The notes under the pieces: model-generated
What the model saw: the letters and a program-made list of their open reading frames with translations, nothing else
What the model was told of the DNA's origin: nothing
Databases searched by the model: none
In this document: positions 1-64,000 of the stretch, one piece after another
Layout: every line of letters starts with the position of its first letter
Position numbering within the stretch: position 1 is the stretch's first letter
NCBI GenBank assembly: GCA_041665305.1
Contig: JBAYJD010000009.1
Span: 665-64,664, forward strand
Length of the DNA: 64,000 nucleotides
Reading direction: 5' to 3'
From: Elusimicrobiales bacterium
GTDB taxonomy: Bacteria; Elusimicrobiota; Elusimicrobia; Elusimicrobiales; UBA9959
Made by a program: the position numbers and the translations under genes

Positions 1-94
1 CGCTGAAGAACACCGCCCAGATGGCGGCCAGAAAAGAGAAGATCTTAAGCCTTAAAAACCACTTTTTCAGGAAACTATCCAGGGCATGCAGCAT
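1..94 (-). CDS. Partial CDS (N-terminus only, runs off window); hydrophobic N-terminus MLHALDSFLKKWFLRLKIFSFLAAIWAVFFS
   Basis: ATG at 94-92 overlaps the TAA of the upstream gene (TAATG coupling); frame open to the window edge. Confidence 0.6.
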   Translation of the reverse strand, partial: MLHALDSFLKKWFLRLKIFSFLAAIWAVFFS

Positions 95-1611
95 TAGTTT
101 GTCCTCGTTATCCGGTTGAGGTCCGGCTTCGGGGTCACCGCCCGGCGCGAAAAACACCAGCCCAGCACCTCCCTCATGAACCGTTTGGAATTGGCGAATT
201 CGGTCGCGTTGGAAAGCAGGGAATAATCCTTGTCGTTAACTATGGAATCGGGGACGGCTATGCGATAAATGCGGTCCGATTTTACAGGGGAATTTTCTAT
301 GAGGAGCCGTTCCACGGCCGGGCCCTGCATATGGATCTCCATGCCGGAAACGCTGACGTCGCCGGAGGCCGTTTCTTCTATGGCCCGCTTCAGGTCCGAG
401 CCGCGGATCTTGACGAAGACAACGCTTGTATCGGCCGGCAGCACCCGGTAAAGATCGCCGGCGGTCACAGGGCCCCGCAAAATGTCGCCGCCCAGCACGG
501 AATTGTTGATGATAGCGGCGTTGGCCCTGGCCCAGCGTCTGACGCAATCAGCGGTAAAATTGCCGAGCGGGGAGGCCGAAGCCTCCGATCTTCTGATGTC
601 GGAGGCGGCCGTGCCTACGCGCCTTGAAAAAATTTTTTTTATTACGGCGCGCTGCCGGTCGATAGTTTTCAACGCGGCCTTGTCCTCGCCGTATTTGTCC
701 TTTTCCAGGAGGATGTTCCCGGCTTTAACGTTTACCAGGCGGCCCGTGCCCGGATCAACGGAGAGGTTTACTCTGGCCGCCGCCTCAAGTTTGGAGGGGA
801 CCGCCACGATCCAGGCTTTATTGACGCGCAGCGGCTTTGTAAGGCCGGGGTCGTCGGTTAGGATCAGGTCCAGCCTGGGGAGTTTGCTCAGGAAGGAGGA
901 ATAAAAATCCTTGGCGGGCGGCTTCCTGGGGTTGACGCTAAGGAGCAGCACCGTTATGCGCGCGCCCGCGTCCTTGAGCGATTTGAGCGACCGGGCTATT
1001 TCATAATTTTCCTTTTCCAGCTTATACTCGGGCAGATACCGCTGGACATCGGTCTTGGACGGATCCAGAATGGTTACGGCCAGAAAGCCGAGCTGCGCCC
1101 CTCCGGTGGGAATGAGCTGCTGGCTCTTTATGAAAGGCGGTTTCTTGTTGTTGTTCCTCTGATAAAGGTTCGAGGCCAGAACGGGAAATGAGGCGGTCCG
1201 GACCAGTTTTTCAAGGTCGGACGGCGAGAGCGTCAGGTCCTCCGGGCCCAGGGCCGACACGGCGTAGGGGACGGTGTTCATGCAGGCGGCCGTCGCGCCG
1301 CCTTTGGTCAGATATCCTTCCGGGGTGTCGGCGAACCAGTTGCCCAGGTCCACGGCGAGTTTCGGATTTTTTTCCTGGTTATAAACTTTGCGCAGTACGG
1401 CGTAACCCCCTATTTCGCCCTTTCCCGCGCGGGTGGCCGTGTCCGGCCTGGACCAGAGCCAGCCGCCGGAACGGGCGGTCGCGTAAATGGTTATTTTGTC
1501 CGTTTTGGTGCAGGCCGAAAGCGACAATAAGATCAGAGCGGCCAGCCCCGCCGGTCTTATCCAGGCGTTCGGGCGGCCGTCGCGGCGTGTTCGTGTATGG
1601 TAGGATCGCAT
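94..1611 (-). CDS. 5'-nucleotidase-like lipoprotein with degenerate metallophosphatase motifs
   Basis: Lipobox LSLSAC; FPVLASN; C-terminal SPLGNFTAD...AIINNS...GPVTAGDLYRVLP typical of 5'-nucleotidase C domain; metal ligands missing. Confidence 0.75.
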   Translation of the reverse strand: MRSYHTRTRRDGRPNAWIRPAGLAALILLSLSACTKTDKITIYATARSGGWLWSRPDTATRAGKGEIGGYAVLRKVYNQEKNPKLAVDLGNWFADTPEGYLTKGGATAACMNTVPYAVSALGPEDLTLSPSDLEKLVRTASFPVLASNLYQRNNNKKPPFIKSQQLIPTGGAQLGFLAVTILDPSKTDVQRYLPEYKLEKENYEIARSLKSLKDAGARITVLLLSVNPRKPPAKDFYSSFLSKLPRLDLILTDDPGLTKPLRVNKAWIVAVPSKLEAAARVNLSVDPGTGRLVNVKAGNILLEKDKYGEDKAALKTIDRQRAVIKKIFSRRVGTAASDIRRSEASASPLGNFTADCVRRWARANAAIINNSVLGGDILRGPVTAGDLYRVLPADTSVVFVKIRGSDLKRAIEETASGDVSVSGMEIHMQGPAVERLLIENSPVKSDRIYRIAVPDSIVNDKDYSLLSNATEFANSKRFMREVLGWCFSRRAVTPKPDLNRITRTN

Positions 1612-1732
1612 TTTAAAAAAATTGCGGCAAAATTTTTACATACCGCCGTCTTTAAGTCCACGGCCGGGAAAAACCGCGAAGCGGTGTCCTCCTGTGGGCA
1701 AATTCCCCTTGAATGGGTCCCGCCTGATACGG

Positions 1733-3292
1733 CTACTCCAGCCTTATAAACCTGCGGCCTGACGGGAGCGTCAGGGGCGAATTTGTTTTTACATCCTTTA
1801 TCAGAAAATCCCTGATGGGCAGCGAGGTGTCCCTGAATTCCGCGCCTTCGCTGAAGATCCTGCCGCCCGTCCCGCCGCCGGCGAGATAGTTGTTGGTGAC
1901 GACCGTAAATTCCGCTTCCGGGGCTATGGGGCTGCCGTCCCGTTCTACCACCAGGTCCTCCGGTTTGCCTTCCGGCGAGAGCCTGAACCGTGCCGTGAGG
2001 CCGGACATCTGCAATCTGGTCTTGCCGTCTTTTAGGTTCTCGGCGATAAGCCGCCGTATCTGCGCCCCGGTCAGTTTAAGCGTCACAAGCGTGTTTTCGA
2101 AAGGCATGACCTGGTAGATGTCGCGCAGTTTCAGCAGGCCCTTTTTCATTTCCGCCCGGATGCCGGCGGTGTTCTGAAAAGCTATCTCCGTGCCGGTCTT
2201 GCGGCGCATAACATCCGTTACCCAGTTGCCGATGGCGGAATCCAATCCGGAGGGGCTAAAGCCGAGATCGGTTTCGCTTTCCCCGATGGTGACATCCATT
2301 TCCTTGGCCGCTTGCTCGCTGAATTTTTTTATCATCGCGGTGATCTCGGGGGCCTCGCCGGTCTTATCCGTCCAGAGCGGTATGAGCGCGGCTTCGGCGC
2401 CCTTGAACTTTCCCGTGGCGTCGTCGAATTTCAGGTCCACTTTGCCGACATCGGTGAGCTCGAAGCCGCTTTCAACGATCAGGACCCCGCTGGTCTTGTC
2501 GTAATACCCGCTGGTAAACCCGACATGGTTGTGTCCGCCCAGGACGACCGCGGCGCCTTTTGCGGCCCTGGCCACCTGCAGAGTCCCGTCGGAGACCTCC
2601 CGGCCGGTTAAGGTCCAGGTGGAGATGTCCGCTTTCGGGCCGGTATTGGCGCCCAGCCCGAGATGCGCGAGGATCACTATGGCGTCCGGCGTAGATCTTT
2701 TTACTTCCTCCGTCCATCTGGCCGCTTCAGCCGGTTCGTCCCGGAATTCAAGATGGTTTACGAAAAGAGGCAAAGTGGAATTGGAGGTGTGCCTGCCGGC
2801 AAGCCCTATCACGGCTATTTTTTTGCCGGCTTTTTCTATGATGGTGTACGGTCTCAGATAGGACGGCCTGGTTCCGGACGCCTTCACATAGACATTCGCC
2901 CCCAGCCAGGGAAAGGAGGAATCCGCCGCCAGGAGTTTCAGGTTATCTTCGGAATAATCGTACTCATGATTGCCGACGGCCGCGGCGGAATATCCCAGCC
3001 GGTTCATCAGCGCTACGGAGGCCATGCCCCTGGTAAGGCTCCCTTCCGGGGTTCCCTGGAAGGTGTCGCCGGAATCGAGCAGGAGATAGGGATTTTTTTC
3101 CCGTGCGACCAGCGAAGAAAGGGCGGCGAAGCCGCCTATCGTCCGGGTGGAATTTTCCTTGTCCCACTTGGCGGGCCGGGCGCTGTACCAGCCGTGCACA
3201 TCGCTGGTGTGGTAGATGGAGATGGTCAGGGCCGAGAGTCCGGACCCGGCCGTAAAGGCCGTCAGTGCGAAGAATAGTATGGTTTTTTTCAT
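1733..3292 (-). CDS. Bifunctional 5'-nucleotidase/UDP-sugar hydrolase family metallophosphoesterase, secreted
   Basis: HTSDVHG, LLDSGDTFQGT, AVGNHEYD, LAHLG, GGHNH, QNTAGIR, MPFEN motifs; signal peptide MKKTILFF. Confidence 0.9.
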   Translation of the reverse strand: MKKTILFFALTAFTAGSGLSALTISIYHTSDVHGWYSARPAKWDKENSTRTIGGFAALSSLVAREKNPYLLLDSGDTFQGTPEGSLTRGMASVALMNRLGYSAAAVGNHEYDYSEDNLKLLAADSSFPWLGANVYVKASGTRPSYLRPYTIIEKAGKKIAVIGLAGRHTSNSTLPLFVNHLEFRDEPAEAARWTEEVKRSTPDAIVILAHLGLGANTGPKADISTWTLTGREVSDGTLQVARAAKGAAVVLGGHNHVGFTSGYYDKTSGVLIVESGFELTDVGKVDLKFDDATGKFKGAEAALIPLWTDKTGEAPEITAMIKKFSEQAAKEMDVTIGESETDLGFSPSGLDSAIGNWVTDVMRRKTGTEIAFQNTAGIRAEMKKGLLKLRDIYQVMPFENTLVTLKLTGAQIRRLIAENLKDGKTRLQMSGLTARFRLSPEGKPEDLVVERDGSPIAPEAEFTVVTNNYLAGGGTGGRIFSEGAEFRDTSLPIRDFLIKDVKTNSPLTLPSGRRFIRLE

Positions 3293-3296
3293 AAGT

Positions 3297-3839
3297 TTAT
3301 TGAAATGTTCCGGCCAGGAGTTCGTTATAATCGTAGACAGCGCAGACCAGTTTCTCAAGGCCCGAGTATATCCTACTAAATTTCAGATTGGCGATAAACT
3401 CCCGGCCGTCGGTTTCCGACGCCCTGAGCGCGGACCTCAGGCGTTTTGAAGCGGCGGCGGTGTTTCCGGCAGCTTCCGCCAGGGAGGTTTTACGGTCCGG
3501 ATGGGCGAGAAAATCCGCCTGGCTGCGGAGCGCGCGTTCCGTAAAAAGCAGCGCTTCCACCGCTTCATCGTCCGGCGTTAGGGCGTGGCGTTCCATATCC
3601 AGGAATACCGTTTCCAGGCAGGCTCCGGCTGTTTCAAGGCCGCTCAGCAGGTTGGCTTGTTCCGGTTTTTTTGTCCCAAGCGCCTTCAGGGACTTGTTCA
3701 CGGCTTTTGAAAATTGAACAAGTTCGGCTTTGACGCCGGCATTTTCGGGGGTGGCTTTGCGGCATAGTCCCGCCAGCGCCAGTGTGAGGCGCCGTAATTC
3801 ATAGCGCGGCCCGTCGGTAAATCTTAAAAGCAAGGTCAT
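3297..3839 (-). CDS. Helical protein, possibly divergent DUF47/PhoU-like phosphate regulator
   Basis: HALTPDD and LKFSRIYSGLEK segments resemble DUF47 FITPFD and IKWKDIYxxLE motifs; weak similarity. Confidence 0.4.
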   Translation of the reverse strand: MTLLLRFTDGPRYELRRLTLALAGLCRKATPENAGVKAELVQFSKAVNKSLKALGTKKPEQANLLSGLETAGACLETVFLDMERHALTPDDEAVEALLFTERALRSQADFLAHPDRKTSLAEAAGNTAAASKRLRSALRASETDGREFIANLKFSRIYSGLEKLVCAVYDYNELLAGTFQ

Positions 3840-3902
3840 TGTTTTATTTTAACATATCCCCGGGCGCAAACGCCCGCATGCCGGGTAACGCCATAAAGGC
3901 GC

Positions 3903-3939
3903 AAAAAACCCGGAAAGGTAGCCCTTCCCGGGTTTTTTG
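3903..3939 (-). terminator. Intrinsic terminator downstream of rpsI
   Basis: aaaaaacccggaaagg-tagc-ccttcccgggtttttt hairpin with T/A runs on both sides. Confidence 0.7.
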
Positions 3940-3964
3940 GCAATAATTTTCGCCGCGAAAATTA

Positions 3965-4360
3965 TTAACGCTTGGAGAACTGGAATCTCTTTCTGGCTTT
4001 CGGCTGGCCGGGTTTCTTTCTTTCCACCATCCTGGGGTCGCGGGTAAGGAAGCCGGCTTTTTTCATTGAGGAATGGAAGCTGTCGCCGAGGCTGGCTATG
4101 GCGCGGGCCACGCCGTGGCGGATGGCGCCGGCCTGGCTGGCGAGCCCTCCGCCCACGACCCTGGCTATACAGTCGAATTTCTGGTCTTTAGCCAGATCAA
4201 AGGGGGAAGTTATGACATATCTAAGGCGGGGGTTGTTGCCGAAGTACGCTTCCGGAGTTTTGGCGTTCACGGTCACTTTCCCTTCGCCGTTCTGCACCAG
4301 TTTTACCTGGGCTATGGAGGTTTTCCGTCTGCCTGTCGCCGTTATGATGTTTTTTTCCAT
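3965..4360 (-). CDS. rpsI: 30S ribosomal protein S9
   Basis: ATGRRKTSIA, GGGLASQAGAIRHG, LTRDPRMVERKKPG...QFSKR. Confidence 0.98.
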   Translation of the reverse strand: MEKNIITATGRRKTSIAQVKLVQNGEGKVTVNAKTPEAYFGNNPRLRYVITSPFDLAKDQKFDCIARVVGGGLASQAGAIRHGVARAIASLGDSFHSSMKKAGFLTRDPRMVERKKPGQPKARKRFQFSKR

Positions 4361-4372
4361 GTGATTGTCCTC

Positions 4373-4816
4373 TTATTTGGTTGAAGCTTTTTTGTCGGCT
4401 TTGGTCCCGTACTGGTCCTGTTCGCCCACGAACATCTTGAGCCTCTTCATGCGGCCGTGGCGCAGTTTGTTGGAATCGAGCATGCGTTTGACGGCGAGTT
4501 CGAGGATCTTTGTAGGGTCCTTCTCCATCTGCCGTTTGTAAGGGATGGTCTTGGCGCCTGCGGCATAACCGGAGTGGCGGAAATAAAATTTGTCCTCTTC
4601 CTTGTTGCCGGTCACCTTCACCTTGGCGACATTGGTGACCACGACGAAATCCCCTCCGTCCATGGTGGGGGTGTAGGTCCGCTTATGTTTGCCGATAAGC
4701 AGGATGGCTATTTTAGAGGCGAGCCTGCCGAGGACCTGTTCGGTGGCATCGAAATAATGCCATTTTCTGGTAGTATCCACTTCCTTCGCGCCGGGTAAAG
4801 TTGTTTTCTGTATCAT
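4373..4816 (-). CDS. rplM: 50S ribosomal protein L13 (alternative TTG start at 4834)
   Basis: WHYFDA...LGRLAS...GKHK...GDFVVV...HSGY...AVKRML; adjacent to rpsI. Confidence 0.97.
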   Translation of the reverse strand: MIQKTTLPGAKEVDTTRKWHYFDATEQVLGRLASKIAILLIGKHKRTYTPTMDGGDFVVVTNVAKVKVTGNKEEDKFYFRHSGYAAGAKTIPYKRQMEKDPTKILELAVKRMLDSNKLRHGRMKRLKMFVGEQDQYGTKADKKASTK

Positions 4817-4938
4817 AGTAGGTAATAATAGCAATTTCCTTCCTTAATGTAAATACCCAGAAAATCCGGGATTTTCCGGGTCCGGGGGTATAAATCCGAA
4901 TGTCCCCGCCGTAAGCGACTGGCCTCACGAACGAACAT

Positions 4939-4947
4939 ATTATAGCA
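4939..4947 (-). promoter_or_regulatory. Extended -10 promoter (TGCTATAAT) for rplM-rpsI
   Basis: Perfect TGnTATAAT on minus strand ~120 nt upstream of rplM. Confidence 0.55.
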
Positions 4948-5013
4948 AAAATTCCGCGCGCCGTTCCAATCTCTCATCTCCGATAAAGAAGTCGAAAAGC
5001 GCCGCCACGCTCA

Positions 5014-5397
5014 TCAGGCGGTTTTTTTGGCGAATACCAAAACATGGCCGTCGGGATCCAGGCTGTAGGCAGCGGTGTGCCCCCAGTCCATTTTTTTAAG
5101 AGGGGCGAGTTCCTTCGCGCCGGCTTTCAGCGCTCTTGCGTGGTATGCAGCGGGCTCTTCCACCAGTAAATATATCTCGGCCCTGGGCGTCCCGGCGGCC
5201 GAAGCCGGGTCGGGCAGCTTATTGCCCAACAGCCGTTTTATCCCTTTTTCAGGCATGAGTCCCAGCACGCAGCCGCTGTTTAACTCAAATTCCGTCATCC
5301 CGGGCACATCCAGCGCCGGTTTCATGTCCAGCACGGCCGCGTAAAAATCCCTGCTCCTGCCCTGGTCCGCCACATAGAGGATAGCGTTAACATCCAT
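5014..5397 (-). CDS. VOC/glyoxalase family protein
   Basis: ILYVAD...SRDFY, DWGHTAAYSLDPDGHVL. Confidence 0.9.
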   Translation of the reverse strand: MDVNAILYVADQGRSRDFYAAVLDMKPALDVPGMTEFELNSGCVLGLMPEKGIKRLLGNKLPDPASAAGTPRAEIYLLVEEPAAYHARALKAGAKELAPLKKMDWGHTAAYSLDPDGHVLVFAKKTA

Positions 5398-5430
5398 TGT
5401 TATTTCTCCTTTACGATGTTTTATGTCCGG

Positions 5431-6774
5431 TTACGCTTCGTCCTCCATCAAAGGTCTGTGCGCCTCAAGCGTTTCCGGGGCGGCGGTTGTCTTGAGAGGG
5501 GTCACATTCCAAAGTTTCAGCATCAACATGGCGCCGATGAACGAGAACGGCATTATCATATAGGTCCAGGAGTTCCAGCCGTATTTATCAAGCAGGGAAC
5601 CCATGAAAAAACCGGTGAGGCCGGAGGCCAGATATTGAACTCCGTCCAGCAGCCCCGCCACGGTCGAAGCCGCTTTTGTGCCGCCGAAATCCATGGAAGC
5701 GGTGCCTGAGAGCATCCCGTGCACCCCGAAGATCCACATGCAGGATACTCCCACCATAAATGAGGCCGTCAGCGGGGAACCGGTCCTGCCGAGTATATAT
5801 AAGGAAACGATCTGGCCCAGGTAGAAGAGGAAGGCCACAGGCGGCCGTCGGGACTGGAAGCAATGGTCGGAGAGATAGCCGCATAACATGCCGCCGGCTA
5901 TGCCGCCCACGGTGACGCCTGTCGCGGCCATGGTGAACAGCGTGCTGCCGTGCGTGATCTTGTGCACCTCCCCCAGGAACGGGACGAACCAGAGCATCAA
6001 GCCCTGCCTTACGAAGCCGGTGCAGAATTCCGAAACGGCGAGCGTTATTATGACGGGATTGGTGAAAACCCTTTGGACCAGGTGGTTGAAATCCACCGGC
6101 TTCTCCCTGTCGGAGTCATGGGCGGTCGCGTCGCCGGTGTTGAAGTCCTTGAAGCCCGCTTCGCCGGGCGTGTCTTTGACCATGAAAAAGTCCACAACGA
6201 ACATCGCCGCTATGGCGCCCGAAGGGATAAGGAACACGAAATACCAGGGCAGGTAGGCCAGGATCCAGCCGCCGACGGTCATGGCCAGGAAATAGCCGCT
6301 TGAGATCATTATGCCGAAGATGCCGCCGAACATCCCGCGCTCCCGGACATGGAACCACGGGGCGTTGACCTTTACCACTGAGAGGGCGCCGAAAGACTGG
6401 AAATATTGGTTGGCGGCGTACAGGAGGGACATCCCCAGGATCAGCTTGGTCTGCCAGCCGCTCAGGAACAGGAGGCCGATGGCAAGATTAAGCGCGGCCG
6501 CGCCCGCCGCGCCGATAAGGATGGCTTTTTTCCCGCCTATGCGGTCGGCCAGCGGTCCGTTGAAGGCGACCGACAGGGCGTAGGTCCAGAAACCGGCCGT
6601 GGCGATGATCCCGAAGTCGGCTTTGCTGAGGTGGAAATAATCCATCATCGTCTTGCCGGCGACGTTCAGGTTGTAGCGGCCCATGTAAAATGTCGCGTAG
6701 GTAAGACCCAGCGGGAACCAGTTTAAAAAACGGCGCGTCCGGTATTCCCTGGTGTGGTTCATGGGGTTTGACAT
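5431..6774 (-). CDS. MFS transporter, GlpT/UhpC (organophosphate:Pi antiporter) family
   Basis: YATFYMGRYNL, GPLADRIG, WFHVRERG, about 12 hydrophobic segments. Confidence 0.88.
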   Translation of the reverse strand: MSNPMNHTREYRTRRFLNWFPLGLTYATFYMGRYNLNVAGKTMMDYFHLSKADFGIIATAGFWTYALSVAFNGPLADRIGGKKAILIGAAGAAALNLAIGLLFLSGWQTKLILGMSLLYAANQYFQSFGALSVVKVNAPWFHVRERGMFGGIFGIMISSGYFLAMTVGGWILAYLPWYFVFLIPSGAIAAMFVVDFFMVKDTPGEAGFKDFNTGDATAHDSDREKPVDFNHLVQRVFTNPVIITLAVSEFCTGFVRQGLMLWFVPFLGEVHKITHGSTLFTMAATGVTVGGIAGGMLCGYLSDHCFQSRRPPVAFLFYLGQIVSLYILGRTGSPLTASFMVGVSCMWIFGVHGMLSGTASMDFGGTKAASTVAGLLDGVQYLASGLTGFFMGSLLDKYGWNSWTYMIMPFSFIGAMLMLKLWNVTPLKTTAAPETLEAHRPLMEDEA

Positions 6775-8832
6775 TTATTCTCCGTTCCAGATCTTGCCCT
6801 GGTAGCAGAAGCGTTTTTTCTTGATAGCGCCCGTGCCGAAGAAAGCCGTGCTTTCGGTCAGGTTCGACATTTCGGTGTCGCCGGCCCGGAAGCGTTCGAC
6901 ATAGGTGGACAGGATGACGGCCTCTCTGCGACAATCACGCTCCGAATAGCATAGAAAATATTTGACGCCGCGCTGCATTTTCAGGAGCCTTATGTCGCAG
7001 GGCGGCGTACGGAGCACATCGTCCGGGCAATCGGTCACTTTCAGCAGCCATTCGTATTCCGGTTCCGAGATTTCCCTGAAGCCGGATCTTATCAGTTTTT
7101 CAGCTTCGGCGCTTAGCTTTTCCTCTTCCGGGGTGGGGACGGCTTCGTAGGTCGTCAGCCAGGCCTTTTCCCCGGTCTGCGCCCGCCGGTAGGCCTGCAT
7201 CCCTTCCTTGGTCAGGCGGCCTCCCGGCTCGAAAAGAGGGCGGCCTTTCAGGTCGCGCAGCAGGAAGACGTCCTTCAGGGATATGGCTTTTTTTTCAAAG
7301 AAGCTGATCGCGTCGCGCGTCAGGTAGCCTAGGAAGCTTTTAAACCCCGCCAAAGAGAGCACCAGGCCCGTATGGTCCTGCTCCTGTCTCTCCAGGATGA
7401 GACCGCTGGTGTAAGGGGTTTTGGAGCGCAGGTAGTCCACCGCCCCGTTGCGTTCCGCCAGGCGGATGGTCCCGAGCAGTTCGAGGTCCTCCCGGGAGGC
7501 TGAGAGCTGGTTGTCGGCCGCGGCGCCGCGGAATTGCAGCTGCGCCAGCAGCTGGCTGTTGGAAAGAAGTTCGAAGCTGATCTCGTCCAGGCGTTCCCGC
7601 GCTTTCGCGTTGGCCGGCTCGGCTTTCAGGACCCGGGCGTAGAGTTCCCCGGCTTTTTTCAGGTCGCCCGCGGCTTCGTGCGTTTGGGCCAGTCCCAGCA
7701 GGGCGTTCAGGTCGTTCTTGTTTATCTCCAGGGCTTTGGCGTAGTACCTGACGGCTTCGGGGTTGTTGTTAAGTTTGAAATAGATCTGGGCCGTTTTCAG
7801 GTGGCAGAAAGCCGTCATGGGGCCGTCCCCGCCGAATAGCGCGGCGGCGGCCCGGTATTCGCCCGCGGCCTCTTCGTATTTACCGAGACGCATCAGATAA
7901 TCGGCCCGGTCGAGCTTAATGCGCGGCTCGCGGGGGGCCAGCGCGGAGCAGGCCGCCAGTTTCTTTTCCACCGCCGCCGCATCCCCGCTCCGTTTGAGCC
8001 CCTCGGCCTCTTTAACGCAGATTTCAAAAATTTTTTTAGGCGCGGCGGATGGAACCACGGCCGCGGCCGGAGCGGCCGGTTTCACGTGGGGTTTGACGGG
8101 GGGGGTGACGGGGGCGGCCGCCAGTTTGTTGATCTTCTCCCGGACCCTCCCGGCATAGGCCGCGGCGTTGAGTTCCTCGGAATGCTTCAGCAGTTCCCCG
8201 GCTTTGCGATAGTTCTTAAGGGCGCCGGCCGTGTTCCCGGCCCGTTCGTGTCCGGCCGCCAGGTAATAATATGCCTTGTAGTTGTCCGTGGAAATTTCCA
8301 CGCCCTGGGCCAGCGTTTCCAGAGCCCTGGCGTTATCGCCGTTCGCGGAGTAGGTCAGGCCGAGTTCCCGGTAGACCGGCCAGGCCGCGGGATCGAGCGT
8401 CCTGGCTTTTTTGCAATTGGACAGGGCTTGCGGTTTCCGCCCGTCCCCCCTGAGGAGTTTGCAGAAGCCCAGGTAATAAATATATTCGCCGGTCGCGCGG
8501 GCGGAGGCTTTATTGGTTATTACGCGCAGGGCCTCAGCCTGTTTCGAAGGACCATCGGGGAGTATTTCCAACGCGTAAGCGTACAGGTCCTTGTTGAAAG
8601 GGTCCTTGTCCAGGGCCGCCAGGCAGGTTTCAAGCGCTTTAGACGCATTTCCCAGCCGGTAATATCCGGCGGCCTGCGAGAGCGCCGGGGCGGTTTCGAC
8701 CGCGCCCGCCCCGCAGTTTATCAACGGGATGACGAAGAGCATCAGGCCCGCGGCGGCGGTTTTAACCCCGCGCTCTCTTGCCGCAGGGCGGGGTATGGTA
8801 AAAATTTTTAATAAAATGTTGTCGGGCGGCAT
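6775..8832 (-). CDS. Tetratricopeptide repeat protein, probably exported (start uncertain)
   Basis: Multiple TPR repeats (YRELGLTYS, AYYYLAAGH, ALLGLAQTH); hydrophobic N-terminal stretch. Confidence 0.75.
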   Translation of the reverse strand: MPPDNILLKIFTIPRPAARERGVKTAAAGLMLFVIPLINCGAGAVETAPALSQAAGYYRLGNASKALETCLAALDKDPFNKDLYAYALEILPDGPSKQAEALRVITNKASARATGEYIYYLGFCKLLRGDGRKPQALSNCKKARTLDPAAWPVYRELGLTYSANGDNARALETLAQGVEISTDNYKAYYYLAAGHERAGNTAGALKNYRKAGELLKHSEELNAAAYAGRVREKINKLAAAPVTPPVKPHVKPAAPAAAVVPSAAPKKIFEICVKEAEGLKRSGDAAAVEKKLAACSALAPREPRIKLDRADYLMRLGKYEEAAGEYRAAAALFGGDGPMTAFCHLKTAQIYFKLNNNPEAVRYYAKALEINKNDLNALLGLAQTHEAAGDLKKAGELYARVLKAEPANAKARERLDEISFELLSNSQLLAQLQFRGAAADNQLSASREDLELLGTIRLAERNGAVDYLRSKTPYTSGLILERQEQDHTGLVLSLAGFKSFLGYLTRDAISFFEKKAISLKDVFLLRDLKGRPLFEPGGRLTKEGMQAYRRAQTGEKAWLTTYEAVPTPEEEKLSAEAEKLIRSGFREISEPEYEWLLKVTDCPDDVLRTPPCDIRLLKMQRGVKYFLCYSERDCRREAVILSTYVERFRAGDTEMSNLTESTAFFGTGAIKKKRFCYQGKIWNGE

Positions 8833-8833
8833 T

Positions 8834-9391
8834 CTATTTGCGGATCCTCGGCAGGGTGACTCCGCGCTGGGACTGGTATTTTCCTTTCCTGTCCCTGTAG
8901 GAGATCCCGCAGATCTGGTCGGATTCAAGAAAAACAAGCTGGGCGATGCCCTCGTCGGAATAGATCTTGGCGGGCAGGGGGGTGGTGTTGGAGATCTCAA
9001 GGGTCAGATGCCCTTCCCATTCCGGCTCCAGGGGCGTGATGTTGACCACGATCCCGCAGCGGGCATAGGTGCTCTTGCCTATGCACAACCCTATCACATT
9101 GCGGGGGATCCTGAAATATTCCACCGAACGGGCCAGCGCGAAAGAGTGCGCCGGCACGATGCAGTACGGCGCTTTAAGGTCCACAAAGGATTTGGGGCTG
9201 AAGTTCTTGGGGTCCACCAGGCAGTTATGGACATCTGTGAAAACCTTGTATTCGTCGGAGACGCGGATGTCGTAGCCGTAGGAGGAGAGGCCGTAGGAGA
9301 CCTTGTTCCTGGCGTTAAGCTTCTCCACGAAAGGCGAGATCATTTTTCCCTCGAGGCACATCTTCCGTATCCACAGGTCCGATTTCAGCAT
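8834..9391 (-). CDS. dcd: dCTP deaminase
   Basis: [46 protein letters not shown]. Confidence 0.96.
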
Positions 9392-9392
9392 C

Positions 9393-10322
9393 TTATGTTC
9401 TCCTTGCAAAAGGAGCCAGGCTCCTTTTGTACGCTTTCCGGGCCCGGTATACCGCCCGGACCTTTTCAAATAAATTCAGGCGGATCCGCGGGCCGGCGGT
9501 CCTGAACCGCCGCGCCTCCAGTTTGTCCAGCAGGTCCGAATAGAGACGGTCCATGACGAACGCGCTTAAAAGCCCCGGCTTGTCCGCGCGGCCGGCCAGG
9601 GTCCGCGCGGCCGCGTAAAAAACGCGCGCCCGAGCGGCCTCGAACTTCATTAATTCTATAAAATTGGCCGGATAATTGAAATTCCGCAAGGAGGGGTCTG
9701 CTTCGCTTTGGGATAGCTTCGCAGGACCTTGTTCCAGGGAAGTCCGGGGAGGGAAGGAGGAACGGTCGCAGCCGAATTTCCTCAGGTCTTCCAGCGGAAT
9801 ATAGGTCCGGCCAAGCCGGGCGTCTTCGAAGACATCCCTTATAATGTTGGTGAGCTGCACGGCGTAGCCGAGATTTTCCGCGTAGGCTTCGGCGCCGGCG
9901 CCGCGCCAGCCGAAGATCTCCAAGGCCGACAGTCCCACGGCGGAGGCGACGCGGTACATGTAGAATTTGAGTTCCTCAAAGGAAGCGTATTCCTTCTTGC
10001 GCGCGTCCAGCCCCACGCCTTCCAGCAGCAGCAGGAAATTCTCCTTGCGCATGGAGAATGTTTTTGCCGCCCAGGCCAGCTCTTCTTCAAGCCTCCCCCG
10101 GGGCGCGCCGCCCGAGAAAAGGGCTTCGATCCGTTCCTTCCAGGCGGCCAGGGCGGCCTCTTTTTCAGGCGGCGCGGCGGCGCCAGCGTCCGCTATGTCG
10201 TCCACCGTCCTGGCATAGCCGTAAAACGCGGACAACGCCCGGCGTTGTTCCGGTTCCAGGAATAAAAAGGCGGGCTTGAAACTGGATCCCGCTTCATAGG
10301 AGCAAGTAGGATTGAGGGGCAT
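9393..10322 (-). CDS. Squalene/phytoene synthase family protein (HpnD/CrtB-like)
   Basis: [51 protein letters not shown]. Confidence 0.9.
9407..9429. repeat. Palindromic repeat family C (CAAAAGGAGCCAGGCTCCTTTTG); other copies at 18163-18185, 56484-56506, 56529-56552, weaker at 43213-43234
   Basis: Near-identical 23-bp palindromes at dispersed sites. Confidence 0.7.
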
Positions 10323-10387
10323 ATTTGCCGCAGGGCGCCGGGCACGGGTAAACGGCGGCGGACTAGCGCAAGTCCGTCCGCCGCGCG

Positions 10388-11767
10388 CTAATTTATTTTC
10401 TCCAGATAATCCATGAAGCTCCGCCAGTGGGAAATTTTTTCAAATTTCAGCGTGGAGTAGGTCGGGTAATATTCTATGAGACTGCCGGGTTTGCCGGGGA
10501 TATCTATCGCGATGCCGTAGGCGTCGGAATATTTCTTGCCGGTGCGGTCGCGGCCCAGGCCCGTGTTCCGGACCACCAGTTCCCTGGCGATGAACTTGTT
10601 AAGGTCCAGGCCGGCGGCTTGCAGGTTCCTGGCCCCGGGTCTCGCGGTATCCAGGCCCGCATTCACCAGCTTTACGAAATGTGAAAGGTCCGCGTAAAAA
10701 GAGATCTGTTTGTCGGGGTCGGTGAGTTCGTCCCCGACTTCGAACCGCAGCACTTCGGCCTTGGCGTTCCTGTAGGCTGCGGTATCGTTTACCCTCATGG
10801 CGAGCCTGGCCCAGTTCCCTGTCTTCCGGGCGAAAGCTTCCAGTTTGCGCGCTCTGACGGCCGAAAGCTGGACGCCGTATTTGGCTTTTTCCAGCATGTC
10901 GGCGTACTCCGGGCGGGAATACATCTCCTTGAAAGTGTCGACAAGGCGTATTCCGGCTTTGGCGGCGGAAACTCCCGGATCGGCGAGCATCTGCGCGAAA
11001 AAGTCCTCGAAATTAAAACTGGGCAGTTGGATCACTTCTTCGGAGCCGACTATGATGTCCGCCCCGTCCTTAAGCTCCAGAGCCACTTCGGCCATCTGCA
11101 TGAAACAGGCCATGGACGCGTAAAGGTCCACCCGTCCGGCTTCCCTGAAGATCTTTCCCAGGTCGGCGGTCTTTATATAGTTGCCGCTGGCGAAATCAAA
11201 GGAAATGGACCTGTCCGCGGCGGGTTTTGCGCCTGATTTTACCGGGTCGATCCAGCCCCAGCCGTGGTCCCAGATAATGAACATGTACCGTCTGGCCGGG
11301 TAATTGGTTTTGGCCCATTTCACGAAAGAGGCGGCTTCCTTATAGTCTCCCATGTCGGCATTGCCCAGGTCCATAAGGACGGGGGAGGAGATATGTTCCT
11401 TATCGGCGTCCCTGACCACGAAGTAGCGGCGTACGCCTTCCCAGTCCCCGTCGGCCGTCGTGTCTCCGTCCAGGCCCCTGGCGCGGCCCAATTCGACCAC
11501 GATATTCACTTTTTCACCGGAGCCGACCGTTTCGAACCGGTTCATATCGTTCAAGGCGAAAGGTTCGATGTTGCTTTTGCCGTTCATAAAGACCATGATA
11601 GTCCAGTCTTTTTTTACATCCGGCCCTGCGTCGCGGCGCGGGGCCGGCGCGGTTTGGGCGGAGGCCTTTACATCTCCGGCGGTAACGGAGGGCAGTTTGA
11701 AATCAGCGCGGAGGGGAGGAACTGAAGCTGCAAGAAGCGTTAAGAACATCAAGGCGGTTTTGATCAT
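10388..11767 (-). CDS. Clostripain-family (peptidase C11) cysteine protease, secreted
   Basis: WTIMVFMNG, NADMGD, IIWDHGWGW (His), MACFMQMAEV (Cys), GSEE; signal peptide. Confidence 0.9.
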   Translation of the reverse strand: MIKTALMFLTLLAASVPPLRADFKLPSVTAGDVKASAQTAPAPRRDAGPDVKKDWTIMVFMNGKSNIEPFALNDMNRFETVGSGEKVNIVVELGRARGLDGDTTADGDWEGVRRYFVVRDADKEHISSPVLMDLGNADMGDYKEAASFVKWAKTNYPARRYMFIIWDHGWGWIDPVKSGAKPAADRSISFDFASGNYIKTADLGKIFREAGRVDLYASMACFMQMAEVALELKDGADIIVGSEEVIQLPSFNFEDFFAQMLADPGVSAAKAGIRLVDTFKEMYSRPEYADMLEKAKYGVQLSAVRARKLEAFARKTGNWARLAMRVNDTAAYRNAKAEVLRFEVGDELTDPDKQISFYADLSHFVKLVNAGLDTARPGARNLQAAGLDLNKFIARELVVRNTGLGRDRTGKKYSDAYGIAIDIPGKPGSLIEYYPTYSTLKFEKISHWRSFMDYLEKIN

Positions 11768-11825
11768 AGGAGCTCCGATGTATATTCTAGGATAAGGTGA
11801 AGTCTATAAATAATCGCCGCACAAA

Positions 11826-14099
11826 TCAACCGCCGCCGGCTATCCGGAGTTTTTCCGTGATAAGGGCGTCATAATAGGCGGAGAGACTTTCCCGGTTGGA
11901 CGCGGCTTTGTAGACTTTGCCGATGGGGAAGACGAACGTTTTCCAGGGCAGCTGCATGGACCAGAGCCCGTCATTGCCCTCCGTGTTGTACCAGACCGCC
12001 CTGAGATCCCTCATCAGGATCTCCGCCAGAATGTGCCCGCAGCAGCGCAGGAGCTTCCAGCCGTCGGTGGTGGGGGGGGTGTCCGGGGTGAATTTTTCCT
12101 TAAGGACGGCTTCCAGCTTTATGATCCCCGACCGGCCCAGTTCTATGCCGCTCGTTTCCTCCAGGGTTGAGGTCAGCAGTATGATGCGCCGGTGTTCGGT
12201 CTGCGCATCGATATTCCGTTCGGGGTGGCTGGGGACCTTGCTTTGGACCGCGGCCGCGCCCTGCGGTTTTTCGGTATGCGCCTCGCCGAGCTCCTCTTCG
12301 AGATATTGCAGATATTTCGTAAGCCAGCCCGGTTCTGGAACGGTTTCCTTCCACAACAGCTTCCAGACGCGCTGTATGGGGTAGGTCGCCAGTTGTCTCG
12401 GGGCCTCAAAAGTCATCGGCCAGCCCCAGTGGTCGAAATCGGGCAGCTTTATGAGCCGGCCTTTATATCTTTCCTGCAGGAGAAAGCAAAAAAAAGCCGA
12501 GCAGTCTTTTACCGTTTCTATGGCTTCCTGCGGGTCCTGCCTGGCCCGTATAAAGGTCAGCCGCAGCTTTTTTTCCACTTCCGCCAGGCCGTCCGCGTTA
12601 AAATATATTTTTTTGTTGAATTCGTCCTCCATGGCGGCCGCCAGGTTGAACGCGCGCCCAAGGAAGTCGTCCTTCCTGGTCTCTGCTTCCGTGCGCGCCG
12701 CGGCGGAGTTGGAAGTTTCCATGAGCGATTCCATTTCAAGCGCCGGAGGAAGCTGTCCGGAGGGTTCCGCCGGCGTCAGGGGGACGGCGGACACGGGGGC
12801 GGGGGGAGCCGTTTGCGCGTTCGTTTTGAGGGAAGCGGCTTCCAGGGAAATCGCGACTGGTTCTTCCGTGGTTTGAGACGGCAGCGGGCGGGCGGGCGCC
12901 GGAGGAGGGGCTTCCCGGTGGACTCTTGAGGCTTCCAGCAGCCGTACGGCGGATTCCCGGGGCAGTTCCGCCGCCAGGCGCCCGGCCGAATCCAGGTCGG
13001 TAAGGGCCAGATCGTTTATCAGGGCGGCGGCCTCCTGCAATTTCCCCGTTCTTATGAGCGCGAAGCCGAGGTTCGCTTTGGACCGGACCGAGGGCCAAAG
13101 GGCCGCGGCTTTACGGTAGCAGGTTTCGGCCTCGGCGAGGTTCCCGGTACGGAAATGCAGGTCCCCCATGCTGGAAAAGATCATGGGTATCAGGGGGGAT
13201 ACGGTCGTGAGCGCGCCCGTGAAAGCGGCCAGGCTTTCATTGATGCGGACCCGGTCGTTGCCTTGCGCCGCTTGTCTCATGAGCGCGCAGCCTGCGCCAA
13301 AAAGGGCCGCCGCTTTTTCGGAAGGATTCTGCGCGAGCGTCCGGAAAGTGTCCAGGGCTTCGGTTATTCTTCCTTCTTCCAGGCGCAGCCAGGCCAGCTC
13401 CGTCTTTTTTTTGTTTTCGCAGGGGGCGCCGGCGGGGATCCTGTCAAGCCACTGGCGGGCCTTCGCGGTCTCTCCGGTCCGGCGCCGGATCAGCGCCCGG
13501 TAGTAATAAAACTCGGGCGTTTGAAAATCCTTGACATAATCGGAGGCCTCCTGGAGGAGGCCCAGTCCGATAAGTACTTCGGCGTAGCGGCCGCAGGGCC
13601 GGGACGGCTCCGCGGCCATCAGCGCGCAGGCCATATAGTTGGCGCGGTGCAGGTTCCCCAGGTTCGCTTCGCTCTGAAGCGCCGTTTCAAGGTCCTCTCC
13701 GGCCGGCAGCGGGGCGGGCGTTTGCAGGTAGCCTATGATCGCAGAGATCTGCCGTTTATCCAGGCGGACCGCGGCGGACGGGGCGCCCTCCCCGGGCTTC
13801 GGCGGGGGATTGAAAATGAAGGCGCCGGCCGCCGGGGCGCTGAAAAGCGTTTGCAGGAAGGGGAGCGGCGGTTTGGCAACATAGGGAGAGCCCGCCAGCC
13901 TCGGGTCAGTGAAAACGGGCAGGCATGAAGGCTCTTTCTCCCCATAAGCGGAGACGGTATAAAAGGTGAAGGGGCCGGCCTGCGCCGGGGCCACGGGGGA
14001 CGCGAGTTCTGGAAAGCCCCTGAAAGCTTCGGTTATCTCATTAAGCGACGGCGTTCCGGACAGCCTGAATATGGTAAAATCGGGAAACTGATCGGCCAT
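11826..14099 (-). CDS. TPR protein with Pro-rich linker and duplicated C-terminal domain
   Basis: TPR motifs (MGDLHFRTG, ANLGFALIRTG); two similar C-terminal units ending YPIQRVWK / FPIGKVYK. Confidence 0.75.
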   Translation of the reverse strand: MADQFPDFTIFRLSGTPSLNEITEAFRGFPELASPVAPAQAGPFTFYTVSAYGEKEPSCLPVFTDPRLAGSPYVAKPPLPFLQTLFSAPAAGAFIFNPPPKPGEGAPSAAVRLDKRQISAIIGYLQTPAPLPAGEDLETALQSEANLGNLHRANYMACALMAAEPSRPCGRYAEVLIGLGLLQEASDYVKDFQTPEFYYYRALIRRRTGETAKARQWLDRIPAGAPCENKKKTELAWLRLEEGRITEALDTFRTLAQNPSEKAAALFGAGCALMRQAAQGNDRVRINESLAAFTGALTTVSPLIPMIFSSMGDLHFRTGNLAEAETCYRKAAALWPSVRSKANLGFALIRTGKLQEAAALINDLALTDLDSAGRLAAELPRESAVRLLEASRVHREAPPPAPARPLPSQTTEEPVAISLEAASLKTNAQTAPPAPVSAVPLTPAEPSGQLPPALEMESLMETSNSAAARTEAETRKDDFLGRAFNLAAAMEDEFNKKIYFNADGLAEVEKKLRLTFIRARQDPQEAIETVKDCSAFFCFLLQERYKGRLIKLPDFDHWGWPMTFEAPRQLATYPIQRVWKLLWKETVPEPGWLTKYLQYLEEELGEAHTEKPQGAAAVQSKVPSHPERNIDAQTEHRRIILLTSTLEETSGIELGRSGIIKLEAVLKEKFTPDTPPTTDGWKLLRCCGHILAEILMRDLRAVWYNTEGNDGLWSMQLPWKTFVFPIGKVYKAASNRESLSAYYDALITEKLRIAGGG

Positions 14100-14144
14100 A
14101 ATATGTTATTGTATATTTTTAGTTCGCGCTTTTGTCAATAAACT

Positions 14145-14750
14145 ATGAAACCTATAGTGGTGCTTGCCACACGCAACAGGCATAAACTGGGAGAGCTCCT
14201 GGCGCTTATCCCGGGGCTTGAACTCGAATTCAGGACGCTTGCGGACTTTCCCGGCGCGCCGGAAGTGGTCGAGGACGGGAAAACCCTGGAAGAGAACGCG
14301 GTCAAGAAAGCCGGGAGCGCCGCTCTTTTTTGCGGCCTCTGGGCGCTGGCGGACGATACGGGGCTTGAGGTCGACGCCCTTGGCGGAGCGCCAGGGGTTT
14401 ATTCCGCCAGGTATGCCGGCCCGGGCCGCTCCTATGCGGATAATAATCTCAAGCTCCTGGCTGAGCTTGACGGCGTTCCTCCAGGGCGGAGGACGGCCAG
14501 GTTCAGTTGCGTGATGGCCCTGGCTTCTCCCGGAGGTCCGGTGACGACCGTCGAAGGCCGCCTGGAGGGCGTTATCGCCCTTGCCGCTTTCGGCGCGAAC
14601 GGTTTCGGCTACGACCCGCTGTTCGTGGCGGCCGGGCAGGAAAAGACCCTGGCCGAGCTCGCTCCTGAGGAGAAGAACGCCCTGAGCCATCGCGCCGCCG
14701 CCGTCAGGAAAATGGAGCCGTATCTGAGAAGGCTGAAGGCCGTTCGGTAA
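14145..14750 (+). CDS. rdgB: Non-canonical purine NTP pyrophosphatase (RdgB/HAM1)
   Basis: LATRNRHK, ADDTGLEVDALGGAPGVYSARY, GFGYDPLF, KNALSHR. Confidence 0.96.
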   Translation: MKPIVVLATRNRHKLGELLALIPGLELEFRTLADFPGAPEVVEDGKTLEENAVKKAGSAALFCGLWALADDTGLEVDALGGAPGVYSARYAGPGRSYADNNLKLLAELDGVPPGRRTARFSCVMALASPGGPVTTVEGRLEGVIALAAFGANGFGYDPLFVAAGQEKTLAELAPEEKNALSHRAAAVRKMEPYLRRLKAVR

Positions 14751-14771
14751 TGCTATAATTATTCCGGTAAA

Positions 14772-16988
14772 ATGAAGATCAGGCTTTTCCATAAACTCGT
14801 GGGGGTCATGCTGGCGGTGTCGCTGGTCCCCATAGCCCTTCTCGGCCACAGGCTGATAAGCATAGGCCAGCTGGGGGTTAAGACCGCCATTCTCGAACTT
14901 CACCTTAACATGGCGGAGCGCGTTGCCGGGGATTTCCGGGCGTATACGGACCACATTGACGCCAAGCTGCGGTTCGTGATGGACGCCATGCTTAAGCTGG
15001 ATTGGGAAACCAAGCAGGCGTTGCTGGCTTCGCTGATGGATACCAGCCCGGAATTCAGGGAGATCTCCGTTCTTTCCGGCGACGGCCGCGAACTTATAAA
15101 AGTCCTGACCCCGGCCTATTTCGCCCCGGCGCTTCCTCCGGGAACTCCCAAGGCGCCCGGTCCCGCGAAGACGCCGCAGGGCGAAGTTCTCAACTCCTAC
15201 GCCGGGGATCCGGGCTGGCGCAGCGCCCTGGCCTCGAACAAACGGACCCTGCGGTTCGATCTTGTTTCCGGCCGCCCCGGAATGGTCTTTTTTTACCCTT
15301 TTCAGAAGGGCCTCGCGCTCAGGGTCTCCGTCGGTCTGGACAAATTCCCCGCCATCCGAGAGCTTCGTAAAATAGGCCGGACCGGTTTTCCCGTGGTCGT
15401 GGATCCTCAGGGGCGCCCCCTGGCTTATCCCGCGGAGGTGCAGCTTTCCGAACTTTCCGACCTCAAAGACTGGCCCATCGTCAGGACGGCGCTCAGCGCC
15501 CTGGCTTCGGGTTCTTCGGAGTACAAGGACGCCGGGGGGCGGTTCCAGATAGGCGCCTACGCCCCTATAGCGGACCTCGGCGGAGCGGTCATAGTGAAAC
15601 AGTCGAGGGAAGAGGCGTTCCGCTACGCGCTCTTTATGCAGCAACAGGCCGTTTATGTCATCTTCGCCTTTGTGCTGGCCGTGCTGGTCGCCGCTTATCT
15701 GCTGTCCAGGCAGATGACGGGCCCGATCCTGGAGCTCATCGGCGTGGCCGAGAAGGTCGCGGAAGGGGATTTTTCACAAACCGCGTCCATAAATACCAGG
15801 GACGAGCTTAAGGACCTGGGAGAAACTTTTAACAAGATGGTGCGCCAGCTTAAAGCATATTCCGACATGCAGGTGGACCGCATCATCCGGGAACAGAAAA
15901 ATACCGAGGCCCTGATGTTCTCCACCGAGGACGGCATCGTGATGGTCGACGGCGGGGCGCGCGTGCAGCTGGCGAACCGCAAGGCCCGGTCGGTCATGGG
16001 CGTGGGCCAGGACGAAGCGCTGGAGGGACGCCCGCTGGTGGAGGTCATCAGCGACGCGGGCGTGAGGGCGGCGGTCTCAGAGGTGCTGGACAGCCGCAGG
16101 GAAAATTTCGTCAGGGAAATGGAAGTTTCCCTCGCGCATTCGCGCAGGTTCTTTAAGTGCTTTTCCGCGCCTATCGTCGCTCCCAAGCCGGCCTCGGCCG
16201 CGGACGGTTCCGGCGCGCGCCTCGGCACGCTGGTGGCCTTTTACGACATCACGCTGGACAAGGAACTTGAACGCATCAAGGACGAATTCCTGCATTCCAT
16301 CACCCACGATCTGCGCAATCCCATGGGCGCCGTCAAAGGTTTCGTGGAGTTCCTGCTTAAAGAGATCCCGGGCCCCATTAACGAGGCACAGCGCAAGATG
16401 CTGACTTCCATAGACCGCGCGTCTTTCAGGCTGCTGGGCATGATAAACAACATCCTGGACATAGCTAAAATGGAGGCCGGCAAGATGGAACTCAAGCTGG
16501 CCCCGGTGGATGTCTGCGAGACCGCCAGGAGGATGATAGATCTGCTGGAGTCCCTGGGGCAGAGGAAAAAGATCAGGTTCGTCCTGGACGCTCCCGGCCC
16601 CATCGTCCTTGCGGCCGACGCCCTGATGCTGGAACGCATGTTCACCAATCTTATAGGCAACGCCGTTAAATTCGCGCCCGAGGACGGGCTTATCACGGTG
16701 TCTCTCGGAGAAGACGCAGAAAAGCTCACCGCCTCCGTGGGCGACAACGGCGACGGCATTCCGCTGGAGTACCTGGATAAGATCTTTGAAAAATTCGAAC
16801 AGGTCAAAGGGCAGAAGGCCGGCGGCACCGGGCTCGGCCTTACTATCTGCAAGCATATCGCCGCGGCCCATCTGGGCCGGATCTGGGTCGAATCCGAACT
16901 TGGCAAAGGGTCCAGATTCATCTTCACCATTCCGAAAGAGCTGGTCAGGGACGGGAACGGAAAGGTCGCGGTCCGGGCGGTCGCGTGA
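14772..16988 (+). CDS. Membrane sensor histidine kinase (Cache-like sensor, HAMP, PAS, HisKA, HATPase)
   Basis: Two TM segments, HAMP (DELKDLGETFNKM), ITHDLRNP, NLIGNAVKF, DNGDGI, GTGLGL. Confidence 0.93.
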   Translation: MKIRLFHKLVGVMLAVSLVPIALLGHRLISIGQLGVKTAILELHLNMAERVAGDFRAYTDHIDAKLRFVMDAMLKLDWETKQALLASLMDTSPEFREISVLSGDGRELIKVLTPAYFAPALPPGTPKAPGPAKTPQGEVLNSYAGDPGWRSALASNKRTLRFDLVSGRPGMVFFYPFQKGLALRVSVGLDKFPAIRELRKIGRTGFPVVVDPQGRPLAYPAEVQLSELSDLKDWPIVRTALSALASGSSEYKDAGGRFQIGAYAPIADLGGAVIVKQSREEAFRYALFMQQQAVYVIFAFVLAVLVAAYLLSRQMTGPILELIGVAEKVAEGDFSQTASINTRDELKDLGETFNKMVRQLKAYSDMQVDRIIREQKNTEALMFSTEDGIVMVDGGARVQLANRKARSVMGVGQDEALEGRPLVEVISDAGVRAAVSEVLDSRRENFVREMEVSLAHSRRFFKCFSAPIVAPKPASAADGSGARLGTLVAFYDITLDKELERIKDEFLHSITHDLRNPMGAVKGFVEFLLKEIPGPINEAQRKMLTSIDRASFRLLGMINNILDIAKMEAGKMELKLAPVDVCETARRMIDLLESLGQRKKIRFVLDAPGPIVLAADALMLERMFTNLIGNAVKFAPEDGLITVSLGEDAEKLTASVGDNGDGIPLEYLDKIFEKFEQVKGQKAGGTGLGLTICKHIAAAHLGRIWVESELGKGSRFIFTIPKELVRDGNGKVAVRAVA

Positions 16989-18148
16989 AGCCGGCGGCCG
17001 CCGCGGCGCTGGTTTTTTTCCTGGCGGCCCGGTCTTACGGCTCTGAGGAGCTTCAGAACATCATAGTAAAACCGGGCGACACGCTCTGGAGCATTTCCAG
17101 CGTCTACCTTAAAGATCCCACCAAGTGGCACCAGTTCCTGAAGTATAACCGCCTGCCCTCCTCCGATCCGTCCCTCGCCCTGCCGGGGATGACGCTTAAG
17201 GTGCCGGTAAACCTTGTCAAGGAGCAGTACCGGGCCGCCAAACTGGTGTATTTCATCAACAACGTCCTTCTCCGCAAAAGCGGCGCGGCGGATTGGGCCG
17301 CGGTGGTCATGAGCATGGACCTTTTTAAAAGCGACACGCTGCGGACCACGGTCGACGCCCGCGCCGACGTCAAGTTCTATACCGGCGAGATCCTGAACCT
17401 TTATCCCAATTCCATAGCCGTGCTGCGGCCGCCGGACAAAAAGGCCGATGTCGAACTTCTGTCCGGCGAAATGCGCGGGGTGCGTTCGCGGGTCATAACC
17501 GCGTCCGCGCGCATCACCCCCAGGACCAAGGACACCGAATTTCAGGCCAGGATAAAAGACGATCTCTCCACGCTGGTCCAGGTTTACAAGGGCCGCGCCG
17601 CCGTAGAGGCGCAGGGCAGGGTCGTGGAAGTCTCCGAAGGCTTTGCGTCGGAAGTCAAGATGGATATGCCTCCTTCCCAGCCGGTCAAACTGCCGCCCCT
17701 GCCCGAATTCAGGGAGAGTGGGCGGCCCAAGCCGGGCAAAACCGGCGCTCCGCAGATCAAGATGGAAGGCAATGTCCTTTCTCTCGATCTGAAGAGGCCG
17801 GCTAAAACCGCGGCTGGAGAGGGCGAACGGCTTCAGGTCCCCGGCGCGGAGGCAAAAAGCGCACCCGGGATCGGGGACCTGAACGACAAAGAAGCGGACT
17901 CCGGCGAGTTGACCAAGCTGATCAGCGTAGCCAACGCCGTGCAGGCTTACAGGCTGCAGGTCTCCAGGGACCAGAATTTCGCAGGCATAGCGCTGGACCG
18001 GCAGTACGACGCTTTCGACACCATCGATCTTACCGACCTGCTCCCTCCGGGAAATTACTGGATGCGGGTTTCTTATATCGACCTGCTCGGTTTCGAGGGG
18101 AAATTCAATTCCGCGCGCCGGATCACCGTCGGCCGCAAGCGCTATTAA
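16985..18148 (+). CDS. Secreted LysM + FecR domain protein
   Basis: VKPGDTLWSIS LysM; FecR-like DTLRT...TEF...VQVYKGRAAV; GTGA overlap with kinase. Confidence 0.82.
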   Translation: MKPAAAAALVFFLAARSYGSEELQNIIVKPGDTLWSISSVYLKDPTKWHQFLKYNRLPSSDPSLALPGMTLKVPVNLVKEQYRAAKLVYFINNVLLRKSGAADWAAVVMSMDLFKSDTLRTTVDARADVKFYTGEILNLYPNSIAVLRPPDKKADVELLSGEMRGVRSRVITASARITPRTKDTEFQARIKDDLSTLVQVYKGRAAVEAQGRVVEVSEGFASEVKMDMPPSQPVKLPPLPEFRESGRPKPGKTGAPQIKMEGNVLSLDLKRPAKTAAGEGERLQVPGAEAKSAPGIGDLNDKEADSGELTKLISVANAVQAYRLQVSRDQNFAGIALDRQYDAFDTIDLTDLLPPGNYWMRVSYIDLLGFEGKFNSARRITVGRKRY

Positions 18149-18418
18149 AAATTTTTGCGGCTCAAAAGGCGCTAGGCGCCTTTTGACATTTCGGACCGTT
18201 TAAAAATTTACGCCTCTTCCGCCGCAAGCCACAGCATTTCCGTTGGAGAGAGCGACTACTACAGGTCTAAGTCCGTATCAGGAGGCATGTTTTCGCATTA
18301 AGAACGCCCGGGACAGCATCGATCTAAGCATAGTTGTTGTTAGGTTGCAGAAACCACCGGGTGGGATAATTACGCTTTATCGTAATTAAGGGCGGGGACA
18401 TGTTAAATATCAAATACG

Positions 18419-18581
18419 CGGCAGGCGAATAAATTGGAGCGGGGCGCCGACGGGGCTGGCTGTAGGGGCGTCCGGAGCCCGACCTTTACATTCAGGAGGG
18501 CGAGGATAAGGGCGGCCGCGCTGGCCGACCCGGCCCCGGAAGCCAACCCCGCCGGCACCCCGCGAACTCGCAGGCCTGCCG
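18419..18581 (-). ncRNA. Putative structured ncRNA (rod-like, possibly 6S-like), unassigned
   Basis: Nested stems 18419-26/18574-81, 18439-61/18541-63, 18471-79/18532-40; all four mismatches are G-U on the minus strand. Confidence 0.45.
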
Positions 18582-18657
18582 TTTCCTTAAAGGTTGATAG
18601 GCACAGCCGTGAGGCGGGAGCTGTTTCACCGGCTTAAATTAAAATATAATTTCCTTA

Positions 18658-20301
18658 ATGAATAAAGCGGCGTGGTTGTCGGTCCTCCTGGTTCCCGGGT
18701 TCGCCCTGGCCCCCTGTTTCCTGGCCGCTTCTTCCGGGGCGCCCGGGCCCGCCACGGTCTGGGACCGCATCATGGAGGAACAGAGCCTGATGAACCTGCG
18801 CAAGGGCTATCTGCTCATGGAGGCGGAGAAATACCCGGAAGCCGCCAACGAATTCCTGAAAGCCATAGCCAGGACGCCTTCGGAGCCGTACGCGCGGATC
18901 CTGTACGGTTCCAGCCTTTACTGGCTGGGCGAGCCGGACAAGGCCATGTCGGAGTTCAAGACCGCCTCGGAGCTGGACCCCGGCAACGCCGTCGCCTGGC
19001 AGCTCATGGGCATAGTCCACGCCTGGAAAGGGGAGTCGCGGCAGGCGCTGGAAAAATTCATGAAAGCCAGGGACCTCGCCCCGGACCGGGCCGATGTAAA
19101 GATGAATATAGGGTCCATCTACCATTCCCTCGGAGACCTGGACAAGGCTTTGGATTATTTCAGGGAAGCGGCCAGGCTTGAGCCCGCCAATCCTCTTTAT
19201 CTGTACCAGCTGGGCCTCCTGTATTCCAGGCTGGGCCGCGCCGCCGACGCCAAGGCCGCCTTCAGGAGCGCTCTCTCCTCATTCCGGGATTACGAGGATG
19301 CCATGCTCGAACTTGCCGTACTGGAAGAAAAGGACGGCAACGACAAAGAGGCGGCCAAGCTTTATCGCAAGGCGCTGGCTATAAAACCGGGCGACAATGT
19401 GGCGCGGTTCCGTCTCGGCTGCCTGTTTTACAGGCGCGGCGACGGGAAAAACCTTAACGGCCTGTTGGAGGACGCTTTTCTGCTGACGCCGTCCAACGCC
19501 AAAGGCGGTATTTCCATCAGCCTGGCTTACGCGGGCGGTCCGGACGCGAAAGAACCGTCCTCCGGTGGCGGGAAGCCCGGACAGCTGGAGCAAGCCGTGG
19601 CCAGGATCCCGGCCGACGAGGATATCAGTATAAAGGCCGAGTTCATTTCGATCCCGAAGACGCAGCTTGTGGCGCGGTCCGAGGGAAGGCAGAAGACGCT
19701 TAAAGCGGGCCTGGAACAAAATTTCAAGCGGCCGGAGATAAAAGCGCTCCGGCGCGAGTATGCCCTTCCGGCCTCAGATTTTAAGAACCGCGGAGCCAGG
19801 GCGGCCAGGATAGCGGACGAAATAAACAAGGCGATCGCCTCCGCGGACCGGGAAGGTTCCGACACCCGGATGTCCATTAATATCGAGACCAAAAAGGCTT
19901 CGCTAAACCCCGCCGCCGGCGCGGAGTCGCCGGGGGTGGTGTATAAGCCTCGCGATGTGGGCAATGATATGGGGCTTTGGGTAATGGGGACCAATTGGCT
20001 GGAGAATGTGGAGGACGCGCTTGAGGACCTGGGAGACCCCTCCGGCGGCGCCGCGCCGGAGCCCGGACTGGATGTCCTCCGCGGCCTCGGCAGCCTGATC
20101 ATGGGCGAGCCGGATGCCGCGCTTGCAGCCATGGACGGCGTCCGGGACGGCGCGGCCGCCGACCTCGGGCGCTGCGCGGCCTGGGTGGAAAAGGGCTCGC
20201 AGGAAAACGCGCTCGCGGCGTGCCTGGACGCGCTCGGAAAAGAACCGAAGAATAAAACCGCGCTAGCCAACAAAAAATGGCTTACCCAAAAAAATCAGTA
20301 A
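18658..20301 (+). CDS. Exported TPR protein
   Basis: Signal peptide; tandem TPRs (AWQLMGIVH, MNIGSIYH, YLYQLGLLY). Confidence 0.85.
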   Translation: MNKAAWLSVLLVPGFALAPCFLAASSGAPGPATVWDRIMEEQSLMNLRKGYLLMEAEKYPEAANEFLKAIARTPSEPYARILYGSSLYWLGEPDKAMSEFKTASELDPGNAVAWQLMGIVHAWKGESRQALEKFMKARDLAPDRADVKMNIGSIYHSLGDLDKALDYFREAARLEPANPLYLYQLGLLYSRLGRAADAKAAFRSALSSFRDYEDAMLELAVLEEKDGNDKEAAKLYRKALAIKPGDNVARFRLGCLFYRRGDGKNLNGLLEDAFLLTPSNAKGGISISLAYAGGPDAKEPSSGGGKPGQLEQAVARIPADEDISIKAEFISIPKTQLVARSEGRQKTLKAGLEQNFKRPEIKALRREYALPASDFKNRGARAARIADEINKAIASADREGSDTRMSINIETKKASLNPAAGAESPGVVYKPRDVGNDMGLWVMGTNWLENVEDALEDLGDPSGGAAPEPGLDVLRGLGSLIMGEPDAALAAMDGVRDGAAADLGRCAAWVEKGSQENALAACLDALGKEPKNKTALANKKWLTQKNQ

Positions 20302-20849
20302 TGGACTTTAAAAAGAACATAGCTTTGAGGGTCGGGGATGAGGCCCTTAAGTCCAGGCTTATCTCCAGGCTGGCGGCCGATTATTCCTATTGGCTGGGAG
20401 GCTTTTTTACGGTCGAGATCCGTTCGGGTTCCGCCAGGGAAGGCTTTATGCTCAGGACTCCGGACGGCCGCTCGGAGATCATGGCTTCAAAGGCGATCTT
20501 ATCTCCCGTTTCTTTCAATAAATACGGCGTCGATCTGCGGGCGCTTGACGGCCTGGCCGCGCACAGCCTGGCCGGCGCGCGCAAAAACGGCAAAATAGCT
20601 TTGCTGGATGAACTGGGACCGCTGACCCTCCAAGCCAAAGCGCTGGCCGCCGCGGTGCTTGAAACGCTTGCGTCCGACACCCCCTGTCTGGTCACTTTCC
20701 GCAGGGGGGCGGGCAGGTTTTCGGCGGCGTTTTTTAAAATGGCGGATACCGAGGTCCTGGACCTCTCGGCATCCGGGCTTCCCGGAGTCCGGAGCCGCCT
20801 CGACGGCTGGATGGAATTCTGGATAGGCAGGCTGAAGGCTGAAGGCTGA
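20301..20849 (+). CDS. THEP1/NTPase_1-like protein with degenerate Walker A
   Basis: GGFFTVEIR...REGF, NKYGVD, LLDELGPL match the NTPase_1 family; TAATG coupling to TPR gene. Confidence 0.7.
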   Translation: MDFKKNIALRVGDEALKSRLISRLAADYSYWLGGFFTVEIRSGSAREGFMLRTPDGRSEIMASKAILSPVSFNKYGVDLRALDGLAAHSLAGARKNGKIALLDELGPLTLQAKALAAAVLETLASDTPCLVTFRRGAGRFSAAFFKMADTEVLDLSASGLPGVRSRLDGWMEFWIGRLKAEG

Positions 20850-20875
20850 AGGCTGAAGGCTGAAGGCTGAAGGCT
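20829..20875 (+). repeat. Heptanucleotide tandem repeat (AGGCTGA)x6 + AGGCT
   Basis: Directly visible; spans the NTPase stop codon. Confidence 0.95.
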
Positions 20876-20914
20876 TTATGGTTCTTACAACTAACTAGAG
20901 AGATAAGGAACAAT

Positions 20915-22357
20915 ATGATGAAATATAACCGGGATTTTAATTTCAGCGATGTAAGAAAAGCGCACTTTATAGGCATAGGCGGGATAGGAATGAGCGGGAT
21001 CGCACGTCTGCTGCTTAAGACCGGGGTGGCGGTGAGCGGCTCGGACCTGAAAGGATCCGAGATCACCAGGATACTCGTGGCCGAAGGTGCGAGGGTGTTC
21101 ATCGGACACCGGGCTTCCAATGTCGGCCGTCCGGATGTCGTCGTCATAAGTTCCGCGGTCAAAACCGGCAATCCGGAACTTGAAGCCGCCCTGAAAAAAG
21201 GCATGACTATCATCCCCCGCGCGCTGATGCTCGCCAGGATAGCGTCCTCCAAAAAAACGGTAACGGTGAGCGGTTCCCACGGTAAGACCAGCACCACCTC
21301 CATGCTCGCCTCCGCGCTTGAGGGCGCGGGAGCGGACGCCACGGTGGTGGTGGGCGGGCTGTTCAAGAACATCGCTTCGAACATTAAGATGGGCGCGGGG
21401 GATTATCTGGTGGCCGAGGCCGACGAATCCGACGGTTCGTTCCTTTATTTCGACCCGCTGGTCGCCTGCGTCACCAATATCGATTCCGACCATCTGGATT
21501 TTTACAAGGACATGACGGCGCTTAAAAAGGCTTTTCTGGCGCACCTTGCCAAGGTGCCTTTTTACGGCGCCGCCGTGGTTTGCGCCGACGACCCCGGGGT
21601 CGCTTCCATGCTTAAGGAGGTACGGGTTCCGCTCATTTCGTACGGATTAAAACAAGGTTCCGACTGGGTCGCCGCGAACTTAAGGTCCGGGCCCGGGGGC
21701 CTTGTCTATGACGCGTATTTCAGGGGCGTGAAGCTTGGCCGGGTCGCGTTAAGGTCGGGCGGCCGTCATAACGCGCTTAATTCCCTGGCGGCGCTGGCCG
21801 CCGGGCGGTATCTGGGTTTTGAGTTCGGCGGTCTGGCGCGCGGCCTGGCGAATTTTAAAGGGGTCAAACGCCGGATGGAAAAAACGGGCGAGTGCTCCGG
21901 GGTCGTTTTTTTGGACGATTACGGGCACCATCCCACCGAAATAAAAGCCACTCTTGAGACCGTTCCGTCGATGTATGATGCGGGCGGGGGCCCGTTGCGC
22001 GCTTCGGCCGTTCAAAAAAAAGCGCGGGGGCGGCTTATAGTCCTGTTCCAGCCCCACCGCTATTCCAGGACCAGCCTGCTCAGGAAGGAGTTCCCGGCGG
22101 CCTTCGACGCGGCCGACCTCACCTATGTCATGGATATTTACTCCGCCGGCGAAAAACCCGTTCCCGGCGTCACCTCGGCGCTGATCCTGGACGGCCTTAA
22201 AAAACGCGGGCTTAAAGCCGAAAAATTCCCCGGCGCGATGGAAGCGGCCAAGAACCTGCGGCCGGGAGATGTGTTGATCACCGTCGGGGCCGGCGATGTC
22301 TGGAAGCTCGGCGAGGAAATAAAACTTAAACTTGAAATGATCAGTCGGCGCGGCTGA
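20915..22357 (+). CDS. murC: UDP-N-acetylmuramate--L-alanine ligase
   Basis: HFIGIGGIGMSGIA, GSHGKTSTT, EADESDGSF, DDYGHHPTEI, FQPHRYSRT. Confidence 0.97.
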   Translation: MMKYNRDFNFSDVRKAHFIGIGGIGMSGIARLLLKTGVAVSGSDLKGSEITRILVAEGARVFIGHRASNVGRPDVVVISSAVKTGNPELEAALKKGMTIIPRALMLARIASSKKTVTVSGSHGKTSTTSMLASALEGAGADATVVVGGLFKNIASNIKMGAGDYLVAEADESDGSFLYFDPLVACVTNIDSDHLDFYKDMTALKKAFLAHLAKVPFYGAAVVCADDPGVASMLKEVRVPLISYGLKQGSDWVAANLRSGPGGLVYDAYFRGVKLGRVALRSGGRHNALNSLAALAAGRYLGFEFGGLARGLANFKGVKRRMEKTGECSGVVFLDDYGHHPTEIKATLETVPSMYDAGGGPLRASAVQKKARGRLIVLFQPHRYSRTSLLRKEFPAAFDAADLTYVMDIYSAGEKPVPGVTSALILDGLKKRGLKAEKFPGAMEAAKNLRPGDVLITVGAGDVWKLGEEIKLKLEMISRRG

Positions 22358-22372
22358 AACAGCTTTCTGAAT

Positions 22373-23158
22373 ATGCCTAAATACAGCCAGGTTTTTTTGC
22401 GGGACGCCGCCATGTGCGAAGCCATCGCCGCGGCCCTCGGGCCGGAGGCCTTCGGCTCGGGCGTGGAGATAGGCCCGGGCCGCGGCGCCCTTACGCAATT
22501 CCTGGCCCCCTTGTGGGGGGATAAACTTTCGGCGGTGGAGATAGATCCGCTGATGGCGGTCCGGATCCGGGAAAGGTTCCCCGGCCTGCGGTTGATCAAT
22601 TCCGATTTCCTGGCCCTCGACCTGGAAACGGCCTTTCCCGCGGGCCCCGTGGCCTTTATAGGGAACCTGCCGTATGAATGTTCCACGGCCATCCTGGCGA
22701 AGGTCCTGGCCTGCTGCCGCCTGGGCGCCGCGGTGTTCATGTTCCAGAGGGAAGTGGCCCGGAAAATAACGGCGGCCGTCGGCGAGCCGGACTACGGCTA
22801 TCTGTCCGTGGCCGTCCAGGCGCAGAGCGAAACGGCGCTCTTCGCCGAGGTGCCGGCCTCAAGCTTCAGTCCGGTCCCGGAAGTGGATTCCTCGGTGCTG
22901 GCCTTTAAACCCCTGCGAACTTTCCCTACGGCCGGCCACAGGGAAAAATTCCTAGCCTTCGTAAAGCACGCGTTCTCCCATCGCCGCAAAACGCTGGTCA
23001 ATTCGTTGTCCCTGGGCCTGAATTCGGATAAGGCCGCGACGGGCGCCCGCATAAAAGCGGCCGGCTTCGATCCCGGGCTGCGCCCGCAGAACCTTTCGGT
23101 CGGGGACTACCTCCGGTTGGCGTCGGCCTTTGAGGCTGACCCGCGGTCCGGGGATTAA
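22373..23158 (+). CDS. rsmA: 16S rRNA adenine dimethyltransferase
   Basis: SQVFL, EIGPGRGALT, GNLPY, MFQREVA, FSPVPEVDS, FSHRRKTL. Confidence 0.95.
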   Translation: MPKYSQVFLRDAAMCEAIAAALGPEAFGSGVEIGPGRGALTQFLAPLWGDKLSAVEIDPLMAVRIRERFPGLRLINSDFLALDLETAFPAGPVAFIGNLPYECSTAILAKVLACCRLGAAVFMFQREVARKITAAVGEPDYGYLSVAVQAQSETALFAEVPASSFSPVPEVDSSVLAFKPLRTFPTAGHREKFLAFVKHAFSHRRKTLVNSLSLGLNSDKAATGARIKAAGFDPGLRPQNLSVGDYLRLASAFEADPRSGD

Positions 23159-23231
23159 ACCGGACAATTATAAAAGTGGTATAATCGTAATGGTACGGAG
23201 TTTCGGGGCCGGGCCCATAACGGAGGGGTGT

Positions 23232-24278
23232 ATGAACACGCATGAAAAACGGTTAAAAGATCTGCAGCGGCTCCTGAAAAAGGAAAAACTCGACGCCGTG
23301 GTCCTTTCCAGGCCGCTGGAGCAGGATTTCCTGACCGGGTTTCGCATGGACGGGTTCGTCCTGCTCGTTTCCCGGACCGCGGCCTGGGCCTTCATGCCTA
23401 AAATGCTCCTTGAGCATTTCAAGTCCAAGGTGGCTTTCGTGAACGCCTCCGCGCCCGAGAGCCCCCTTGAAGCCGTGATCTCCGAGGTCCGGGCCGGAAA
23501 ACTTAAAAAAACCGTTTTTGAGCCTGAAACGGAAACCTATCTGCGCGGCCGTTTCTGGCGGAAGAACGGGTTCGCGGAGTTCAGGGGCCTTACGGCGGGA
23601 CTGCGCGCCGTTAAAGAAGGGGAAGAGATCTCCGTGCTGCGCAAGTCCTGCCGTATCGCCGCCAGGGCTTTCGGCCTCATAAAGCCGCGGATCAAGACCG
23701 GCCGGACGGAACTTTCCGTTTCAAGGGAACTTGAGGACCTTATGCAGGCCATGGGCGCCAAGGGTCCCAGTTTTAATCTGATAGTCGGGTTCGGGCCGGA
23801 TTCCGCGAGACCCCACCACGAAACTTCGGACAGGCCGCTTAAGAACAACGAGGCGGTGCTCCTGGATTTCGGCTGCGTCTATAACGGTTACTGCTCCGAT
23901 ATCACCAGGACTTATTTCCACGGCAGGCCGGACGCCGAATTTAAAAAAGTGTATTCCATAGTCGCGGCGGCGCAGCGTGCGGGCCTCGGAAAGGTCAGGG
24001 CCGGCGTTAAGGCCGTCGAGGTCGACAGGGCCTGCCGGGATCATATTTCCGACGCCGGGTTCGGCCAGTATTTTATTCACGGCACGGGCCACGGCGTGGG
24101 CCTTGAGATCCACGAGGCTCCAACCCTGAACACCAGGTCAGGGGAAACCCTCCGGGCGGGCATGGCCGTCACGGTGGAGCCGGGCATCTATCTGCCCGGG
24201 AAGTTCGGGGTCCGCATAGAAGATTCCGTGCTGGTGAAAAACGGCGGCTGCGAAATTCTTACCAATCTCCGCTCCTGA
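23232..24278 (+). CDS. Xaa-Pro aminopeptidase (M24B)
   Basis: DFGC..GYCSDITRT, HGTGHGVGLEIHE, TVEPGIY, GVRIED. Confidence 0.93.
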   Translation: MNTHEKRLKDLQRLLKKEKLDAVVLSRPLEQDFLTGFRMDGFVLLVSRTAAWAFMPKMLLEHFKSKVAFVNASAPESPLEAVISEVRAGKLKKTVFEPETETYLRGRFWRKNGFAEFRGLTAGLRAVKEGEEISVLRKSCRIAARAFGLIKPRIKTGRTELSVSRELEDLMQAMGAKGPSFNLIVGFGPDSARPHHETSDRPLKNNEAVLLDFGCVYNGYCSDITRTYFHGRPDAEFKKVYSIVAAAQRAGLGKVRAGVKAVEVDRACRDHISDAGFGQYFIHGTGHGVGLEIHEAPTLNTRSGETLRAGMAVTVEPGIYLPGKFGVRIEDSVLVKNGGCEILTNLRS

Positions 24279-24349
24279 GCCCCGCTTTTACCGCGGGAAT
24301 TCGGACATGACCGGGTACCGGGAACGGAAAATGAATAACGGGAGGAACT

Positions 24350-24913
24350 GTGATCATATCAGCGGTAGTGCTTCTTGCGGGCGTTCTGTGGGTGGTCATG
24401 ATCTTCAACAATCTGATCAAACTGCGCAACCAGGTGGCTAACGGCTATAAACAGATAGATGTGCAGTTGAAACGGCGCTGCGACCTTATCCCCAACCTGA
24501 TAAATTCGGTAAAGGGGGAGATGAAATTCGAACAATCAACCCTGGAACGCGTCATACAGGCCCGCGCCGCGGCCATGAGCGCCGGGGCTTCCGGCAACAT
24601 GAACGAGATCCTGGCCAAGGAGGGTTCTTTGACCCAGGCTCTGGGCAAGCTTATAGCCCTTACGGAAAATTATCCCAGCCTCAAGGCCAACGAGTCGGTT
24701 AAAACCCTGATGGAAGAACTGACGCACACGGAAAACCAGATAGGTTTTGCCAGGCAGTTCTATAACGATATCGTGACCAGGTTCAACACGGAACAACAGG
24801 TCTTCCCCAACAATGTGGTCGCCCCCATAATGGGTTTTACCGGCGCGGTCCTGTTCGAACTGCCGCAGGACTCAAGGGACCGTGAAGCCCCGAAAGTGGA
24901 CCTGGCGGTGTGA
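24350..24913 (+). CDS. lemA: LemA family protein
   Basis: IDVQLKRRCDLIPNL, ENYPSLKAN, ENQIGFARQFYN, FPNN. Confidence 0.95.
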   Translation: MIISAVVLLAGVLWVVMIFNNLIKLRNQVANGYKQIDVQLKRRCDLIPNLINSVKGEMKFEQSTLERVIQARAAAMSAGASGNMNEILAKEGSLTQALGKLIALTENYPSLKANESVKTLMEELTHTENQIGFARQFYNDIVTRFNTEQQVFPNNVVAPIMGFTGAVLFELPQDSRDREAPKVDLAV

Positions 24914-24968
24914 GGGAAGCGCCTGGTAAAAAATTCCGCCGTAAAAATTTTTGCGGCAAAAATTTTTA

Positions 24969-26033
24969 ATGAACATTTACGAGCAGCAGGCCAGGAACAG
25001 GCGGACGACTTGGGCGATCATGTTCGTTTTTGTGGCGCTCTTTCTTGCGATCGGCCTGGGCTTCGATTTTTTTTACCTGAGCTTTAATCCGGTTCGCGGG
25101 CCGGGTTATGAACCGTACGCCGACGGCTATTCCCGTGGCGCGGCGCCGCCGCAGCCCGTGCCGTACGGCGCCATTTTGGCGCTGCTGGCCGGTTTCGGCA
25201 TGGCGGCAAACAGCATGGTGAACGGGGTAAGCATGGTGCTGCGTTCCACCCGGGCCCGCCGCGCCGTTGCGGCGGATGAGAAGGAACGCCGGTTCCTGGA
25301 TGTGGTCGCGGAGATGTCTACCGCCGCCGGGCTGCCGGTTCCGGACGCGTATATCGTGCCGGACTCCGATCTTAACGCTTTTGCCGCGGGCACGGCCCCG
25401 GAAAGTTCGGTTATCGCGGTCACCGAGGGACTGTTGAATTCCCTTAACAGGGAAGAGCTTCAGGCCGTAGTCTCCCACGAGATGAGCCATATCAGAAATT
25501 ACGATATGCGGCTCATGACCGTCTCGGCCGGCTTGCTGGGCGCCATAGCCCTGCTCAGCGACTTCGCGTACCGGACGACGCGGCTCCGTTCCGGTTCCTC
25601 CCGCGGCGTATCTTCCGGGGCTTCCCCCGGCGGCCGCAAAGGCGGCGGGGCGTTTTCGGCGGTCTTTTTCGCGGCCTGGCTGGTGCTGGTGGCGCTGGCG
25701 CCGCTTATCTCGCGCCTGCTGGCCATGGCTATTTCCCGCGAGCGCGAGTATCTGGCCGACGCCTCGGGCGCCGAGCTGACGCGCAATCCGCAGGCGCTCG
25801 TTTCGGCGCTCGAAAAGATCCGGGCCGCGGTCATGCCCACCTGCGCCGTCAACAACGGCGTGGCCCACATGTGCATTGCCGATCCGCGCGGGAGTTTGAT
25901 AGAGGAAAAAAGCGGCCTCGTAGCGGATCTTTTCGCCACGCACCCGCCCATGGAAAAAAGAATACTGGCTCTAAAAGTTATGGCTTATCAATACGGAAGG
26001 GATAGCGGACAGGGTGGAGCGCGGAACTCTTAA
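24969..26033 (+). CDS. htpX: HtpX-like M48 membrane zinc metalloprotease
   Basis: NAFAAG, HEMSH, SREREYLAD, FATHPP; follows lemA. Confidence 0.9.
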   Translation: MNIYEQQARNRRTTWAIMFVFVALFLAIGLGFDFFYLSFNPVRGPGYEPYADGYSRGAAPPQPVPYGAILALLAGFGMAANSMVNGVSMVLRSTRARRAVAADEKERRFLDVVAEMSTAAGLPVPDAYIVPDSDLNAFAAGTAPESSVIAVTEGLLNSLNREELQAVVSHEMSHIRNYDMRLMTVSAGLLGAIALLSDFAYRTTRLRSGSSRGVSSGASPGGRKGGGAFSAVFFAAWLVLVALAPLISRLLAMAISREREYLADASGAELTRNPQALVSALEKIRAAVMPTCAVNNGVAHMCIADPRGSLIEEKSGLVADLFATHPPMEKRILALKVMAYQYGRDSGQGGARNS

Positions 26034-26066
26034 CCCCCGGACCCTGAGTTTAAAAAGGAGAAAGAC

Positions 26067-26645
26067 ATGATAACATCTACGCAATTCAAGGAAGGAACGA
26101 TCTTCACCAACGAGAACGGCCAGATAGTGGAAGTGCTCACCTATCAGCACCACCGCAAATCCCAGGCGCGGGCCGTGGTCAGGGTAAAGCTTCAGAACCT
26201 GGAAACCGGAGCTATTATCGAGACCACCTACCGTCCCGAAGACAAGTTCAAGGATGTGATGGTGGAAAAACGGCCCAAGACCTATCTTTACAGCGACGGC
26301 AACCTGGCTCATTTCATGGATAACGTTAGTTTTGAGCAGGCCGCCCTGCCGATCTCCAAGATCGGCCCGCTGATGCAGTTCCTGACCGAGAATATGGAAG
26401 TGGAAGGCCTTTACCTTAACGACAAGTTCTTTAACATCGCCCTGCCGGCCAACATCGTGATGACGATAACAGAGACCGTGGACAGCGTGAAGGGCGATAC
26501 GGTTTCCAATGTGATGAAGGACGCCAAGGTCTCCACCGGGCTGGAGATAAAAGTTCCGATGTTCATCAAGGAAGGCGACAAGGTCCGCGTTGATACCCGC
26601 ACCTTCGAGTATCTGGAAAGGGTCACCGAACCGAAAAGAGGATAG
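26067..26645 (+). CDS. efp: Elongation factor P (non-canonical tip loop)
   Basis: VRVKLQNL.TG, YLYSDG, KGDTVS, VPMFIKEGD.VRVDTR. Confidence 0.93.
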   Translation: MITSTQFKEGTIFTNENGQIVEVLTYQHHRKSQARAVVRVKLQNLETGAIIETTYRPEDKFKDVMVEKRPKTYLYSDGNLAHFMDNVSFEQAALPISKIGPLMQFLTENMEVEGLYLNDKFFNIALPANIVMTITETVDSVKGDTVSNVMKDAKVSTGLEIKVPMFIKEGDKVRVDTRTFEYLERVTEPKRG

Positions 26646-26732
26646 GATAAAAGCGCGGATGGTCCGGGGCCTGAGCTGGAGCCGTTTATTCCAGCGCCCT
26701 CGGCCCCGGCCCGCTTTCTCCGACCTGATTTT

Positions 26733-27419
26733 ATGATCAAAGCCGTTATCTTCGACATCGACAATACTTTGATGGATTTTATGCGCATGAAGCGCGCCTC
26801 GGTGGACGCGGCCGTCGACGCCATGCTCGACGCGGGCCTGCCGATGAAAAAGGAGAAGATGTACGAATCCATCTTCGAGACTTACTGGAAGGAGGGCATT
26901 GAAGACCAGAATATCTTCGATAAAGTGCTGGTCAAGGAATTAGGCCAGGTCGACTACAGGATCCTGGCGGCCGGGATCATCGGCTACAAGCGGGCCAAGG
27001 AAGGCCACATGACGCTGTATCCGCGCGTAAAACTGACCCTGACAGAATTGATGAAAAGCGGGATAAAGATGGGGGTCGTTTCCGACGCGCCGCGCCTGTC
27101 GGTCTGGATGCGCATCGTGGCCCTGGGCCTGCATCATTACTTCGAGCATGTCGTGGCGTTCGAAGATACGGGGGAACGCAAACCCTCGCCGAAGCCGTTC
27201 AAAAAGATCCTGGGCCTGCTGGCGGTGCCGCCGCAGGAGGCCATCATGGTCGGAGACTGGGCGGAGAGGGATATCAAAGGCGCCAAGGCCCTGGGCATCC
27301 GCGCGGCCTGGGCCAAGTACGGCAACGAATTCGACACCAAAGTGTCCGGCGCCGACTATGAACTGGACGATATTTACGACATGGTCCGGATAATCAGGAG
27401 AATAAATGAAAAGGATTAG
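26733..27419 (+). CDS. HAD-superfamily hydrolase
   Basis: FDIDNTL, VSD, KPSP, MVGD...DI. Confidence 0.9.
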   Translation: MIKAVIFDIDNTLMDFMRMKRASVDAAVDAMLDAGLPMKKEKMYESIFETYWKEGIEDQNIFDKVLVKELGQVDYRILAAGIIGYKRAKEGHMTLYPRVKLTLTELMKSGIKMGVVSDAPRLSVWMRIVALGLHHYFEHVVAFEDTGERKPSPKPFKKILGLLAVPPQEAIMVGDWAERDIKGAKALGIRAAWAKYGNEFDTKVSGADYELDDIYDMVRIIRRINEKD

Positions 27420-27948
27420 GTCTTTGGCCGTCCTGCCTGCCGCGCTTCTTCTCACGGTTCCGGGCGCCTGCGCGCTTGAAATAACCTCCGCGGTCCCGGT
27501 AGTTTCAGGGAAGAGGCAGACCTCCGATTTTGTGTTCTCGCGTTCGCTGGCCGTCAAAGGCATCGCCTTTGAAAACGGCGCCGTCGTCATGCCCGTGGCC
27601 GTCTACAAAGAGCGGGAGTACGCCGATATAAGGCTGTTGTCCAAGACTCTTTATGGAAAGCTGGAGTCCTGCTTTTCCGGGGACAAATGTTCCTATTCCG
27701 GCAAGATCTCCGCGCCTAAACTTTCGGTCCTTGAGGTTAAAACGCTTAAATCCAGGGTGCGGGTGGCCAATGTAGCTCTCTCCTTCGACGGGGACCTCTC
27801 GGTAGTGTTCGGCGTCCTTAAAAAAATCTCCGGCGGGGTCCGGGCCGCTTATCCGGAAAATTTCGAAGCGAAGGACCCGGCGCTCAGGGACTTGATCGAA
27901 ACGAAGGTCAAAGAGGGTTTTGCCGGAGCGGTCGATAAGAAAAAATGA
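27406..27948 (+). CDS. Secreted protein with two SpoVG-like repeats (tentative)
   Basis: Signal peptide; two segments resembling the SpoVG pattern. Confidence 0.5.
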   Translation: MKRIRSLAVLPAALLLTVPGACALEITSAVPVVSGKRQTSDFVFSRSLAVKGIAFENGAVVMPVAVYKEREYADIRLLSKTLYGKLESCFSGDKCSYSGKISAPKLSVLEVKTLKSRVRVANVALSFDGDLSVVFGVLKKISGGVRAAYPENFEAKDPALRDLIETKVKEGFAGAVDKKK

Positions 27949-28003
27949 AGATCCCGCCGCGGGGGCGCGGGTTAGGTATGGCGCACGGGAATGGAACCGC
28001 TTT

Positions 28004-29659
28004 ATGTTGAATAACTCCGCGCACCGTCCGGCACAACGGCCCGTTTTGCCGCGCCCGGCCCTGCCGCTCCGTTTCGCCGCCGCGGGTTTGATATTTTTGT
28101 GCGCCGCTCCTTCCTTTGCCTTAAGAGTGGAATACCTGCCGGCGGTCTCCGCCGCCTCCCAGGCGGGCGCGGCGCGGTCTCAGCGTGAAGTCGCCGGCGG
28201 CCGCGCGCTGGTAAAATTTTCCGCCGAACTCTCCTCTTCCTCCAAACGGGACCTTTTGAACGCTTCCGGTTTTGAACCGGCAGGCGAATTCGAATTTATG
28301 GGCTGGTCGGCGGTAAAATTACCCGTGGGCATGAGCGTGGCCTCGGCCCTGCCGGCGCTTAAGGGGATCGCGGGCGTTCTGGCCGCGGAACCGTCGGGGG
28401 TCTACCATGCGGCAAAAGTGCCGTTGGACCAGTACCGCGTGGAACAATACGGGCTGGTTAAAACCGACGCCTTCAGGGCCTGGGACTTTGAGACCGGATT
28501 TTCAACCCGCGTGACCGTGGCCGTTCTTGATACCGGGATCGACGGCTCGCACCCGGACCTCGGCCCCAAACTTTCCGGAACCGGGCAGTTTTTCGACCCC
28601 GACAATTTCGGCGCCCGCACTCCGGACGACCCCCCGACCCCCGCGTGTTCGCACGCCACCAAGGTCGCCGGCATCGCGGCCGCCGCGACCGATAATTCCT
28701 ATGGGATAGCCGGTATGTCCTGGGGCGCGGGCCTGCTGTCGCTTAAAGTGTTCAGCGCCGTCGACTGCTTCGCCGACTGCTCGGATAGATCAGGGGGAAG
28801 TTCCTGCAGCACCGACGACCTCACGATCATAAAAGCGATAAACTACGCGGTTCTACAGCAGAATTCTCCGGCCGCGGGCAGGATAGTGATAAATATGAGC
28901 CTCGGGCAGGCGGGTGGATGCTCCGGACTGATGCAGGCGGCGGTGAGCAGCGCGGCGGCGGCCGGCCTGGTCCTGGTCGCGGCCGCCGGCAACAACCCCG
29001 CCGGAGTGGATTCCCCTGCCAATTGCCTCGGCGTGCTGCCGGTCGGCGCCACCGATGTCAACGACAATCTGGCCTCTTTTTCGGCCCGGGGCGCGGAAAT
29101 GTCGGCCCGCGGCGTTACGGCCCCGGGGGTGAATACCTTTACTACCGTACCGGGCCCGGGATTCGCCGCCGACTCCGGCACCTCTTTCGCCTCCCCGCTG
29201 GCCGCGGGTCTGGCGGCGCTCCTCATTTCCACCCGTCCGGCGCTGACTCCCACGCAGGTCGGAGATGTCATAAGGAATTCCGCCGACGATCTCGGCGCCG
29301 CGGGACCGGACGCCCTTTACGGTTTTGGACGGCTGAACGCCTACAAGGCCATGCTTTTGCTTGTGACCGGCAATACTTCCGCTTTCGCCCCTGCGGCGCC
29401 GCGGACCGGCGCGTACGCTTTTCCCAGCCCTTACAGGCCGGGCGCCGGCCTTCTTTCTTTTTTTATCCCGGATGAGATCTCCGGCGCGAACCTTGAGATA
29501 AGCGTTTACACCTCGGAAGGCGAGAAAATAAAAAAGATCTCCGGCCAGACCTGGGACGGACGCAATGAGGCGGGCCGCGCCGCGGCCAGCGGCGTCTATC
29601 TATTTTTTATAAAGACGGAAAAAGGGACTGCAAAAGGAAAGTTCGCCCTGATCCGCTGA
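28004..29659 (+). CDS. Subtilisin-like S8 serine protease with C-terminal FlgD-Ig-like domain (start uncertain)
   Basis: VAVLDTG, SHATKVAG, AAAGN, SGTSFASP; FPSPY...WDGRNEAG...ASGVY tail. Confidence 0.9.
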   Translation: MLNNSAHRPAQRPVLPRPALPLRFAAAGLIFLCAAPSFALRVEYLPAVSAASQAGAARSQREVAGGRALVKFSAELSSSSKRDLLNASGFEPAGEFEFMGWSAVKLPVGMSVASALPALKGIAGVLAAEPSGVYHAAKVPLDQYRVEQYGLVKTDAFRAWDFETGFSTRVTVAVLDTGIDGSHPDLGPKLSGTGQFFDPDNFGARTPDDPPTPACSHATKVAGIAAAATDNSYGIAGMSWGAGLLSLKVFSAVDCFADCSDRSGGSSCSTDDLTIIKAINYAVLQQNSPAAGRIVINMSLGQAGGCSGLMQAAVSSAAAAGLVLVAAAGNNPAGVDSPANCLGVLPVGATDVNDNLASFSARGAEMSARGVTAPGVNTFTTVPGPGFAADSGTSFASPLAAGLAALLISTRPALTPTQVGDVIRNSADDLGAAGPDALYGFGRLNAYKAMLLLVTGNTSAFAPAAPRTGAYAFPSPYRPGAGLLSFFIPDEISGANLEISVYTSEGEKIKKISGQTWDGRNEAGRAAASGVYLFFIKTEKGTAKGKFALIR

Positions 29660-29711
29660 AAATTTTTGCGGCAAAAATTTTTACCAGCCCCCGCCCTATA
29701 AGGGGGGCTTG
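29658..29711 (+). repeat. Palindromic repeat family A (AAAAATTTTTGCGGCAAAAATTTTTACCA +/- CCCCGCCC-TATA-GGGCGGGG); copies near 1615, 8776-8810(-), 18146, 24926, 33751, 35120, 37063
   Basis: Recurrent motif at gene junctions. Confidence 0.8.
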
Positions 29712-29740
29712 AGGTATAGGCGGGCACGGGGGAAATAATT

Positions 29741-30079
29741 ATGATAGTTTTTAACACCACCAGGAACATCGCCGTGGTTTCGAGGGCCGTTAAAGCCGAT
29801 TCTTTCCGGACGCGGCTGTTCGGGCTTATCCCGCGCCGGACCATGGAACAGGAAGAAGGTTTGTGGCTGGCCCCGTGCGCCATGATCCATTCGTGTTTTA
29901 TGAGCTTTCCGATAGACGCAGTTTTCCTAGACGCCGGACTTAAAGTGATGAAAGTGGTCCCGTTCCTGAAACCGTGGCGGTTCTCCCCCTGGGTTTACGG
30001 GGCCGCGGGCGTTCTGGAACTCGCCCCGGGCCGCGCCGGTTCCGTTCTGGCGGAGGGCGAACTGCTTGAGTTTCGATAG
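29741..30079 (+). CDS. DUF192 family protein
   Basis: ADSFRTRLFGL, IHSCFMSFPIDAVFLD, VLELAPG. Confidence 0.85.
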   Translation: MIVFNTTRNIAVVSRAVKADSFRTRLFGLIPRRTMEQEEGLWLAPCAMIHSCFMSFPIDAVFLDAGLKVMKVVPFLKPWRFSPWVYGAAGVLELAPGRAGSVLAEGELLEFR

Positions 30080-30172
30080 CGGCCGCTGAAAATTCCTCAC
30101 CCGGTAAAGCGCCGCCGCGTGATATATCATTTGTAAAAAGCATGTAATAAATTTATAATTGTAGGCTGAACT

Positions 30173-31975
30173 ATGCCGCCAACCAAAGGTCTGCAGAGAA
30201 AGAAAAATATCAGGGAGATCCTGATAGACGGGGGCCTTGTTCCCGAGGACAAGGTAAAAGCCGCCGAGGAACTCTCCAAAAAGGAGAGCAAGCCGCTTCA
30301 GCAGACGCTGGTGGAAATGAAACTCGTGGACGAGCTGACGCTGCTGAAGGTCCTCGCCGACGAATGGGGGTTTAAAGCTGTGGACCTCTCTAAAATGGAG
30401 GTCCCCAGGGAGACGGTGCAGACCCTGCCGGAGGCCATCGCCATGAGGCAGGGGTGCGTGCCTTTCGCCATGAAGGACGGAGTGATGTTCCTGGCGATGT
30501 CGGACCCCCGTGATTTCCTGGTGGTCGAAGATATCGGGCTGAGGACAGGCCTTGAAGTCAAAGCCTATCTGGCCCTGCCGCAGGGGATCAATAAGGTCCT
30601 GGACAGCGTGTACGGAAAAGCCGACGCCGCCCAGGTCGACCAACTCGTGGAATCCGTCACCCAGGCCGCGCCTAAAGGGCCGGGCGAGGAAGAATCTTTT
30701 TCCCTGGCCGAAGAGGCCGAAAAAAAGGACATCAGCGATGTCGACGCCAACGCTCCCGAAGTGGAGCGCCTGGTCAACGCCATAATACTGGGGGCTCTCA
30801 GTATAAAAGCTTCGGATATCCATGTGGAGCCTTTTGAGGACCCGAACGGAAAAAATTCCAAGGTCATGATCCGTTACCGGGTGGACGGGATGCTCCGGGC
30901 GGCCTCTTTTTCCGTGCCCTGGGCCTATCGGCAGGCTATAACCGCCAAGATAAAGATCATGACCAATTCCATGAACATCACGGAACGGCGCATTCCGCAG
31001 AGCGGGCGCATACAGATCATCGCCAAAGGCAACCCCATCGAGTTCCGCGTGGAAATGATCCCGACCGTATACGGCGAGGCGTGCGTCATGCGTATCCTGG
31101 ACCGGGCTTCGGTGCGCGTGGATATCAAGGTCATGGGCTTTCTGCCGGATACGGAAGAAAAACTGCTCGCCCAGTTCCAGGGGATAGGCGGAAAAAAGAA
31201 TTTCGGCTTAGTGCTGGTCTGCGGCCCCACGGGCTCGGGCAAGTCCACCACTCTCTACGGTTGTCTTAACTATGTGAACCGTCCCGACATAAAGATTCTC
31301 ACGGCCGAGAATCCAGTGGAATACAATATCGACGGTATCGTCCAGGTCCCGGTCAACCCCGACATCAAGCTGGGCGAAGATAAGCGGTTCGATTTTGCCA
31401 GCGCGCTGCGGTCGTTCATGCGTCTGGACCCGGATGTCATCATGGTCGGCGAGATCCGGGACCAGGAGACCGCGCATATCGCGCTTGAAGCCGCCATGAC
31501 CGGCCACCTGGTTTTTTCCACCATTCACACCAACGACTCGGCTTCCGCGCTGGAGAGGCTGACCCAGATGGGGATTCCGCGCTTCGTGGTCGCCAATACC
31601 ATGAAAGCCGTGCTCGCCCAGCGGCTGGCCCGGCGGCTCTGTCCCGATTGCAAAAAAGAAGCGGACCTCTCGCCGGAGGAAAGGGCCGTTTTTGAGGCCA
31701 ATAATGTCAGGATCCCGGCCGGCGCCAAGGTTTTTGCGGCGGTCGGCTGTGAGAAATGCAAGACCACCGGGTATAAAGGCCGCTTAGGCATGCATGAACT
31801 GCTCATCCTCAACGAGCCCATCCGCACCCAGCTTCTGAGCGACCCTTCCGCTATTCCCGTCAAGAACATCGCCATGAAAGCGGGCATGCGGTCGCTGGCC
31901 ATGGACGGGCTGGAAAAAGTTATTCTGGGTCTTACCACGGTCAAGGAAGTCCTCGGCGGGGCGGCCGAAAAATAA
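30173..31975 (+). CDS. Type IV pilus / T2SS assembly ATPase (PilB/GspE family)
   Basis: ASDIHVEP, RIPQSGR, GPTGSGKST, RLDPDVIMVGEIRD, TGHLVFSTIHTN, CPDC...CEKC. Confidence 0.93.
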   Translation: MPPTKGLQRKKNIREILIDGGLVPEDKVKAAEELSKKESKPLQQTLVEMKLVDELTLLKVLADEWGFKAVDLSKMEVPRETVQTLPEAIAMRQGCVPFAMKDGVMFLAMSDPRDFLVVEDIGLRTGLEVKAYLALPQGINKVLDSVYGKADAAQVDQLVESVTQAAPKGPGEEESFSLAEEAEKKDISDVDANAPEVERLVNAIILGALSIKASDIHVEPFEDPNGKNSKVMIRYRVDGMLRAASFSVPWAYRQAITAKIKIMTNSMNITERRIPQSGRIQIIAKGNPIEFRVEMIPTVYGEACVMRILDRASVRVDIKVMGFLPDTEEKLLAQFQGIGGKKNFGLVLVCGPTGSGKSTTLYGCLNYVNRPDIKILTAENPVEYNIDGIVQVPVNPDIKLGEDKRFDFASALRSFMRLDPDVIMVGEIRDQETAHIALEAAMTGHLVFSTIHTNDSASALERLTQMGIPRFVVANTMKAVLAQRLARRLCPDCKKEADLSPEERAVFEANNVRIPAGAKVFAAVGCEKCKTTGYKGRLGMHELLILNEPIRTQLLSDPSAIPVKNIAMKAGMRSLAMDGLEKVILGLTTVKEVLGGAAEK

Positions 31976-32073
31976 AAATTCAGGCGCGGCGTTTTTACAG
32001 CGTTCAGGGCGGGAAAACCACGGGGCGGGAAGAAACTCGAGCGGAAAATAAATCGCGGCCTCGGGAGATATTT

Positions 32074-32790
32074 ATGATCAAAAAAATTTTATTCGGGCTG
32101 GCGGTCGTCGTGTTCCAGGCGGGGGCGGTCCGCGCCGGTTCCGGCACTTACTCCGGTTTTCCCGGCGCGGCGGCTTCGGACCTCAGGCCTTTTGCCAGGG
32201 ACCTGGGCGGGCTTTTGGGCAGCGGGACCAACCAGACAGCCCGGGTGCTGGGTTTCGGCGGGTTCGATGTCAGCGGCAGGGGCTCTATGCAGTTCGAGCC
32301 GGAACATAAGGACGGCATCCTGAAAAAAAACAAGCCTTTCGGCCTCGGCTGGGTGCAGGCCGAGATAGGCATGCCTTACCGCATAGACGGTTTTATCAAA
32401 GCCGCCTCCTTCGATAACATGGCGGTCGCCGGCGGGGGACTGAAGTACGGCCTTACCCAGCCGCAGAAAAAAATGCAGGCTATGCTGGTCGCCACCGGTA
32501 ATCTGGCCGCCCATAAATTTTTTTACGCCGCGCATTACTCTTACGGTCTGGTAGTATCCTTTAACACCCCGGTCGTTTCCCCGTATTTCGGCCTGGGAAT
32601 GGATAATACAAGGCTTACGGTCCAGATCGTCAACGATCCTTCCCTGTCGGGCAGGCGCGTTTCCGTTTCAGCTCCCAGGTACATGGCGGGCGCAAAGATG
32701 ACATTTTTAACATACGGCTATCTTTCCGGCGGATATACCTATACGCACGGCCGGGGGCTTGTCACCGCCGGGCTGGGTTTGCGTATATAA
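32074..32790 (+). CDS. Secreted hypothetical protein, probable outer-membrane beta-barrel
   Basis: Signal peptide; alternating beta-strand pattern; C-terminal AGLGLRI. Confidence 0.6.
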   Translation: MIKKILFGLAVVVFQAGAVRAGSGTYSGFPGAAASDLRPFARDLGGLLGSGTNQTARVLGFGGFDVSGRGSMQFEPEHKDGILKKNKPFGLGWVQAEIGMPYRIDGFIKAASFDNMAVAGGGLKYGLTQPQKKMQAMLVATGNLAAHKFFYAAHYSYGLVVSFNTPVVSPYFGLGMDNTRLTVQIVNDPSLSGRRVSVSAPRYMAGAKMTFLTYGYLSGGYTYTHGRGLVTAGLGLRI

Positions 32791-32822
32791 AGTAAAAATC
32801 TTGGGACAAAAATCTTTACCGG

Positions 32823-33296
32823 TCAGCCTTTGAATTTTTCTTTGAAGTCCCTGCGGAGTTCCCTGTCGATCTCGCGTTTCTTTGTCGCTTCGTGTTTGTC
32901 CGGGGCTTTCCTGCCCTTGGCCAATGCCAGGACGACTTTGGCCCAGCCTTTCTTGAAATAGACCTCAAGCGGCACGATAGCGGTGCCTTTGGTGGCGGTG
33001 GAGTTGGTGAGTCTTTTGATCTCTTTTTTATTCAGGAGGAGTTTTCTGGTCCGGATGGGGTCCAGTTCTTTTACCGTATTGAAAATGTACGGAGGGATGT
33101 GCATACCGTAAAGGTAGAGCCCGTCGCTTTCCACCCTGGCGAAGCTTTGGGTGATCTGGGCCTGTTTCAGGCGCAGAGATTTTACCTCCGGCCCTTCCAG
33201 CACCAAGCCCGCCTCGAAGGTCTCCAGGATCTCGTAATCATGCCTGGCCTTTCTGTTCGTGGCGACGGTCTCTATCTCGGGTTCTTTTTTTTTCAT
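32823..33296 (-). CDS. smpB: SsrA-binding protein
   Basis: NRKARHDY, EAGLVLEGPEVKSLR, RTRKLLL, VPLEVYFK. Confidence 0.97.
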   Translation of the reverse strand: MKKKEPEIETVATNRKARHDYEILETFEAGLVLEGPEVKSLRLKQAQITQSFARVESDGLYLYGMHIPPYIFNTVKELDPIRTRKLLLNKKEIKRLTNSTATKGTAIVPLEVYFKKGWAKVVLALAKGRKAPDKHEATKKREIDRELRRDFKEKFKG

Positions 33297-33409
33297 TGTA
33301 AAAGCGGCCTGAATTTCCTAAAATAGTATCGAGCGGTAACTGGTGCCTGAACATTAGCCGGTATTATTTTACTAGTTACGGGCTGTTGATTGCCAGAAAC
33401 ATTTTATAT

Positions 33410-33493
33410 GGGCGGGTGGCGGAACTGGCAGACGCGCACGGCTCAGGACCGTGTGGCCGAAAGGCCTTATGGGTTCAAGTCCCTTCTCGCCCA
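33410..33493 (+). tRNA. tRNA-Leu(CAG), CCA not encoded
   Basis: Acceptor gggcggg/ctcgccc, D-arm tggcggaactggcagacgcg, anticodon stem cacgg-ctCAGga-ccgtg, long variable arm, ggttcaagt. Confidence 0.93.
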
Positions 33494-33752
33494 TTTATTT
33501 AAGGCCGGACCTCGAGGTCCGGCCTTATTATTGGGCGGGAAGGGACTTGAAGCCGACACCGGCCCATCCGGTGGATGAAAAGCGAAGCGTCAGCCGGTGC
33601 GGCCGGCTTTGGAGGAGGTCGCGGGAGCGACCGGGGGAAAAGAAGTCCCTTCTCGCCCATTTATTTAAGGCCGGACCTCGAGGTCCGGCCTTATTATTGG
33701 GCGGGAAGGGACTTGAAGCCGACACCGGCGCATCCGGTGGATGAAAAGCGAA
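33477..33752 (+). repeat. Two 110-bp direct repeats (33477-33586, 33643-33752; 1 mismatch) starting with the tRNA-Leu 3' end
   Basis: Direct alignment; period 166 bp. Confidence 0.9.
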
Positions 33753-33890
33753 AAAATTTTTGAGGCAAAAATTTTTACCATGTCCCGCCCCAGAGGGCGG
33801 GATTTTTTTGCGGTAAGAGGGAGTTGAGGGAGAAAGAAGTTTCTCCCTCAACTCCGGCACGGGGATGGGGAAAACCCCGTGCCGGGTACG

Positions 33891-33917
33891 ATAAAATGTC
33901 GTCTTACGACATTTTAT
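33891..33917. repeat. Palindromic repeat family B (ATAAAATGTCGTCTTACGACATTTTAT); also 35194-35220, 47777-47799, degenerate at 8810-8836
   Basis: Near-identical palindromes. Confidence 0.8.
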
Positions 33918-34921
33918 TTAAGGGTCAGCTGGCCTTGAAACACTTCGGAAAGGTCTTTTTGCGTCAGCGGCATGCCCGTCGGAAGGCTGCAATTCAGCGC
34001 AACGGTAAGACCGGGCTCCTGCGAAATACTGTAAAATCCGGACGCTGCTTGCGGCGTTTCCGTAATTACAAATGTTTTGGGCCGCGAGGCGTCACGGCTG
34101 TAGCCGGGATCAATATTGTATATGTCCAGGTGGCACAGCAATTGCGTGCCGGCCGGCTCGTCTTTTCCCGGAACGGTCAGGAATTTTTTGTCCAGCAGCT
34201 TTTTCCACAGCGCGGGCGAGATGGTAAAAGAGCCGCCGACCGCGGGCGGCTTGATCTCAGCCGGGCCGCCTTCAAGAGCCAGGTAAATGCGGCCGATATT
34301 GTTCCCGATCTCCTGGCATTCGCCTTCGGTATCCGTATAGCCGTTGCCGGCGGGCATTCTGCGGTCTCCAAGCACCGGCGCGAGCATTTCCGCCTGAGTG
34401 GCCGCACACTCGTCTATTCTGCTGAGATTATGCGTCATTTCATGCACTAATTTCTGGGCGATAACGGCGGTGCGAAGCTGGAACGCCGAGTTGCACGCAT
34501 TTATAATGTTGCGGTTGGTGTTGGTAGTGTACATTTCGTAGTGCGTCCCCTCGCAAAAACCACGATCCGGTTCTCCGTCGTAGGGATAGTCGAAGGAAAG
34601 GTTCTCGCTTTTAAGGCGCGCCGCGATTTTTTGATAATCGGCACGCAATTGCTCGGGATCATTGATTAGCGCGGCGGCCTGGGCGCTTTCCGGAGAGGAC
34701 AGGAACCGGATGCTTGCCTCTACCCAGTCGATAGCCATCTTTCTGGCGAGCGCCAGTTTCTCGGCGCGCGCCGATATTTTGCCGGCGCCGGCCGGAACAG
34801 GAATGCGCTGGTTGGATGCCGGAACTTGCCGTTCGAGTCCGGCTAAAGCACCTTCATGCGTGTGTGCCGCCGCCGGACCCGCCGAGGCGAGCGCTGCTGC
34901 CGCTATCAATATTTTCACCAT
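33914..34921 (-). CDS. Secreted protein with HExxH motif, putative zinc metalloprotease
   Basis: Signal peptide; INAC...KLVHEMTH...E. Confidence 0.6.
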   Translation of the reverse strand: MVKILIAAAALASAGPAAAHTHEGALAGLERQVPASNQRIPVPAGAGKISARAEKLALARKMAIDWVEASIRFLSSPESAQAAALINDPEQLRADYQKIAARLKSENLSFDYPYDGEPDRGFCEGTHYEMYTTNTNRNIINACNSAFQLRTAVIAQKLVHEMTHNLSRIDECAATQAEMLAPVLGDRRMPAGNGYTDTEGECQEIGNNIGRIYLALEGGPAEIKPPAVGGSFTISPALWKKLLDKKFLTVPGKDEPAGTQLLCHLDIYNIDPGYSRDASRPKTFVITETPQAASGFYSISQEPGLTVALNCSLPTGMPLTQKDLSEVFQGQLTLK

Positions 34922-35237
34922 AAGATTGTCCCTCCTGCCATTCCCAAGTCTGGACCCTTTATCAAACAGTTTAATATGCGGAGGGCCTTAAAGCCTGAGC
35001 ATAAAGACCTGCGTCTTTATGTTATAGTGCCCTGAAGACCGTAGGCATAAGGTATCACGGATTCAGGGCCTTATGGCCCAGGGCTGTTCTGAAAGGAAAC
35101 GGCATCCCGCTCCAATTTAGTAAAAATTTTTACCGCTAAAATTTTTACCATACCCCGCCCTATAGGGCGGGGTTACCATTCGGTAAGAGGAAGATAAAAT
35201 GTCGTTTTACGGCATTTTATAGTGTGACTTTTAGTCA

Positions 35238-35267
35238 TTGACAATGCCCTTTGGGTTCATGTAAACT
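35238..35267 (+). promoter_or_regulatory. Sigma70-type promoter of the pilin gene; palindrome TGACTTTTAGTCA (35225-35237) abuts the -35
   Basis: TTGACA-18 nt-TAAACT. Confidence 0.6.
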
Positions 35268-35366
35268 ATTATCAGATGAGGGCTTCTCCGGATATCATTC
35301 ATATATCATCCCGGTGGTGTTCTTGTCTCATGTGACGGCACATGCATTATACCAGGAGGTAATAGT

Positions 35367-35807
35367 ATGAAAATGAACAAGAAGGGCTTCACGCTGATCG
35401 AGCTTATGATCGTGGTGGCCATTATCGGTATTCTGGCCGCTATCGCCATCCCGAAGTTTGCTGATCTGATCAACAAATCGAAGGAAGGCGCGACCAAGGG
35501 AGCGCTTTCCAGCGTCAGGAGCGCTATTCAGGTATACTACGGAGATAACGAAGGTATCTTCCCGGCCGGCGATCTGACCCCGCTCACCGCCGCTGGCAAG
35601 TATCTGAACGACATCCCTGTGGCGAAGCTGCCTGGTACCGGACATCTCGATACCGCGCTTGTCACCAACAATGTCGCCAACACCAGCGCCGGCGATGTGG
35701 GCGGCTGGATGTACTTCGCAAATTCGTCCTGGACCGCTACCTGGGGAACCTTCATAGTGGGCTGCACCCAGAACGATCTGAAGGGCGTCGTCTGGACCTC
35801 GTACTAA
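35367..35807 (+). CDS. Type IV pilin
   Basis: KKG/FTLIELMIVVAIIGILAAIAIPKF; strong SD AGGAGG. Confidence 0.95.
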   Translation: MKMNKKGFTLIELMIVVAIIGILAAIAIPKFADLINKSKEGATKGALSSVRSAIQVYYGDNEGIFPAGDLTPLTAAGKYLNDIPVAKLPGTGHLDTALVTNNVANTSAGDVGGWMYFANSSWTATWGTFIVGCTQNDLKGVVWTSY

Positions 35808-35824
35808 GCAGTGTGACTGAGTTT

Positions 35825-35858
35825 AAAAAGGCCCCGCGCAGCGACGCGGGGCCTTTTT
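35825..35858 (+). terminator. Intrinsic terminator after pilin
   Basis: aaaaaggccccgcg-cagcga-cgcggggccttttt. Confidence 0.8.
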
Positions 35859-35863
35859 AATTT

Positions 35864-36652
35864 ATGATAACCATTACGCTTTTTCTATTTGCGGCCGTTT
35901 TCGGATCGTTGATCGGCAGCTTCCTGAATGTTTGTATTTCCAGGCTGCCGGAAGGCCTGTCCATCGTTAAGCCCCGTTCGCGCTGTCCTAAATGTCTAAC
36001 GCCGATCAGTTTTTATGATAATGTCCCGCTTTTAAGTTTTATTTTTTTGCGCGGCCGCTGCCGCCATTGTTCCCTGCCCATACCCTGGCGTTACCCGGCG
36101 GTGGAAATCCTGACCGGCGTTGCGACCGCCCTGCTTTTTTTAAAATGGCGGGCGGAGCCGGCCTGGCTGGCCGCGGCCCTCTGCGCGGCGTATCTCCTTA
36201 TCGTGATAGCGTTCATAGATCTTGAAACAATGATGATCGCCGATATCTTTTCATACGGCCTTCTCTGCCTGGGTTTGGCCTCCTGTTTTTTTAATCCTTA
36301 TTTTTCGGGCCCGGCTTTGAGTCGTTTCCTGGGCTTCCTGGCTGGCGGCGCGTCCGGGGCTTTCATCGTATGGCTTATGGCCTGGCTGGGGGCCAGGATC
36401 TACAAAAAAGAAGCCGTGGGAGAGGGGGATATCTTTCTAATGTCCGGCATCGGGGCTTTAACCGGCTGGCAGGGAGTGATCTCCGCGCTGATCATGGCGT
36501 CTTTTTTCGGTTCCGTCTATGGTATAACCCTCCTGCTGGCCAAAAAAGCGAAGCGGTTCGATCATATTCCTTTCGGCCCGTTCCTGGCGCTGGGGGCGCT
36601 GATAAACCTTTACCGCCTTATAAGGCCGGCGGATCTTTTTTTCTACTGGTAA
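35864..36652 (+). CDS. pilD: Prepilin peptidase (A24)
   Basis: GSFLNVCISRLP, SRCPKC, GRCRHC, FIDLE, GEGD, IPFGPFL. Confidence 0.95.
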   Translation: MITITLFLFAAVFGSLIGSFLNVCISRLPEGLSIVKPRSRCPKCLTPISFYDNVPLLSFIFLRGRCRHCSLPIPWRYPAVEILTGVATALLFLKWRAEPAWLAAALCAAYLLIVIAFIDLETMMIADIFSYGLLCLGLASCFFNPYFSGPALSRFLGFLAGGASGAFIVWLMAWLGARIYKKEAVGEGDIFLMSGIGALTGWQGVISALIMASFFGSVYGITLLLAKKAKRFDHIPFGPFLALGALINLYRLIRPADLFFYW

Positions 36653-36664
36653 AAAACGGTAAAT

Positions 36665-36713
36665 ATAAATAGGGACAGCGACCATTTATTAAATGGTCGC
36701 TGTCCCTATTTAT
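36665..36713. repeat. Perfect 24-bp inverted repeat with 1-nt spacer (REP doublet-like / bidirectional terminator)
   Basis: ataaatagggacagcgaccattta-t-taaatggtcgctgtccctatttat. Confidence 0.85.
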
Positions 36714-36720
36714 CTATTTA

Positions 36721-36852
36721 TGCGGAGTGGACTACGCTACCCTGTCGTGTGTTCCCGGACACCGCGCATGTTTTCCGAAGTAAAACTGCGGAGTGGACTA
36801 CGCTATCCTGTCGTGTGTTTTCGGACACCGCGCCGGTTTTCCGTAGGAAAAC
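36721..36852 (-). repeat. Two tandem 66-bp repeats immediately 3' of tRNA-Ser(UGA)
   Basis: 36721-36786 and 36787-36852; each ends CTCCGCA on the minus strand, like the tRNA 3' end CTCCGCCA. Confidence 0.88.
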
Positions 36853-36942
36853 TGGCGGAGAGGGAGGGATTCGAACCCACGGTACGCATAAGCGTACACC
36901 GGTTTTCAAGACCGGCGCCATAAACCACTCGGCCACCTCTCC
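36853..36942 (-). tRNA. tRNA-Ser(UGA), CCA encoded
   Basis: ggagagg/cctctcc-gcca; ccggt-ctTGAaa-accgg; long variable arm; ggttcgaatcc. Confidence 0.95.
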
Positions 36943-37016
36943 ATCTCTGTCGCACCCCAATCGCACTGCAAAGCGATTGGGGCGAATAACGCCGGACCTC
37001 TAAAGGAAATCGGTCC
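36943..37016 (-). repeat. tRNA 5'-leader element, copy A
   Basis: Homologous to 42864-42910, 43112-43175 and 43329-43377. Confidence 0.8.
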
Positions 37017-37231
37017 TCCATCACTGTTCAGATTATATAAAATCGGGAGTCCTATAGGACCTGGTTAAAAATTTTTGCGGCAAAAATTTTTACTATCCGC
37101 TTTGATGGGCCAAATGCTGCAAAAATCCGGGACCTTTGACCCAGGTGAATTTCGCGCGATCCTGGTAACCTGTTTCTGTACGCAGCGGCGCGCGGCGCAG
37201 TTCTGTTGGCATCCGGATAGGGGAAACAATA

Positions 37232-38407
37232 ATGAAAATGATCGCTTTAATCGTTCTCATGGCGGGTTGGGGATCGTTCCCCGTGTCCGCTTCCCCGGGT
37301 GTTGAGCGGGGCATGTACCAGGTAGGAGACAACCAGGCCAGCCGGATCACGGCCGTCGAGTTTGATTCGTCGTTCAATTCGGATAATTTTTCGGATGAGC
37401 TTGTTTTTGAAGTCCCTTCCGGCGCTACAAGCATGCAGATAGAAGTTTATGCCTCGGATCTCAGCGCCGTGCCTCTTGTCGCGGACCTGGTCCGGCTAGG
37501 CACGGACGGCGGCGTTGTTGAAACCTTGATCTCTCATGTCGTGGCCCAAGGCTCGGATCCCGCCCTGGTAAGGAATGCGGCGAGTTTCAGCAAAGAGCCT
37601 GGGCCATATTTAAGCCCCAACAGGTCTATCGGCGGTTTAATGGGTTACGCCTCGGCCGTCGTGCCGAACAATCCCGGCGTGGCGCTGACTCCCGGCGCCT
37701 GGCGGGCCAGGATAAAGGACCTCACCGGGGGCCTGAGCGACCGCGGTTTTAAAATGCGCGTGCTTTTCAGGATCCCGGAGACGGCGGCTCGCAAAAAGAT
37801 TTTGCCGCTGAACCTGTATTTTACCGGCGCCGGCGGCTGGACCACAAAAACTTACAGGTCGAATCGCGTGGATATTAAAGCTTTTTTTAACGCGCTCGCC
37901 GTGATCTTTGCCAACGCGGGGATCGAACTGCGGATCGCCTCCGTCGCCGACATCGGGGACGCTTCCAAAGAACCGGAAAAGTTTAAAATAAGTACCGGTG
38001 AGAAACTGAACGAGCTGTTCAGGTCCGGCGGCGCCAAAAACGGCGTTAAATTATTTTTTGTCCAGAGCGTGCTTGGCGGCGTGGGGGGGATTTCCAGCGG
38101 GATCGGAGGGCCTAAGGTGTCGGCGAATTATCCGTTCGGAGGCATCGCCCTCTCGGAGGCTTATACCAGCTATCCCACCATATTTTCAATTATTACAGCT
38201 CATGAGCTCGGCCATTATCTGGGTTTATATCACGACAAGGAATATGGGACGCTTTTGTTCGACCAGATCCCCGACACTACGGACAACGGCGTTCCGCCCA
38301 ATGTGATGGATGCGCAGGCTTCAAATACCCCCGACCAGGTGCGGGAGTTTACGCCGCAGCAAAGCGCCGTCATGTCCCGCCACCCGGCGATCATTGAAAT
38401 CCCGTAA
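37232..38407 (+). CDS. Secreted metzincin metalloprotease (M43/pappalysin-like)
   Basis: Signal peptide; AHELGHYLGLYHD, DQIPDT, NVMD Met-turn, FTPQQ. Confidence 0.8.
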   Translation: MKMIALIVLMAGWGSFPVSASPGVERGMYQVGDNQASRITAVEFDSSFNSDNFSDELVFEVPSGATSMQIEVYASDLSAVPLVADLVRLGTDGGVVETLISHVVAQGSDPALVRNAASFSKEPGPYLSPNRSIGGLMGYASAVVPNNPGVALTPGAWRARIKDLTGGLSDRGFKMRVLFRIPETAARKKILPLNLYFTGAGGWTTKTYRSNRVDIKAFFNALAVIFANAGIELRIASVADIGDASKEPEKFKISTGEKLNELFRSGGAKNGVKLFFVQSVLGGVGGISSGIGGPKVSANYPFGGIALSEAYTSYPTIFSIITAHELGHYLGLYHDKEYGTLLFDQIPDTTDNGVPPNVMDAQASNTPDQVREFTPQQSAVMSRHPAIIEIP

Positions 38408-38460
38408 GAATAGGTCGGCGTCGCAGGGCGGCGCCGGTGAGAAATGGTAAAATATACGTT

Positions 38461-40080
38461 ATGACCGACTGGACGCGCAGGCGGAGCTTCGCCATTATTT
38501 CCCATCCCGACGCCGGTAAGACCACGCTTACCGAGAAGATGCTGCTTTATGGCGGAGCCCTCCATTTGGCCGGCTCGGTCACGGCCCGCAAGAACCAGCG
38601 CTCCACTGCCTCGGACTGGCTGGAGATGGAAAAAAAGCGCGGCATTTCCATAAGCTCCACCGTTCTCCAGTTCGACTGCGCAGGATACCGGGTGAATCTG
38701 CTGGATACCCCCGGTCACCGCGATTTTTCCGAAGACACTTACCGGGTCCTGACCGCCGTGGACGCCGTTATTATGGTCATTGACGCCGGCAAAGGCATAG
38801 AGAGCCAGACCCGCAAACTTTTTGAGGTTTGCCGCCAGCGTGGGATCCCAATTTTTACATTCATGAACAAGCTCGACCGTCCCACAAGGGAGCCTTTGGA
38901 ACTTATGGACGAGCTGGAGGAAATTCTGGACCTGCGCCCCTTCGCGATGAACTGGCCGATCGGCACAGGAGTGGATTTTAAGGGCGTTTACGACCGCAGG
39001 ACCCGGCAGGCGCATTTGTTCGAGCATACTCCCGGCGGAGCGTACCGGGCCCCGGAAGAGGTCGGGGATCGCTCGGCCGCGGCCATCCGAGAACGGTTGA
39101 GCGCGCCGGTCCTGTCGCAGTTCCTGGAGGAAGTAGAGATGCTGGACTCGGTCGGGACGGTTTTTGACCGCGACGCGGTGCTGGCCGGCGTTGCTACCCC
39201 CGTTTTTTTCGGCAGCGCGTCCAATAATTTCGGAGTCCAACTGCTGCTTGACGGGTTTCTTTCTCTCGCGCCTGCCCCCGCGGCCCATCGTTGCGAGAAG
39301 GGCAGTATCCGGCCGGATAACCCCGCTTTTTCGGGTTTTATTTTTAAGATCCAGGGGAACATGGACCCTAAACACCGCGACCATGTGGCTTTTCTGCGCG
39401 TCTGTTCCGGAAAATTTGCCAGGGATATGTCGGTGACCCATCAGCGGACCAAACGGCGTGTGCGCCTTTCCAATTCCCACAAGTTGTTCGGGCAGGAGCG
39501 CGAGATCATGAACGAGGCCTGGCCGGGAGACATAATCGGGCTGATCGGTCATCCGGATTTTCTTATAGGAGACACCCTGTCCGAGGATCCGGCCATCACC
39601 TACAATGAGATCCCCCGGTTTCCGCCCGAATGTTTTTCCCTGCTCCATAACCCGACGCCGGCGCAGTATAAATCCTTCCGCAAAGGCCTGGACCAGATCC
39701 TGACCGAGGGGATAGTGCAGCGATTCTGGCTCTCGGACGACCCCAACCAGTCGCCGCTGCTGGCCGCGGTGGGGCCGCTTCAATTCGAGGTCGCTCAATA
39801 CCGGCTTAAAGGCGAATACGGCGCCGAGTCCCGTCTTGAGCCGCTCCCCTGGACGCATGTCCGGTGGCCGGAGTCCAAAGATCCGGCGCGGGAAGTCCGC
39901 GGGCTTTCTTTGCCCATCGGCGCGCGCTGGGGGCACGACGATGCCCAAAACCCGGTCATCTTTTTCCAGGACGCCTGGGCGCCCAATTATTTATGCCAGC
40001 AGAATCCGCACATTCTCCTCAACGACTTCGCTCCCCGCGACCGGGATAAAGCCCGGGCTTTCTCCCGTCCGGGCAAATAA
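38461..40080 (+). CDS. prfC: Peptide chain release factor 3
   Basis: RRSFAIISHPDAGKTTLTEK, SDWLEMEKKRGIS, DTPGHRDFSEDTYR, FKIQGNMDPKHRD, AVGPLQFEV. Confidence 0.97.
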   Translation: MTDWTRRRSFAIISHPDAGKTTLTEKMLLYGGALHLAGSVTARKNQRSTASDWLEMEKKRGISISSTVLQFDCAGYRVNLLDTPGHRDFSEDTYRVLTAVDAVIMVIDAGKGIESQTRKLFEVCRQRGIPIFTFMNKLDRPTREPLELMDELEEILDLRPFAMNWPIGTGVDFKGVYDRRTRQAHLFEHTPGGAYRAPEEVGDRSAAAIRERLSAPVLSQFLEEVEMLDSVGTVFDRDAVLAGVATPVFFGSASNNFGVQLLLDGFLSLAPAPAAHRCEKGSIRPDNPAFSGFIFKIQGNMDPKHRDHVAFLRVCSGKFARDMSVTHQRTKRRVRLSNSHKLFGQEREIMNEAWPGDIIGLIGHPDFLIGDTLSEDPAITYNEIPRFPPECFSLLHNPTPAQYKSFRKGLDQILTEGIVQRFWLSDDPNQSPLLAAVGPLQFEVAQYRLKGEYGAESRLEPLPWTHVRWPESKDPAREVRGLSLPIGARWGHDDAQNPVIFFQDAWAPNYLCQQNPHILLNDFAPRDRDKARAFSRPGK

Positions 40081-40144
40081 ACAACCCCCTATTTTATTTT
40101 AACCAAAGCTTCCGCTCGACTTGCTACAATATTGCCGGGGCAGC

Positions 40145-41116
40145 ATGAGAAACAGGACTCTTTTAATTACTTGCCTGCTGATCGCTTCGATCGCCGCTAT
40201 AGCGGCGCTTGCGGTTTTTCGCCGTTCCACCGCAGTGGCTCCGGCCGGAGCGCGCAGGCTTAAAGTGGTGGCAACTATCTTCCCTCTTTATGATATGGCC
40301 CGTTTTATCGGCGGCGGCAAGGCCGAGGTCTCGCTGCTTCTGCCGCCGGGAGTGGAGGCTCATTCGTTCGAACCCAAGCCGGGCGATATGGCGCGGATAA
40401 GCGAAGCTGATATTTTTATCTATACCGGAAAATTCATGGAGCCGTGGGCGGAGGACCTTATCAAAGGCGTCGCCGCCGGAGGCTTGCTGGCGGTCGATGC
40501 CGGGCGGGGGATAAAACTTATGCGTGAGCCCGGCCAGGAACGGGGGAAATCGGAGGCCGCGCCGGACCCGCATATCTGGCTGGATTTTGATAACGCCAAA
40601 GCGATGGCCGGGAATATCGCGGCGGCTTTCGAGGCCAAGGACCCCGCCGGCAGGGAAGCTTACCGCCGGGCCTATGCTGCTTACGAAAGGGGGCTGTCCG
40701 CGCTCGACGCCGCTTATGCATCCGGACTTTCCGCGTGCCGGACCAGGGAAATAATTTACGGCGGACATTACGCCTTCGGTTATCCGGCCCGCCGCTACGG
40801 CCTCAAATATCTGGCGGCCCAGGGCCTCTCGCCGGATTCCGAGCCCACGGCCAGGGACCTTGCCGCCCTGGTGGAGCAGGTGAAAAAAGACGGGGTAAAA
40901 TTTATTTTTTACGAGGAGCTGGCAAGCCCCAGGATAGCCGGAACGGTCGCGTCCGAGACCGGAGCCGAAATGCTGCCTTTGAGCGCCGCGCATAACCTCA
41001 CCAGGGAACAGCTCTCGCGCGGGGTTTCTTTCTTTGATATACTTCAGAGCGATCTGGAAAGTTTAAAGACTGGCCTTGAGTGCCGCAGGTTACGGATCGA
41101 CCAGGGTAAACCATGA
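40145..41116 (+). CDS. znuA: Zn/Mn ABC transporter substrate-binding protein
   Basis: EAHSFEP, DPHIWLD, HYAFGY, SEPTA. Confidence 0.88.
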   Translation: MRNRTLLITCLLIASIAAIAALAVFRRSTAVAPAGARRLKVVATIFPLYDMARFIGGGKAEVSLLLPPGVEAHSFEPKPGDMARISEADIFIYTGKFMEPWAEDLIKGVAAGGLLAVDAGRGIKLMREPGQERGKSEAAPDPHIWLDFDNAKAMAGNIAAAFEAKDPAGREAYRRAYAAYERGLSALDAAYASGLSACRTREIIYGGHYAFGYPARRYGLKYLAAQGLSPDSEPTARDLAALVEQVKKDGVKFIFYEELASPRIAGTVASETGAEMLPLSAAHNLTREQLSRGVSFFDILQSDLESLKTGLECRRLRIDQGKP

Positions 41117-41862
41117 CCACGATCTTATCGGTAAAAAACATGTCCTTAAGATATGACGCCGAGGAAGTCCTGCGCGATGTCAGCTTTACCGTCCAGAAGG
41201 GGGATTATATCGGTCTGGCCGGACCAAACGGCGCGGGCAAGACCACGCTTATAAAAGCGATCCTGGGTCTGACCGATAAATATACGGGCGCGGTCGAATT
41301 GTTCGGCCGTGAGATGCGCGGTTTTGATTCCTGGGACCGCGTCGGTTATCTGCCGCAGAGGGTGAATGCTTTCAATCCCCTGTTCCCGGCCACGGTCAAG
41401 GAAGTCGTCGGCCTCGGACTGCTCTCAAAAAAGCGGTTTCCAAAGCGTTTCACCAAGGACGACGCGGCCAGGATCCGGGAAGCCCTGGAACTTATGGGCA
41501 TAGCGGACCTTGGAGAGAAACTGGTGGGAGAACTCTCAGGCGGACAGCAGCAGCGCGTCTTTCTGGCCAGGGCGCTGGCCCCCGACCCGGAACTGCTCAT
41601 CCTGGATGAGCCCAGTACGGCGCTGGATCCGATTTCCCGCGAAGGGTTCTACGACATTATAAAAAAACTGAACGAACAAAAAGGCATTACCAGCATCCTT
41701 ATAACGCATGATACGGCGCAGATAGGGCGTTACGCCAACAAGCTCCTGTATCTGGATAAAGAGATAATTTTTTACGGACCTTTTTCGGATTTCTGCCGGT
41801 CGCAGGAAATGACCGGCTATTTCGGCACTTATTCTCAGCACCTTATATGCCATCAGCATTGA
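41113..41862 (+). CDS. znuC: Zn/Mn ABC transporter ATPase
   Basis: GPNGAGKTT, GYLPQ, LSGGQQQRV, LDEP. Confidence 0.9.
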   Translation: MTTILSVKNMSLRYDAEEVLRDVSFTVQKGDYIGLAGPNGAGKTTLIKAILGLTDKYTGAVELFGREMRGFDSWDRVGYLPQRVNAFNPLFPATVKEVVGLGLLSKKRFPKRFTKDDAARIREALELMGIADLGEKLVGELSGGQQQRVFLARALAPDPELLILDEPSTALDPISREGFYDIIKKLNEQKGITSILITHDTAQIGRYANKLLYLDKEIIFYGPFSDFCRSQEMTGYFGTYSQHLICHQH

Positions 41863-41923
41863 TCCGCAAATTGCGGCGCAATTTTGCGGATCGATCCAAA
41901 AGATGGGCAAAGGACGCCGGGTA

Positions 41924-42742
41924 ATGGGAACGATGTTTCATTTCTTAAGTTACGGGTTCATCCAGCGGGCTTATTTGGCCGGCGCCTTTATCGGCGCGCT
42001 GTGCGCCATGCTGGGGTTGTTTTTGGTGCTGCGCAAACTGTCTCTTATCGGCGACGGCTTGTCCCATGTCAGTTTCGGAGCTATCGCCCTGGGGCTCTTT
42101 TTCGGTTTTTATCCCTTTTATGTCGCCATCCCCGTGGCGCTTATAGCTTCTTACTTTATTTTAAAACTTACCGAAAAGGCTAAAATGTACGGCGATGCCG
42201 CCATAGGCATAGTTTCCTCGGTCGGCATAGCCGGCGGAGTCATCCTGGCCGGACTTTCAAGAGGGTTCAATGTCGATCTGTTCAGCTATCTTTTCGGCAA
42301 TATTCTGGCGATAAGCGTGCGCGAGGTATACCTGTCCATAGGACTGTCCCTGGCCGTCCTGCTTGTGATAGTGTTCTTTTATAACGACCTGTTCTCGGCC
42401 ACCTTCGACCAGGAATACGCCAGGCTTACCGGGGTAAGGACCGCCCGCATCAACCTGCTTCTGGCCTCGCTTACCGCCGTAACGGTCGTTTTGGCGATCA
42501 AAGTGGTCGGCATTATGCTGGTCTCGGCCCTTCTTATCCTGCCGGCCGTCACCGCGCTGCAGCTTGCCAAAGGTTTCAAGGCCGCCATGTTCATCTCCGT
42601 CCTGACGGCCGTTATTTCGGTGTTTATCGGTATAACGGTATCTTTTTTTATGGACCTGCCCGCCGGCGCCACGATCGTCCTGTGCAATGTGATGTTTTTC
42701 TCCGCCGCCCTGCTGTTCAAGAACCTGAAAGGTTATAAATAA
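41924..42742 (+). CDS. znuB: Zn/Mn ABC transporter permease (start uncertain)
   Basis: GDGLSHVSF, LFSYLFGNIL, VGIMLVSALLILP. Confidence 0.9.
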   Translation: MGTMFHFLSYGFIQRAYLAGAFIGALCAMLGLFLVLRKLSLIGDGLSHVSFGAIALGLFFGFYPFYVAIPVALIASYFILKLTEKAKMYGDAAIGIVSSVGIAGGVILAGLSRGFNVDLFSYLFGNILAISVREVYLSIGLSLAVLLVIVFFYNDLFSATFDQEYARLTGVRTARINLLLASLTAVTVVLAIKVVGIMLVSALLILPAVTALQLAKGFKAAMFISVLTAVISVFIGITVSFFMDLPAGATIVLCNVMFFSAALLFKNLKGYK

Positions 42743-42775
42743 AAATACCGGACCTTTTTCGTGGAGAAAAAGGTC

Positions 42776-42863
42776 CGGAGAGGAAGGGATTCGAACCCTT
42801 GAAACCCTTTGGGGATTTACAGACTTTCCAGGTCTGCGCCTTCAACCACTCGGCCACCTCTCC
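42776..42863 (-). tRNA. tRNA-Ser(GGA), CCA not encoded
   Basis: ggagagg/cctctcc-g; cagac-ctGGAaa-gtctg; ggttcgaatcc. Confidence 0.93.
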
Positions 42864-43175
42864 ATCTCTGTCGCACCCCGCGCTGAATGCGCGGGGCGGA
42901 TTGCCGCCGGGCTTTGATAAGGTGGCGCCCGGTGCTCCACAAGGGGGGCTCTCGGCACCCCTTCCCGGGGATTTGCCACAGGGGACACCGCATTGCGGTT
43001 TCCCCTACCCCCCGTTACATCGTCGCTTGCTCCCTGCGCTTCGCTTGGTCGCCGCGCTGAACCCCTCGAAGCGGAAATCTCTTCACTAAAAAGGAACCAG
43101 TCCTTCTCCACCTGTCGCACCCCGTGCTGAATGCGCGGGGCGGATTGCTGCCGGACCTCTAATGGAAGTCGGTCC
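42864..43175 (-). repeat. tRNA leader element copies B (42864-42910) and C (43112-43175) flanking a structured spacer
   Basis: ctgtcgcaccccg(c/t)gctgaatgcgcggggcggattgc(c/t)gccgg occurs twice. Confidence 0.8.
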
Positions 43176-43244
43176 GATGCGTTATATCATCCTGGCTTAC
43201 ACGATATTTTTTGAAAAAGGCGCCGGCCTTTTTCAAAAAATATA

Positions 43245-43328
43245 TGGTTGGGGAAGGATTCGAACCTTCGTAGGACATAGTCCGCTGGTTTTACAGACCA
43301 GTGCATTTGACCGCTCTGCCACCCAACC
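43245..43328 (-). tRNA. tRNA-Tyr(GUA), CCA not encoded
   Basis: ggttggg/cccaacc-a; ctggt-ctGTAaa-accag; ggttcgaatcc. Confidence 0.94.
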
Positions 43329-43377
43329 TCTGTCGCACCCCGATCGCACTGCAAAGCGATCGGGGCGAATAACGCCG
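43329..43377 (-). repeat. tRNA 5'-leader element, copy D
   Basis: Near-identical to copy A with a compensatory A-T to G-C stem change. Confidence 0.8.
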
Positions 43378-43622
43378 AGCTTAATATCGAATAGTATAGC
43401 AAAAAAATAAATCCCGGGCACTTTTACCGGAATAAAAACAGCTATTCCTCATCCGAATAGCGCGTGATTGCCGGGAAATTCCCTCCGACTCAGGCATCGG
43501 GTCCGTAAAAGTTGTATAATCTACTAAGGAGTATTAATAAAACTTATATTTATTTGCCTCACGGAAAAAAGGAGCTTGAGCGAGAAAAGGATTTTTTCGC
43601 TCAACTCCGGACTGGAGAATGT

Positions 43623-43856
43623 ATGTGCATCGCCGTGCCGGGAAAAATCTTATCTATAGAAAAAAATACCGCCGAAGTTAACTTCAGCGGCGTCGGGAGA
43701 AAAGTGGCCCTTGATCTTGTGCCCGGCGCCCGGACGGGGGATTATGTGCTTGTCCACGCGGGGTTCGCCATACAAGTGCTGGAGGAAGCCGAAGCGGAAG
43801 AGACGCTTAAACTTTTTGAGGAGATCTACAGCCGTGAAGACCTTAAAAGGTTCTAA
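43623..43856 (+). CDS. hypC: Hydrogenase maturation chaperone HypC
   Basis: MCIAVPGKI, GDYVLVHAGFAI. Confidence 0.95.
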   Translation: MCIAVPGKILSIEKNTAEVNFSGVGRKVALDLVPGARTGDYVLVHAGFAIQVLEEAEAEETLKLFEEIYSREDLKRF

Positions 43857-44964
43857 CCGCTTTAATTCCCCGCTCTGGCGCGATAAGGATCTGGCGGCTT
43901 CGGCGCTGAAGGAGATGGCGCGCCTTACCGCCCTGGCCGTAGCTCGGACGGGCAGGGCCGCGGCCCTCATGGAAGTCTGCGGTTCCCATACCATGGCCAT
44001 AGCGGCCAGCGGCATGCGGCGGCTTTTCCCCGAGGGACTTAAGATGCTTTCCGGTCCCGGCTGCCCCGTCTGCGTCACGGCCCAGGGGGATATAGATCTG
44101 ATCTTGGAACTGGCCGCCGCGCCTGGCGTGACCATCGCGACCTTCGGCGATATGCTCAAGGTCAGGGGCTCAAACGGCCTGGACCTGCATTCGCTCCGGG
44201 AAAGGGGGGCGAGCGTGAGCGTGGTCTACTCTCCCCTGGACGCCGTAGAACTGGCCCGGCAAGAGCCGGGACGGCAGGTGGTTTTCGTGGGAGTGGGCTT
44301 TGAGACCACGGCGCCGGTGATAGCGGGCGCCGTGATGCGCGCCAAGGCCGAAAAGGTCCGGAACTTTTCCGTGATACCGCTTTTTAAACTGGTCCCTCCC
44401 GCGCTGGAGCTCCTGCTGAAGGATCCCGGCCATAATATTTCCGGGTTCATGCTGCCGGGGCATGTCAGCGCGATCATAGGGCTCGCGCCTTACAGGTTCG
44501 TGGCGGAGAAATACTCCGTGCCGTGCGTGGTCACCGGCTTTGAACCGCTGGATATCCTTACCGGCATAAACATGCTGCTGAGGCAGATCGTTTCCGGCGG
44601 GCCTGCGGTGGAGGACGAGTATTCCAGGGCCGTCAAAGCCGAAGGAAATCTCCGGGCGCAGGAGCTCATGAGGGAAGTTTTCGCCGTTACCGGCGCCCGC
44701 TGGCGTTCCATCGGCCTTATCAAAAGGTCGGGACTCGGCTTCAGCGCGGCTTTTTCGGAGTTCGACTCCGTGAAACGGTTTAAATTGTCTTATCGCGCCG
44801 CGCCGGAGCCGAAAGGCTGCATCTGCGGCCCGATCCTTCTGGGCAAGGCCGTCCCGGCGGATTGTAAACTGTTCGGCCGCGCCTGCACTCCGGCCAACGC
44901 CGTGGGCCCGTGCATGGTCTCTTCGGAAGGCGCGTGCGCGGCCTGGTTCAAGTACGGAGGATAA
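43834..44964 (+). CDS. hypD: Hydrogenase maturation protein HypD
   Basis: MEVCGSHT, GPGCPVC, GFETT, PGHVS, GPCMVSSEGAC. Confidence 0.96.
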   Translation: MKTLKGSNRFNSPLWRDKDLAASALKEMARLTALAVARTGRAAALMEVCGSHTMAIAASGMRRLFPEGLKMLSGPGCPVCVTAQGDIDLILELAAAPGVTIATFGDMLKVRGSNGLDLHSLRERGASVSVVYSPLDAVELARQEPGRQVVFVGVGFETTAPVIAGAVMRAKAEKVRNFSVIPLFKLVPPALELLLKDPGHNISGFMLPGHVSAIIGLAPYRFVAEKYSVPCVVTGFEPLDILTGINMLLRQIVSGGPAVEDEYSRAVKAEGNLRAQELMREVFAVTGARWRSIGLIKRSGLGFSAAFSEFDSVKRFKLSYRAAPEPKGCICGPILLGKAVPADCKLFGRACTPANAVGPCMVSSEGACAAWFKYGG

Positions 44965-45875
44965 TGAACATCGAAACTTTAAAGGTTTTCAGGGACCTGG
45001 TAGATACCGGGAGCTTTTCAAAGACCGCGGAGCTTAATTATATCTCCCAGTCCGCCGTCAGCCAGCAGGTGAAAAAACTGGAACTCGTCCTCAAGTGCAG
45101 GCTGTTCAGCAGGCTGGCCAACAAGATCCTTCTCACGCCCTGCGGCGAGAAGTTCTACGAAACCTCCAAAAAAATAGTGCTTCTTTACGAGAACTCGATG
45201 GTTTCCATCAAGCAGCTCGCGGCTTCCAAAACGACCGAGGAAATTAAGATCTCCACCATTTACAGCGCGGGGGTCTACCTGCTGCAGGGTTATATCCGCA
45301 AATTCATGGCCGCCCATCCCAACACCAAGGTCAGCGTCGAATACAGGCGGTTTTCGCAGATCCAGGGCGACATAGTTTCCGGCCGAGCCGATTTCGGCAT
45401 TATGGCCTGCCCTTACCGCAAGCTGCAGGGCATCACCATGCTTCCGATCGGGGACGACGAGATGGTGTTGCTTACCGCCATGTCCGACAAGCTGGCGCGC
45501 AAACGCCAGGTGGGCGTGCGCGAGGTCGACGGGCTCGACTTCATCTTCTTCGACAAGGTTTTCCCGTCCAGGAAATACGTGGATGATTTCTTCAAAAAAC
45601 ACTCCGTTAAGGTGAATATCAAGATGGAACTGGATAACATCGAAACCATCAAGACCGCGGTCTCCTCAGGAGTGGGGCTTTCCATCCTGCCTCTGTCCTC
45701 GGTGCGGGAGGAGGAGCGGGAAACCAAGATGCATATAGCGCGGTTTACCGACGCCGAGGTCTCAAGACCCCTGTATCTTATCTACAACAAGTCGCGCAAA
45801 CTGCCCGCTTCGGCCAAAGCCTTCCTGGAAATACTCCAGAAACATCCGGCGCCGGCTGCGGCCGCCGGGGCTTGA
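44964..45875 (+). CDS. LysR family transcriptional regulator
   Basis: SFSKTAELNYISQSAVSQQVKKLE HTH; TAATG coupling with hypD. Confidence 0.93.
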   Translation: MNIETLKVFRDLVDTGSFSKTAELNYISQSAVSQQVKKLELVLKCRLFSRLANKILLTPCGEKFYETSKKIVLLYENSMVSIKQLAASKTTEEIKISTIYSAGVYLLQGYIRKFMAAHPNTKVSVEYRRFSQIQGDIVSGRADFGIMACPYRKLQGITMLPIGDDEMVLLTAMSDKLARKRQVGVREVDGLDFIFFDKVFPSRKYVDDFFKKHSVKVNIKMELDNIETIKTAVSSGVGLSILPLSSVREEERETKMHIARFTDAEVSRPLYLIYNKSRKLPASAKAFLEILQKHPAPAAAAGA

Positions 45876-45888
45876 AAAAGGATCTTCC

Positions 45889-46902
45889 ATGATGATAGAA
45901 AAAACTGTAAAGCTCGGCCACGGCAGCGGCGGACGCATGACGCACGAGCTTATCGAGCGTCTGTTCCTCAAAGCTTTTTTTAATCCCGCCCTGGCGCCCC
46001 TTGAGGATTCCGCCGAGGTCCGGGCGGGAAAAGAACGCCTCGCGTTCACCACCGATTCATATGTGGTGGACCCGCTCAGCTTCCCCGGAGCGGACATCGG
46101 CCGCCTTGCCGTCTGCGGGACCGTGAACGATCTGGCGGTAAAAGGGGCGAAACCTCTGGCCCTCTCGGCTGCTTTTATCATAGAGGAGGGATTCTCCGTC
46201 GCCCTGCTGGAAGACCTGGCAGGCTCCATGAAAAAAGCCGCCCGCGAAGCCGGCGTCCTTATCGTGACCGGGGATACGAAGGTGGTTGAAAAAGGCAAAG
46301 CCGACAAGCTTTTTATCAATACCTCCGGAGTGGGAATCATTCCCGCTGGGCGCAGGCTTTCTTCCGCTTCCATACGGCCCGGGGATGCCGTTATCCTGAG
46401 CGGCCGTCTGGCCGACCACGGAGTGGCCGTCATGAACGCCCGCAACCGCCTTGGGTTTTCCGGCGATATTAAAAGCGACGCCGCGCCCCTGAACGCCATG
46501 ATAGGCCGGGCTCTCAGGGCTTCCGAGAGGATCAGGGCCATCCGCGATCTTACCCGGGGGGGGCTTGGCACCGTTTTGAACGAGGCCGCCGGGGCCTGCC
46601 GCGCCTCGATAGAAATAGACGAAACGGCGGTCCCGGTAAAACCCGCCGTGGAGAACGCCTGCCGTCTGCTGGGTCTCGATCCGCTCTATGTCGCTAATGA
46701 AGGTAAGGCCGTTTTTTTTGCGGCGGCGCCGGACGCGGAGAAGATAGTCGCGGCCTTGCGCGCCGGCGATTACGGACGCGAAGCCTGCGTTATAGGGCGG
46801 GTCGTGAAGGATTCCAAGCCCCAGGTGCGCCTTAACACCGCCATCGGGGGGACCCGCCTTGTTATGATGCTGGAAGGCGAACAGCTGCCGAGGATCTGTT
46901 AA
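45889..46902 (+). CDS. hypE: Hydrogenase maturation protein HypE
   Basis: HGSGG, TTDSYVV, GTVNDL, TGDTKVV, RDLTRGG, ANEG, C-terminal PRIC. Confidence 0.97.
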   Translation: MMIEKTVKLGHGSGGRMTHELIERLFLKAFFNPALAPLEDSAEVRAGKERLAFTTDSYVVDPLSFPGADIGRLAVCGTVNDLAVKGAKPLALSAAFIIEEGFSVALLEDLAGSMKKAAREAGVLIVTGDTKVVEKGKADKLFINTSGVGIIPAGRRLSSASIRPGDAVILSGRLADHGVAVMNARNRLGFSGDIKSDAAPLNAMIGRALRASERIRAIRDLTRGGLGTVLNEAAGACRASIEIDETAVPVKPAVENACRLLGLDPLYVANEGKAVFFAAAPDAEKIVAALRAGDYGREACVIGRVVKDSKPQVRLNTAIGGTRLVMMLEGEQLPRIC

Positions 46903-46964
46903 CCTGGGGCCTGCTATTCAATACGGTTTTCATTTAGAGGATCGTGGGATAAAAACATCGAATA

Positions 46965-47774
46965 ATGAAAAAATTTTTGTTCTGGGTCCTTAGTTTTATA
47001 ATTACGGTGTTATTCGCCGTCTTCCAGCGCCTTACCGGGCCGACCTATCCCGTGAAGGGTGGGCTTGCGGCGGACGGGGGCGTCCGCGTTTCGTTCCGCC
47101 TGCCCAGGAGCTGTACCATCGCCGAACGGAACTGTCTCATCGAAATAAGATCGCCCGAAAGGATAAAAGGTTATCTTTCCTGGCGGCGTTATCGCACCGA
47201 CGACGCCTGGACCGAAATTCCGATGGCATACGGGGAAGGCTCCCTTTCAGCGCTTCTCCCGGATGCTCCGCCCGCCGGGAAGCTTGAGTACCGGGTCTTT
47301 ATAAAACAAAAAAAAGGCGACCTCGAACTGTCGCCTGTCCCGGTTGTCGCCAGGTTCAAGAGGCATGTCCCGGCCGCGATCCTTGCGCCGCATATCTTGT
47401 TCATGTTCATGTTCATGCTTTTTTCGGTCCGTATCTTCATCACGGTTTTTACTATGGATACGGTGATAAAACATGCGGTCATTTTGAACGTTCTTTTTCT
47501 GCTGCTGGGCGGATTCCTCCTGGGCCCGCTGACGCAGTTCCACGCTTTCGGGGTGTATTGGACCGGCTGGCCGCTGGGCCATGACCTTACCGATAATAAA
47601 ACCCTTGTCATGCTGGCGTTCTGGCTGGCCGCCCTTTACGCGGTCTTCAGGGCGAAAAGGTTCAAACCGTGGCTTCTGGCCGCTTTTGTCGTTACCGCGG
47701 TGGTCTACCTGGTGCCCCACAGCCTGTTCGGCAGCGAACTGGATTATTCGAAAGCGGACGCCGCGCAAAAATAG
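46965..47774 (+). CDS. Membrane protein of unknown function
   Basis: N-terminal TM, soluble Ig-like stretch (PPAGKLEY), four C-terminal TMs, WTGWP.GHDLTDNK. Confidence 0.7.
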   Translation: MKKFLFWVLSFIITVLFAVFQRLTGPTYPVKGGLAADGGVRVSFRLPRSCTIAERNCLIEIRSPERIKGYLSWRRYRTDDAWTEIPMAYGEGSLSALLPDAPPAGKLEYRVFIKQKKGDLELSPVPVVARFKRHVPAAILAPHILFMFMFMLFSVRIFITVFTMDTVIKHAVILNVLFLLLGGFLLGPLTQFHAFGVYWTGWPLGHDLTDNKTLVMLAFWLAALYAVFRAKRFKPWLLAAFVVTAVVYLVPHSLFGSELDYSKADAAQK

Positions 47775-47821
47775 GCAATGTCGTCTTACGACATTTTATT
47801 AAACCCTGTCCATCAATTATC

Positions 47822-50110
47822 ATGCCGCCTCACATAAGGAAAAAAATTTTGATCAAGGGCGTGGTCCAGGGGGTCGGTTTCCGGCCTCATGTCTATAAGC
47901 TCGCTCTTAAGCGCGGACTCTCCGGCTGGGTAAGGAATGACGCCTCCGGCGTGACTATAGAGGCGCAGGGGCGGACCGCGGATCTTGACCTGTTCATCAG
48001 TGAGCTCCAGACCCGCAAGCCGCCGGCTGCGCGGATCGATTCCCTTGATGCCGTGGAGCTCGCGGCCGGAACCGCCGGGGGGTTTTCCATCGTGAAAAGC
48101 GGGGGGAAAACCGGGGCTCAGGCGCGTATTCCCTCGGACCTGGCCCTTTGCGCGGATTGCCGCCGCGAGCTCCTGGACCCCTCCGACCGGCGCTATCTGT
48201 ATCCTTTCACCAATTGCACCAATTGCGGCCCGCGTTTTACCATAGTTAAAAGCATTCCTTACGACCGCCCGCTTACCACGATGAAGCGCTTTAAGATGTG
48301 TCCAGCCTGCCTCGCGGAATACCGGGATCCGCTGGACCGGCGTTTCCATGCCCAGCCCAACGCCTGCCCGGTCTGCGGTCCCAGGGTCAGCACGTTCCAG
48401 GGAGGCCGGCGCATAGACGGGCTCAAGGCCCTTGAGCTGGCGGCCCGGTACCTGAGAACTGGTAAGATCGTGGCCCTGCAAAGCCTCGGCGGGTTCCATC
48501 TTGCCTGCGACGCCCGCGACGCCGGCGCCGTGGACAGGTTGCGCCGCCTGAAGGACCGTCCCGCCAAACCGTTCGCCGTTATGGCCTTTGCGGCGGCGCA
48601 AGTCCGGGAATTATGTTTTCTTTCAAGGTCGGAACTGGCGGTCCTTGAATCGAGCCGGGCTCCGGCCGTGATGCTGAAAAAAAAGCGGCCGTTGTCGCCG
48701 GAGCCGGCCGCGCCCGGACTTGATACGATCGCGGTGATGCTGCCCTACACTCCGCTGCATGAGGCGCTTTTTCTGCTTTTACGCCGGGCCGGTTTTAAAG
48801 GTCCGCTGGTCATGACTTCCGGCAACCGCAGGGACGAACCCATCTCAAAAGACTTTGCAGGGGCCGAAGCGAACCTTGGGCCTTTGGCCGACCTTATAGT
48901 TTTCCACGACAGGGAGATCCATAACCGCGTGGACGACTCCGTCGGGTTTTGGGCCGGCGGAGCTTTCCGTCTTCTCCGACGGGCGCGCGGCTGGGTCCCG
49001 GATTCGGTCCAACTGCCCTTTGCAGGGGCCGGGAGCGCGCTTGGCTGCGGCGCGGACCTTAAAGGCGCTTTCTGCCTTACCCGCGGCAAAGAGGCTTTCC
49101 TTTCGCAGTACCTGGGCGACCAGGGGGAATGCCGGAACCAGGCTTTTTACGCCGAAACTCTGGCCAAGACCCGGGCCCTTTTAAAAGTGCGCCCGTCGCT
49201 TATCGCGCATGACCTGCACCCGGACTACTATTCTTCCGGTTTCGCGCGCGCCCTCAAAGGCATGAAGGTCCCGGTGCAGCATCATGTGGCGCATGTCCTG
49301 AGCGTCGCCGCCGAGCATGCCGTCGAAGGCCCGCTCATCGGCGCGGCGTTCGACGGCGCCGGTTACGGCGCGGACGGCAAGATCTGGGGTTCGGAATTTT
49401 TTGTTATAGAAGGGAACACCTGGCGGCGGGCCGCCCGCCTGAAATATTTCGCCCTGCCGGGCGGAGACGCGGCGGCGCGTGAAGTTTGGCGCCCGGCCTT
49501 GTCGCTGCTGAAAGACGCTCTCGGACCCGGCTGGAGGCGGGAGGCGGGGCCGCTTTTCCGCGGTGTGGCGGCGGAGACGCTGGCCGCCGTTGAAAAGATC
49601 TCCGATAAGGGGCTTAACACGCCTTTAACCTCCAGTATGGGACGGCTTTTTGACGCCGTCGGCTTTATCGCCGGGCTGGGCGTCGAGGCGACTTATGAGG
49701 GGCAGGGACCGATGGAGCTTGAAAGCCTGTGCCGCAGGCCTGCGGGGCGCGGTTACCGGTTCGATATGGAAAAAAAGGACGGTATATACATAATTGATCC
49801 GGCAAAAGCCGTGCTTGGGGCGTTGCGCGAAACCGGGCCCGGCCGTGCGCGGGCGATCTCGGAAAAATTTCACGCCTGCGCGGCCGAGATCCTGCTTAGA
49901 GCAGTTTCGGCCGTCAGCCGGGACACAGGTATAAGAACGGTGGTATTGTCGGGCGGAGTGTTTCAGAACCGCACCCTGCTGGAGCTTGCCCTTAAAAAGC
50001 TGGCGCGCGCGGGTTGTAAGGTGTTCGCCAACGAAAAAGTTCCCGCCAACGACGGCGGAATAGCCCTGGGCCAAGTTTACTACGCCCTGAAGAAATTCCG
50101 CCGGATTTAA
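47822..50110 (+). CDS. hypF: Carbamoyltransferase HypF
   Basis: GVVQGVGFRP, CTNCGPRF, RRFHAQPNACPVCGP, HDLHPDY, QHHVAH, SSMGRLFD, PANDGGIALGQ. Confidence 0.97.
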   Translation: MPPHIRKKILIKGVVQGVGFRPHVYKLALKRGLSGWVRNDASGVTIEAQGRTADLDLFISELQTRKPPAARIDSLDAVELAAGTAGGFSIVKSGGKTGAQARIPSDLALCADCRRELLDPSDRRYLYPFTNCTNCGPRFTIVKSIPYDRPLTTMKRFKMCPACLAEYRDPLDRRFHAQPNACPVCGPRVSTFQGGRRIDGLKALELAARYLRTGKIVALQSLGGFHLACDARDAGAVDRLRRLKDRPAKPFAVMAFAAAQVRELCFLSRSELAVLESSRAPAVMLKKKRPLSPEPAAPGLDTIAVMLPYTPLHEALFLLLRRAGFKGPLVMTSGNRRDEPISKDFAGAEANLGPLADLIVFHDREIHNRVDDSVGFWAGGAFRLLRRARGWVPDSVQLPFAGAGSALGCGADLKGAFCLTRGKEAFLSQYLGDQGECRNQAFYAETLAKTRALLKVRPSLIAHDLHPDYYSSGFARALKGMKVPVQHHVAHVLSVAAEHAVEGPLIGAAFDGAGYGADGKIWGSEFFVIEGNTWRRAARLKYFALPGGDAAAREVWRPALSLLKDALGPGWRREAGPLFRGVAAETLAAVEKISDKGLNTPLTSSMGRLFDAVGFIAGLGVEATYEGQGPMELESLCRRPAGRGYRFDMEKKDGIYIIDPAKAVLGALRETGPGRARAISEKFHACAAEILLRAVSAVSRDTGIRTVVLSGGVFQNRTLLELALKKLARAGCKVFANEKVPANDGGIALGQVYYALKKFRRI

Positions 50111-50113
50111 AGT

Positions 50114-51481
50114 CTACGGATTCAACCACTGAAGGAATTCGTCCCATTTCCCGTCGACCGACCAGGCAAGCTTCGAATAATTCGCGTCGTAGCCGTACAT
50201 GGGAAGATAGACGCCCAATCCGGCGGAAGTTTTGTATTCCGCGCCTGAAGTGGCGTTCTTTAAAACTATTTTGCCGCCGATAAAGTTTATCAGTTCCTTG
50301 CTTTTCGACTTCAATTCGGCGGAGCCGGTGTTGGACGCGACCTGCGTAAGAAAGCCGGTGAAATCCCTGGAATCCATGCCTGCGTATTCCTTGGTTCCGG
50401 CCATGGCTCGTTTCAGGATGTCTTTTTCTCCTTTGGCCATGGCCAGTCCGGCCCACTCGTCCGCCAGTTGGCGGAAAGCGGCCATGTTACCGGTGCTCAC
50501 GGCTGAGATTGTGGAGTCCTGGCCCTTGACTCTGTAGGACTGGTTGTAGCCTCCCACCGCAGCCGCAGCCATGACTTCAGGCGTCAGGCCGGTCCGGTTC
50601 TTGCGGACCCGGTCAAGAAAAAGGTCGTAAGCCCAGCCGTCGTTCGGTTCGATCTCTTCGGATCCCACGATCAACGGCACAGAGTCCTTTAATTCGTATA
50701 CGACTTCGCTCATCTGCATAAGACAGGCGTCGGAGGCGTAAAGGTCCACGCCGCCGATCTTTTTCAACGCCAGTCCCAATTGTACGGTGGTGATGCCGTT
50801 GCCGGTCTGAGAGTCGTAAGAAATGCCTTTTGTCATGGACTTGAGATCCGTAGACCTGGATCTCCAGCCGTCGCCGTGATTCCACACGATCAGCATGTAG
50901 TGCCTGGCGGGGTAGCGGGTTTTGGCCCAGACCGCGAAATCCGCCAAGTGGTTATAATCCCCCATATCCGTCTTGCCGAGGGTTTCGAGCAGTTTTGAAT
51001 TTATTTTCTGATTGTCGGTATCCTTTACTATTTCGTACCGCCTAATGCCTTCCCAGCCGGCGGAATCGCCGTTCTGGACGGAGGTGTCCCTGCCGCCTAC
51101 ATGAAAAAGAGGCGTGACCCACGGCGGCTCGACCGTCGCCGGATCGGTAAGATAAAACGGCGCCGCGGCGGCGAGCCGGCCGGATTCCGTCACGATGTTG
51201 ATGTTCGGCGCCGGTCCGACGGCTTCCATCTCGTTAAGGTCCTTGAGGATATAGTTGGAAAGATCGTTCTTGCCGTTCATGTAAACCATGATGGTCCACT
51301 CTTTAACGGTCTTCGCCGCCGTTTCGTCTGAAGTGGGCGCGGCCGGAACGGATATTTTTTCGGCCTGGATAAAGGCGGGTTTCAAAGCCGGGCCGTTATC
51401 GAAAGGAGATCCCTCGGCCCGCGCGCCGGCGGCCAGGAACATAGCCGGGATCAGTAGATTGGTCATGCCGATCTTTTTCAT
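50114..51481 (-). CDS. Clostripain-family (C11) protease, secreted; paralog of 10388-11767
   Basis: WTIMVYMNG, DMGDY, VWNHGDGW, ISYD, DACLMQ, GSEE; SD AAGGAG. Confidence 0.9.
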   Translation of the reverse strand: MKKIGMTNLLIPAMFLAAGARAEGSPFDNGPALKPAFIQAEKISVPAAPTSDETAAKTVKEWTIMVYMNGKNDLSNYILKDLNEMEAVGPAPNINIVTESGRLAAAAPFYLTDPATVEPPWVTPLFHVGGRDTSVQNGDSAGWEGIRRYEIVKDTDNQKINSKLLETLGKTDMGDYNHLADFAVWAKTRYPARHYMLIVWNHGDGWRSRSTDLKSMTKGISYDSQTGNGITTVQLGLALKKIGGVDLYASDACLMQMSEVVYELKDSVPLIVGSEEIEPNDGWAYDLFLDRVRKNRTGLTPEVMAAAAVGGYNQSYRVKGQDSTISAVSTGNMAAFRQLADEWAGLAMAKGEKDILKRAMAGTKEYAGMDSRDFTGFLTQVASNTGSAELKSKSKELINFIGGKIVLKNATSGAEYKTSAGLGVYLPMYGYDANYSKLAWSVDGKWDEFLQWLNP

Positions 51482-51679
51482 TTTAACTCCTTGCAAAATA
51501 TAGCCGTTCGTTTTACGGCATGTTATTCCGCCTGACCATAGTATAGAGCATAACGAAACCGTTTTCTTGGGCTAAAAGGGCAGCTTTTGGAGCAATTATG
51601 GCCCGCTCCTTCTGGGGCTAAAGACCTACTGATTATTTCCATCGGCGGCGGCGGTATTTTTGATAAAATATCCGTTCTT

Positions 51680-52543
51680 ATGCCCAGGCTTCCGCTCAAA
51701 TTTATCCTTCCGCCGCTTCTTTTGTCCCTGCGACCCTGCGTTTGCGCCCAGTTGCCGGGGCCCGTGGCCGAGCCGGATATACAGGTAAGCACCGCCTCGC
51801 TCCTGGAACAACTGGCCTATATTCCGGATTACTCCATTTCGTTGGCCAGCGCGGCTTCGCAGGCGGTCACGGAGGAGGATGTCGTGGACCTGGAGGAAGG
51901 GGAGGAAAGCGACGCTGATATCTTTATCAGCAGCGCGCTGTCGCATACCCCCGAGCCTGTGAATCTGGGCGGCAACGGCAGGCTCACTCTGACCCGCAAC
52001 GATAACGGGGAAAAACTTACCGTGCGCTACCGCAACCCGGACGGTTCCTACGACGCCGAAGCCCTGGCCAGACTGGACCACCTCATGCGCTGCAGCCTTA
52101 CCGGGCGCGAGATCCGGATGTCCGTAAAACTTATAGAGTTGCTGGACGCCGTGGAGGATAAGTTCGGAAAAAAAGGCCTTACCCTTTTAAGCGGCTACCG
52201 CACGGCAAAAAATAACAGGCAGACCGCGGGCGCGGTTAGGCACAGTCTGCATCTGCTGGGCTGGGCCGCGGACATCAAGGTCCCCGGCTATAGCTCGACC
52301 AGGATAAAAAAATACGGCCGCAAGCTCTGGATCGGAGGGGTGGGATATTATCCCAATAAAGGGTTCACTCATCTGGATGTCGGCAGGCCCCGGTATTGGG
52401 CGGTCAGCCGTCCGCCGCACAGGCGCCGCATCCGCCGCTCGGCGGCCAGGACGGCGGCGCGCAAAACGCCGGTCCGGCGCGGATCTGCGGTCCGGACGGC
52501 TAAGACCGCCGCAAAACCGGGTTTGTTAAAACGGAAATCCTGA
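51680..52543 (+). CDS. YcbK/DUF882 (peptidase M15) family protein with basic C-terminal tail
   Basis: SGYRT..NN, SLHLLGWAADI, GGVGYYP..GFTHLDVG. Confidence 0.88.
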   Translation: MPRLPLKFILPPLLLSLRPCVCAQLPGPVAEPDIQVSTASLLEQLAYIPDYSISLASAASQAVTEEDVVDLEEGEESDADIFISSALSHTPEPVNLGGNGRLTLTRNDNGEKLTVRYRNPDGSYDAEALARLDHLMRCSLTGREIRMSVKLIELLDAVEDKFGKKGLTLLSGYRTAKNNRQTAGAVRHSLHLLGWAADIKVPGYSSTRIKKYGRKLWIGGVGYYPNKGFTHLDVGRPRYWAVSRPPHRRRIRRSAARTAARKTPVRRGSAVRTAKTAAKPGLLKRKS

Positions 52544-52840
52544 CCACGCCGGGCGCCTGGTACTTCCGGGGTTTTTTCCGCCGCGTGGAAATCTTATATA
52601 ATTATTTCGCGGCGGCATTCGCGGGGGAGTCAATGCGGCTTGGACAGCCGCGGTATGGGGGATCGTTATAGCCGGGGGAACGCTAGCTAAGGTCGTGTCG
52701 CGGCATTTTACCGGAATGCCGGTTACGGGATAATCGTAACGCGGTATGAGGGTTCTTTGTCCTTGTTTTGTTTGAACTTTCAGGCCGAGAAAAAATGAGG
52801 GTATTTCGTAAGTAGAACTGCCGTCGGATGGGGGGGCAAT

Positions 52841-53290
52841 ATGAACAAATGTGACGCCGGAGTGGCGATACTTATGGCCGAGGATGACGACGGCCACGCG
52901 CTGCTGGTGAGGGAGCGGTTCGAAAGCATAGGGCTTAAGAATCCCGTAACGCGGTTCAAGGACGGGCAGGAGATCTGGGACTTTCTTTCCGGGGTCTCAA
53001 GCCCCGGCCTGGAACCAGGCAGGGGTTATCTTCTACTGCTGGACATCCGCATGCCGCGGCTGGACGGCATAGAAGTGCTGCGGCGCGTCAAGGGCGATCC
53101 GCGTCTTAAGAATATCCCTGTGATAATGCTCACCACCACCGATGAGCCCGCGGAAATACATACTTGTTATGAGCTCGGCTGCAATAATTATCTGACAAAG
53201 CCGGTGGAATTTGACAAATTCATAGAAGTGATCAAACGGCTGGGGCTTTTTCTGATGATAGTCGAAGTGGCTAAGATCAAGGCGCAATGA
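52841..53290 (+). CDS. Single-domain response regulator (Rcp1-like)
   Basis: MAEDD, LLDIRMP, MLTTT, CYELGCNNYLTKPV. Confidence 0.92.
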   Translation: MNKCDAGVAILMAEDDDGHALLVRERFESIGLKNPVTRFKDGQEIWDFLSGVSSPGLEPGRGYLLLLDIRMPRLDGIEVLRRVKGDPRLKNIPVIMLTTTDEPAEIHTCYELGCNNYLTKPVEFDKFIEVIKRLGLFLMIVEVAKIKAQ

Positions 53291-53291
53291 A

Positions 53292-56200
53292 ATGACGACA
53301 AAAATAGAGCCGAAGGAAGGCTTTATCCTTATAGTGGAGGACGACATAGGCCTCGGCCGGCTGGAGGCGGAACGCCTTGCGCCGCTGGGGTTTAAGCTAC
53401 GTCACGCGGCCAGCGCAGGGGAAGCCCGCGCGATCCTTATAAAAGCCGCCCCGGACCTTATGCTGCTGGATTATTCCCTGCCGGATTCCAATGCTGTGGA
53501 CTTCCTGAAAGAACTCCGGGAGAGCGGCGGTGCCGTCCCGCCGTTTGTGATCGTTACCGGCCGCGGAGATGAAACCGTCGCGGTCGACTCCATGAAGTGC
53601 GGAGCCGTGGATTATATAATCAAGAGCGGCGACTTCCTTGAGAACCTGCTGCCGGCGGTCGCGAAAGCGCTGGAAAAAATAGCGCTTTTGAAAAAACTTG
53701 AGGATGCCAGGAGGAGTACCGCGAAAAATCTGCGCCTTTATAACTTTCTGGCTCAGGTAAATCTGGCCTCTTCCCGGACAAAGGACCGTGTGTTGCTCTT
53801 CAGAAGGATCTGCGAGATCGCCGTAAAGAACGGCGGCATGCGGATGGCCTGGATAGGCAGACCTGATAATGATCTCGGACGGATAATCCCGCTGTGCTGG
53901 GCGGGTTTCGTCGACGGCTATCTGGACCTGATAGAGATCGATCTGGGAGTGGAAAGCCCCAGGTCCAAAGGTCCGACCGGAGCTTCCGTTTCCAGCGGAG
54001 AGCTCCGCGCCTGTTCCGACATCGCGTCCGATCCGCTCATGGCCCCGTGGAGGGAAAAAGCTCTTGAGCGCAATTACAGATCCTCCGCCGCCATTCCTCT
54101 GGTGGAATGCGGCAAGCTGGCGGCCGTGCTGACGCTGTATTCGGATCAGTCGGAGTTCTTTACCGGAGACGAGTTGGAACTCCTTAACGAGATCAAGGCC
54201 GATATCTCCCTGGCGCTGGATGCTATTTCGGTGGAAGAAAAGCGCTGCGCCGCCCAGGAGGTGCTGAACCGCACGGCCGGCCAGCTGGCCCATGTGATGG
54301 ATGCCACCTCCGTCGTAATTCTCACAATGCGGCACAGAGCTTCCGGTATGAACATAAAATGGGTAAGCGGCAATGCGGAGGCTCTGACCGGTTTTTTACC
54401 GGTGGAAATACTGCTGCCGGGCTGGTTGGAGAAGAATCTCCATCCGCAGGATAAAGCCATGGTCGAGACCGGCCAAAAGGACCTCTTGCGGACAGGCTCC
54501 GTAACGCAGGACTTCCGGTTCAAAAAAAAGAACGGCGGCTATTTCTGGGTCCACGCCCAACTTAAAGTCGTCTCGGCCGAAGCCGGGGAAATCATCGGTT
54601 CCTGGACCGACATCACTCCGCTGAAAGAGTCGGAAATGCGTTTCCAGGAATTATTCGAGAAGGTTCCCGTCGGTTACCAGTCGTTGGACGGCGGTGGGAA
54701 CCTGCTGGCGGTGAATGAGACCTGGACCGGCATCTTCGGTTATACCAGGGAAGAAGCTCTCGGCCGCAATTTCGCGGAGTTCCTGTCTTCCGGATCTAAA
54801 AATGCGTTCGCCGCTAGTTTCACCGCGTTCATGGCCTCCGGGGAAAGCGCGGGGGTGGAGCTCGAAATAAAAAGAAAGGACGGTTCCGTCCGCCATATCG
54901 CTTTCAACAGTAAGGCGGGCCATAACCCGGACGGCAGCTTTAAACAGGCGCACTGTGTGGCCGCAGATATAACGGAAAAGAAAAAAAGTGAAAGCCGCTT
55001 CAGGGATCTGCTGGATTCCCTGCCGGGGGGCGTTATAGTCAGGTGCGGTCCGGAAGTGATCTATGTGAACGCCAGCGGCCTGAAGATGATGGGTTTTAAG
55101 AACGAACGGGCACTGCTGGGCCGCGAGGTGCTTACGCTGCTGCCGGAGGAACTGCGTCCTGATTTCCGAAGACGCATGGAAGAGATAGATTCTCGCGGTA
55201 TCGTGACCCCGCCCATGCCGGTGCGTCTGCCCAGGCACGACGGTTCGATAGCGGACATAGAGATTTCCGGCGCCCCCATTGATTTCGGCGACAGGAAATG
55301 CGGATTGGTTTTCTTTAACGACATTTCGGAACGGAAAAAAGCCGAACGCCTTATGACCGAGATGTCCAATATGCAGCGCGTGGAATCGTTGGGCGCCCTG
55401 GCGGGAGGCATAGCCCATGACTTTAACAATATGCTGACCGGCATAATGGGCAACCTGTCCCTGCTGTCCGCAAGGTCCGATCTTGATCCCGGCGCAGCCG
55501 CGATCATACACGATACGCTGGAGGCCGTCAATAGCGCTAAAAGCCTGACGGCGCAGCTGCTGGCTTTTTCAAAAGGCGGCCGGCCGATAAAAAAGGAATT
55601 CTGCCTTGGGACCGCGCTTAATGAGATCTTCCAGCTTTCCACCAGTGGTACGAAAGCGGCATGTAAGATCGAAATTCCGGAAGATCTTTGGAGCGTGAAC
55701 GGCGACGAAAACCAGATAAAACAGGCCGTAAACAATCTGCTGCTTAACGCCATACAGGCCATGCCGGCGGGTGGAAAACTTGAGCTCTCGGCCGGCAACA
55801 TCAACTGTTCCGCCGTTCCCGGCCTGGCTCCCGGCGATTGCGCGCGGATCACCGTTTCGGACACAGGTATTGGAATACCGACACAATACATGGACCGTGT
55901 TTTTGAGCCTTACTTCACCACAAAGACCGCCGGTCACGGCCTGGGGCTTTCCATGACCTGGTCGGTCATCAAGAACCATGGCGGACACCTGGAGGCAGTC
56001 TCCGAGCCGGGCAAGGGTACCACCTTCACGATCTATCTGCCGGCCACCGGGCGCCGGATTATTGGAACGAAGGAACAGAGATCCGAGATCCAAAAAGGTT
56101 CCGGCAGCGTGCTGGTCCTGGAGGATGAGGAAGTGGTGAGCAGGGTGATCAAAAGGATGCTTGAGCAGCTGGGTTATTCCTGTCGGCTCACCTCCGATGG

Positions 56201-56477
56201 AACCGCGACCTTGGACTGTTACCGGAAAGAAAGAGCTGCCGGCAGGCCTTTCGACGCCGTAATAATGGACCTCACTATTTCCGGCGGCCAGGGCGGAAAG
56301 GAAGCGGTGCGCGAACTGCGCAAGATCGATCCGGAAGCGCGGGTAATAGTTTCAAGCGGCTACTCTGATGAGGTCGTAATGGCTGATTACAAGGATTACG
56401 GTTTCGACGCGGTCCTGCCCAAACCGTACAAATACGAAGACCTGGCCGAAATCATGTCCCGTCTTCTCAAAAAATAA
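53292..56477 (+). CDS. Cytoplasmic hybrid histidine kinase (REC-GAF-3xPAS-HisKA-HATPase-REC)
   Basis: IVEDD, KGPTG/RSSAAIPL GAF, PAS ends TDIT/ADIT/NDIS, GIAHDFNN, NAIQAM, GHGLGL, MDLT, PKPY. Confidence 0.93.
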   Translation: MTTKIEPKEGFILIVEDDIGLGRLEAERLAPLGFKLRHAASAGEARAILIKAAPDLMLLDYSLPDSNAVDFLKELRESGGAVPPFVIVTGRGDETVAVDSMKCGAVDYIIKSGDFLENLLPAVAKALEKIALLKKLEDARRSTAKNLRLYNFLAQVNLASSRTKDRVLLFRRICEIAVKNGGMRMAWIGRPDNDLGRIIPLCWAGFVDGYLDLIEIDLGVESPRSKGPTGASVSSGELRACSDIASDPLMAPWREKALERNYRSSAAIPLVECGKLAAVLTLYSDQSEFFTGDELELLNEIKADISLALDAISVEEKRCAAQEVLNRTAGQLAHVMDATSVVILTMRHRASGMNIKWVSGNAEALTGFLPVEILLPGWLEKNLHPQDKAMVETGQKDLLRTGSVTQDFRFKKKNGGYFWVHAQLKVVSAEAGEIIGSWTDITPLKESEMRFQELFEKVPVGYQSLDGGGNLLAVNETWTGIFGYTREEALGRNFAEFLSSGSKNAFAASFTAFMASGESAGVELEIKRKDGSVRHIAFNSKAGHNPDGSFKQAHCVAADITEKKKSESRFRDLLDSLPGGVIVRCGPEVIYVNASGLKMMGFKNERALLGREVLTLLPEELRPDFRRRMEEIDSRGIVTPPMPVRLPRHDGSIADIEISGAPIDFGDRKCGLVFFNDISERKKAERLMTEMSNMQRVESLGALAGGIAHDFNNMLTGIMGNLSLLSARSDLDPGAAAIIHDTLEAVNSAKSLTAQLLAFSKGGRPIKKEFCLGTALNEIFQLSTSGTKAACKIEIPEDLWSVNGDENQIKQAVNNLLLNAIQAMPAGGKLELSAGNINCSAVPGLAPGDCARITVSDTGIGIPTQYMDRVFEPYFTTKTAGHGLGLSMTWSVIKNHGGHLEAVSEPGKGTTFTIYLPATGRRIIGTKEQRSEIQKGSGSVLVLEDEEVVSRVIKRMLEQLGYSCRLTSDGTATLDCYRKERAAGRPFDAVIMDLTISGGQGGKEAVRELRKIDPEARVIVSSGYSDEVVMADYKDYGFDAVLPKPYKYEDLAEIMSRLLKK

Positions 56478-56642
56478 CCCCTTCAAAAGGAGCCTGGCTC
56501 CTTTTGATCGTTTTAAGGTCAAAAACCCCAAAAAGGAGGCTGGCTCCTTTTGATAGGGCTATTGGCTGCGCGGTGGTAGGTCCTTTGGCTCATCTCGGGA
56601 AGGCTGACGCTTGGTATAATTGGTCTAACTGGAGTTCTGAAT

Positions 56643-57974
56643 ATGACCGGGATAACACATGGTTTACAGGTGTACGACCGATGGGAAACGCAAACCGGGA
56701 GGGTGCGCGGCCGAGTTATGGCCCGCCGGCTGGCGGATTATGTGCGCTATGCCGCGCGGCTGCCGTTCTACAAGCGGCGTCTGGCCGCTTTCAGTCCCGG
56801 CGCGCAATATCCTTTGGCGGGAACGCCGGTGCTGGAAGCCAAAGACCTGCGACGGCTGCTGCCGCCGCGGAGCGAAGAACTTATAGCCGACAAGTCTTGC
56901 GGCCGCAACATCTTCCAAAGCGGCGGGACGACCGGCTGTCCCAAAACCACGATCTTCAGCCATAAGGAGCTTGAGGGGCTTTACCTGCCCAACGCGCGGG
57001 GTTTTCACGCCGTCGGCCTGGACCGTTCCGACAGGGTCGCCAACCTCTTCGCGGTTGGCGGGCTGTACATGACCTTTATCCACATCCACCGTATGCTGCA
57101 GGAATTCGGCTGCTCCAACTTTCCGTTCTCGAACCACACGCCGTCCGAATTCGTGCACCCTGTCTGCCGGCTTTTTAAGATCAACTGTTTCGCCGGCATC
57201 GCCAGCGTGGTGCTCAACACTTTGCGCGATATGGAAAAAATGGGGCTCAGGGGGATACGGATAGAGAAGATCTATTACGGCGGGGAGCATCTATACGAAG
57301 CGGACAAGGCCGAACTGCGGGAGAAGTTCGGCGCGAAGCTCATTGCCGCTCCGGGGTACGGCACGGTCGATTCATGGTATATCGGCTACCAGTGCGTGCG
57401 GTGTCCGACCGGCGTGTTCCACGCGCATGACGACCAGGTCTACATAGAACTGGTCGATGAGGAAACCGGCCGCCATTGCGCTCCGGGCGAAACGGGCATG
57501 ATGTATGTCACGGCGTTTCCCAGGCTGCTGACCCCGATAGTGCGCTACAGGGTGGGTGACCTGGCCCGCTGGCTGCCCGGGCCCTGCTCCTGCGGCAGGA
57601 CGACCCCGCTGTTCGAACTGCGCGGCCGCGGCGACGATGTGTTGCGGATAGGTTTTGATTCGGTGGATTACGGTTTTATCCAGAAAATGATAGGAAGGGT
57701 AAAAGGGCTGCTGGGTTCGGCGCAGATGGAAAAGCGGCGCGAGAACGGCCGGGACCGGCTGATACTGCGCGTTGAAACCCCGGCCCCGAAAAGCGCCCGC
57801 GCCGTGATGCGCAAGGTCCTCGAGCGCGAAATACTTAAGGAAAGACCCACGCTGAACAAGGCGGTTTCCACGGGAGCCGTGCTGCCCCCGGAGATAGAGC
57901 TTCTCGCCCCCGGCGCGATCCCCCGCAACCCGCGCACCGGCAAGCTCGTCCGGGTGCTGGATGTCCTGCGATGA
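56643..57974 (+). CDS. Phenylacetate-CoA ligase (PaaK)-like adenylate-forming enzyme
   Basis: QSGGTTGCPK, GYGTVD, PIVRYRVGD, GRGDD, RNPRTGK. Confidence 0.85.
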   Translation: MTGITHGLQVYDRWETQTGRVRGRVMARRLADYVRYAARLPFYKRRLAAFSPGAQYPLAGTPVLEAKDLRRLLPPRSEELIADKSCGRNIFQSGGTTGCPKTTIFSHKELEGLYLPNARGFHAVGLDRSDRVANLFAVGGLYMTFIHIHRMLQEFGCSNFPFSNHTPSEFVHPVCRLFKINCFAGIASVVLNTLRDMEKMGLRGIRIEKIYYGGEHLYEADKAELREKFGAKLIAAPGYGTVDSWYIGYQCVRCPTGVFHAHDDQVYIELVDEETGRHCAPGETGMMYVTAFPRLLTPIVRYRVGDLARWLPGPCSCGRTTPLFELRGRGDDVLRIGFDSVDYGFIQKMIGRVKGLLGSAQMEKRRENGRDRLILRVETPAPKSARAVMRKVLEREILKERPTLNKAVSTGAVLPPEIELLAPGAIPRNPRTGKLVRVLDVLR

Positions 57975-59428
57975 GCCGCAACAGCGCCAGGCTGGAGATC
58001 CCCGCGCGGGAAGAGTTCCTCGCCCCGGCCGCGGATTTCCTTTTGTCTTTTGCGGAGCACCGCGGCTGCGTGGAGCTTGAGCGGCTTAATGCGGCTGCGA
58101 CCGCGGCGATCTCCATAGCCGTAGAGAACAGCGCGCGCGGACATTCCGATACGGCCGTGGCGATCGAGGTCTTTGAGACGGGCGGAAAACTGTGCGTTGA
58201 GATCTGCAACCGGGGGCTGCCGGTGCTTCTTGACGGTCCGAGTTCGGTAAACGCCGCTTATTTTGAAAAATTCCAGGCGGTGCGGCGGCACGCGGATTAT
58301 GCCGCTGCGGAGAACAGGGGCCGGGAGGGGCAGGTCATCGTTTTTGAATTTTCGCTCGCCGCCGCCGGATCCGCGCAGCCGGAGACCCTGTTCCGCGAGA
58401 TCCCTGAGGACGAGGTCTGCACTATAAGACGGCTTTGCCCAGGCGAAGAGACGGCTTTGAGCCGGTTGTTCTATCTTGTTTACGGTTATGATTACATAAA
58501 CGAGGTCGTCTATTACCCGGACAAGCTCAAAGCCATGCTTTTATCGGGAGACCTGGTCTCGATAGTGGCGGCGAGGCCCAACGGAAGGCTTGTGGGGCAT
58601 GTGGGGCTGCTGCGCCGCGGCAGAACGCCGCCCGTTTACGAAGCGGCTATGGGAGTTAACGACCCCGCCGTAAAATCCCGCGGATTGTTCGGGAAGGTGT
58701 TCCAAAAGGCCATCGAGACGGCTCATTCCATGGAAATGAGGTACTGCCTGTTCGATTTTGTCACCAATCACGACCGCAGCCAGCGGCATATCGCGAAGTA
58801 CGGGACCTGCGACATGGCCGTCTATGTCGGCTGCCAGTCGCGCGAAACCCAGGCAAGGCTGGACAAACTGGGCATGGGCGCCGATCCCGAGGGAATGGAC
58901 CGCTACAGCCTGCTCGTCTCGATCATTCCCATGTCGCCGCGGCCTTTCGGCGGGATCGTCAGCCTGCCGGAATCCATAGGCGGCAACTACGGGTTCCTGC
59001 TCAAGCCTCTGGGGCTTGAGTGGACGCCCGCCTCCCGTTTCGAGGCGCTGCCCGGCGACGGGGTTTTCAGCGCCAAATTCCAGGAGGAGCAGTCCTCCGT
59101 GGTTTTCGATATGAGCAAGCCGGGCCGCGGAGCTTTGACCGGAGTGCTGCGGGATTGGCGCGCTCTTCTGCGCGACGGTTACCAATACGCGGCGGTCGAT
59201 GTTCCGGCGGACGCCTCCGGCCTGGGGGAATTGCGCGAAGCCCTTTCGGAGAACGGTTTTTTCGGCGCGGGCTTCGTTCCCTACCGGATGTCCGACAAAC
59301 TGGGTTTCCGGTTCCAGGCGGTCGGTCCCGTTAAAGTCGCCTTTGACAAGATCCGCATAGCCGGGGAGTCCGGCAGGAGGCTGCTGGCCCTGGTGCGCGA
59401 AGAGCACGATGCCGTCCAGAAAATATGA
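57971..59428 (+). CDS. Fusion of degenerate RsbW-like HATPase domain and GNAT-like domain(s)
   Basis: LEIPAREEFL N-terminus; IRRL, LVGHVGL, VKSRGLFGKV, NHDRSQR. Confidence 0.65.
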   Translation: MSRNSARLEIPAREEFLAPAADFLLSFAEHRGCVELERLNAAATAAISIAVENSARGHSDTAVAIEVFETGGKLCVEICNRGLPVLLDGPSSVNAAYFEKFQAVRRHADYAAAENRGREGQVIVFEFSLAAAGSAQPETLFREIPEDEVCTIRRLCPGEETALSRLFYLVYGYDYINEVVYYPDKLKAMLLSGDLVSIVAARPNGRLVGHVGLLRRGRTPPVYEAAMGVNDPAVKSRGLFGKVFQKAIETAHSMEMRYCLFDFVTNHDRSQRHIAKYGTCDMAVYVGCQSRETQARLDKLGMGADPEGMDRYSLLVSIIPMSPRPFGGIVSLPESIGGNYGFLLKPLGLEWTPASRFEALPGDGVFSAKFQEEQSSVVFDMSKPGRGALTGVLRDWRALLRDGYQYAAVDVPADASGLGELREALSENGFFGAGFVPYRMSDKLGFRFQAVGPVKVAFDKIRIAGESGRRLLALVREEHDAVQKI

Positions 59429-60546
59429 GCGAACTATTTCCGAACAGCGAAGCCGTTTCGCGCGTCCGCGACCCTCATATCTGGTCGCCTGAAAAAGAGC
59501 GGCTTTTTGTCCTGGCCTGCCGCGAACTCGCCGTGTTTCACGCCGCGCATTCTCCGGAGACCGCCGCCATCTACCGGCGGCGCGGCTTCGATCCCGGGTC
59601 CATCCGTTCCATGGACGATGTGGCGCGCCTCCCCATGATAGGCGTGGCGGCGATGAAGAGGTATCTCCTTACCAGCCTGCCGCACGAGCGGGCCGCGCTC
59701 AAGCTCACCTCTTCCGGCACGCGCGGGCAGAAAACCCGGATCTGGCTCGACGAAGCCGGCCTGGCCCGGGTGCAGGCCATGCTGGCCGCGCAGTGGGAAC
59801 AGGAGGGGCTGGTTTCCGGCAAGCCCGCCAACTATATAACCTTCTCGTACGATCCGGCGGACGCCAACGATCTGGGCATAGCTTTTACCAGCAGGAATCA
59901 GCAGCGTTTCGCGCCGGCGGCCGGGAATTTCTACGCCCTGAGGAAGGACCCCTCCGGCGAATGGCGGTTCCTGAGGGAGGAGGCGCGGCGCACGCTTGAG
60001 GAATACGCGGCGCAGGGGCTGCCTGTGCGTATTTTCGGGATCCCCAGCTTTATCCACGACTTCCTGGAGCGCGCGGAGAAACCCCTGCGCCTGCCGCCCG
60101 GCAGCTGGATGCTGACCGGCGGCGGCTGGAAAGCCGCCGAGGATAAAAAAGTATCGCGCGATTTTTTCCGCCGCAGGGCGGCTGAGGCGTTCGGCCTTGA
60201 GCTTGAAAATATCCGCGACGGCTACGGCATGGCCGAGCATTGCGCCCCGTACCTTGAATGCCGCCGCCACCGGTTCCATGTTCCGGCCTTCGCGCGCGTT
60301 CTCGCCCGCGCGCCCGCGGACCTTTCGGTTCTGCCTCCTGGCCGGGCGGGTTTGCTGGAGCTTATAAGCCCCTACAACGCCATGATGCCCAACCTCGCGA
60401 TCCTGTCCACGGACAACGGGTTCATCGACCCGGAGCCGTGCCCCTGCGGTTACAATTCTCCGACCTTTACGCTTCTCGGGCGAGCCGGTCTGGTGAAACA
60501 CAAAGGCTGCGCCATAGCCGCGGCGGAAATACTCAAGAGGACATGA
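59425..60546 (+). CDS. LuxE-family acyl-protein synthetase
   Basis: LTSSGTRG, LTGGGWK, IRDGYGMAEH, ILSTD, LGRAG...KGC with C-terminal Cys. Confidence 0.88.
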   Translation: MSELFPNSEAVSRVRDPHIWSPEKERLFVLACRELAVFHAAHSPETAAIYRRRGFDPGSIRSMDDVARLPMIGVAAMKRYLLTSLPHERAALKLTSSGTRGQKTRIWLDEAGLARVQAMLAAQWEQEGLVSGKPANYITFSYDPADANDLGIAFTSRNQQRFAPAAGNFYALRKDPSGEWRFLREEARRTLEEYAAQGLPVRIFGIPSFIHDFLERAEKPLRLPPGSWMLTGGGWKAAEDKKVSRDFFRRRAAEAFGLELENIRDGYGMAEHCAPYLECRRHRFHVPAFARVLARAPADLSVLPPGRAGLLELISPYNAMMPNLAILSTDNGFIDPEPCPCGYNSPTFTLLGRAGLVKHKGCAIAAAEILKRT

Positions 60547-60547
60547 T

Positions 60548-63124
60548 ATGGGAGAACAATACCTGTTTGGAGAATGGCGTTCCGGCGGTCCCCCGTTAAG
60601 CGCCGCCGACGCCGCCCGGCTGTGCGGAGAAGCGGAGCGCCTGCGCCGTCCGGTCGCGGATTATCCGCTGGACAAGGCGCTGCGCCTGCTGGGGCGTACG
60701 GGGGCGCGCTGGCGGGACGCGGACTACGGACCCCGTAAAAAAATGCAGGCGGAACTGCCGGCGGTCACGGGGTTTTCTCCGGAAATGGTGCGCCTGGGTC
60801 TCGACGAGGTCTGCCGCGTGTTCGATCCGGAGCTCCTTGAGCGCAAGCGTTCGGCCGAGCTGCCGGAAGCCGCGGGACTGGCCTGGGAACCGGCGGGTGT
60901 CGCGCTCCATGTGCTGGCGGGGAATGTTTTTATCGGCGCGGCGGGATCGCTGGCGGCGGGAGTTCTCACGCGCAATGTGAACATCCTTAAAATGCCGTCT
61001 TCTGAAAATATTTTCCTGCCCGAGCTTGTTCGCTCCCTTTGCGAGTGCGACGAAGAAGGATTCCTTTCCCGTTCCATCGCCGTGGTCGAATACGGTTCGT
61101 CCCAGGCCGATGTGATAGCCGAATTCAAGCGAAGGGCTGACTTGGTGGTGGTCTGGGGCGGAGAGGGCGCCGTCCGCTCCTACCGCGACGGTTTGCCTGC
61201 GCGCACCAGGCTTATAGTGTTCGGTCCCAAGATCAGCATGGCGGTCGTGACGCGCAAAGGCCTGGAGGCCGCCTCGCCGGAGGCGACCGCGCTGAAGCTC
61301 GCGCGCGAAATGTCGATCTGGGACCAGAACGCCTGTACCGCCCCCCAGGTCTGTTATGTCGAGGGCGCTGCGTCGGCCCGCGCCCTGGCCGAGGCCCTGC
61401 CGAGGGCTCTGGACGCCGCCGCCCTGGAGCTTCCCCCTGGGGATCTCGATGACGCCTCCGCGGCGGAGATCCGCAAACTCCGCGGAATTTTCGAGGTGGC
61501 CGAGGCGCGGGGCGAAGGGCTGTTGCGCGAATCCCCGAAAGGCCTCGACTGGTCGGTCTTCCTGGACCACGACCAGACCTTGGAACCTTCCCCGCTCCAC
61601 CGCACCCTGCGCGTGATCCCTTATGAAAAGATAGACGAGCCGCTGGCTGCGGCCGGAGCGATGCGCGGTTATCTCCAGACGGTGGGCCTGGCCTGCACCC
61701 CGGAAGAAGGCGCGCAGCTGGGGCCGCTGTTTTGCGCGGCGGGCGCGGTGCGCGTGCTGGAGCTCGGCCGCATGTCCGGCGGCGAGATCGACGATCCGCA
61801 TGACGGCGCCTACGATCTTCCCCAGTTCATGAACAGGGTCATAATCCGCGCCGGCGGAAATTCACGCGCTCCGGGCCGTTACCGCGCGCTGATAGATTCA
61901 CGGCTGCGCAGGCTGCTCGATGCCGCCCGCCGTTCGCCGTTCTATGCCAGGCGGCTTGAAGGCCTGAAGATAGAGACGGTCGAAGACCTGCCCGCTATCC
62001 CGCGGCTGACCCGCGCGGAAATGGACTCCAATATGCCGCCCAAAGGCGAAGGGCTTTGTACCGGAGCCTGGACGGGGGGGTATGTTTCGCGCAGCGGCGG
62101 TTCCACGGGCGAACCGAAGTTCTCCGTATACGACCGCTTCGACTGGGAGCGCATGATAGCCCATGCCGTAGGCGTGCTGCGCGCCGCCGGCATCTCGGAA
62201 ACGGACAGACTGGGGAACCTGATGGTGGCGGGTGACCTTTACGGCAGCTTTGTTTCCTTCGACCACATAAACTACCGGCTTGGCGCCGCCAGCTTCGCCT
62301 TCGCCAACACCGCGCCTCCGGAAGCTTTTGTCGACGCATGCCGGAAATTCAAGATCAACGCCGTGGAGGGGATCACGCCGTTCATGCTGCCTTTCCTGCG
62401 CAAGGCGAAGGAACTGGACCCTTCGCTGACCCTGGAAAAGGTCGTTTATGCCGGCGGTTCCCTGACCGATTCCGAACGGGTCTGGCTTGAGAAGGAACTT
62501 AAAGCGCGGCGCATAGCCTCCATCATCGGCGCGAACGACGGCGGGCAGATCGGCTACCAATGCCGCGAACTCGGCGGCAATATGCATCATGCGACCGACG
62601 ATTTCAATTATCTTGAGGTCACGGACGCCCAGGGCCGCCCTGTGCCGGAGGGGACCGAGGGCCTGCTGCTTATCACCAGCCTGGAGAAGTACGCGTACCC
62701 GCTTATCCGCTACGCGATCGGCGACAAGGGCCGTTTTGTCCCCGGCCGCTGCGCGTGCGGCCGGCCGGACCGTCTTTTTGAATTTCTCGGCCGGGCCGAC
62801 GAGATCCTCCGCGTGGGACTGCTCTCCGCCGAGTATTCCGACTTTTCGCGCGCGCTCGCTCATCTGCCGGTCTCGGCTTTGCAGCTTGCGGCCCGGCGCG
62901 TCGAGGGCGGGGAATGCCTTATCGTCAGGGTCGAGACGGCGGAGCCGTCCGGGGAGCTTGAAGAGAGCGTGCGTCGGGCGCTGCTGGCTTCGCTGCCCAA
63001 GGTCGGTGCATCCCTTAAAAACGGTTCGCTTTTCAGGTTAAGCGTGGAATTCTCCGCTCCCGGCGGTCTCGCGCGCAATCCGCGCAGCGGCAAGGTAAGG
63101 TGCACGGTGGACGAACGGTCATGA
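60548..63124 (+). CDS. LuxC-type acyl-CoA reductase fused to C-terminal PaaK-like adenylation domain
   Basis: HVLAGNV, KMPSSE, VWGG, FGPKIS, DQNACTAPQ, PHDG; then SRSGGSTGEPK, PLIRYAIGD, GRADE, RNPRSGK. Confidence 0.88.
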   Translation: MGEQYLFGEWRSGGPPLSAADAARLCGEAERLRRPVADYPLDKALRLLGRTGARWRDADYGPRKKMQAELPAVTGFSPEMVRLGLDEVCRVFDPELLERKRSAELPEAAGLAWEPAGVALHVLAGNVFIGAAGSLAAGVLTRNVNILKMPSSENIFLPELVRSLCECDEEGFLSRSIAVVEYGSSQADVIAEFKRRADLVVVWGGEGAVRSYRDGLPARTRLIVFGPKISMAVVTRKGLEAASPEATALKLAREMSIWDQNACTAPQVCYVEGAASARALAEALPRALDAAALELPPGDLDDASAAEIRKLRGIFEVAEARGEGLLRESPKGLDWSVFLDHDQTLEPSPLHRTLRVIPYEKIDEPLAAAGAMRGYLQTVGLACTPEEGAQLGPLFCAAGAVRVLELGRMSGGEIDDPHDGAYDLPQFMNRVIIRAGGNSRAPGRYRALIDSRLRRLLDAARRSPFYARRLEGLKIETVEDLPAIPRLTRAEMDSNMPPKGEGLCTGAWTGGYVSRSGGSTGEPKFSVYDRFDWERMIAHAVGVLRAAGISETDRLGNLMVAGDLYGSFVSFDHINYRLGAASFAFANTAPPEAFVDACRKFKINAVEGITPFMLPFLRKAKELDPSLTLEKVVYAGGSLTDSERVWLEKELKARRIASIIGANDGGQIGYQCRELGGNMHHATDDFNYLEVTDAQGRPVPEGTEGLLLITSLEKYAYPLIRYAIGDKGRFVPGRCACGRPDRLFEFLGRADEILRVGLLSAEYSDFSRALAHLPVSALQLAARRVEGGECLIVRVETAEPSGELEESVRRALLASLPKVGASLKNGSLFRLSVEFSAPGGLARNPRSGKVRCTVDERS

Positions 63125-64000
63125 TGAAACGCCCTCTTATTTTACGGCACCGCGGCATGTTCCTGGTGTGGCTGGGCCAGGCCCTGAGCCAGATGGGCAC
63201 GCGCATGTACCAGATCGCGCTGATCTGGTGGCTGGCCGTCCACGCGGGGGCGGCGGGGGGCAGGGCCGCCGGCTTGTTCATGGTCGCCAGCGCTCTCCCG
63301 TCGCTGCTGCTGGTGAAAGCCATAGGCCGCATTATAGACCGCGGACCCGTAAGGCCGGTACTCGTGCGCTGCGATCTTCTTTCAGCGCTTGTCGTTTCCT
63401 GCGTGGCCGCGGCGCTGCGTTATGGCCTGCTCGGCATCGCCTCCGCCTGCTTCGCCGGCCTCGCGGTGGCCGCACTCGCGGCCTGTTTCGACCCGGCCCT
63501 GAACAAAGCCGTGGCGGAATTGGCCCCGCCGGACGAACTGCCGGAGGCGGTCGCCTGGCAAAGCTCGACGCAATCGCTGGCCAGTTTTGCCGGCGCCATG
63601 GCCGGCGCGGTCCTTATCGACCGCATAGGCCTGACCGGAGTGGCGGTCGTCAACGCCGCCAGCTTTCTCGTTTCCGCGGCCTGCAACGCCGTTCTGCCGC
63701 TGCGGGCGGCCGCCGCGGGCAAAACGCATGCCCCCGCGCGCGCGGGCTGGGCGATACTTTCCTGCGCGCCCGCGCTTAAGCGCGTCCTGATCGGTTTCGG
63801 ATTCGTCAATTTTTTTATGACCCCCATTCTTGTGACGCTGCCGCTCTATACCGCGCGCGTCCTGCACGCGCCGGCCTCCACGCTCGGCCGTCTTGAAGCC
63901 GCGCTGTGGCTCGGGCTGCTTTCCGGAACCCTGTCCGCCGGCCGCCGCCGCTCCGCCGCCGCCTTGCGCACCGGCGCCGTCTGCATGGCCGTAATAGGCT
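63121..64000 (+). CDS. MFS exporter (DHA3/EntS-like), partial at window end
   Basis: MMKRPLILRHRGMFLVWLGQALSQMGTRMYQIALIWW..., GRIIDR; ATGA overlap; frame open to the edge. Confidence 0.85.
   Translation, partial: MMKRPLILRHRGMFLVWLGQALSQMGTRMYQIALIWWLAVHAGAAGGRAAGLFMVASALPSLLLVKAIGRIIDRGPVRPVLVRCDLLSALVVSCVAAALRYGLLGIASACFAGLAVAALAACFDPALNKAVAELAPPDELPEAVAWQSSTQSLASFAGAMAGAVLIDRIGLTGVAVVNAASFLVSAACNAVLPLRAAAAGKTHAPARAGWAILSCAPALKRVLIGFGFVNFFMTPILVTLPLYTARVLHAPASTLGRLEAALWLGLLSGTLSAGRRRSAAALRTGAVCMAVIG

Follow-up and report, generated by a model that had tools for sequence, protein, structure and literature searches.

A probable distant relative of the leupeptin operon in an uncultured groundwater Elusimicrobiales bacterium

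Genes and boundaries of the locus

The window, a stretch of 64,000 nucleotides from the 95.8%-complete genome of an uncultured groundwater bacterium, ends within an operon of six genes, g1 to g6 (Table 1). The genes are closely packed, with ATGA overlaps in the sequence at 57971, 59425 and 63121 and a 1-nt gap before 60548. An earlier note on this DNA had described five tightly coupled genes; its coordinates, overlaps and gap hold as given, but the genes number six, the sixth lying past 64000. Reading the genome beyond that point, a check that the note had proposed, showed that the MFS gene ends at 64341, 341 bases past the window edge, and is followed by an ATGA-coupled gene for a tandem-GNAT-fold protein. 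The three adenylation units counted in the note are borne out as g1, g3 and the C-terminal half of g4, and the cysteine motif that it had seen in a LuxC-type reductase, DQNAC, occupies residues 259–263 of g4. Its RsbW-GNAT protein, g2, does carry both domains by profile and by fold; the RsbW-like part, however, is without kinase motifs.

Table 1. Features of the operon and its left flank (positions in the window unless stated otherwise).
Feature	Position	Strand	Remarks
g1, stand-alone PaaK-like adenylating ligase	56643..57974	+	443 aa, LeupC counterpart
g2, RsbW/SpoIIAB-fold domain + LeupD-like GNAT + C-terminal alpha/beta domain	57971..59428	+	485 aa
g3, LuxE-family acyl-protein synthetase	59425..60546	+	373 aa, LeupA counterpart
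g4, LuxC-type reductase::PaaK-like ligase fusion	60548..63124	+	858 aa, LeupB counterpart
g5, MFS exporter	63121..64000 in window	+	cut by edge; full gene 406 aa, end 64341
g6, tandem-GNAT-fold protein	64338-65462, extended numbering (G000:C9:65002-66126)		wholly beyond window; ATGA-coupled to g5
Two near-identical terminator-like hairpins	56483..56551	.	between upstream hybrid histidine kinase and g1; likely left boundary

The evidence for the hairpins consists of consensus matches only, and such sites show no enrichment (12 against 12.6 in shuffles). A promoter scan was uninformative. The two-component genes that flank the cluster were considered as parts of the operon and set aside; they flank it here, but did not emerge as a neighbour family common to the other loci. 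The cluster is also covered, with 0 differing letters, by contigs from another study. The contig of one sequencing run, which may be the source of the window itself, spans 50000–64000, also with 0 differing letters.

Enzymes, exporter and GNAT proteins

Pfam LuxE and LuxC are both matched by proteins of the window. The synthetase g3 keeps the lysine of its GGGWK motif and a C-terminal Cys362 (KGC) that aligns with the LuxE cysteine, while the reductase half of g4 has its catalytic Cys263 inside DQNAC; the LuxE lysine and cysteine and the LuxC cysteine named in PMC9157457 are conserved. By sequence, g3 is far closer to LeupA of the leupeptin operon (36%, E 4e-72, 220 bits) than to luminous LuxE (7XC6_E; phmmer E 2e-16). 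The fused g4 aligns with LeupB at full length (27% over 807 aa, E 3e-63). Equivalog cut-offs are not reached by g3 for LuxE (60.5 against 550 bits) or by g4 for LuxC (91.8 against 750 bits), and the 646-bit cut-off of the catabolic PaaK equivalog, TIGR02155, is likewise reached by neither g1 (99.4) nor g4 (53.6). In g1, the P-loop SGGTTG lies at residue 93 and the lysine motif RNPRTGK at 428. The protein matches LeupC at 30% (E 8e-33), its best BLAST match in the leup reference locus being the C-terminal half of LeupB (134 bits, with LeupC at 119 bits), and is predicted to form an amide bond. PDB neighbours of the window's ligases are phenylacetate-CoA and aryl ligases, including AjiA1 and PaaK.

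The protein g2 combines an RsbW/SpoIIAB-fold domain (residues 1–130), a GNAT domain (residues ~150–325) and a C-terminal alpha/beta domain. Kinases of the RsbW/SpoIIAB type bind ATP through an N-box with Glu and Asn, a DxGxG motif and a lid. Across 97 homologues the N-box Glu and Asn are changed, the ATP lid is shortened and DxGxG is replaced by NRGxP (N in 92/97, P in all 97). The GHKL fold itself is common to g2 and the anti-sigma kinases (PDB 6M36, 1L0O): residues 4–130 align with 6M36 at Z 16.2 and rmsd 1.5 Å over 101 aligned positions, and the N-terminal domain matches 6M37 with a TM of 0.84. With the fold present and the ATP motifs lost, a kinase function was rejected, and the domain is likely an interaction module. 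A distant, stand-alone RsbW-GNAT protein in a genus relative keeps the RsbW ATP motifs. Searches of the g2 protein itself against Pfam and NCBIfam gave no match for either its RsbW-like or its GNAT domain. Its acyl-CoA motif, DPAVKSRGLF, is intact (G238 and F240 in 97/97 homologues, D231 in 90/97), and g2 aligns with LeupD by BLAST (25%, E 5e-9) and, for the GNAT domain, by HHalign (97.9%, E 5e-13). It is predicted to be the N-acyl capping enzyme.

In the second GNAT-fold protein, g6, the N-terminal domain is without the acyl-CoA pyrophosphate-binding motif A, which is absent from all 11 distinct g6 proteins of this operon variant and present in 34/34 GNATs of a three-gene cassette described below; the prediction for g6 is a subunit that is altered or has no catalytic activity. 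The exporter g5 is of the H+-antiporter/MefA-like MFS type, a subfamily that differs from the MdfA type beside the Klebsiella leup genes, and is 35% to the MFS protein of a Streptomyces leup-like cluster.

Relation to the leupeptin operon and the putative product

Li et al. 2020 reportedly described a leupeptin operon independent of NRPSs, leupABCD with an MFS gene. The operon is placed in Klebsiella michiganensis/oxytoca, Xenorhabdus bovienii and Photorhabdus (PMC8283571, PMC11480411, PMC11212599, bioRxiv 10.64898/2026.08.25.747093). According to PMC11212599, each amide bond of this pathway falls to a separate AMP-dependent ligase, whereas a reductase makes the aldehyde. The Klebsiella-type genes were retrieved with the published primers leupA_f and leupB_r (PMC8283571), whose 1,235-bp spacing was reproduced in 6/8 metagenome loci matched by leupA_f. 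The reference locus used here, L063, encodes MFS-LuxE-LuxC::PaaK-PaaK-GNAT, the leup composition listed in bioRxiv 10.64898/2026.08.25.747093; no Leup annotation was found in the supplements of PMC11480411.

Each of g1 to g4 matches one Leup protein, at identities of 25–36% overall. In both L063 and the window, only 1 nt separates a LuxE-type gene from the full-length LuxC::PaaK fusion behind it, and the gene of the stand-alone PaaK-like ligase overlaps that of the GNAT by 4 nt (C to D in L063). An adjoining MFS gene and the catalytic cysteines are kept as well, and no NRPS or carrier domain occurs among the genes. There are differences too. The order is A-B-C-D in leup and C-D-A-B-MFS-extra GNAT in the window, with the AB and CD blocks swapped; g2 has its extra RsbW-fold domain, the motif-less g6 is added, and the MFS belongs to another subfamily. 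The window enzymes form well-supported clades of their own, apart from Leup, in trees of which the LuxE one is a quick version only and the reductase one has no outgroup row. In a 34-domain ligase tree (midpoint root; deep forks weak at 80/56), LeupC groups with the ligase of the three-gene paralogue (96/93) and not with g1. Given the separate clades and this placement of LeupC, Leup substrates cannot be transferred to the window's enzymes. Uncharacterised leup-like clusters on plasmids of Streptomyces (for example NZ_CP034351, L060) and Salmonella (CP054717, L059) share the enzyme set of the window, and the Streptomyces cluster has an MFS of the g5 type (35%) and a g6-family GNAT (27%); however, in these clusters the GNAT keeps the acyl-CoA motif, an RsbW-GNAT is missing, and the enzymes group with Leup in the trees.

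The earlier note had recognised no characterised pathway with this layout and had named a match to one as what would refute it; leupABCD with its MFS gene is such a match. Its broader proposal was right, namely a pathway without luciferase in which a small molecule is activated, reduced, acylated and exported. Literature on this operon variant, or on LuxC/LuxE in Elusimicrobia, was not found in a search covering few subscription papers.

Considering the homology of g1–g4 to LeupC, D, A and B, the intact catalytic motifs and the conserved gene order, we think it likely that the operon is related to the leupeptin operon, though distantly and in a rearranged and larger form, and that it assembles an N-acyl peptide aldehyde out of free amino acids, with no need of carrier proteins, and exports it. 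We infer five biosynthetic steps, as we do the assignment of the Leup ligases to steps. An amino acid would be capped with an acyl group from acyl-CoA by the GNAT domain of g2. Next, g1 and the C-terminal half of g4, both PaaK-like ligases, would each adenylate a carboxyl and extend the chain by one amino acid. The resulting acyl-tripeptide acid would be adenylated by g3 and held as a thioester on Cys362. As in LuxE-LuxC, it would pass on to Cys263 in the reductase half of g4 and leave as the aldehyde with NADPH, before export by g5; g6 would likely serve as a non-catalytic partner. Since the ligases fall in clades far from LeupB and LeupC, the residues are probably not Leu-Leu-Arg and the product probably not leupeptin itself. 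Points against this reading are the low identities to Leup, the separate clades, the better BLAST match of g1 to LeupB than to LeupC and the different MFS subfamily. Moreover, the known products of PaaK-like ligases include esters, CoA-thioesters and aryl amides, and the partner enzyme of all 11 other genomes with this variant (see below) is missing in the window genome.

Distribution, a secreted partner and other readings

Among 401 Elusimicrobiota genomes, the operon variant of the window, termed type B, was recognised in 11 others by its LuxE gene (57–68% to g3). Conservation of gene order, a check named beforehand, was found: g1-g2-g3-g4 recurs in 7/8 other type-B loci, the eighth being cut by a contig end. 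Relatives of the operon add a gene absent from leupABCD, encoding a secreted protein-glutaminase-like enzyme. This papain-fold partner has an invariant Cys-His-Asp, signal-like N-termini and a match to the protein glutaminase PDB 8Z3I (E 4e-5). It is present in 12 of the 401 genomes, 11 of which are all the 11 non-self type-B genomes, with a search model built in part from 4 of those 11; the counts are not independent, as the genomes are kin, and Fisher tests of co-occurrence are for that reason given no weight. The gene lies in or adjoins the cluster in 9/11 of them; two further loci have it as well, one from Pseudobdellovibrionaceae and one labelled Pseudomonadota (L013, L014). Of 42 partner homologues whose contigs reach 10 kb or more, 26 lie on a contig equal in size to one with a g2 or g4 match, which is a proxy only.

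These associations are what favour a second reading, in which the partner either processes the exported peptide aldehyde, by cleavage or modification, into a signal (a pyrazinone, for instance) or has in that aldehyde its own dedicated inhibitor. The window genome would then be a partner-less version. Leup-derived pyrazinones could indeed come from proteolytic cleavage (PMC11480411). The window genome, however, has six genes with intact motifs and neither a partner gene nor a remnant of one by tblastn, profile search or six-frame hmmsearch --max (best E 4.7). Conversely, one genome (G357, 87% complete) has the partner with no cluster detected, and in another (G376) no cluster gene lies within ~8 kb of it. 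On this balance, and with related genomes behind the counts, the reading is unlikely.

Slimmer still are the prospects of a non-peptidic product made by LuxE/LuxC logic, be it an aryl or fatty aldehyde or alcohol, an N-acyl amino aldehyde or an amide. Such a product would suit ligases that are only ~30% like the Leup ligases, sit in separate clades and have the PDB neighbours listed above, and LuxE-LuxC pairs do occur in unrelated settings, for example a sugar-nucleotide locus (L058). The full-length LuxC::PaaK fusion, the LeupA-like LuxE with the same junction, the LeupD-like GNAT and the second ligase, however, together make up the leup combination, and no LuxD-type acyl supplier was found in the genome. 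That the genes are left over from a bioluminescence operon, or assist one by providing luciferase with fatty aldehyde, is highly improbable: the Pfam matches and the conserved residues for adenylation, Cys thioester, transfer and NADPH reduction are shared with the luminous LuxC-LuxE fatty-acid reductase (PDB 7XC6; PMC9157457), but the window reductase is fused to a ligase, the equivalog scores are far below their cut-offs, g3 is much closer to LeupA, and luxAB and luxD, which the earlier note had reported as absent from the window, did not turn up in the 95.8%-complete genome either (0 matches to luciferase PF00296 and to LuxD PF02273).

For the favoured peptide-aldehyde reading, the enzyme logic is already known from leupeptin, and the type of system is therefore not new. 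The present analysis adds the RsbW-fold domain without ATP motifs, the motif-less g6, the link to a partner gene and a three-gene paralogue that is near-core in the host family, its LuxE-type gene occurring in 44/46 genomes. In the window genome this three-gene cassette lies on contig C47, and its product would be expected to be one residue shorter. A carrier-free peptide-aldehyde pathway described from gammaproteobacterial pathogens would be widened to uncultured groundwater Elusimicrobiota, with a short form near a core gene set in the host family. New protease-inhibitor structures and new amide-forming biocatalysts may be expected from ligases this divergent, and the tightly linked secreted cysteine enzyme is a concrete candidate for what the product acts on or is processed by. 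More speculative, and on the whole doubtful, is a seven-gene make-export-process system in Elusimicrobiota, Bdellovibrionota and allies that pairs a peptide aldehyde with the secreted protein-glutaminase-fold cysteine enzyme, the three-gene paralogue being a housekeeping source of an inhibitor for the family's expanded set of clostripain proteases. If so, an RsbW domain without kinase activity and an inactive GNAT subunit would organise the synthesis of an undescribed peptide aldehyde; the secreted partner would convert that aldehyde into a signal or be held in check by it; and an endogenous clostripain inhibitor would provide family-wide small-molecule self-control of secreted proteolysis.

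The product likely acts as an inhibitor of cysteine or serine proteases, among them the 12 clostripain-family enzymes that the cell itself encodes. One of these 12 genes lies ~5 kb upstream (50114–51496) and was rejected as a linked part, since with so many in the genome proximity means little. Clostripain-family proteases occur in 46/46 genomes of the family, a family-level co-occurrence among kin that is confounded with genome size. Leupeptin itself inhibits a clostripain-like protease with an IC50 of 139 nM (PMC12280095).

Extent of the operon and its relation to leupABCD

The operon consists of genes for a PaaK-like ligase (g1), an RsbW-GNAT protein (g2), LuxE (g3), a LuxC::PaaK fusion (g4), an MFS exporter (g5) and a GNAT protein (g6). 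An earlier note had described the first five as a luciferase-less Lux-like operon, and their coordinates and overlaps were borne out exactly on reading the sequence. In the genome, G000, the window occupies C9:665-64664. Reading past position 64000 completed g5 and revealed g6, ATGA-coupled to it, so the five genes stand but the operon has six; an unrelated PAS histidine kinase gene follows. In Pfam and NCBIfam, the family scores of g1, g3, g4 and g5 lie far under the cut-offs of named equivalogs. A near-identical hairpin pair occurs inside the 165-bp gap 5' of g1, and elsewhere in the window HypD-, HypE- and HypF-like NiFe-hydrogenase maturation genes were recognized by eye, with a LysR-type regulator inserted between them.

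Features of the operon and of related loci (g5 and g6 in extended window numbering)
Feature	Location	Assignment	Basis
g1		PaaK-like	Pfam/NCBIfam
g3		LuxE	Pfam/NCBIfam
g4		LuxC + PaaK-like half	Pfam/NCBIfam
g5	63121-64341	MFS	Pfam/NCBIfam
g6	64338-65462		
Hairpin pair	window 56483-56551		
Hyp-like genes	window 43711-50110		
C11 protease gene	window 50114-51496 (-)		
Second cassette (L018)	G000:C47:2919-7975		
Partner	L022:2633-3697; homologues L013, L014, L016, L020, L021, L071, L089-L095	Cys-His-Asp enzyme	
Salmonella operon	L059:4719-10477		
Stand-alone RsbW-GNAT	L096:7728-9239 (G001); G003:C9		
Intact g6-family GNATs	L072:7752-8596; L074:7256-8518; L013:16438-17829		
Unfused LuxC trio (L058)	G003:C23		

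The leupeptin pathway of gammaproteobacteria employs such enzymes. The forward primer of the leupAB pair published in PMC8283571 (available excerpt) matched eight metagenome loci, and in six of these the pair spacing equaled the published 1,235 bp. Metagenome locus L063, which supplied Klebsiella-type LeupA-D for comparison, encodes an MFS protein, LuxE (378 aa), LuxC::PaaK (801), a PaaK-like ligase (446) and a GNAT (305); its four enzymes total ~5.8 kb, in agreement with the leup size excerpted from PMC8283571, and its composition agrees with the component list in the accessible part of bioRxiv 10.64898/2026.08.25.747093. In BLAST comparisons, g3 matched LeupA (36%, E 4e-72), g4 LeupB (27% across 807 aa, E 3e-63), g1 LeupC (30%, E 8e-33) and g2 LeupD (25% across 163 aa, E 5e-9; HHalign 97.9%). 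leupABCD, whose proteins match g1-g4, is thus a characterised cluster of such a layout, which the earlier note had not recognised. The window operon holds most of the defining parts of leupABCD, but its gene order differs: the 1-nt A-B gap and 4-nt C-D overlap are identical in both operons, so the AB and CD blocks are swapped in the window. Its sequence relates the window operon to the leupeptin operon, and it would work like leupABCD toward a predicted product. Available excerpts attribute leupeptin to a non-NRPS route that uses AMP-dependent ligases as separate enzymes, together with a reductase (PMC11212599), and describe the Klebsiella operon as yielding leupeptin, a Lys analogue and pyrazinones (PMC11480411). 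A leupABCD-like operon also occurs on the conjugative Salmonella enterica plasmid CP054717, at 52-73% to the Klebsiella-type proteins and with the upstream MFS present just as a 121-aa fragment.

Cluster versions, origin and the secreted partner

LuxC-family genes occur in 33 of 36 relatives within the family (UBA9959), and g3 homologues in 44/46 family genomes, 4/118 of a small-genome sister family and 71/401 across the phylum. The majority of the g3-homologue loci are of a three-gene type (GNAT-LuxE-LuxC::PaaK) with a conserved neighbourhood; this cassette is near-core in the family, beside genes for an NHL/TPR protein, an M29 aminopeptidase and a PorV-like protein. The genome under study, G000, carries one as well, with an intact GNAT and 27-38% identity to the window genes. 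The window's own variant, type B (LuxE identity of 57% or more), was found in 12 of 401 phylum genomes, G000 included. A third version in other Elusimicrobia (L079, L080, L084, L086) has the leup order MFS-LuxE-LuxC::PaaK-PaaK and is 43-60% identical to a Streptomyces plasmid cluster. Named homologue sources also include Bdellovibrionota, Riflebacteria, Vulcanimicrobiota and the cultured myxobacterium Pendulispora brunnea. In trees that took in 11 three-gene loci and left out the remainder, Leup, type-B and three-gene enzymes formed separate, long-branched clades, and LeupC grouped with the three-gene ligase rather than g1; on these groupings, the window operon's product is not deducible from leupeptin.

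The cluster's GC content is 63.7%, versus 57.0% for the genome and ~56% in both flanks. None of six genus relatives yielded a close RsbW-GNAT, and g3 and the g4 reductase group with copies from another family (support 96 and 81/84). Together these point to horizontal gain of the type-B cluster by G000; g1 groups differently. Cluster and upstream flank are contiguous on a contig of one run, which may be the source, and contigs from a second study match the cluster with zero differing letters; both datasets are groundwater metagenomes. Judged by its closest hits, the host is probably a member of Elusimicrobiota.

The majority of type-B clusters start with or include a partner gene for a secreted-type protein with an invariant Cys-His-Asp, a weak PF18626 hit and a match to protein glutaminase (PDB 8Z3I). 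With a search model to which 4 of the 11 other type-B genomes supplied sequences, the partner was found in 12/401 phylum genomes, namely all 11 and G357, where no cluster was detected. It is physically linked to the cluster in nine of the 11, with one more at a contig end and one apart; it was not found in G000. That this protein processes the cluster product, or is controlled by it, we consider unlikely.

Altered domains in g2 and g6

In the g2 structure model (pLDDT 90), residues 4-130 adopt an RsbW fold (Z 16.2, rmsd 1.5 A), and a GNAT domain lies behind it. Among 97 homologues the GNAT acyl-CoA motif is conserved, whereas the N-domain differs from RsbW kinases: the N-box Glu and Asn are substituted, DxGxG has become NRGxP, and the lid is shorter. 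Distant stand-alone RsbW-GNATs occur in two genus relatives, and the G001 copy, the one read, beside an amidohydrolase and an amino-acid ABC transporter, retains kinase-type motifs in an unrelated context; g2 is therefore likely a degenerate recruit from this wider family.

The g6 fold is a tandem GNAT. The N-terminal part of g6 has lost the VYG and acyl-CoA motifs in 11/11 distinct type-B clusters, whereas 34/34 three-gene cassette GNATs retain them; the C-terminal domain of g6 is still conserved. Some type-B clusters hold an intact g6-family GNAT adjacent or close to the copy lacking the motifs, which suggests that the gene was duplicated and one copy then became inactive.

Predicted product and a possible target

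The available text of PMC9157457 names LuxE Lys238/Arg355/Cys364 and LuxC Cys296. g3 retains GGGWK and the C-terminal GRAG..KGC (Cys362), the g4 reductase retains DQNAC (Cys263), and the ligase domains of g1 and g4 both keep the P-loop and terminal Lys motif. Judged from LuxE-LuxC chemistry and the number of enzymes, synthesis would probably begin with g2 capping an amino acid, to which g1 and the ligase half of g4 would add one residue each; g3 would then activate the resulting acyl-peptide acid and load it onto Cys362, the reductase half of g4 would accept it on Cys263 and release the aldehyde, and g5 would export it. This order predicts that the window operon makes a tripeptide aldehyde and the three-gene cassette a dipeptide aldehyde. 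We give little credence to a non-peptide aldehyde or amide as the product. Luminescence is scarcely conceivable, as the absence of luxAB and luxD noted for the window extends to the 95.8%-complete genome, in which searches for the luciferase and LuxD families gave no match. In another use of the same reductase pair, LuxE, an unfused LuxC and an acyl-CoA ligase form a trio within a nucleotide-sugar/glycan locus.

A peptide aldehyde may act on clostripain-family (C11) cysteine proteases; leupeptin inhibits a clostripain-like protease with an IC50 of 139 nM in the available part of PMC12280095. C11 genes number 12 in G000 and occur in 46/46 family genomes, mostly as several candidates each, and in 10/118 of the sister family, where the four genomes that bear a cassette are also the four in which C11 is strong and multi-copy. 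As related genomes are not independent samples and genome size varies along with these counts, this distribution is suggestive only of a possible target.
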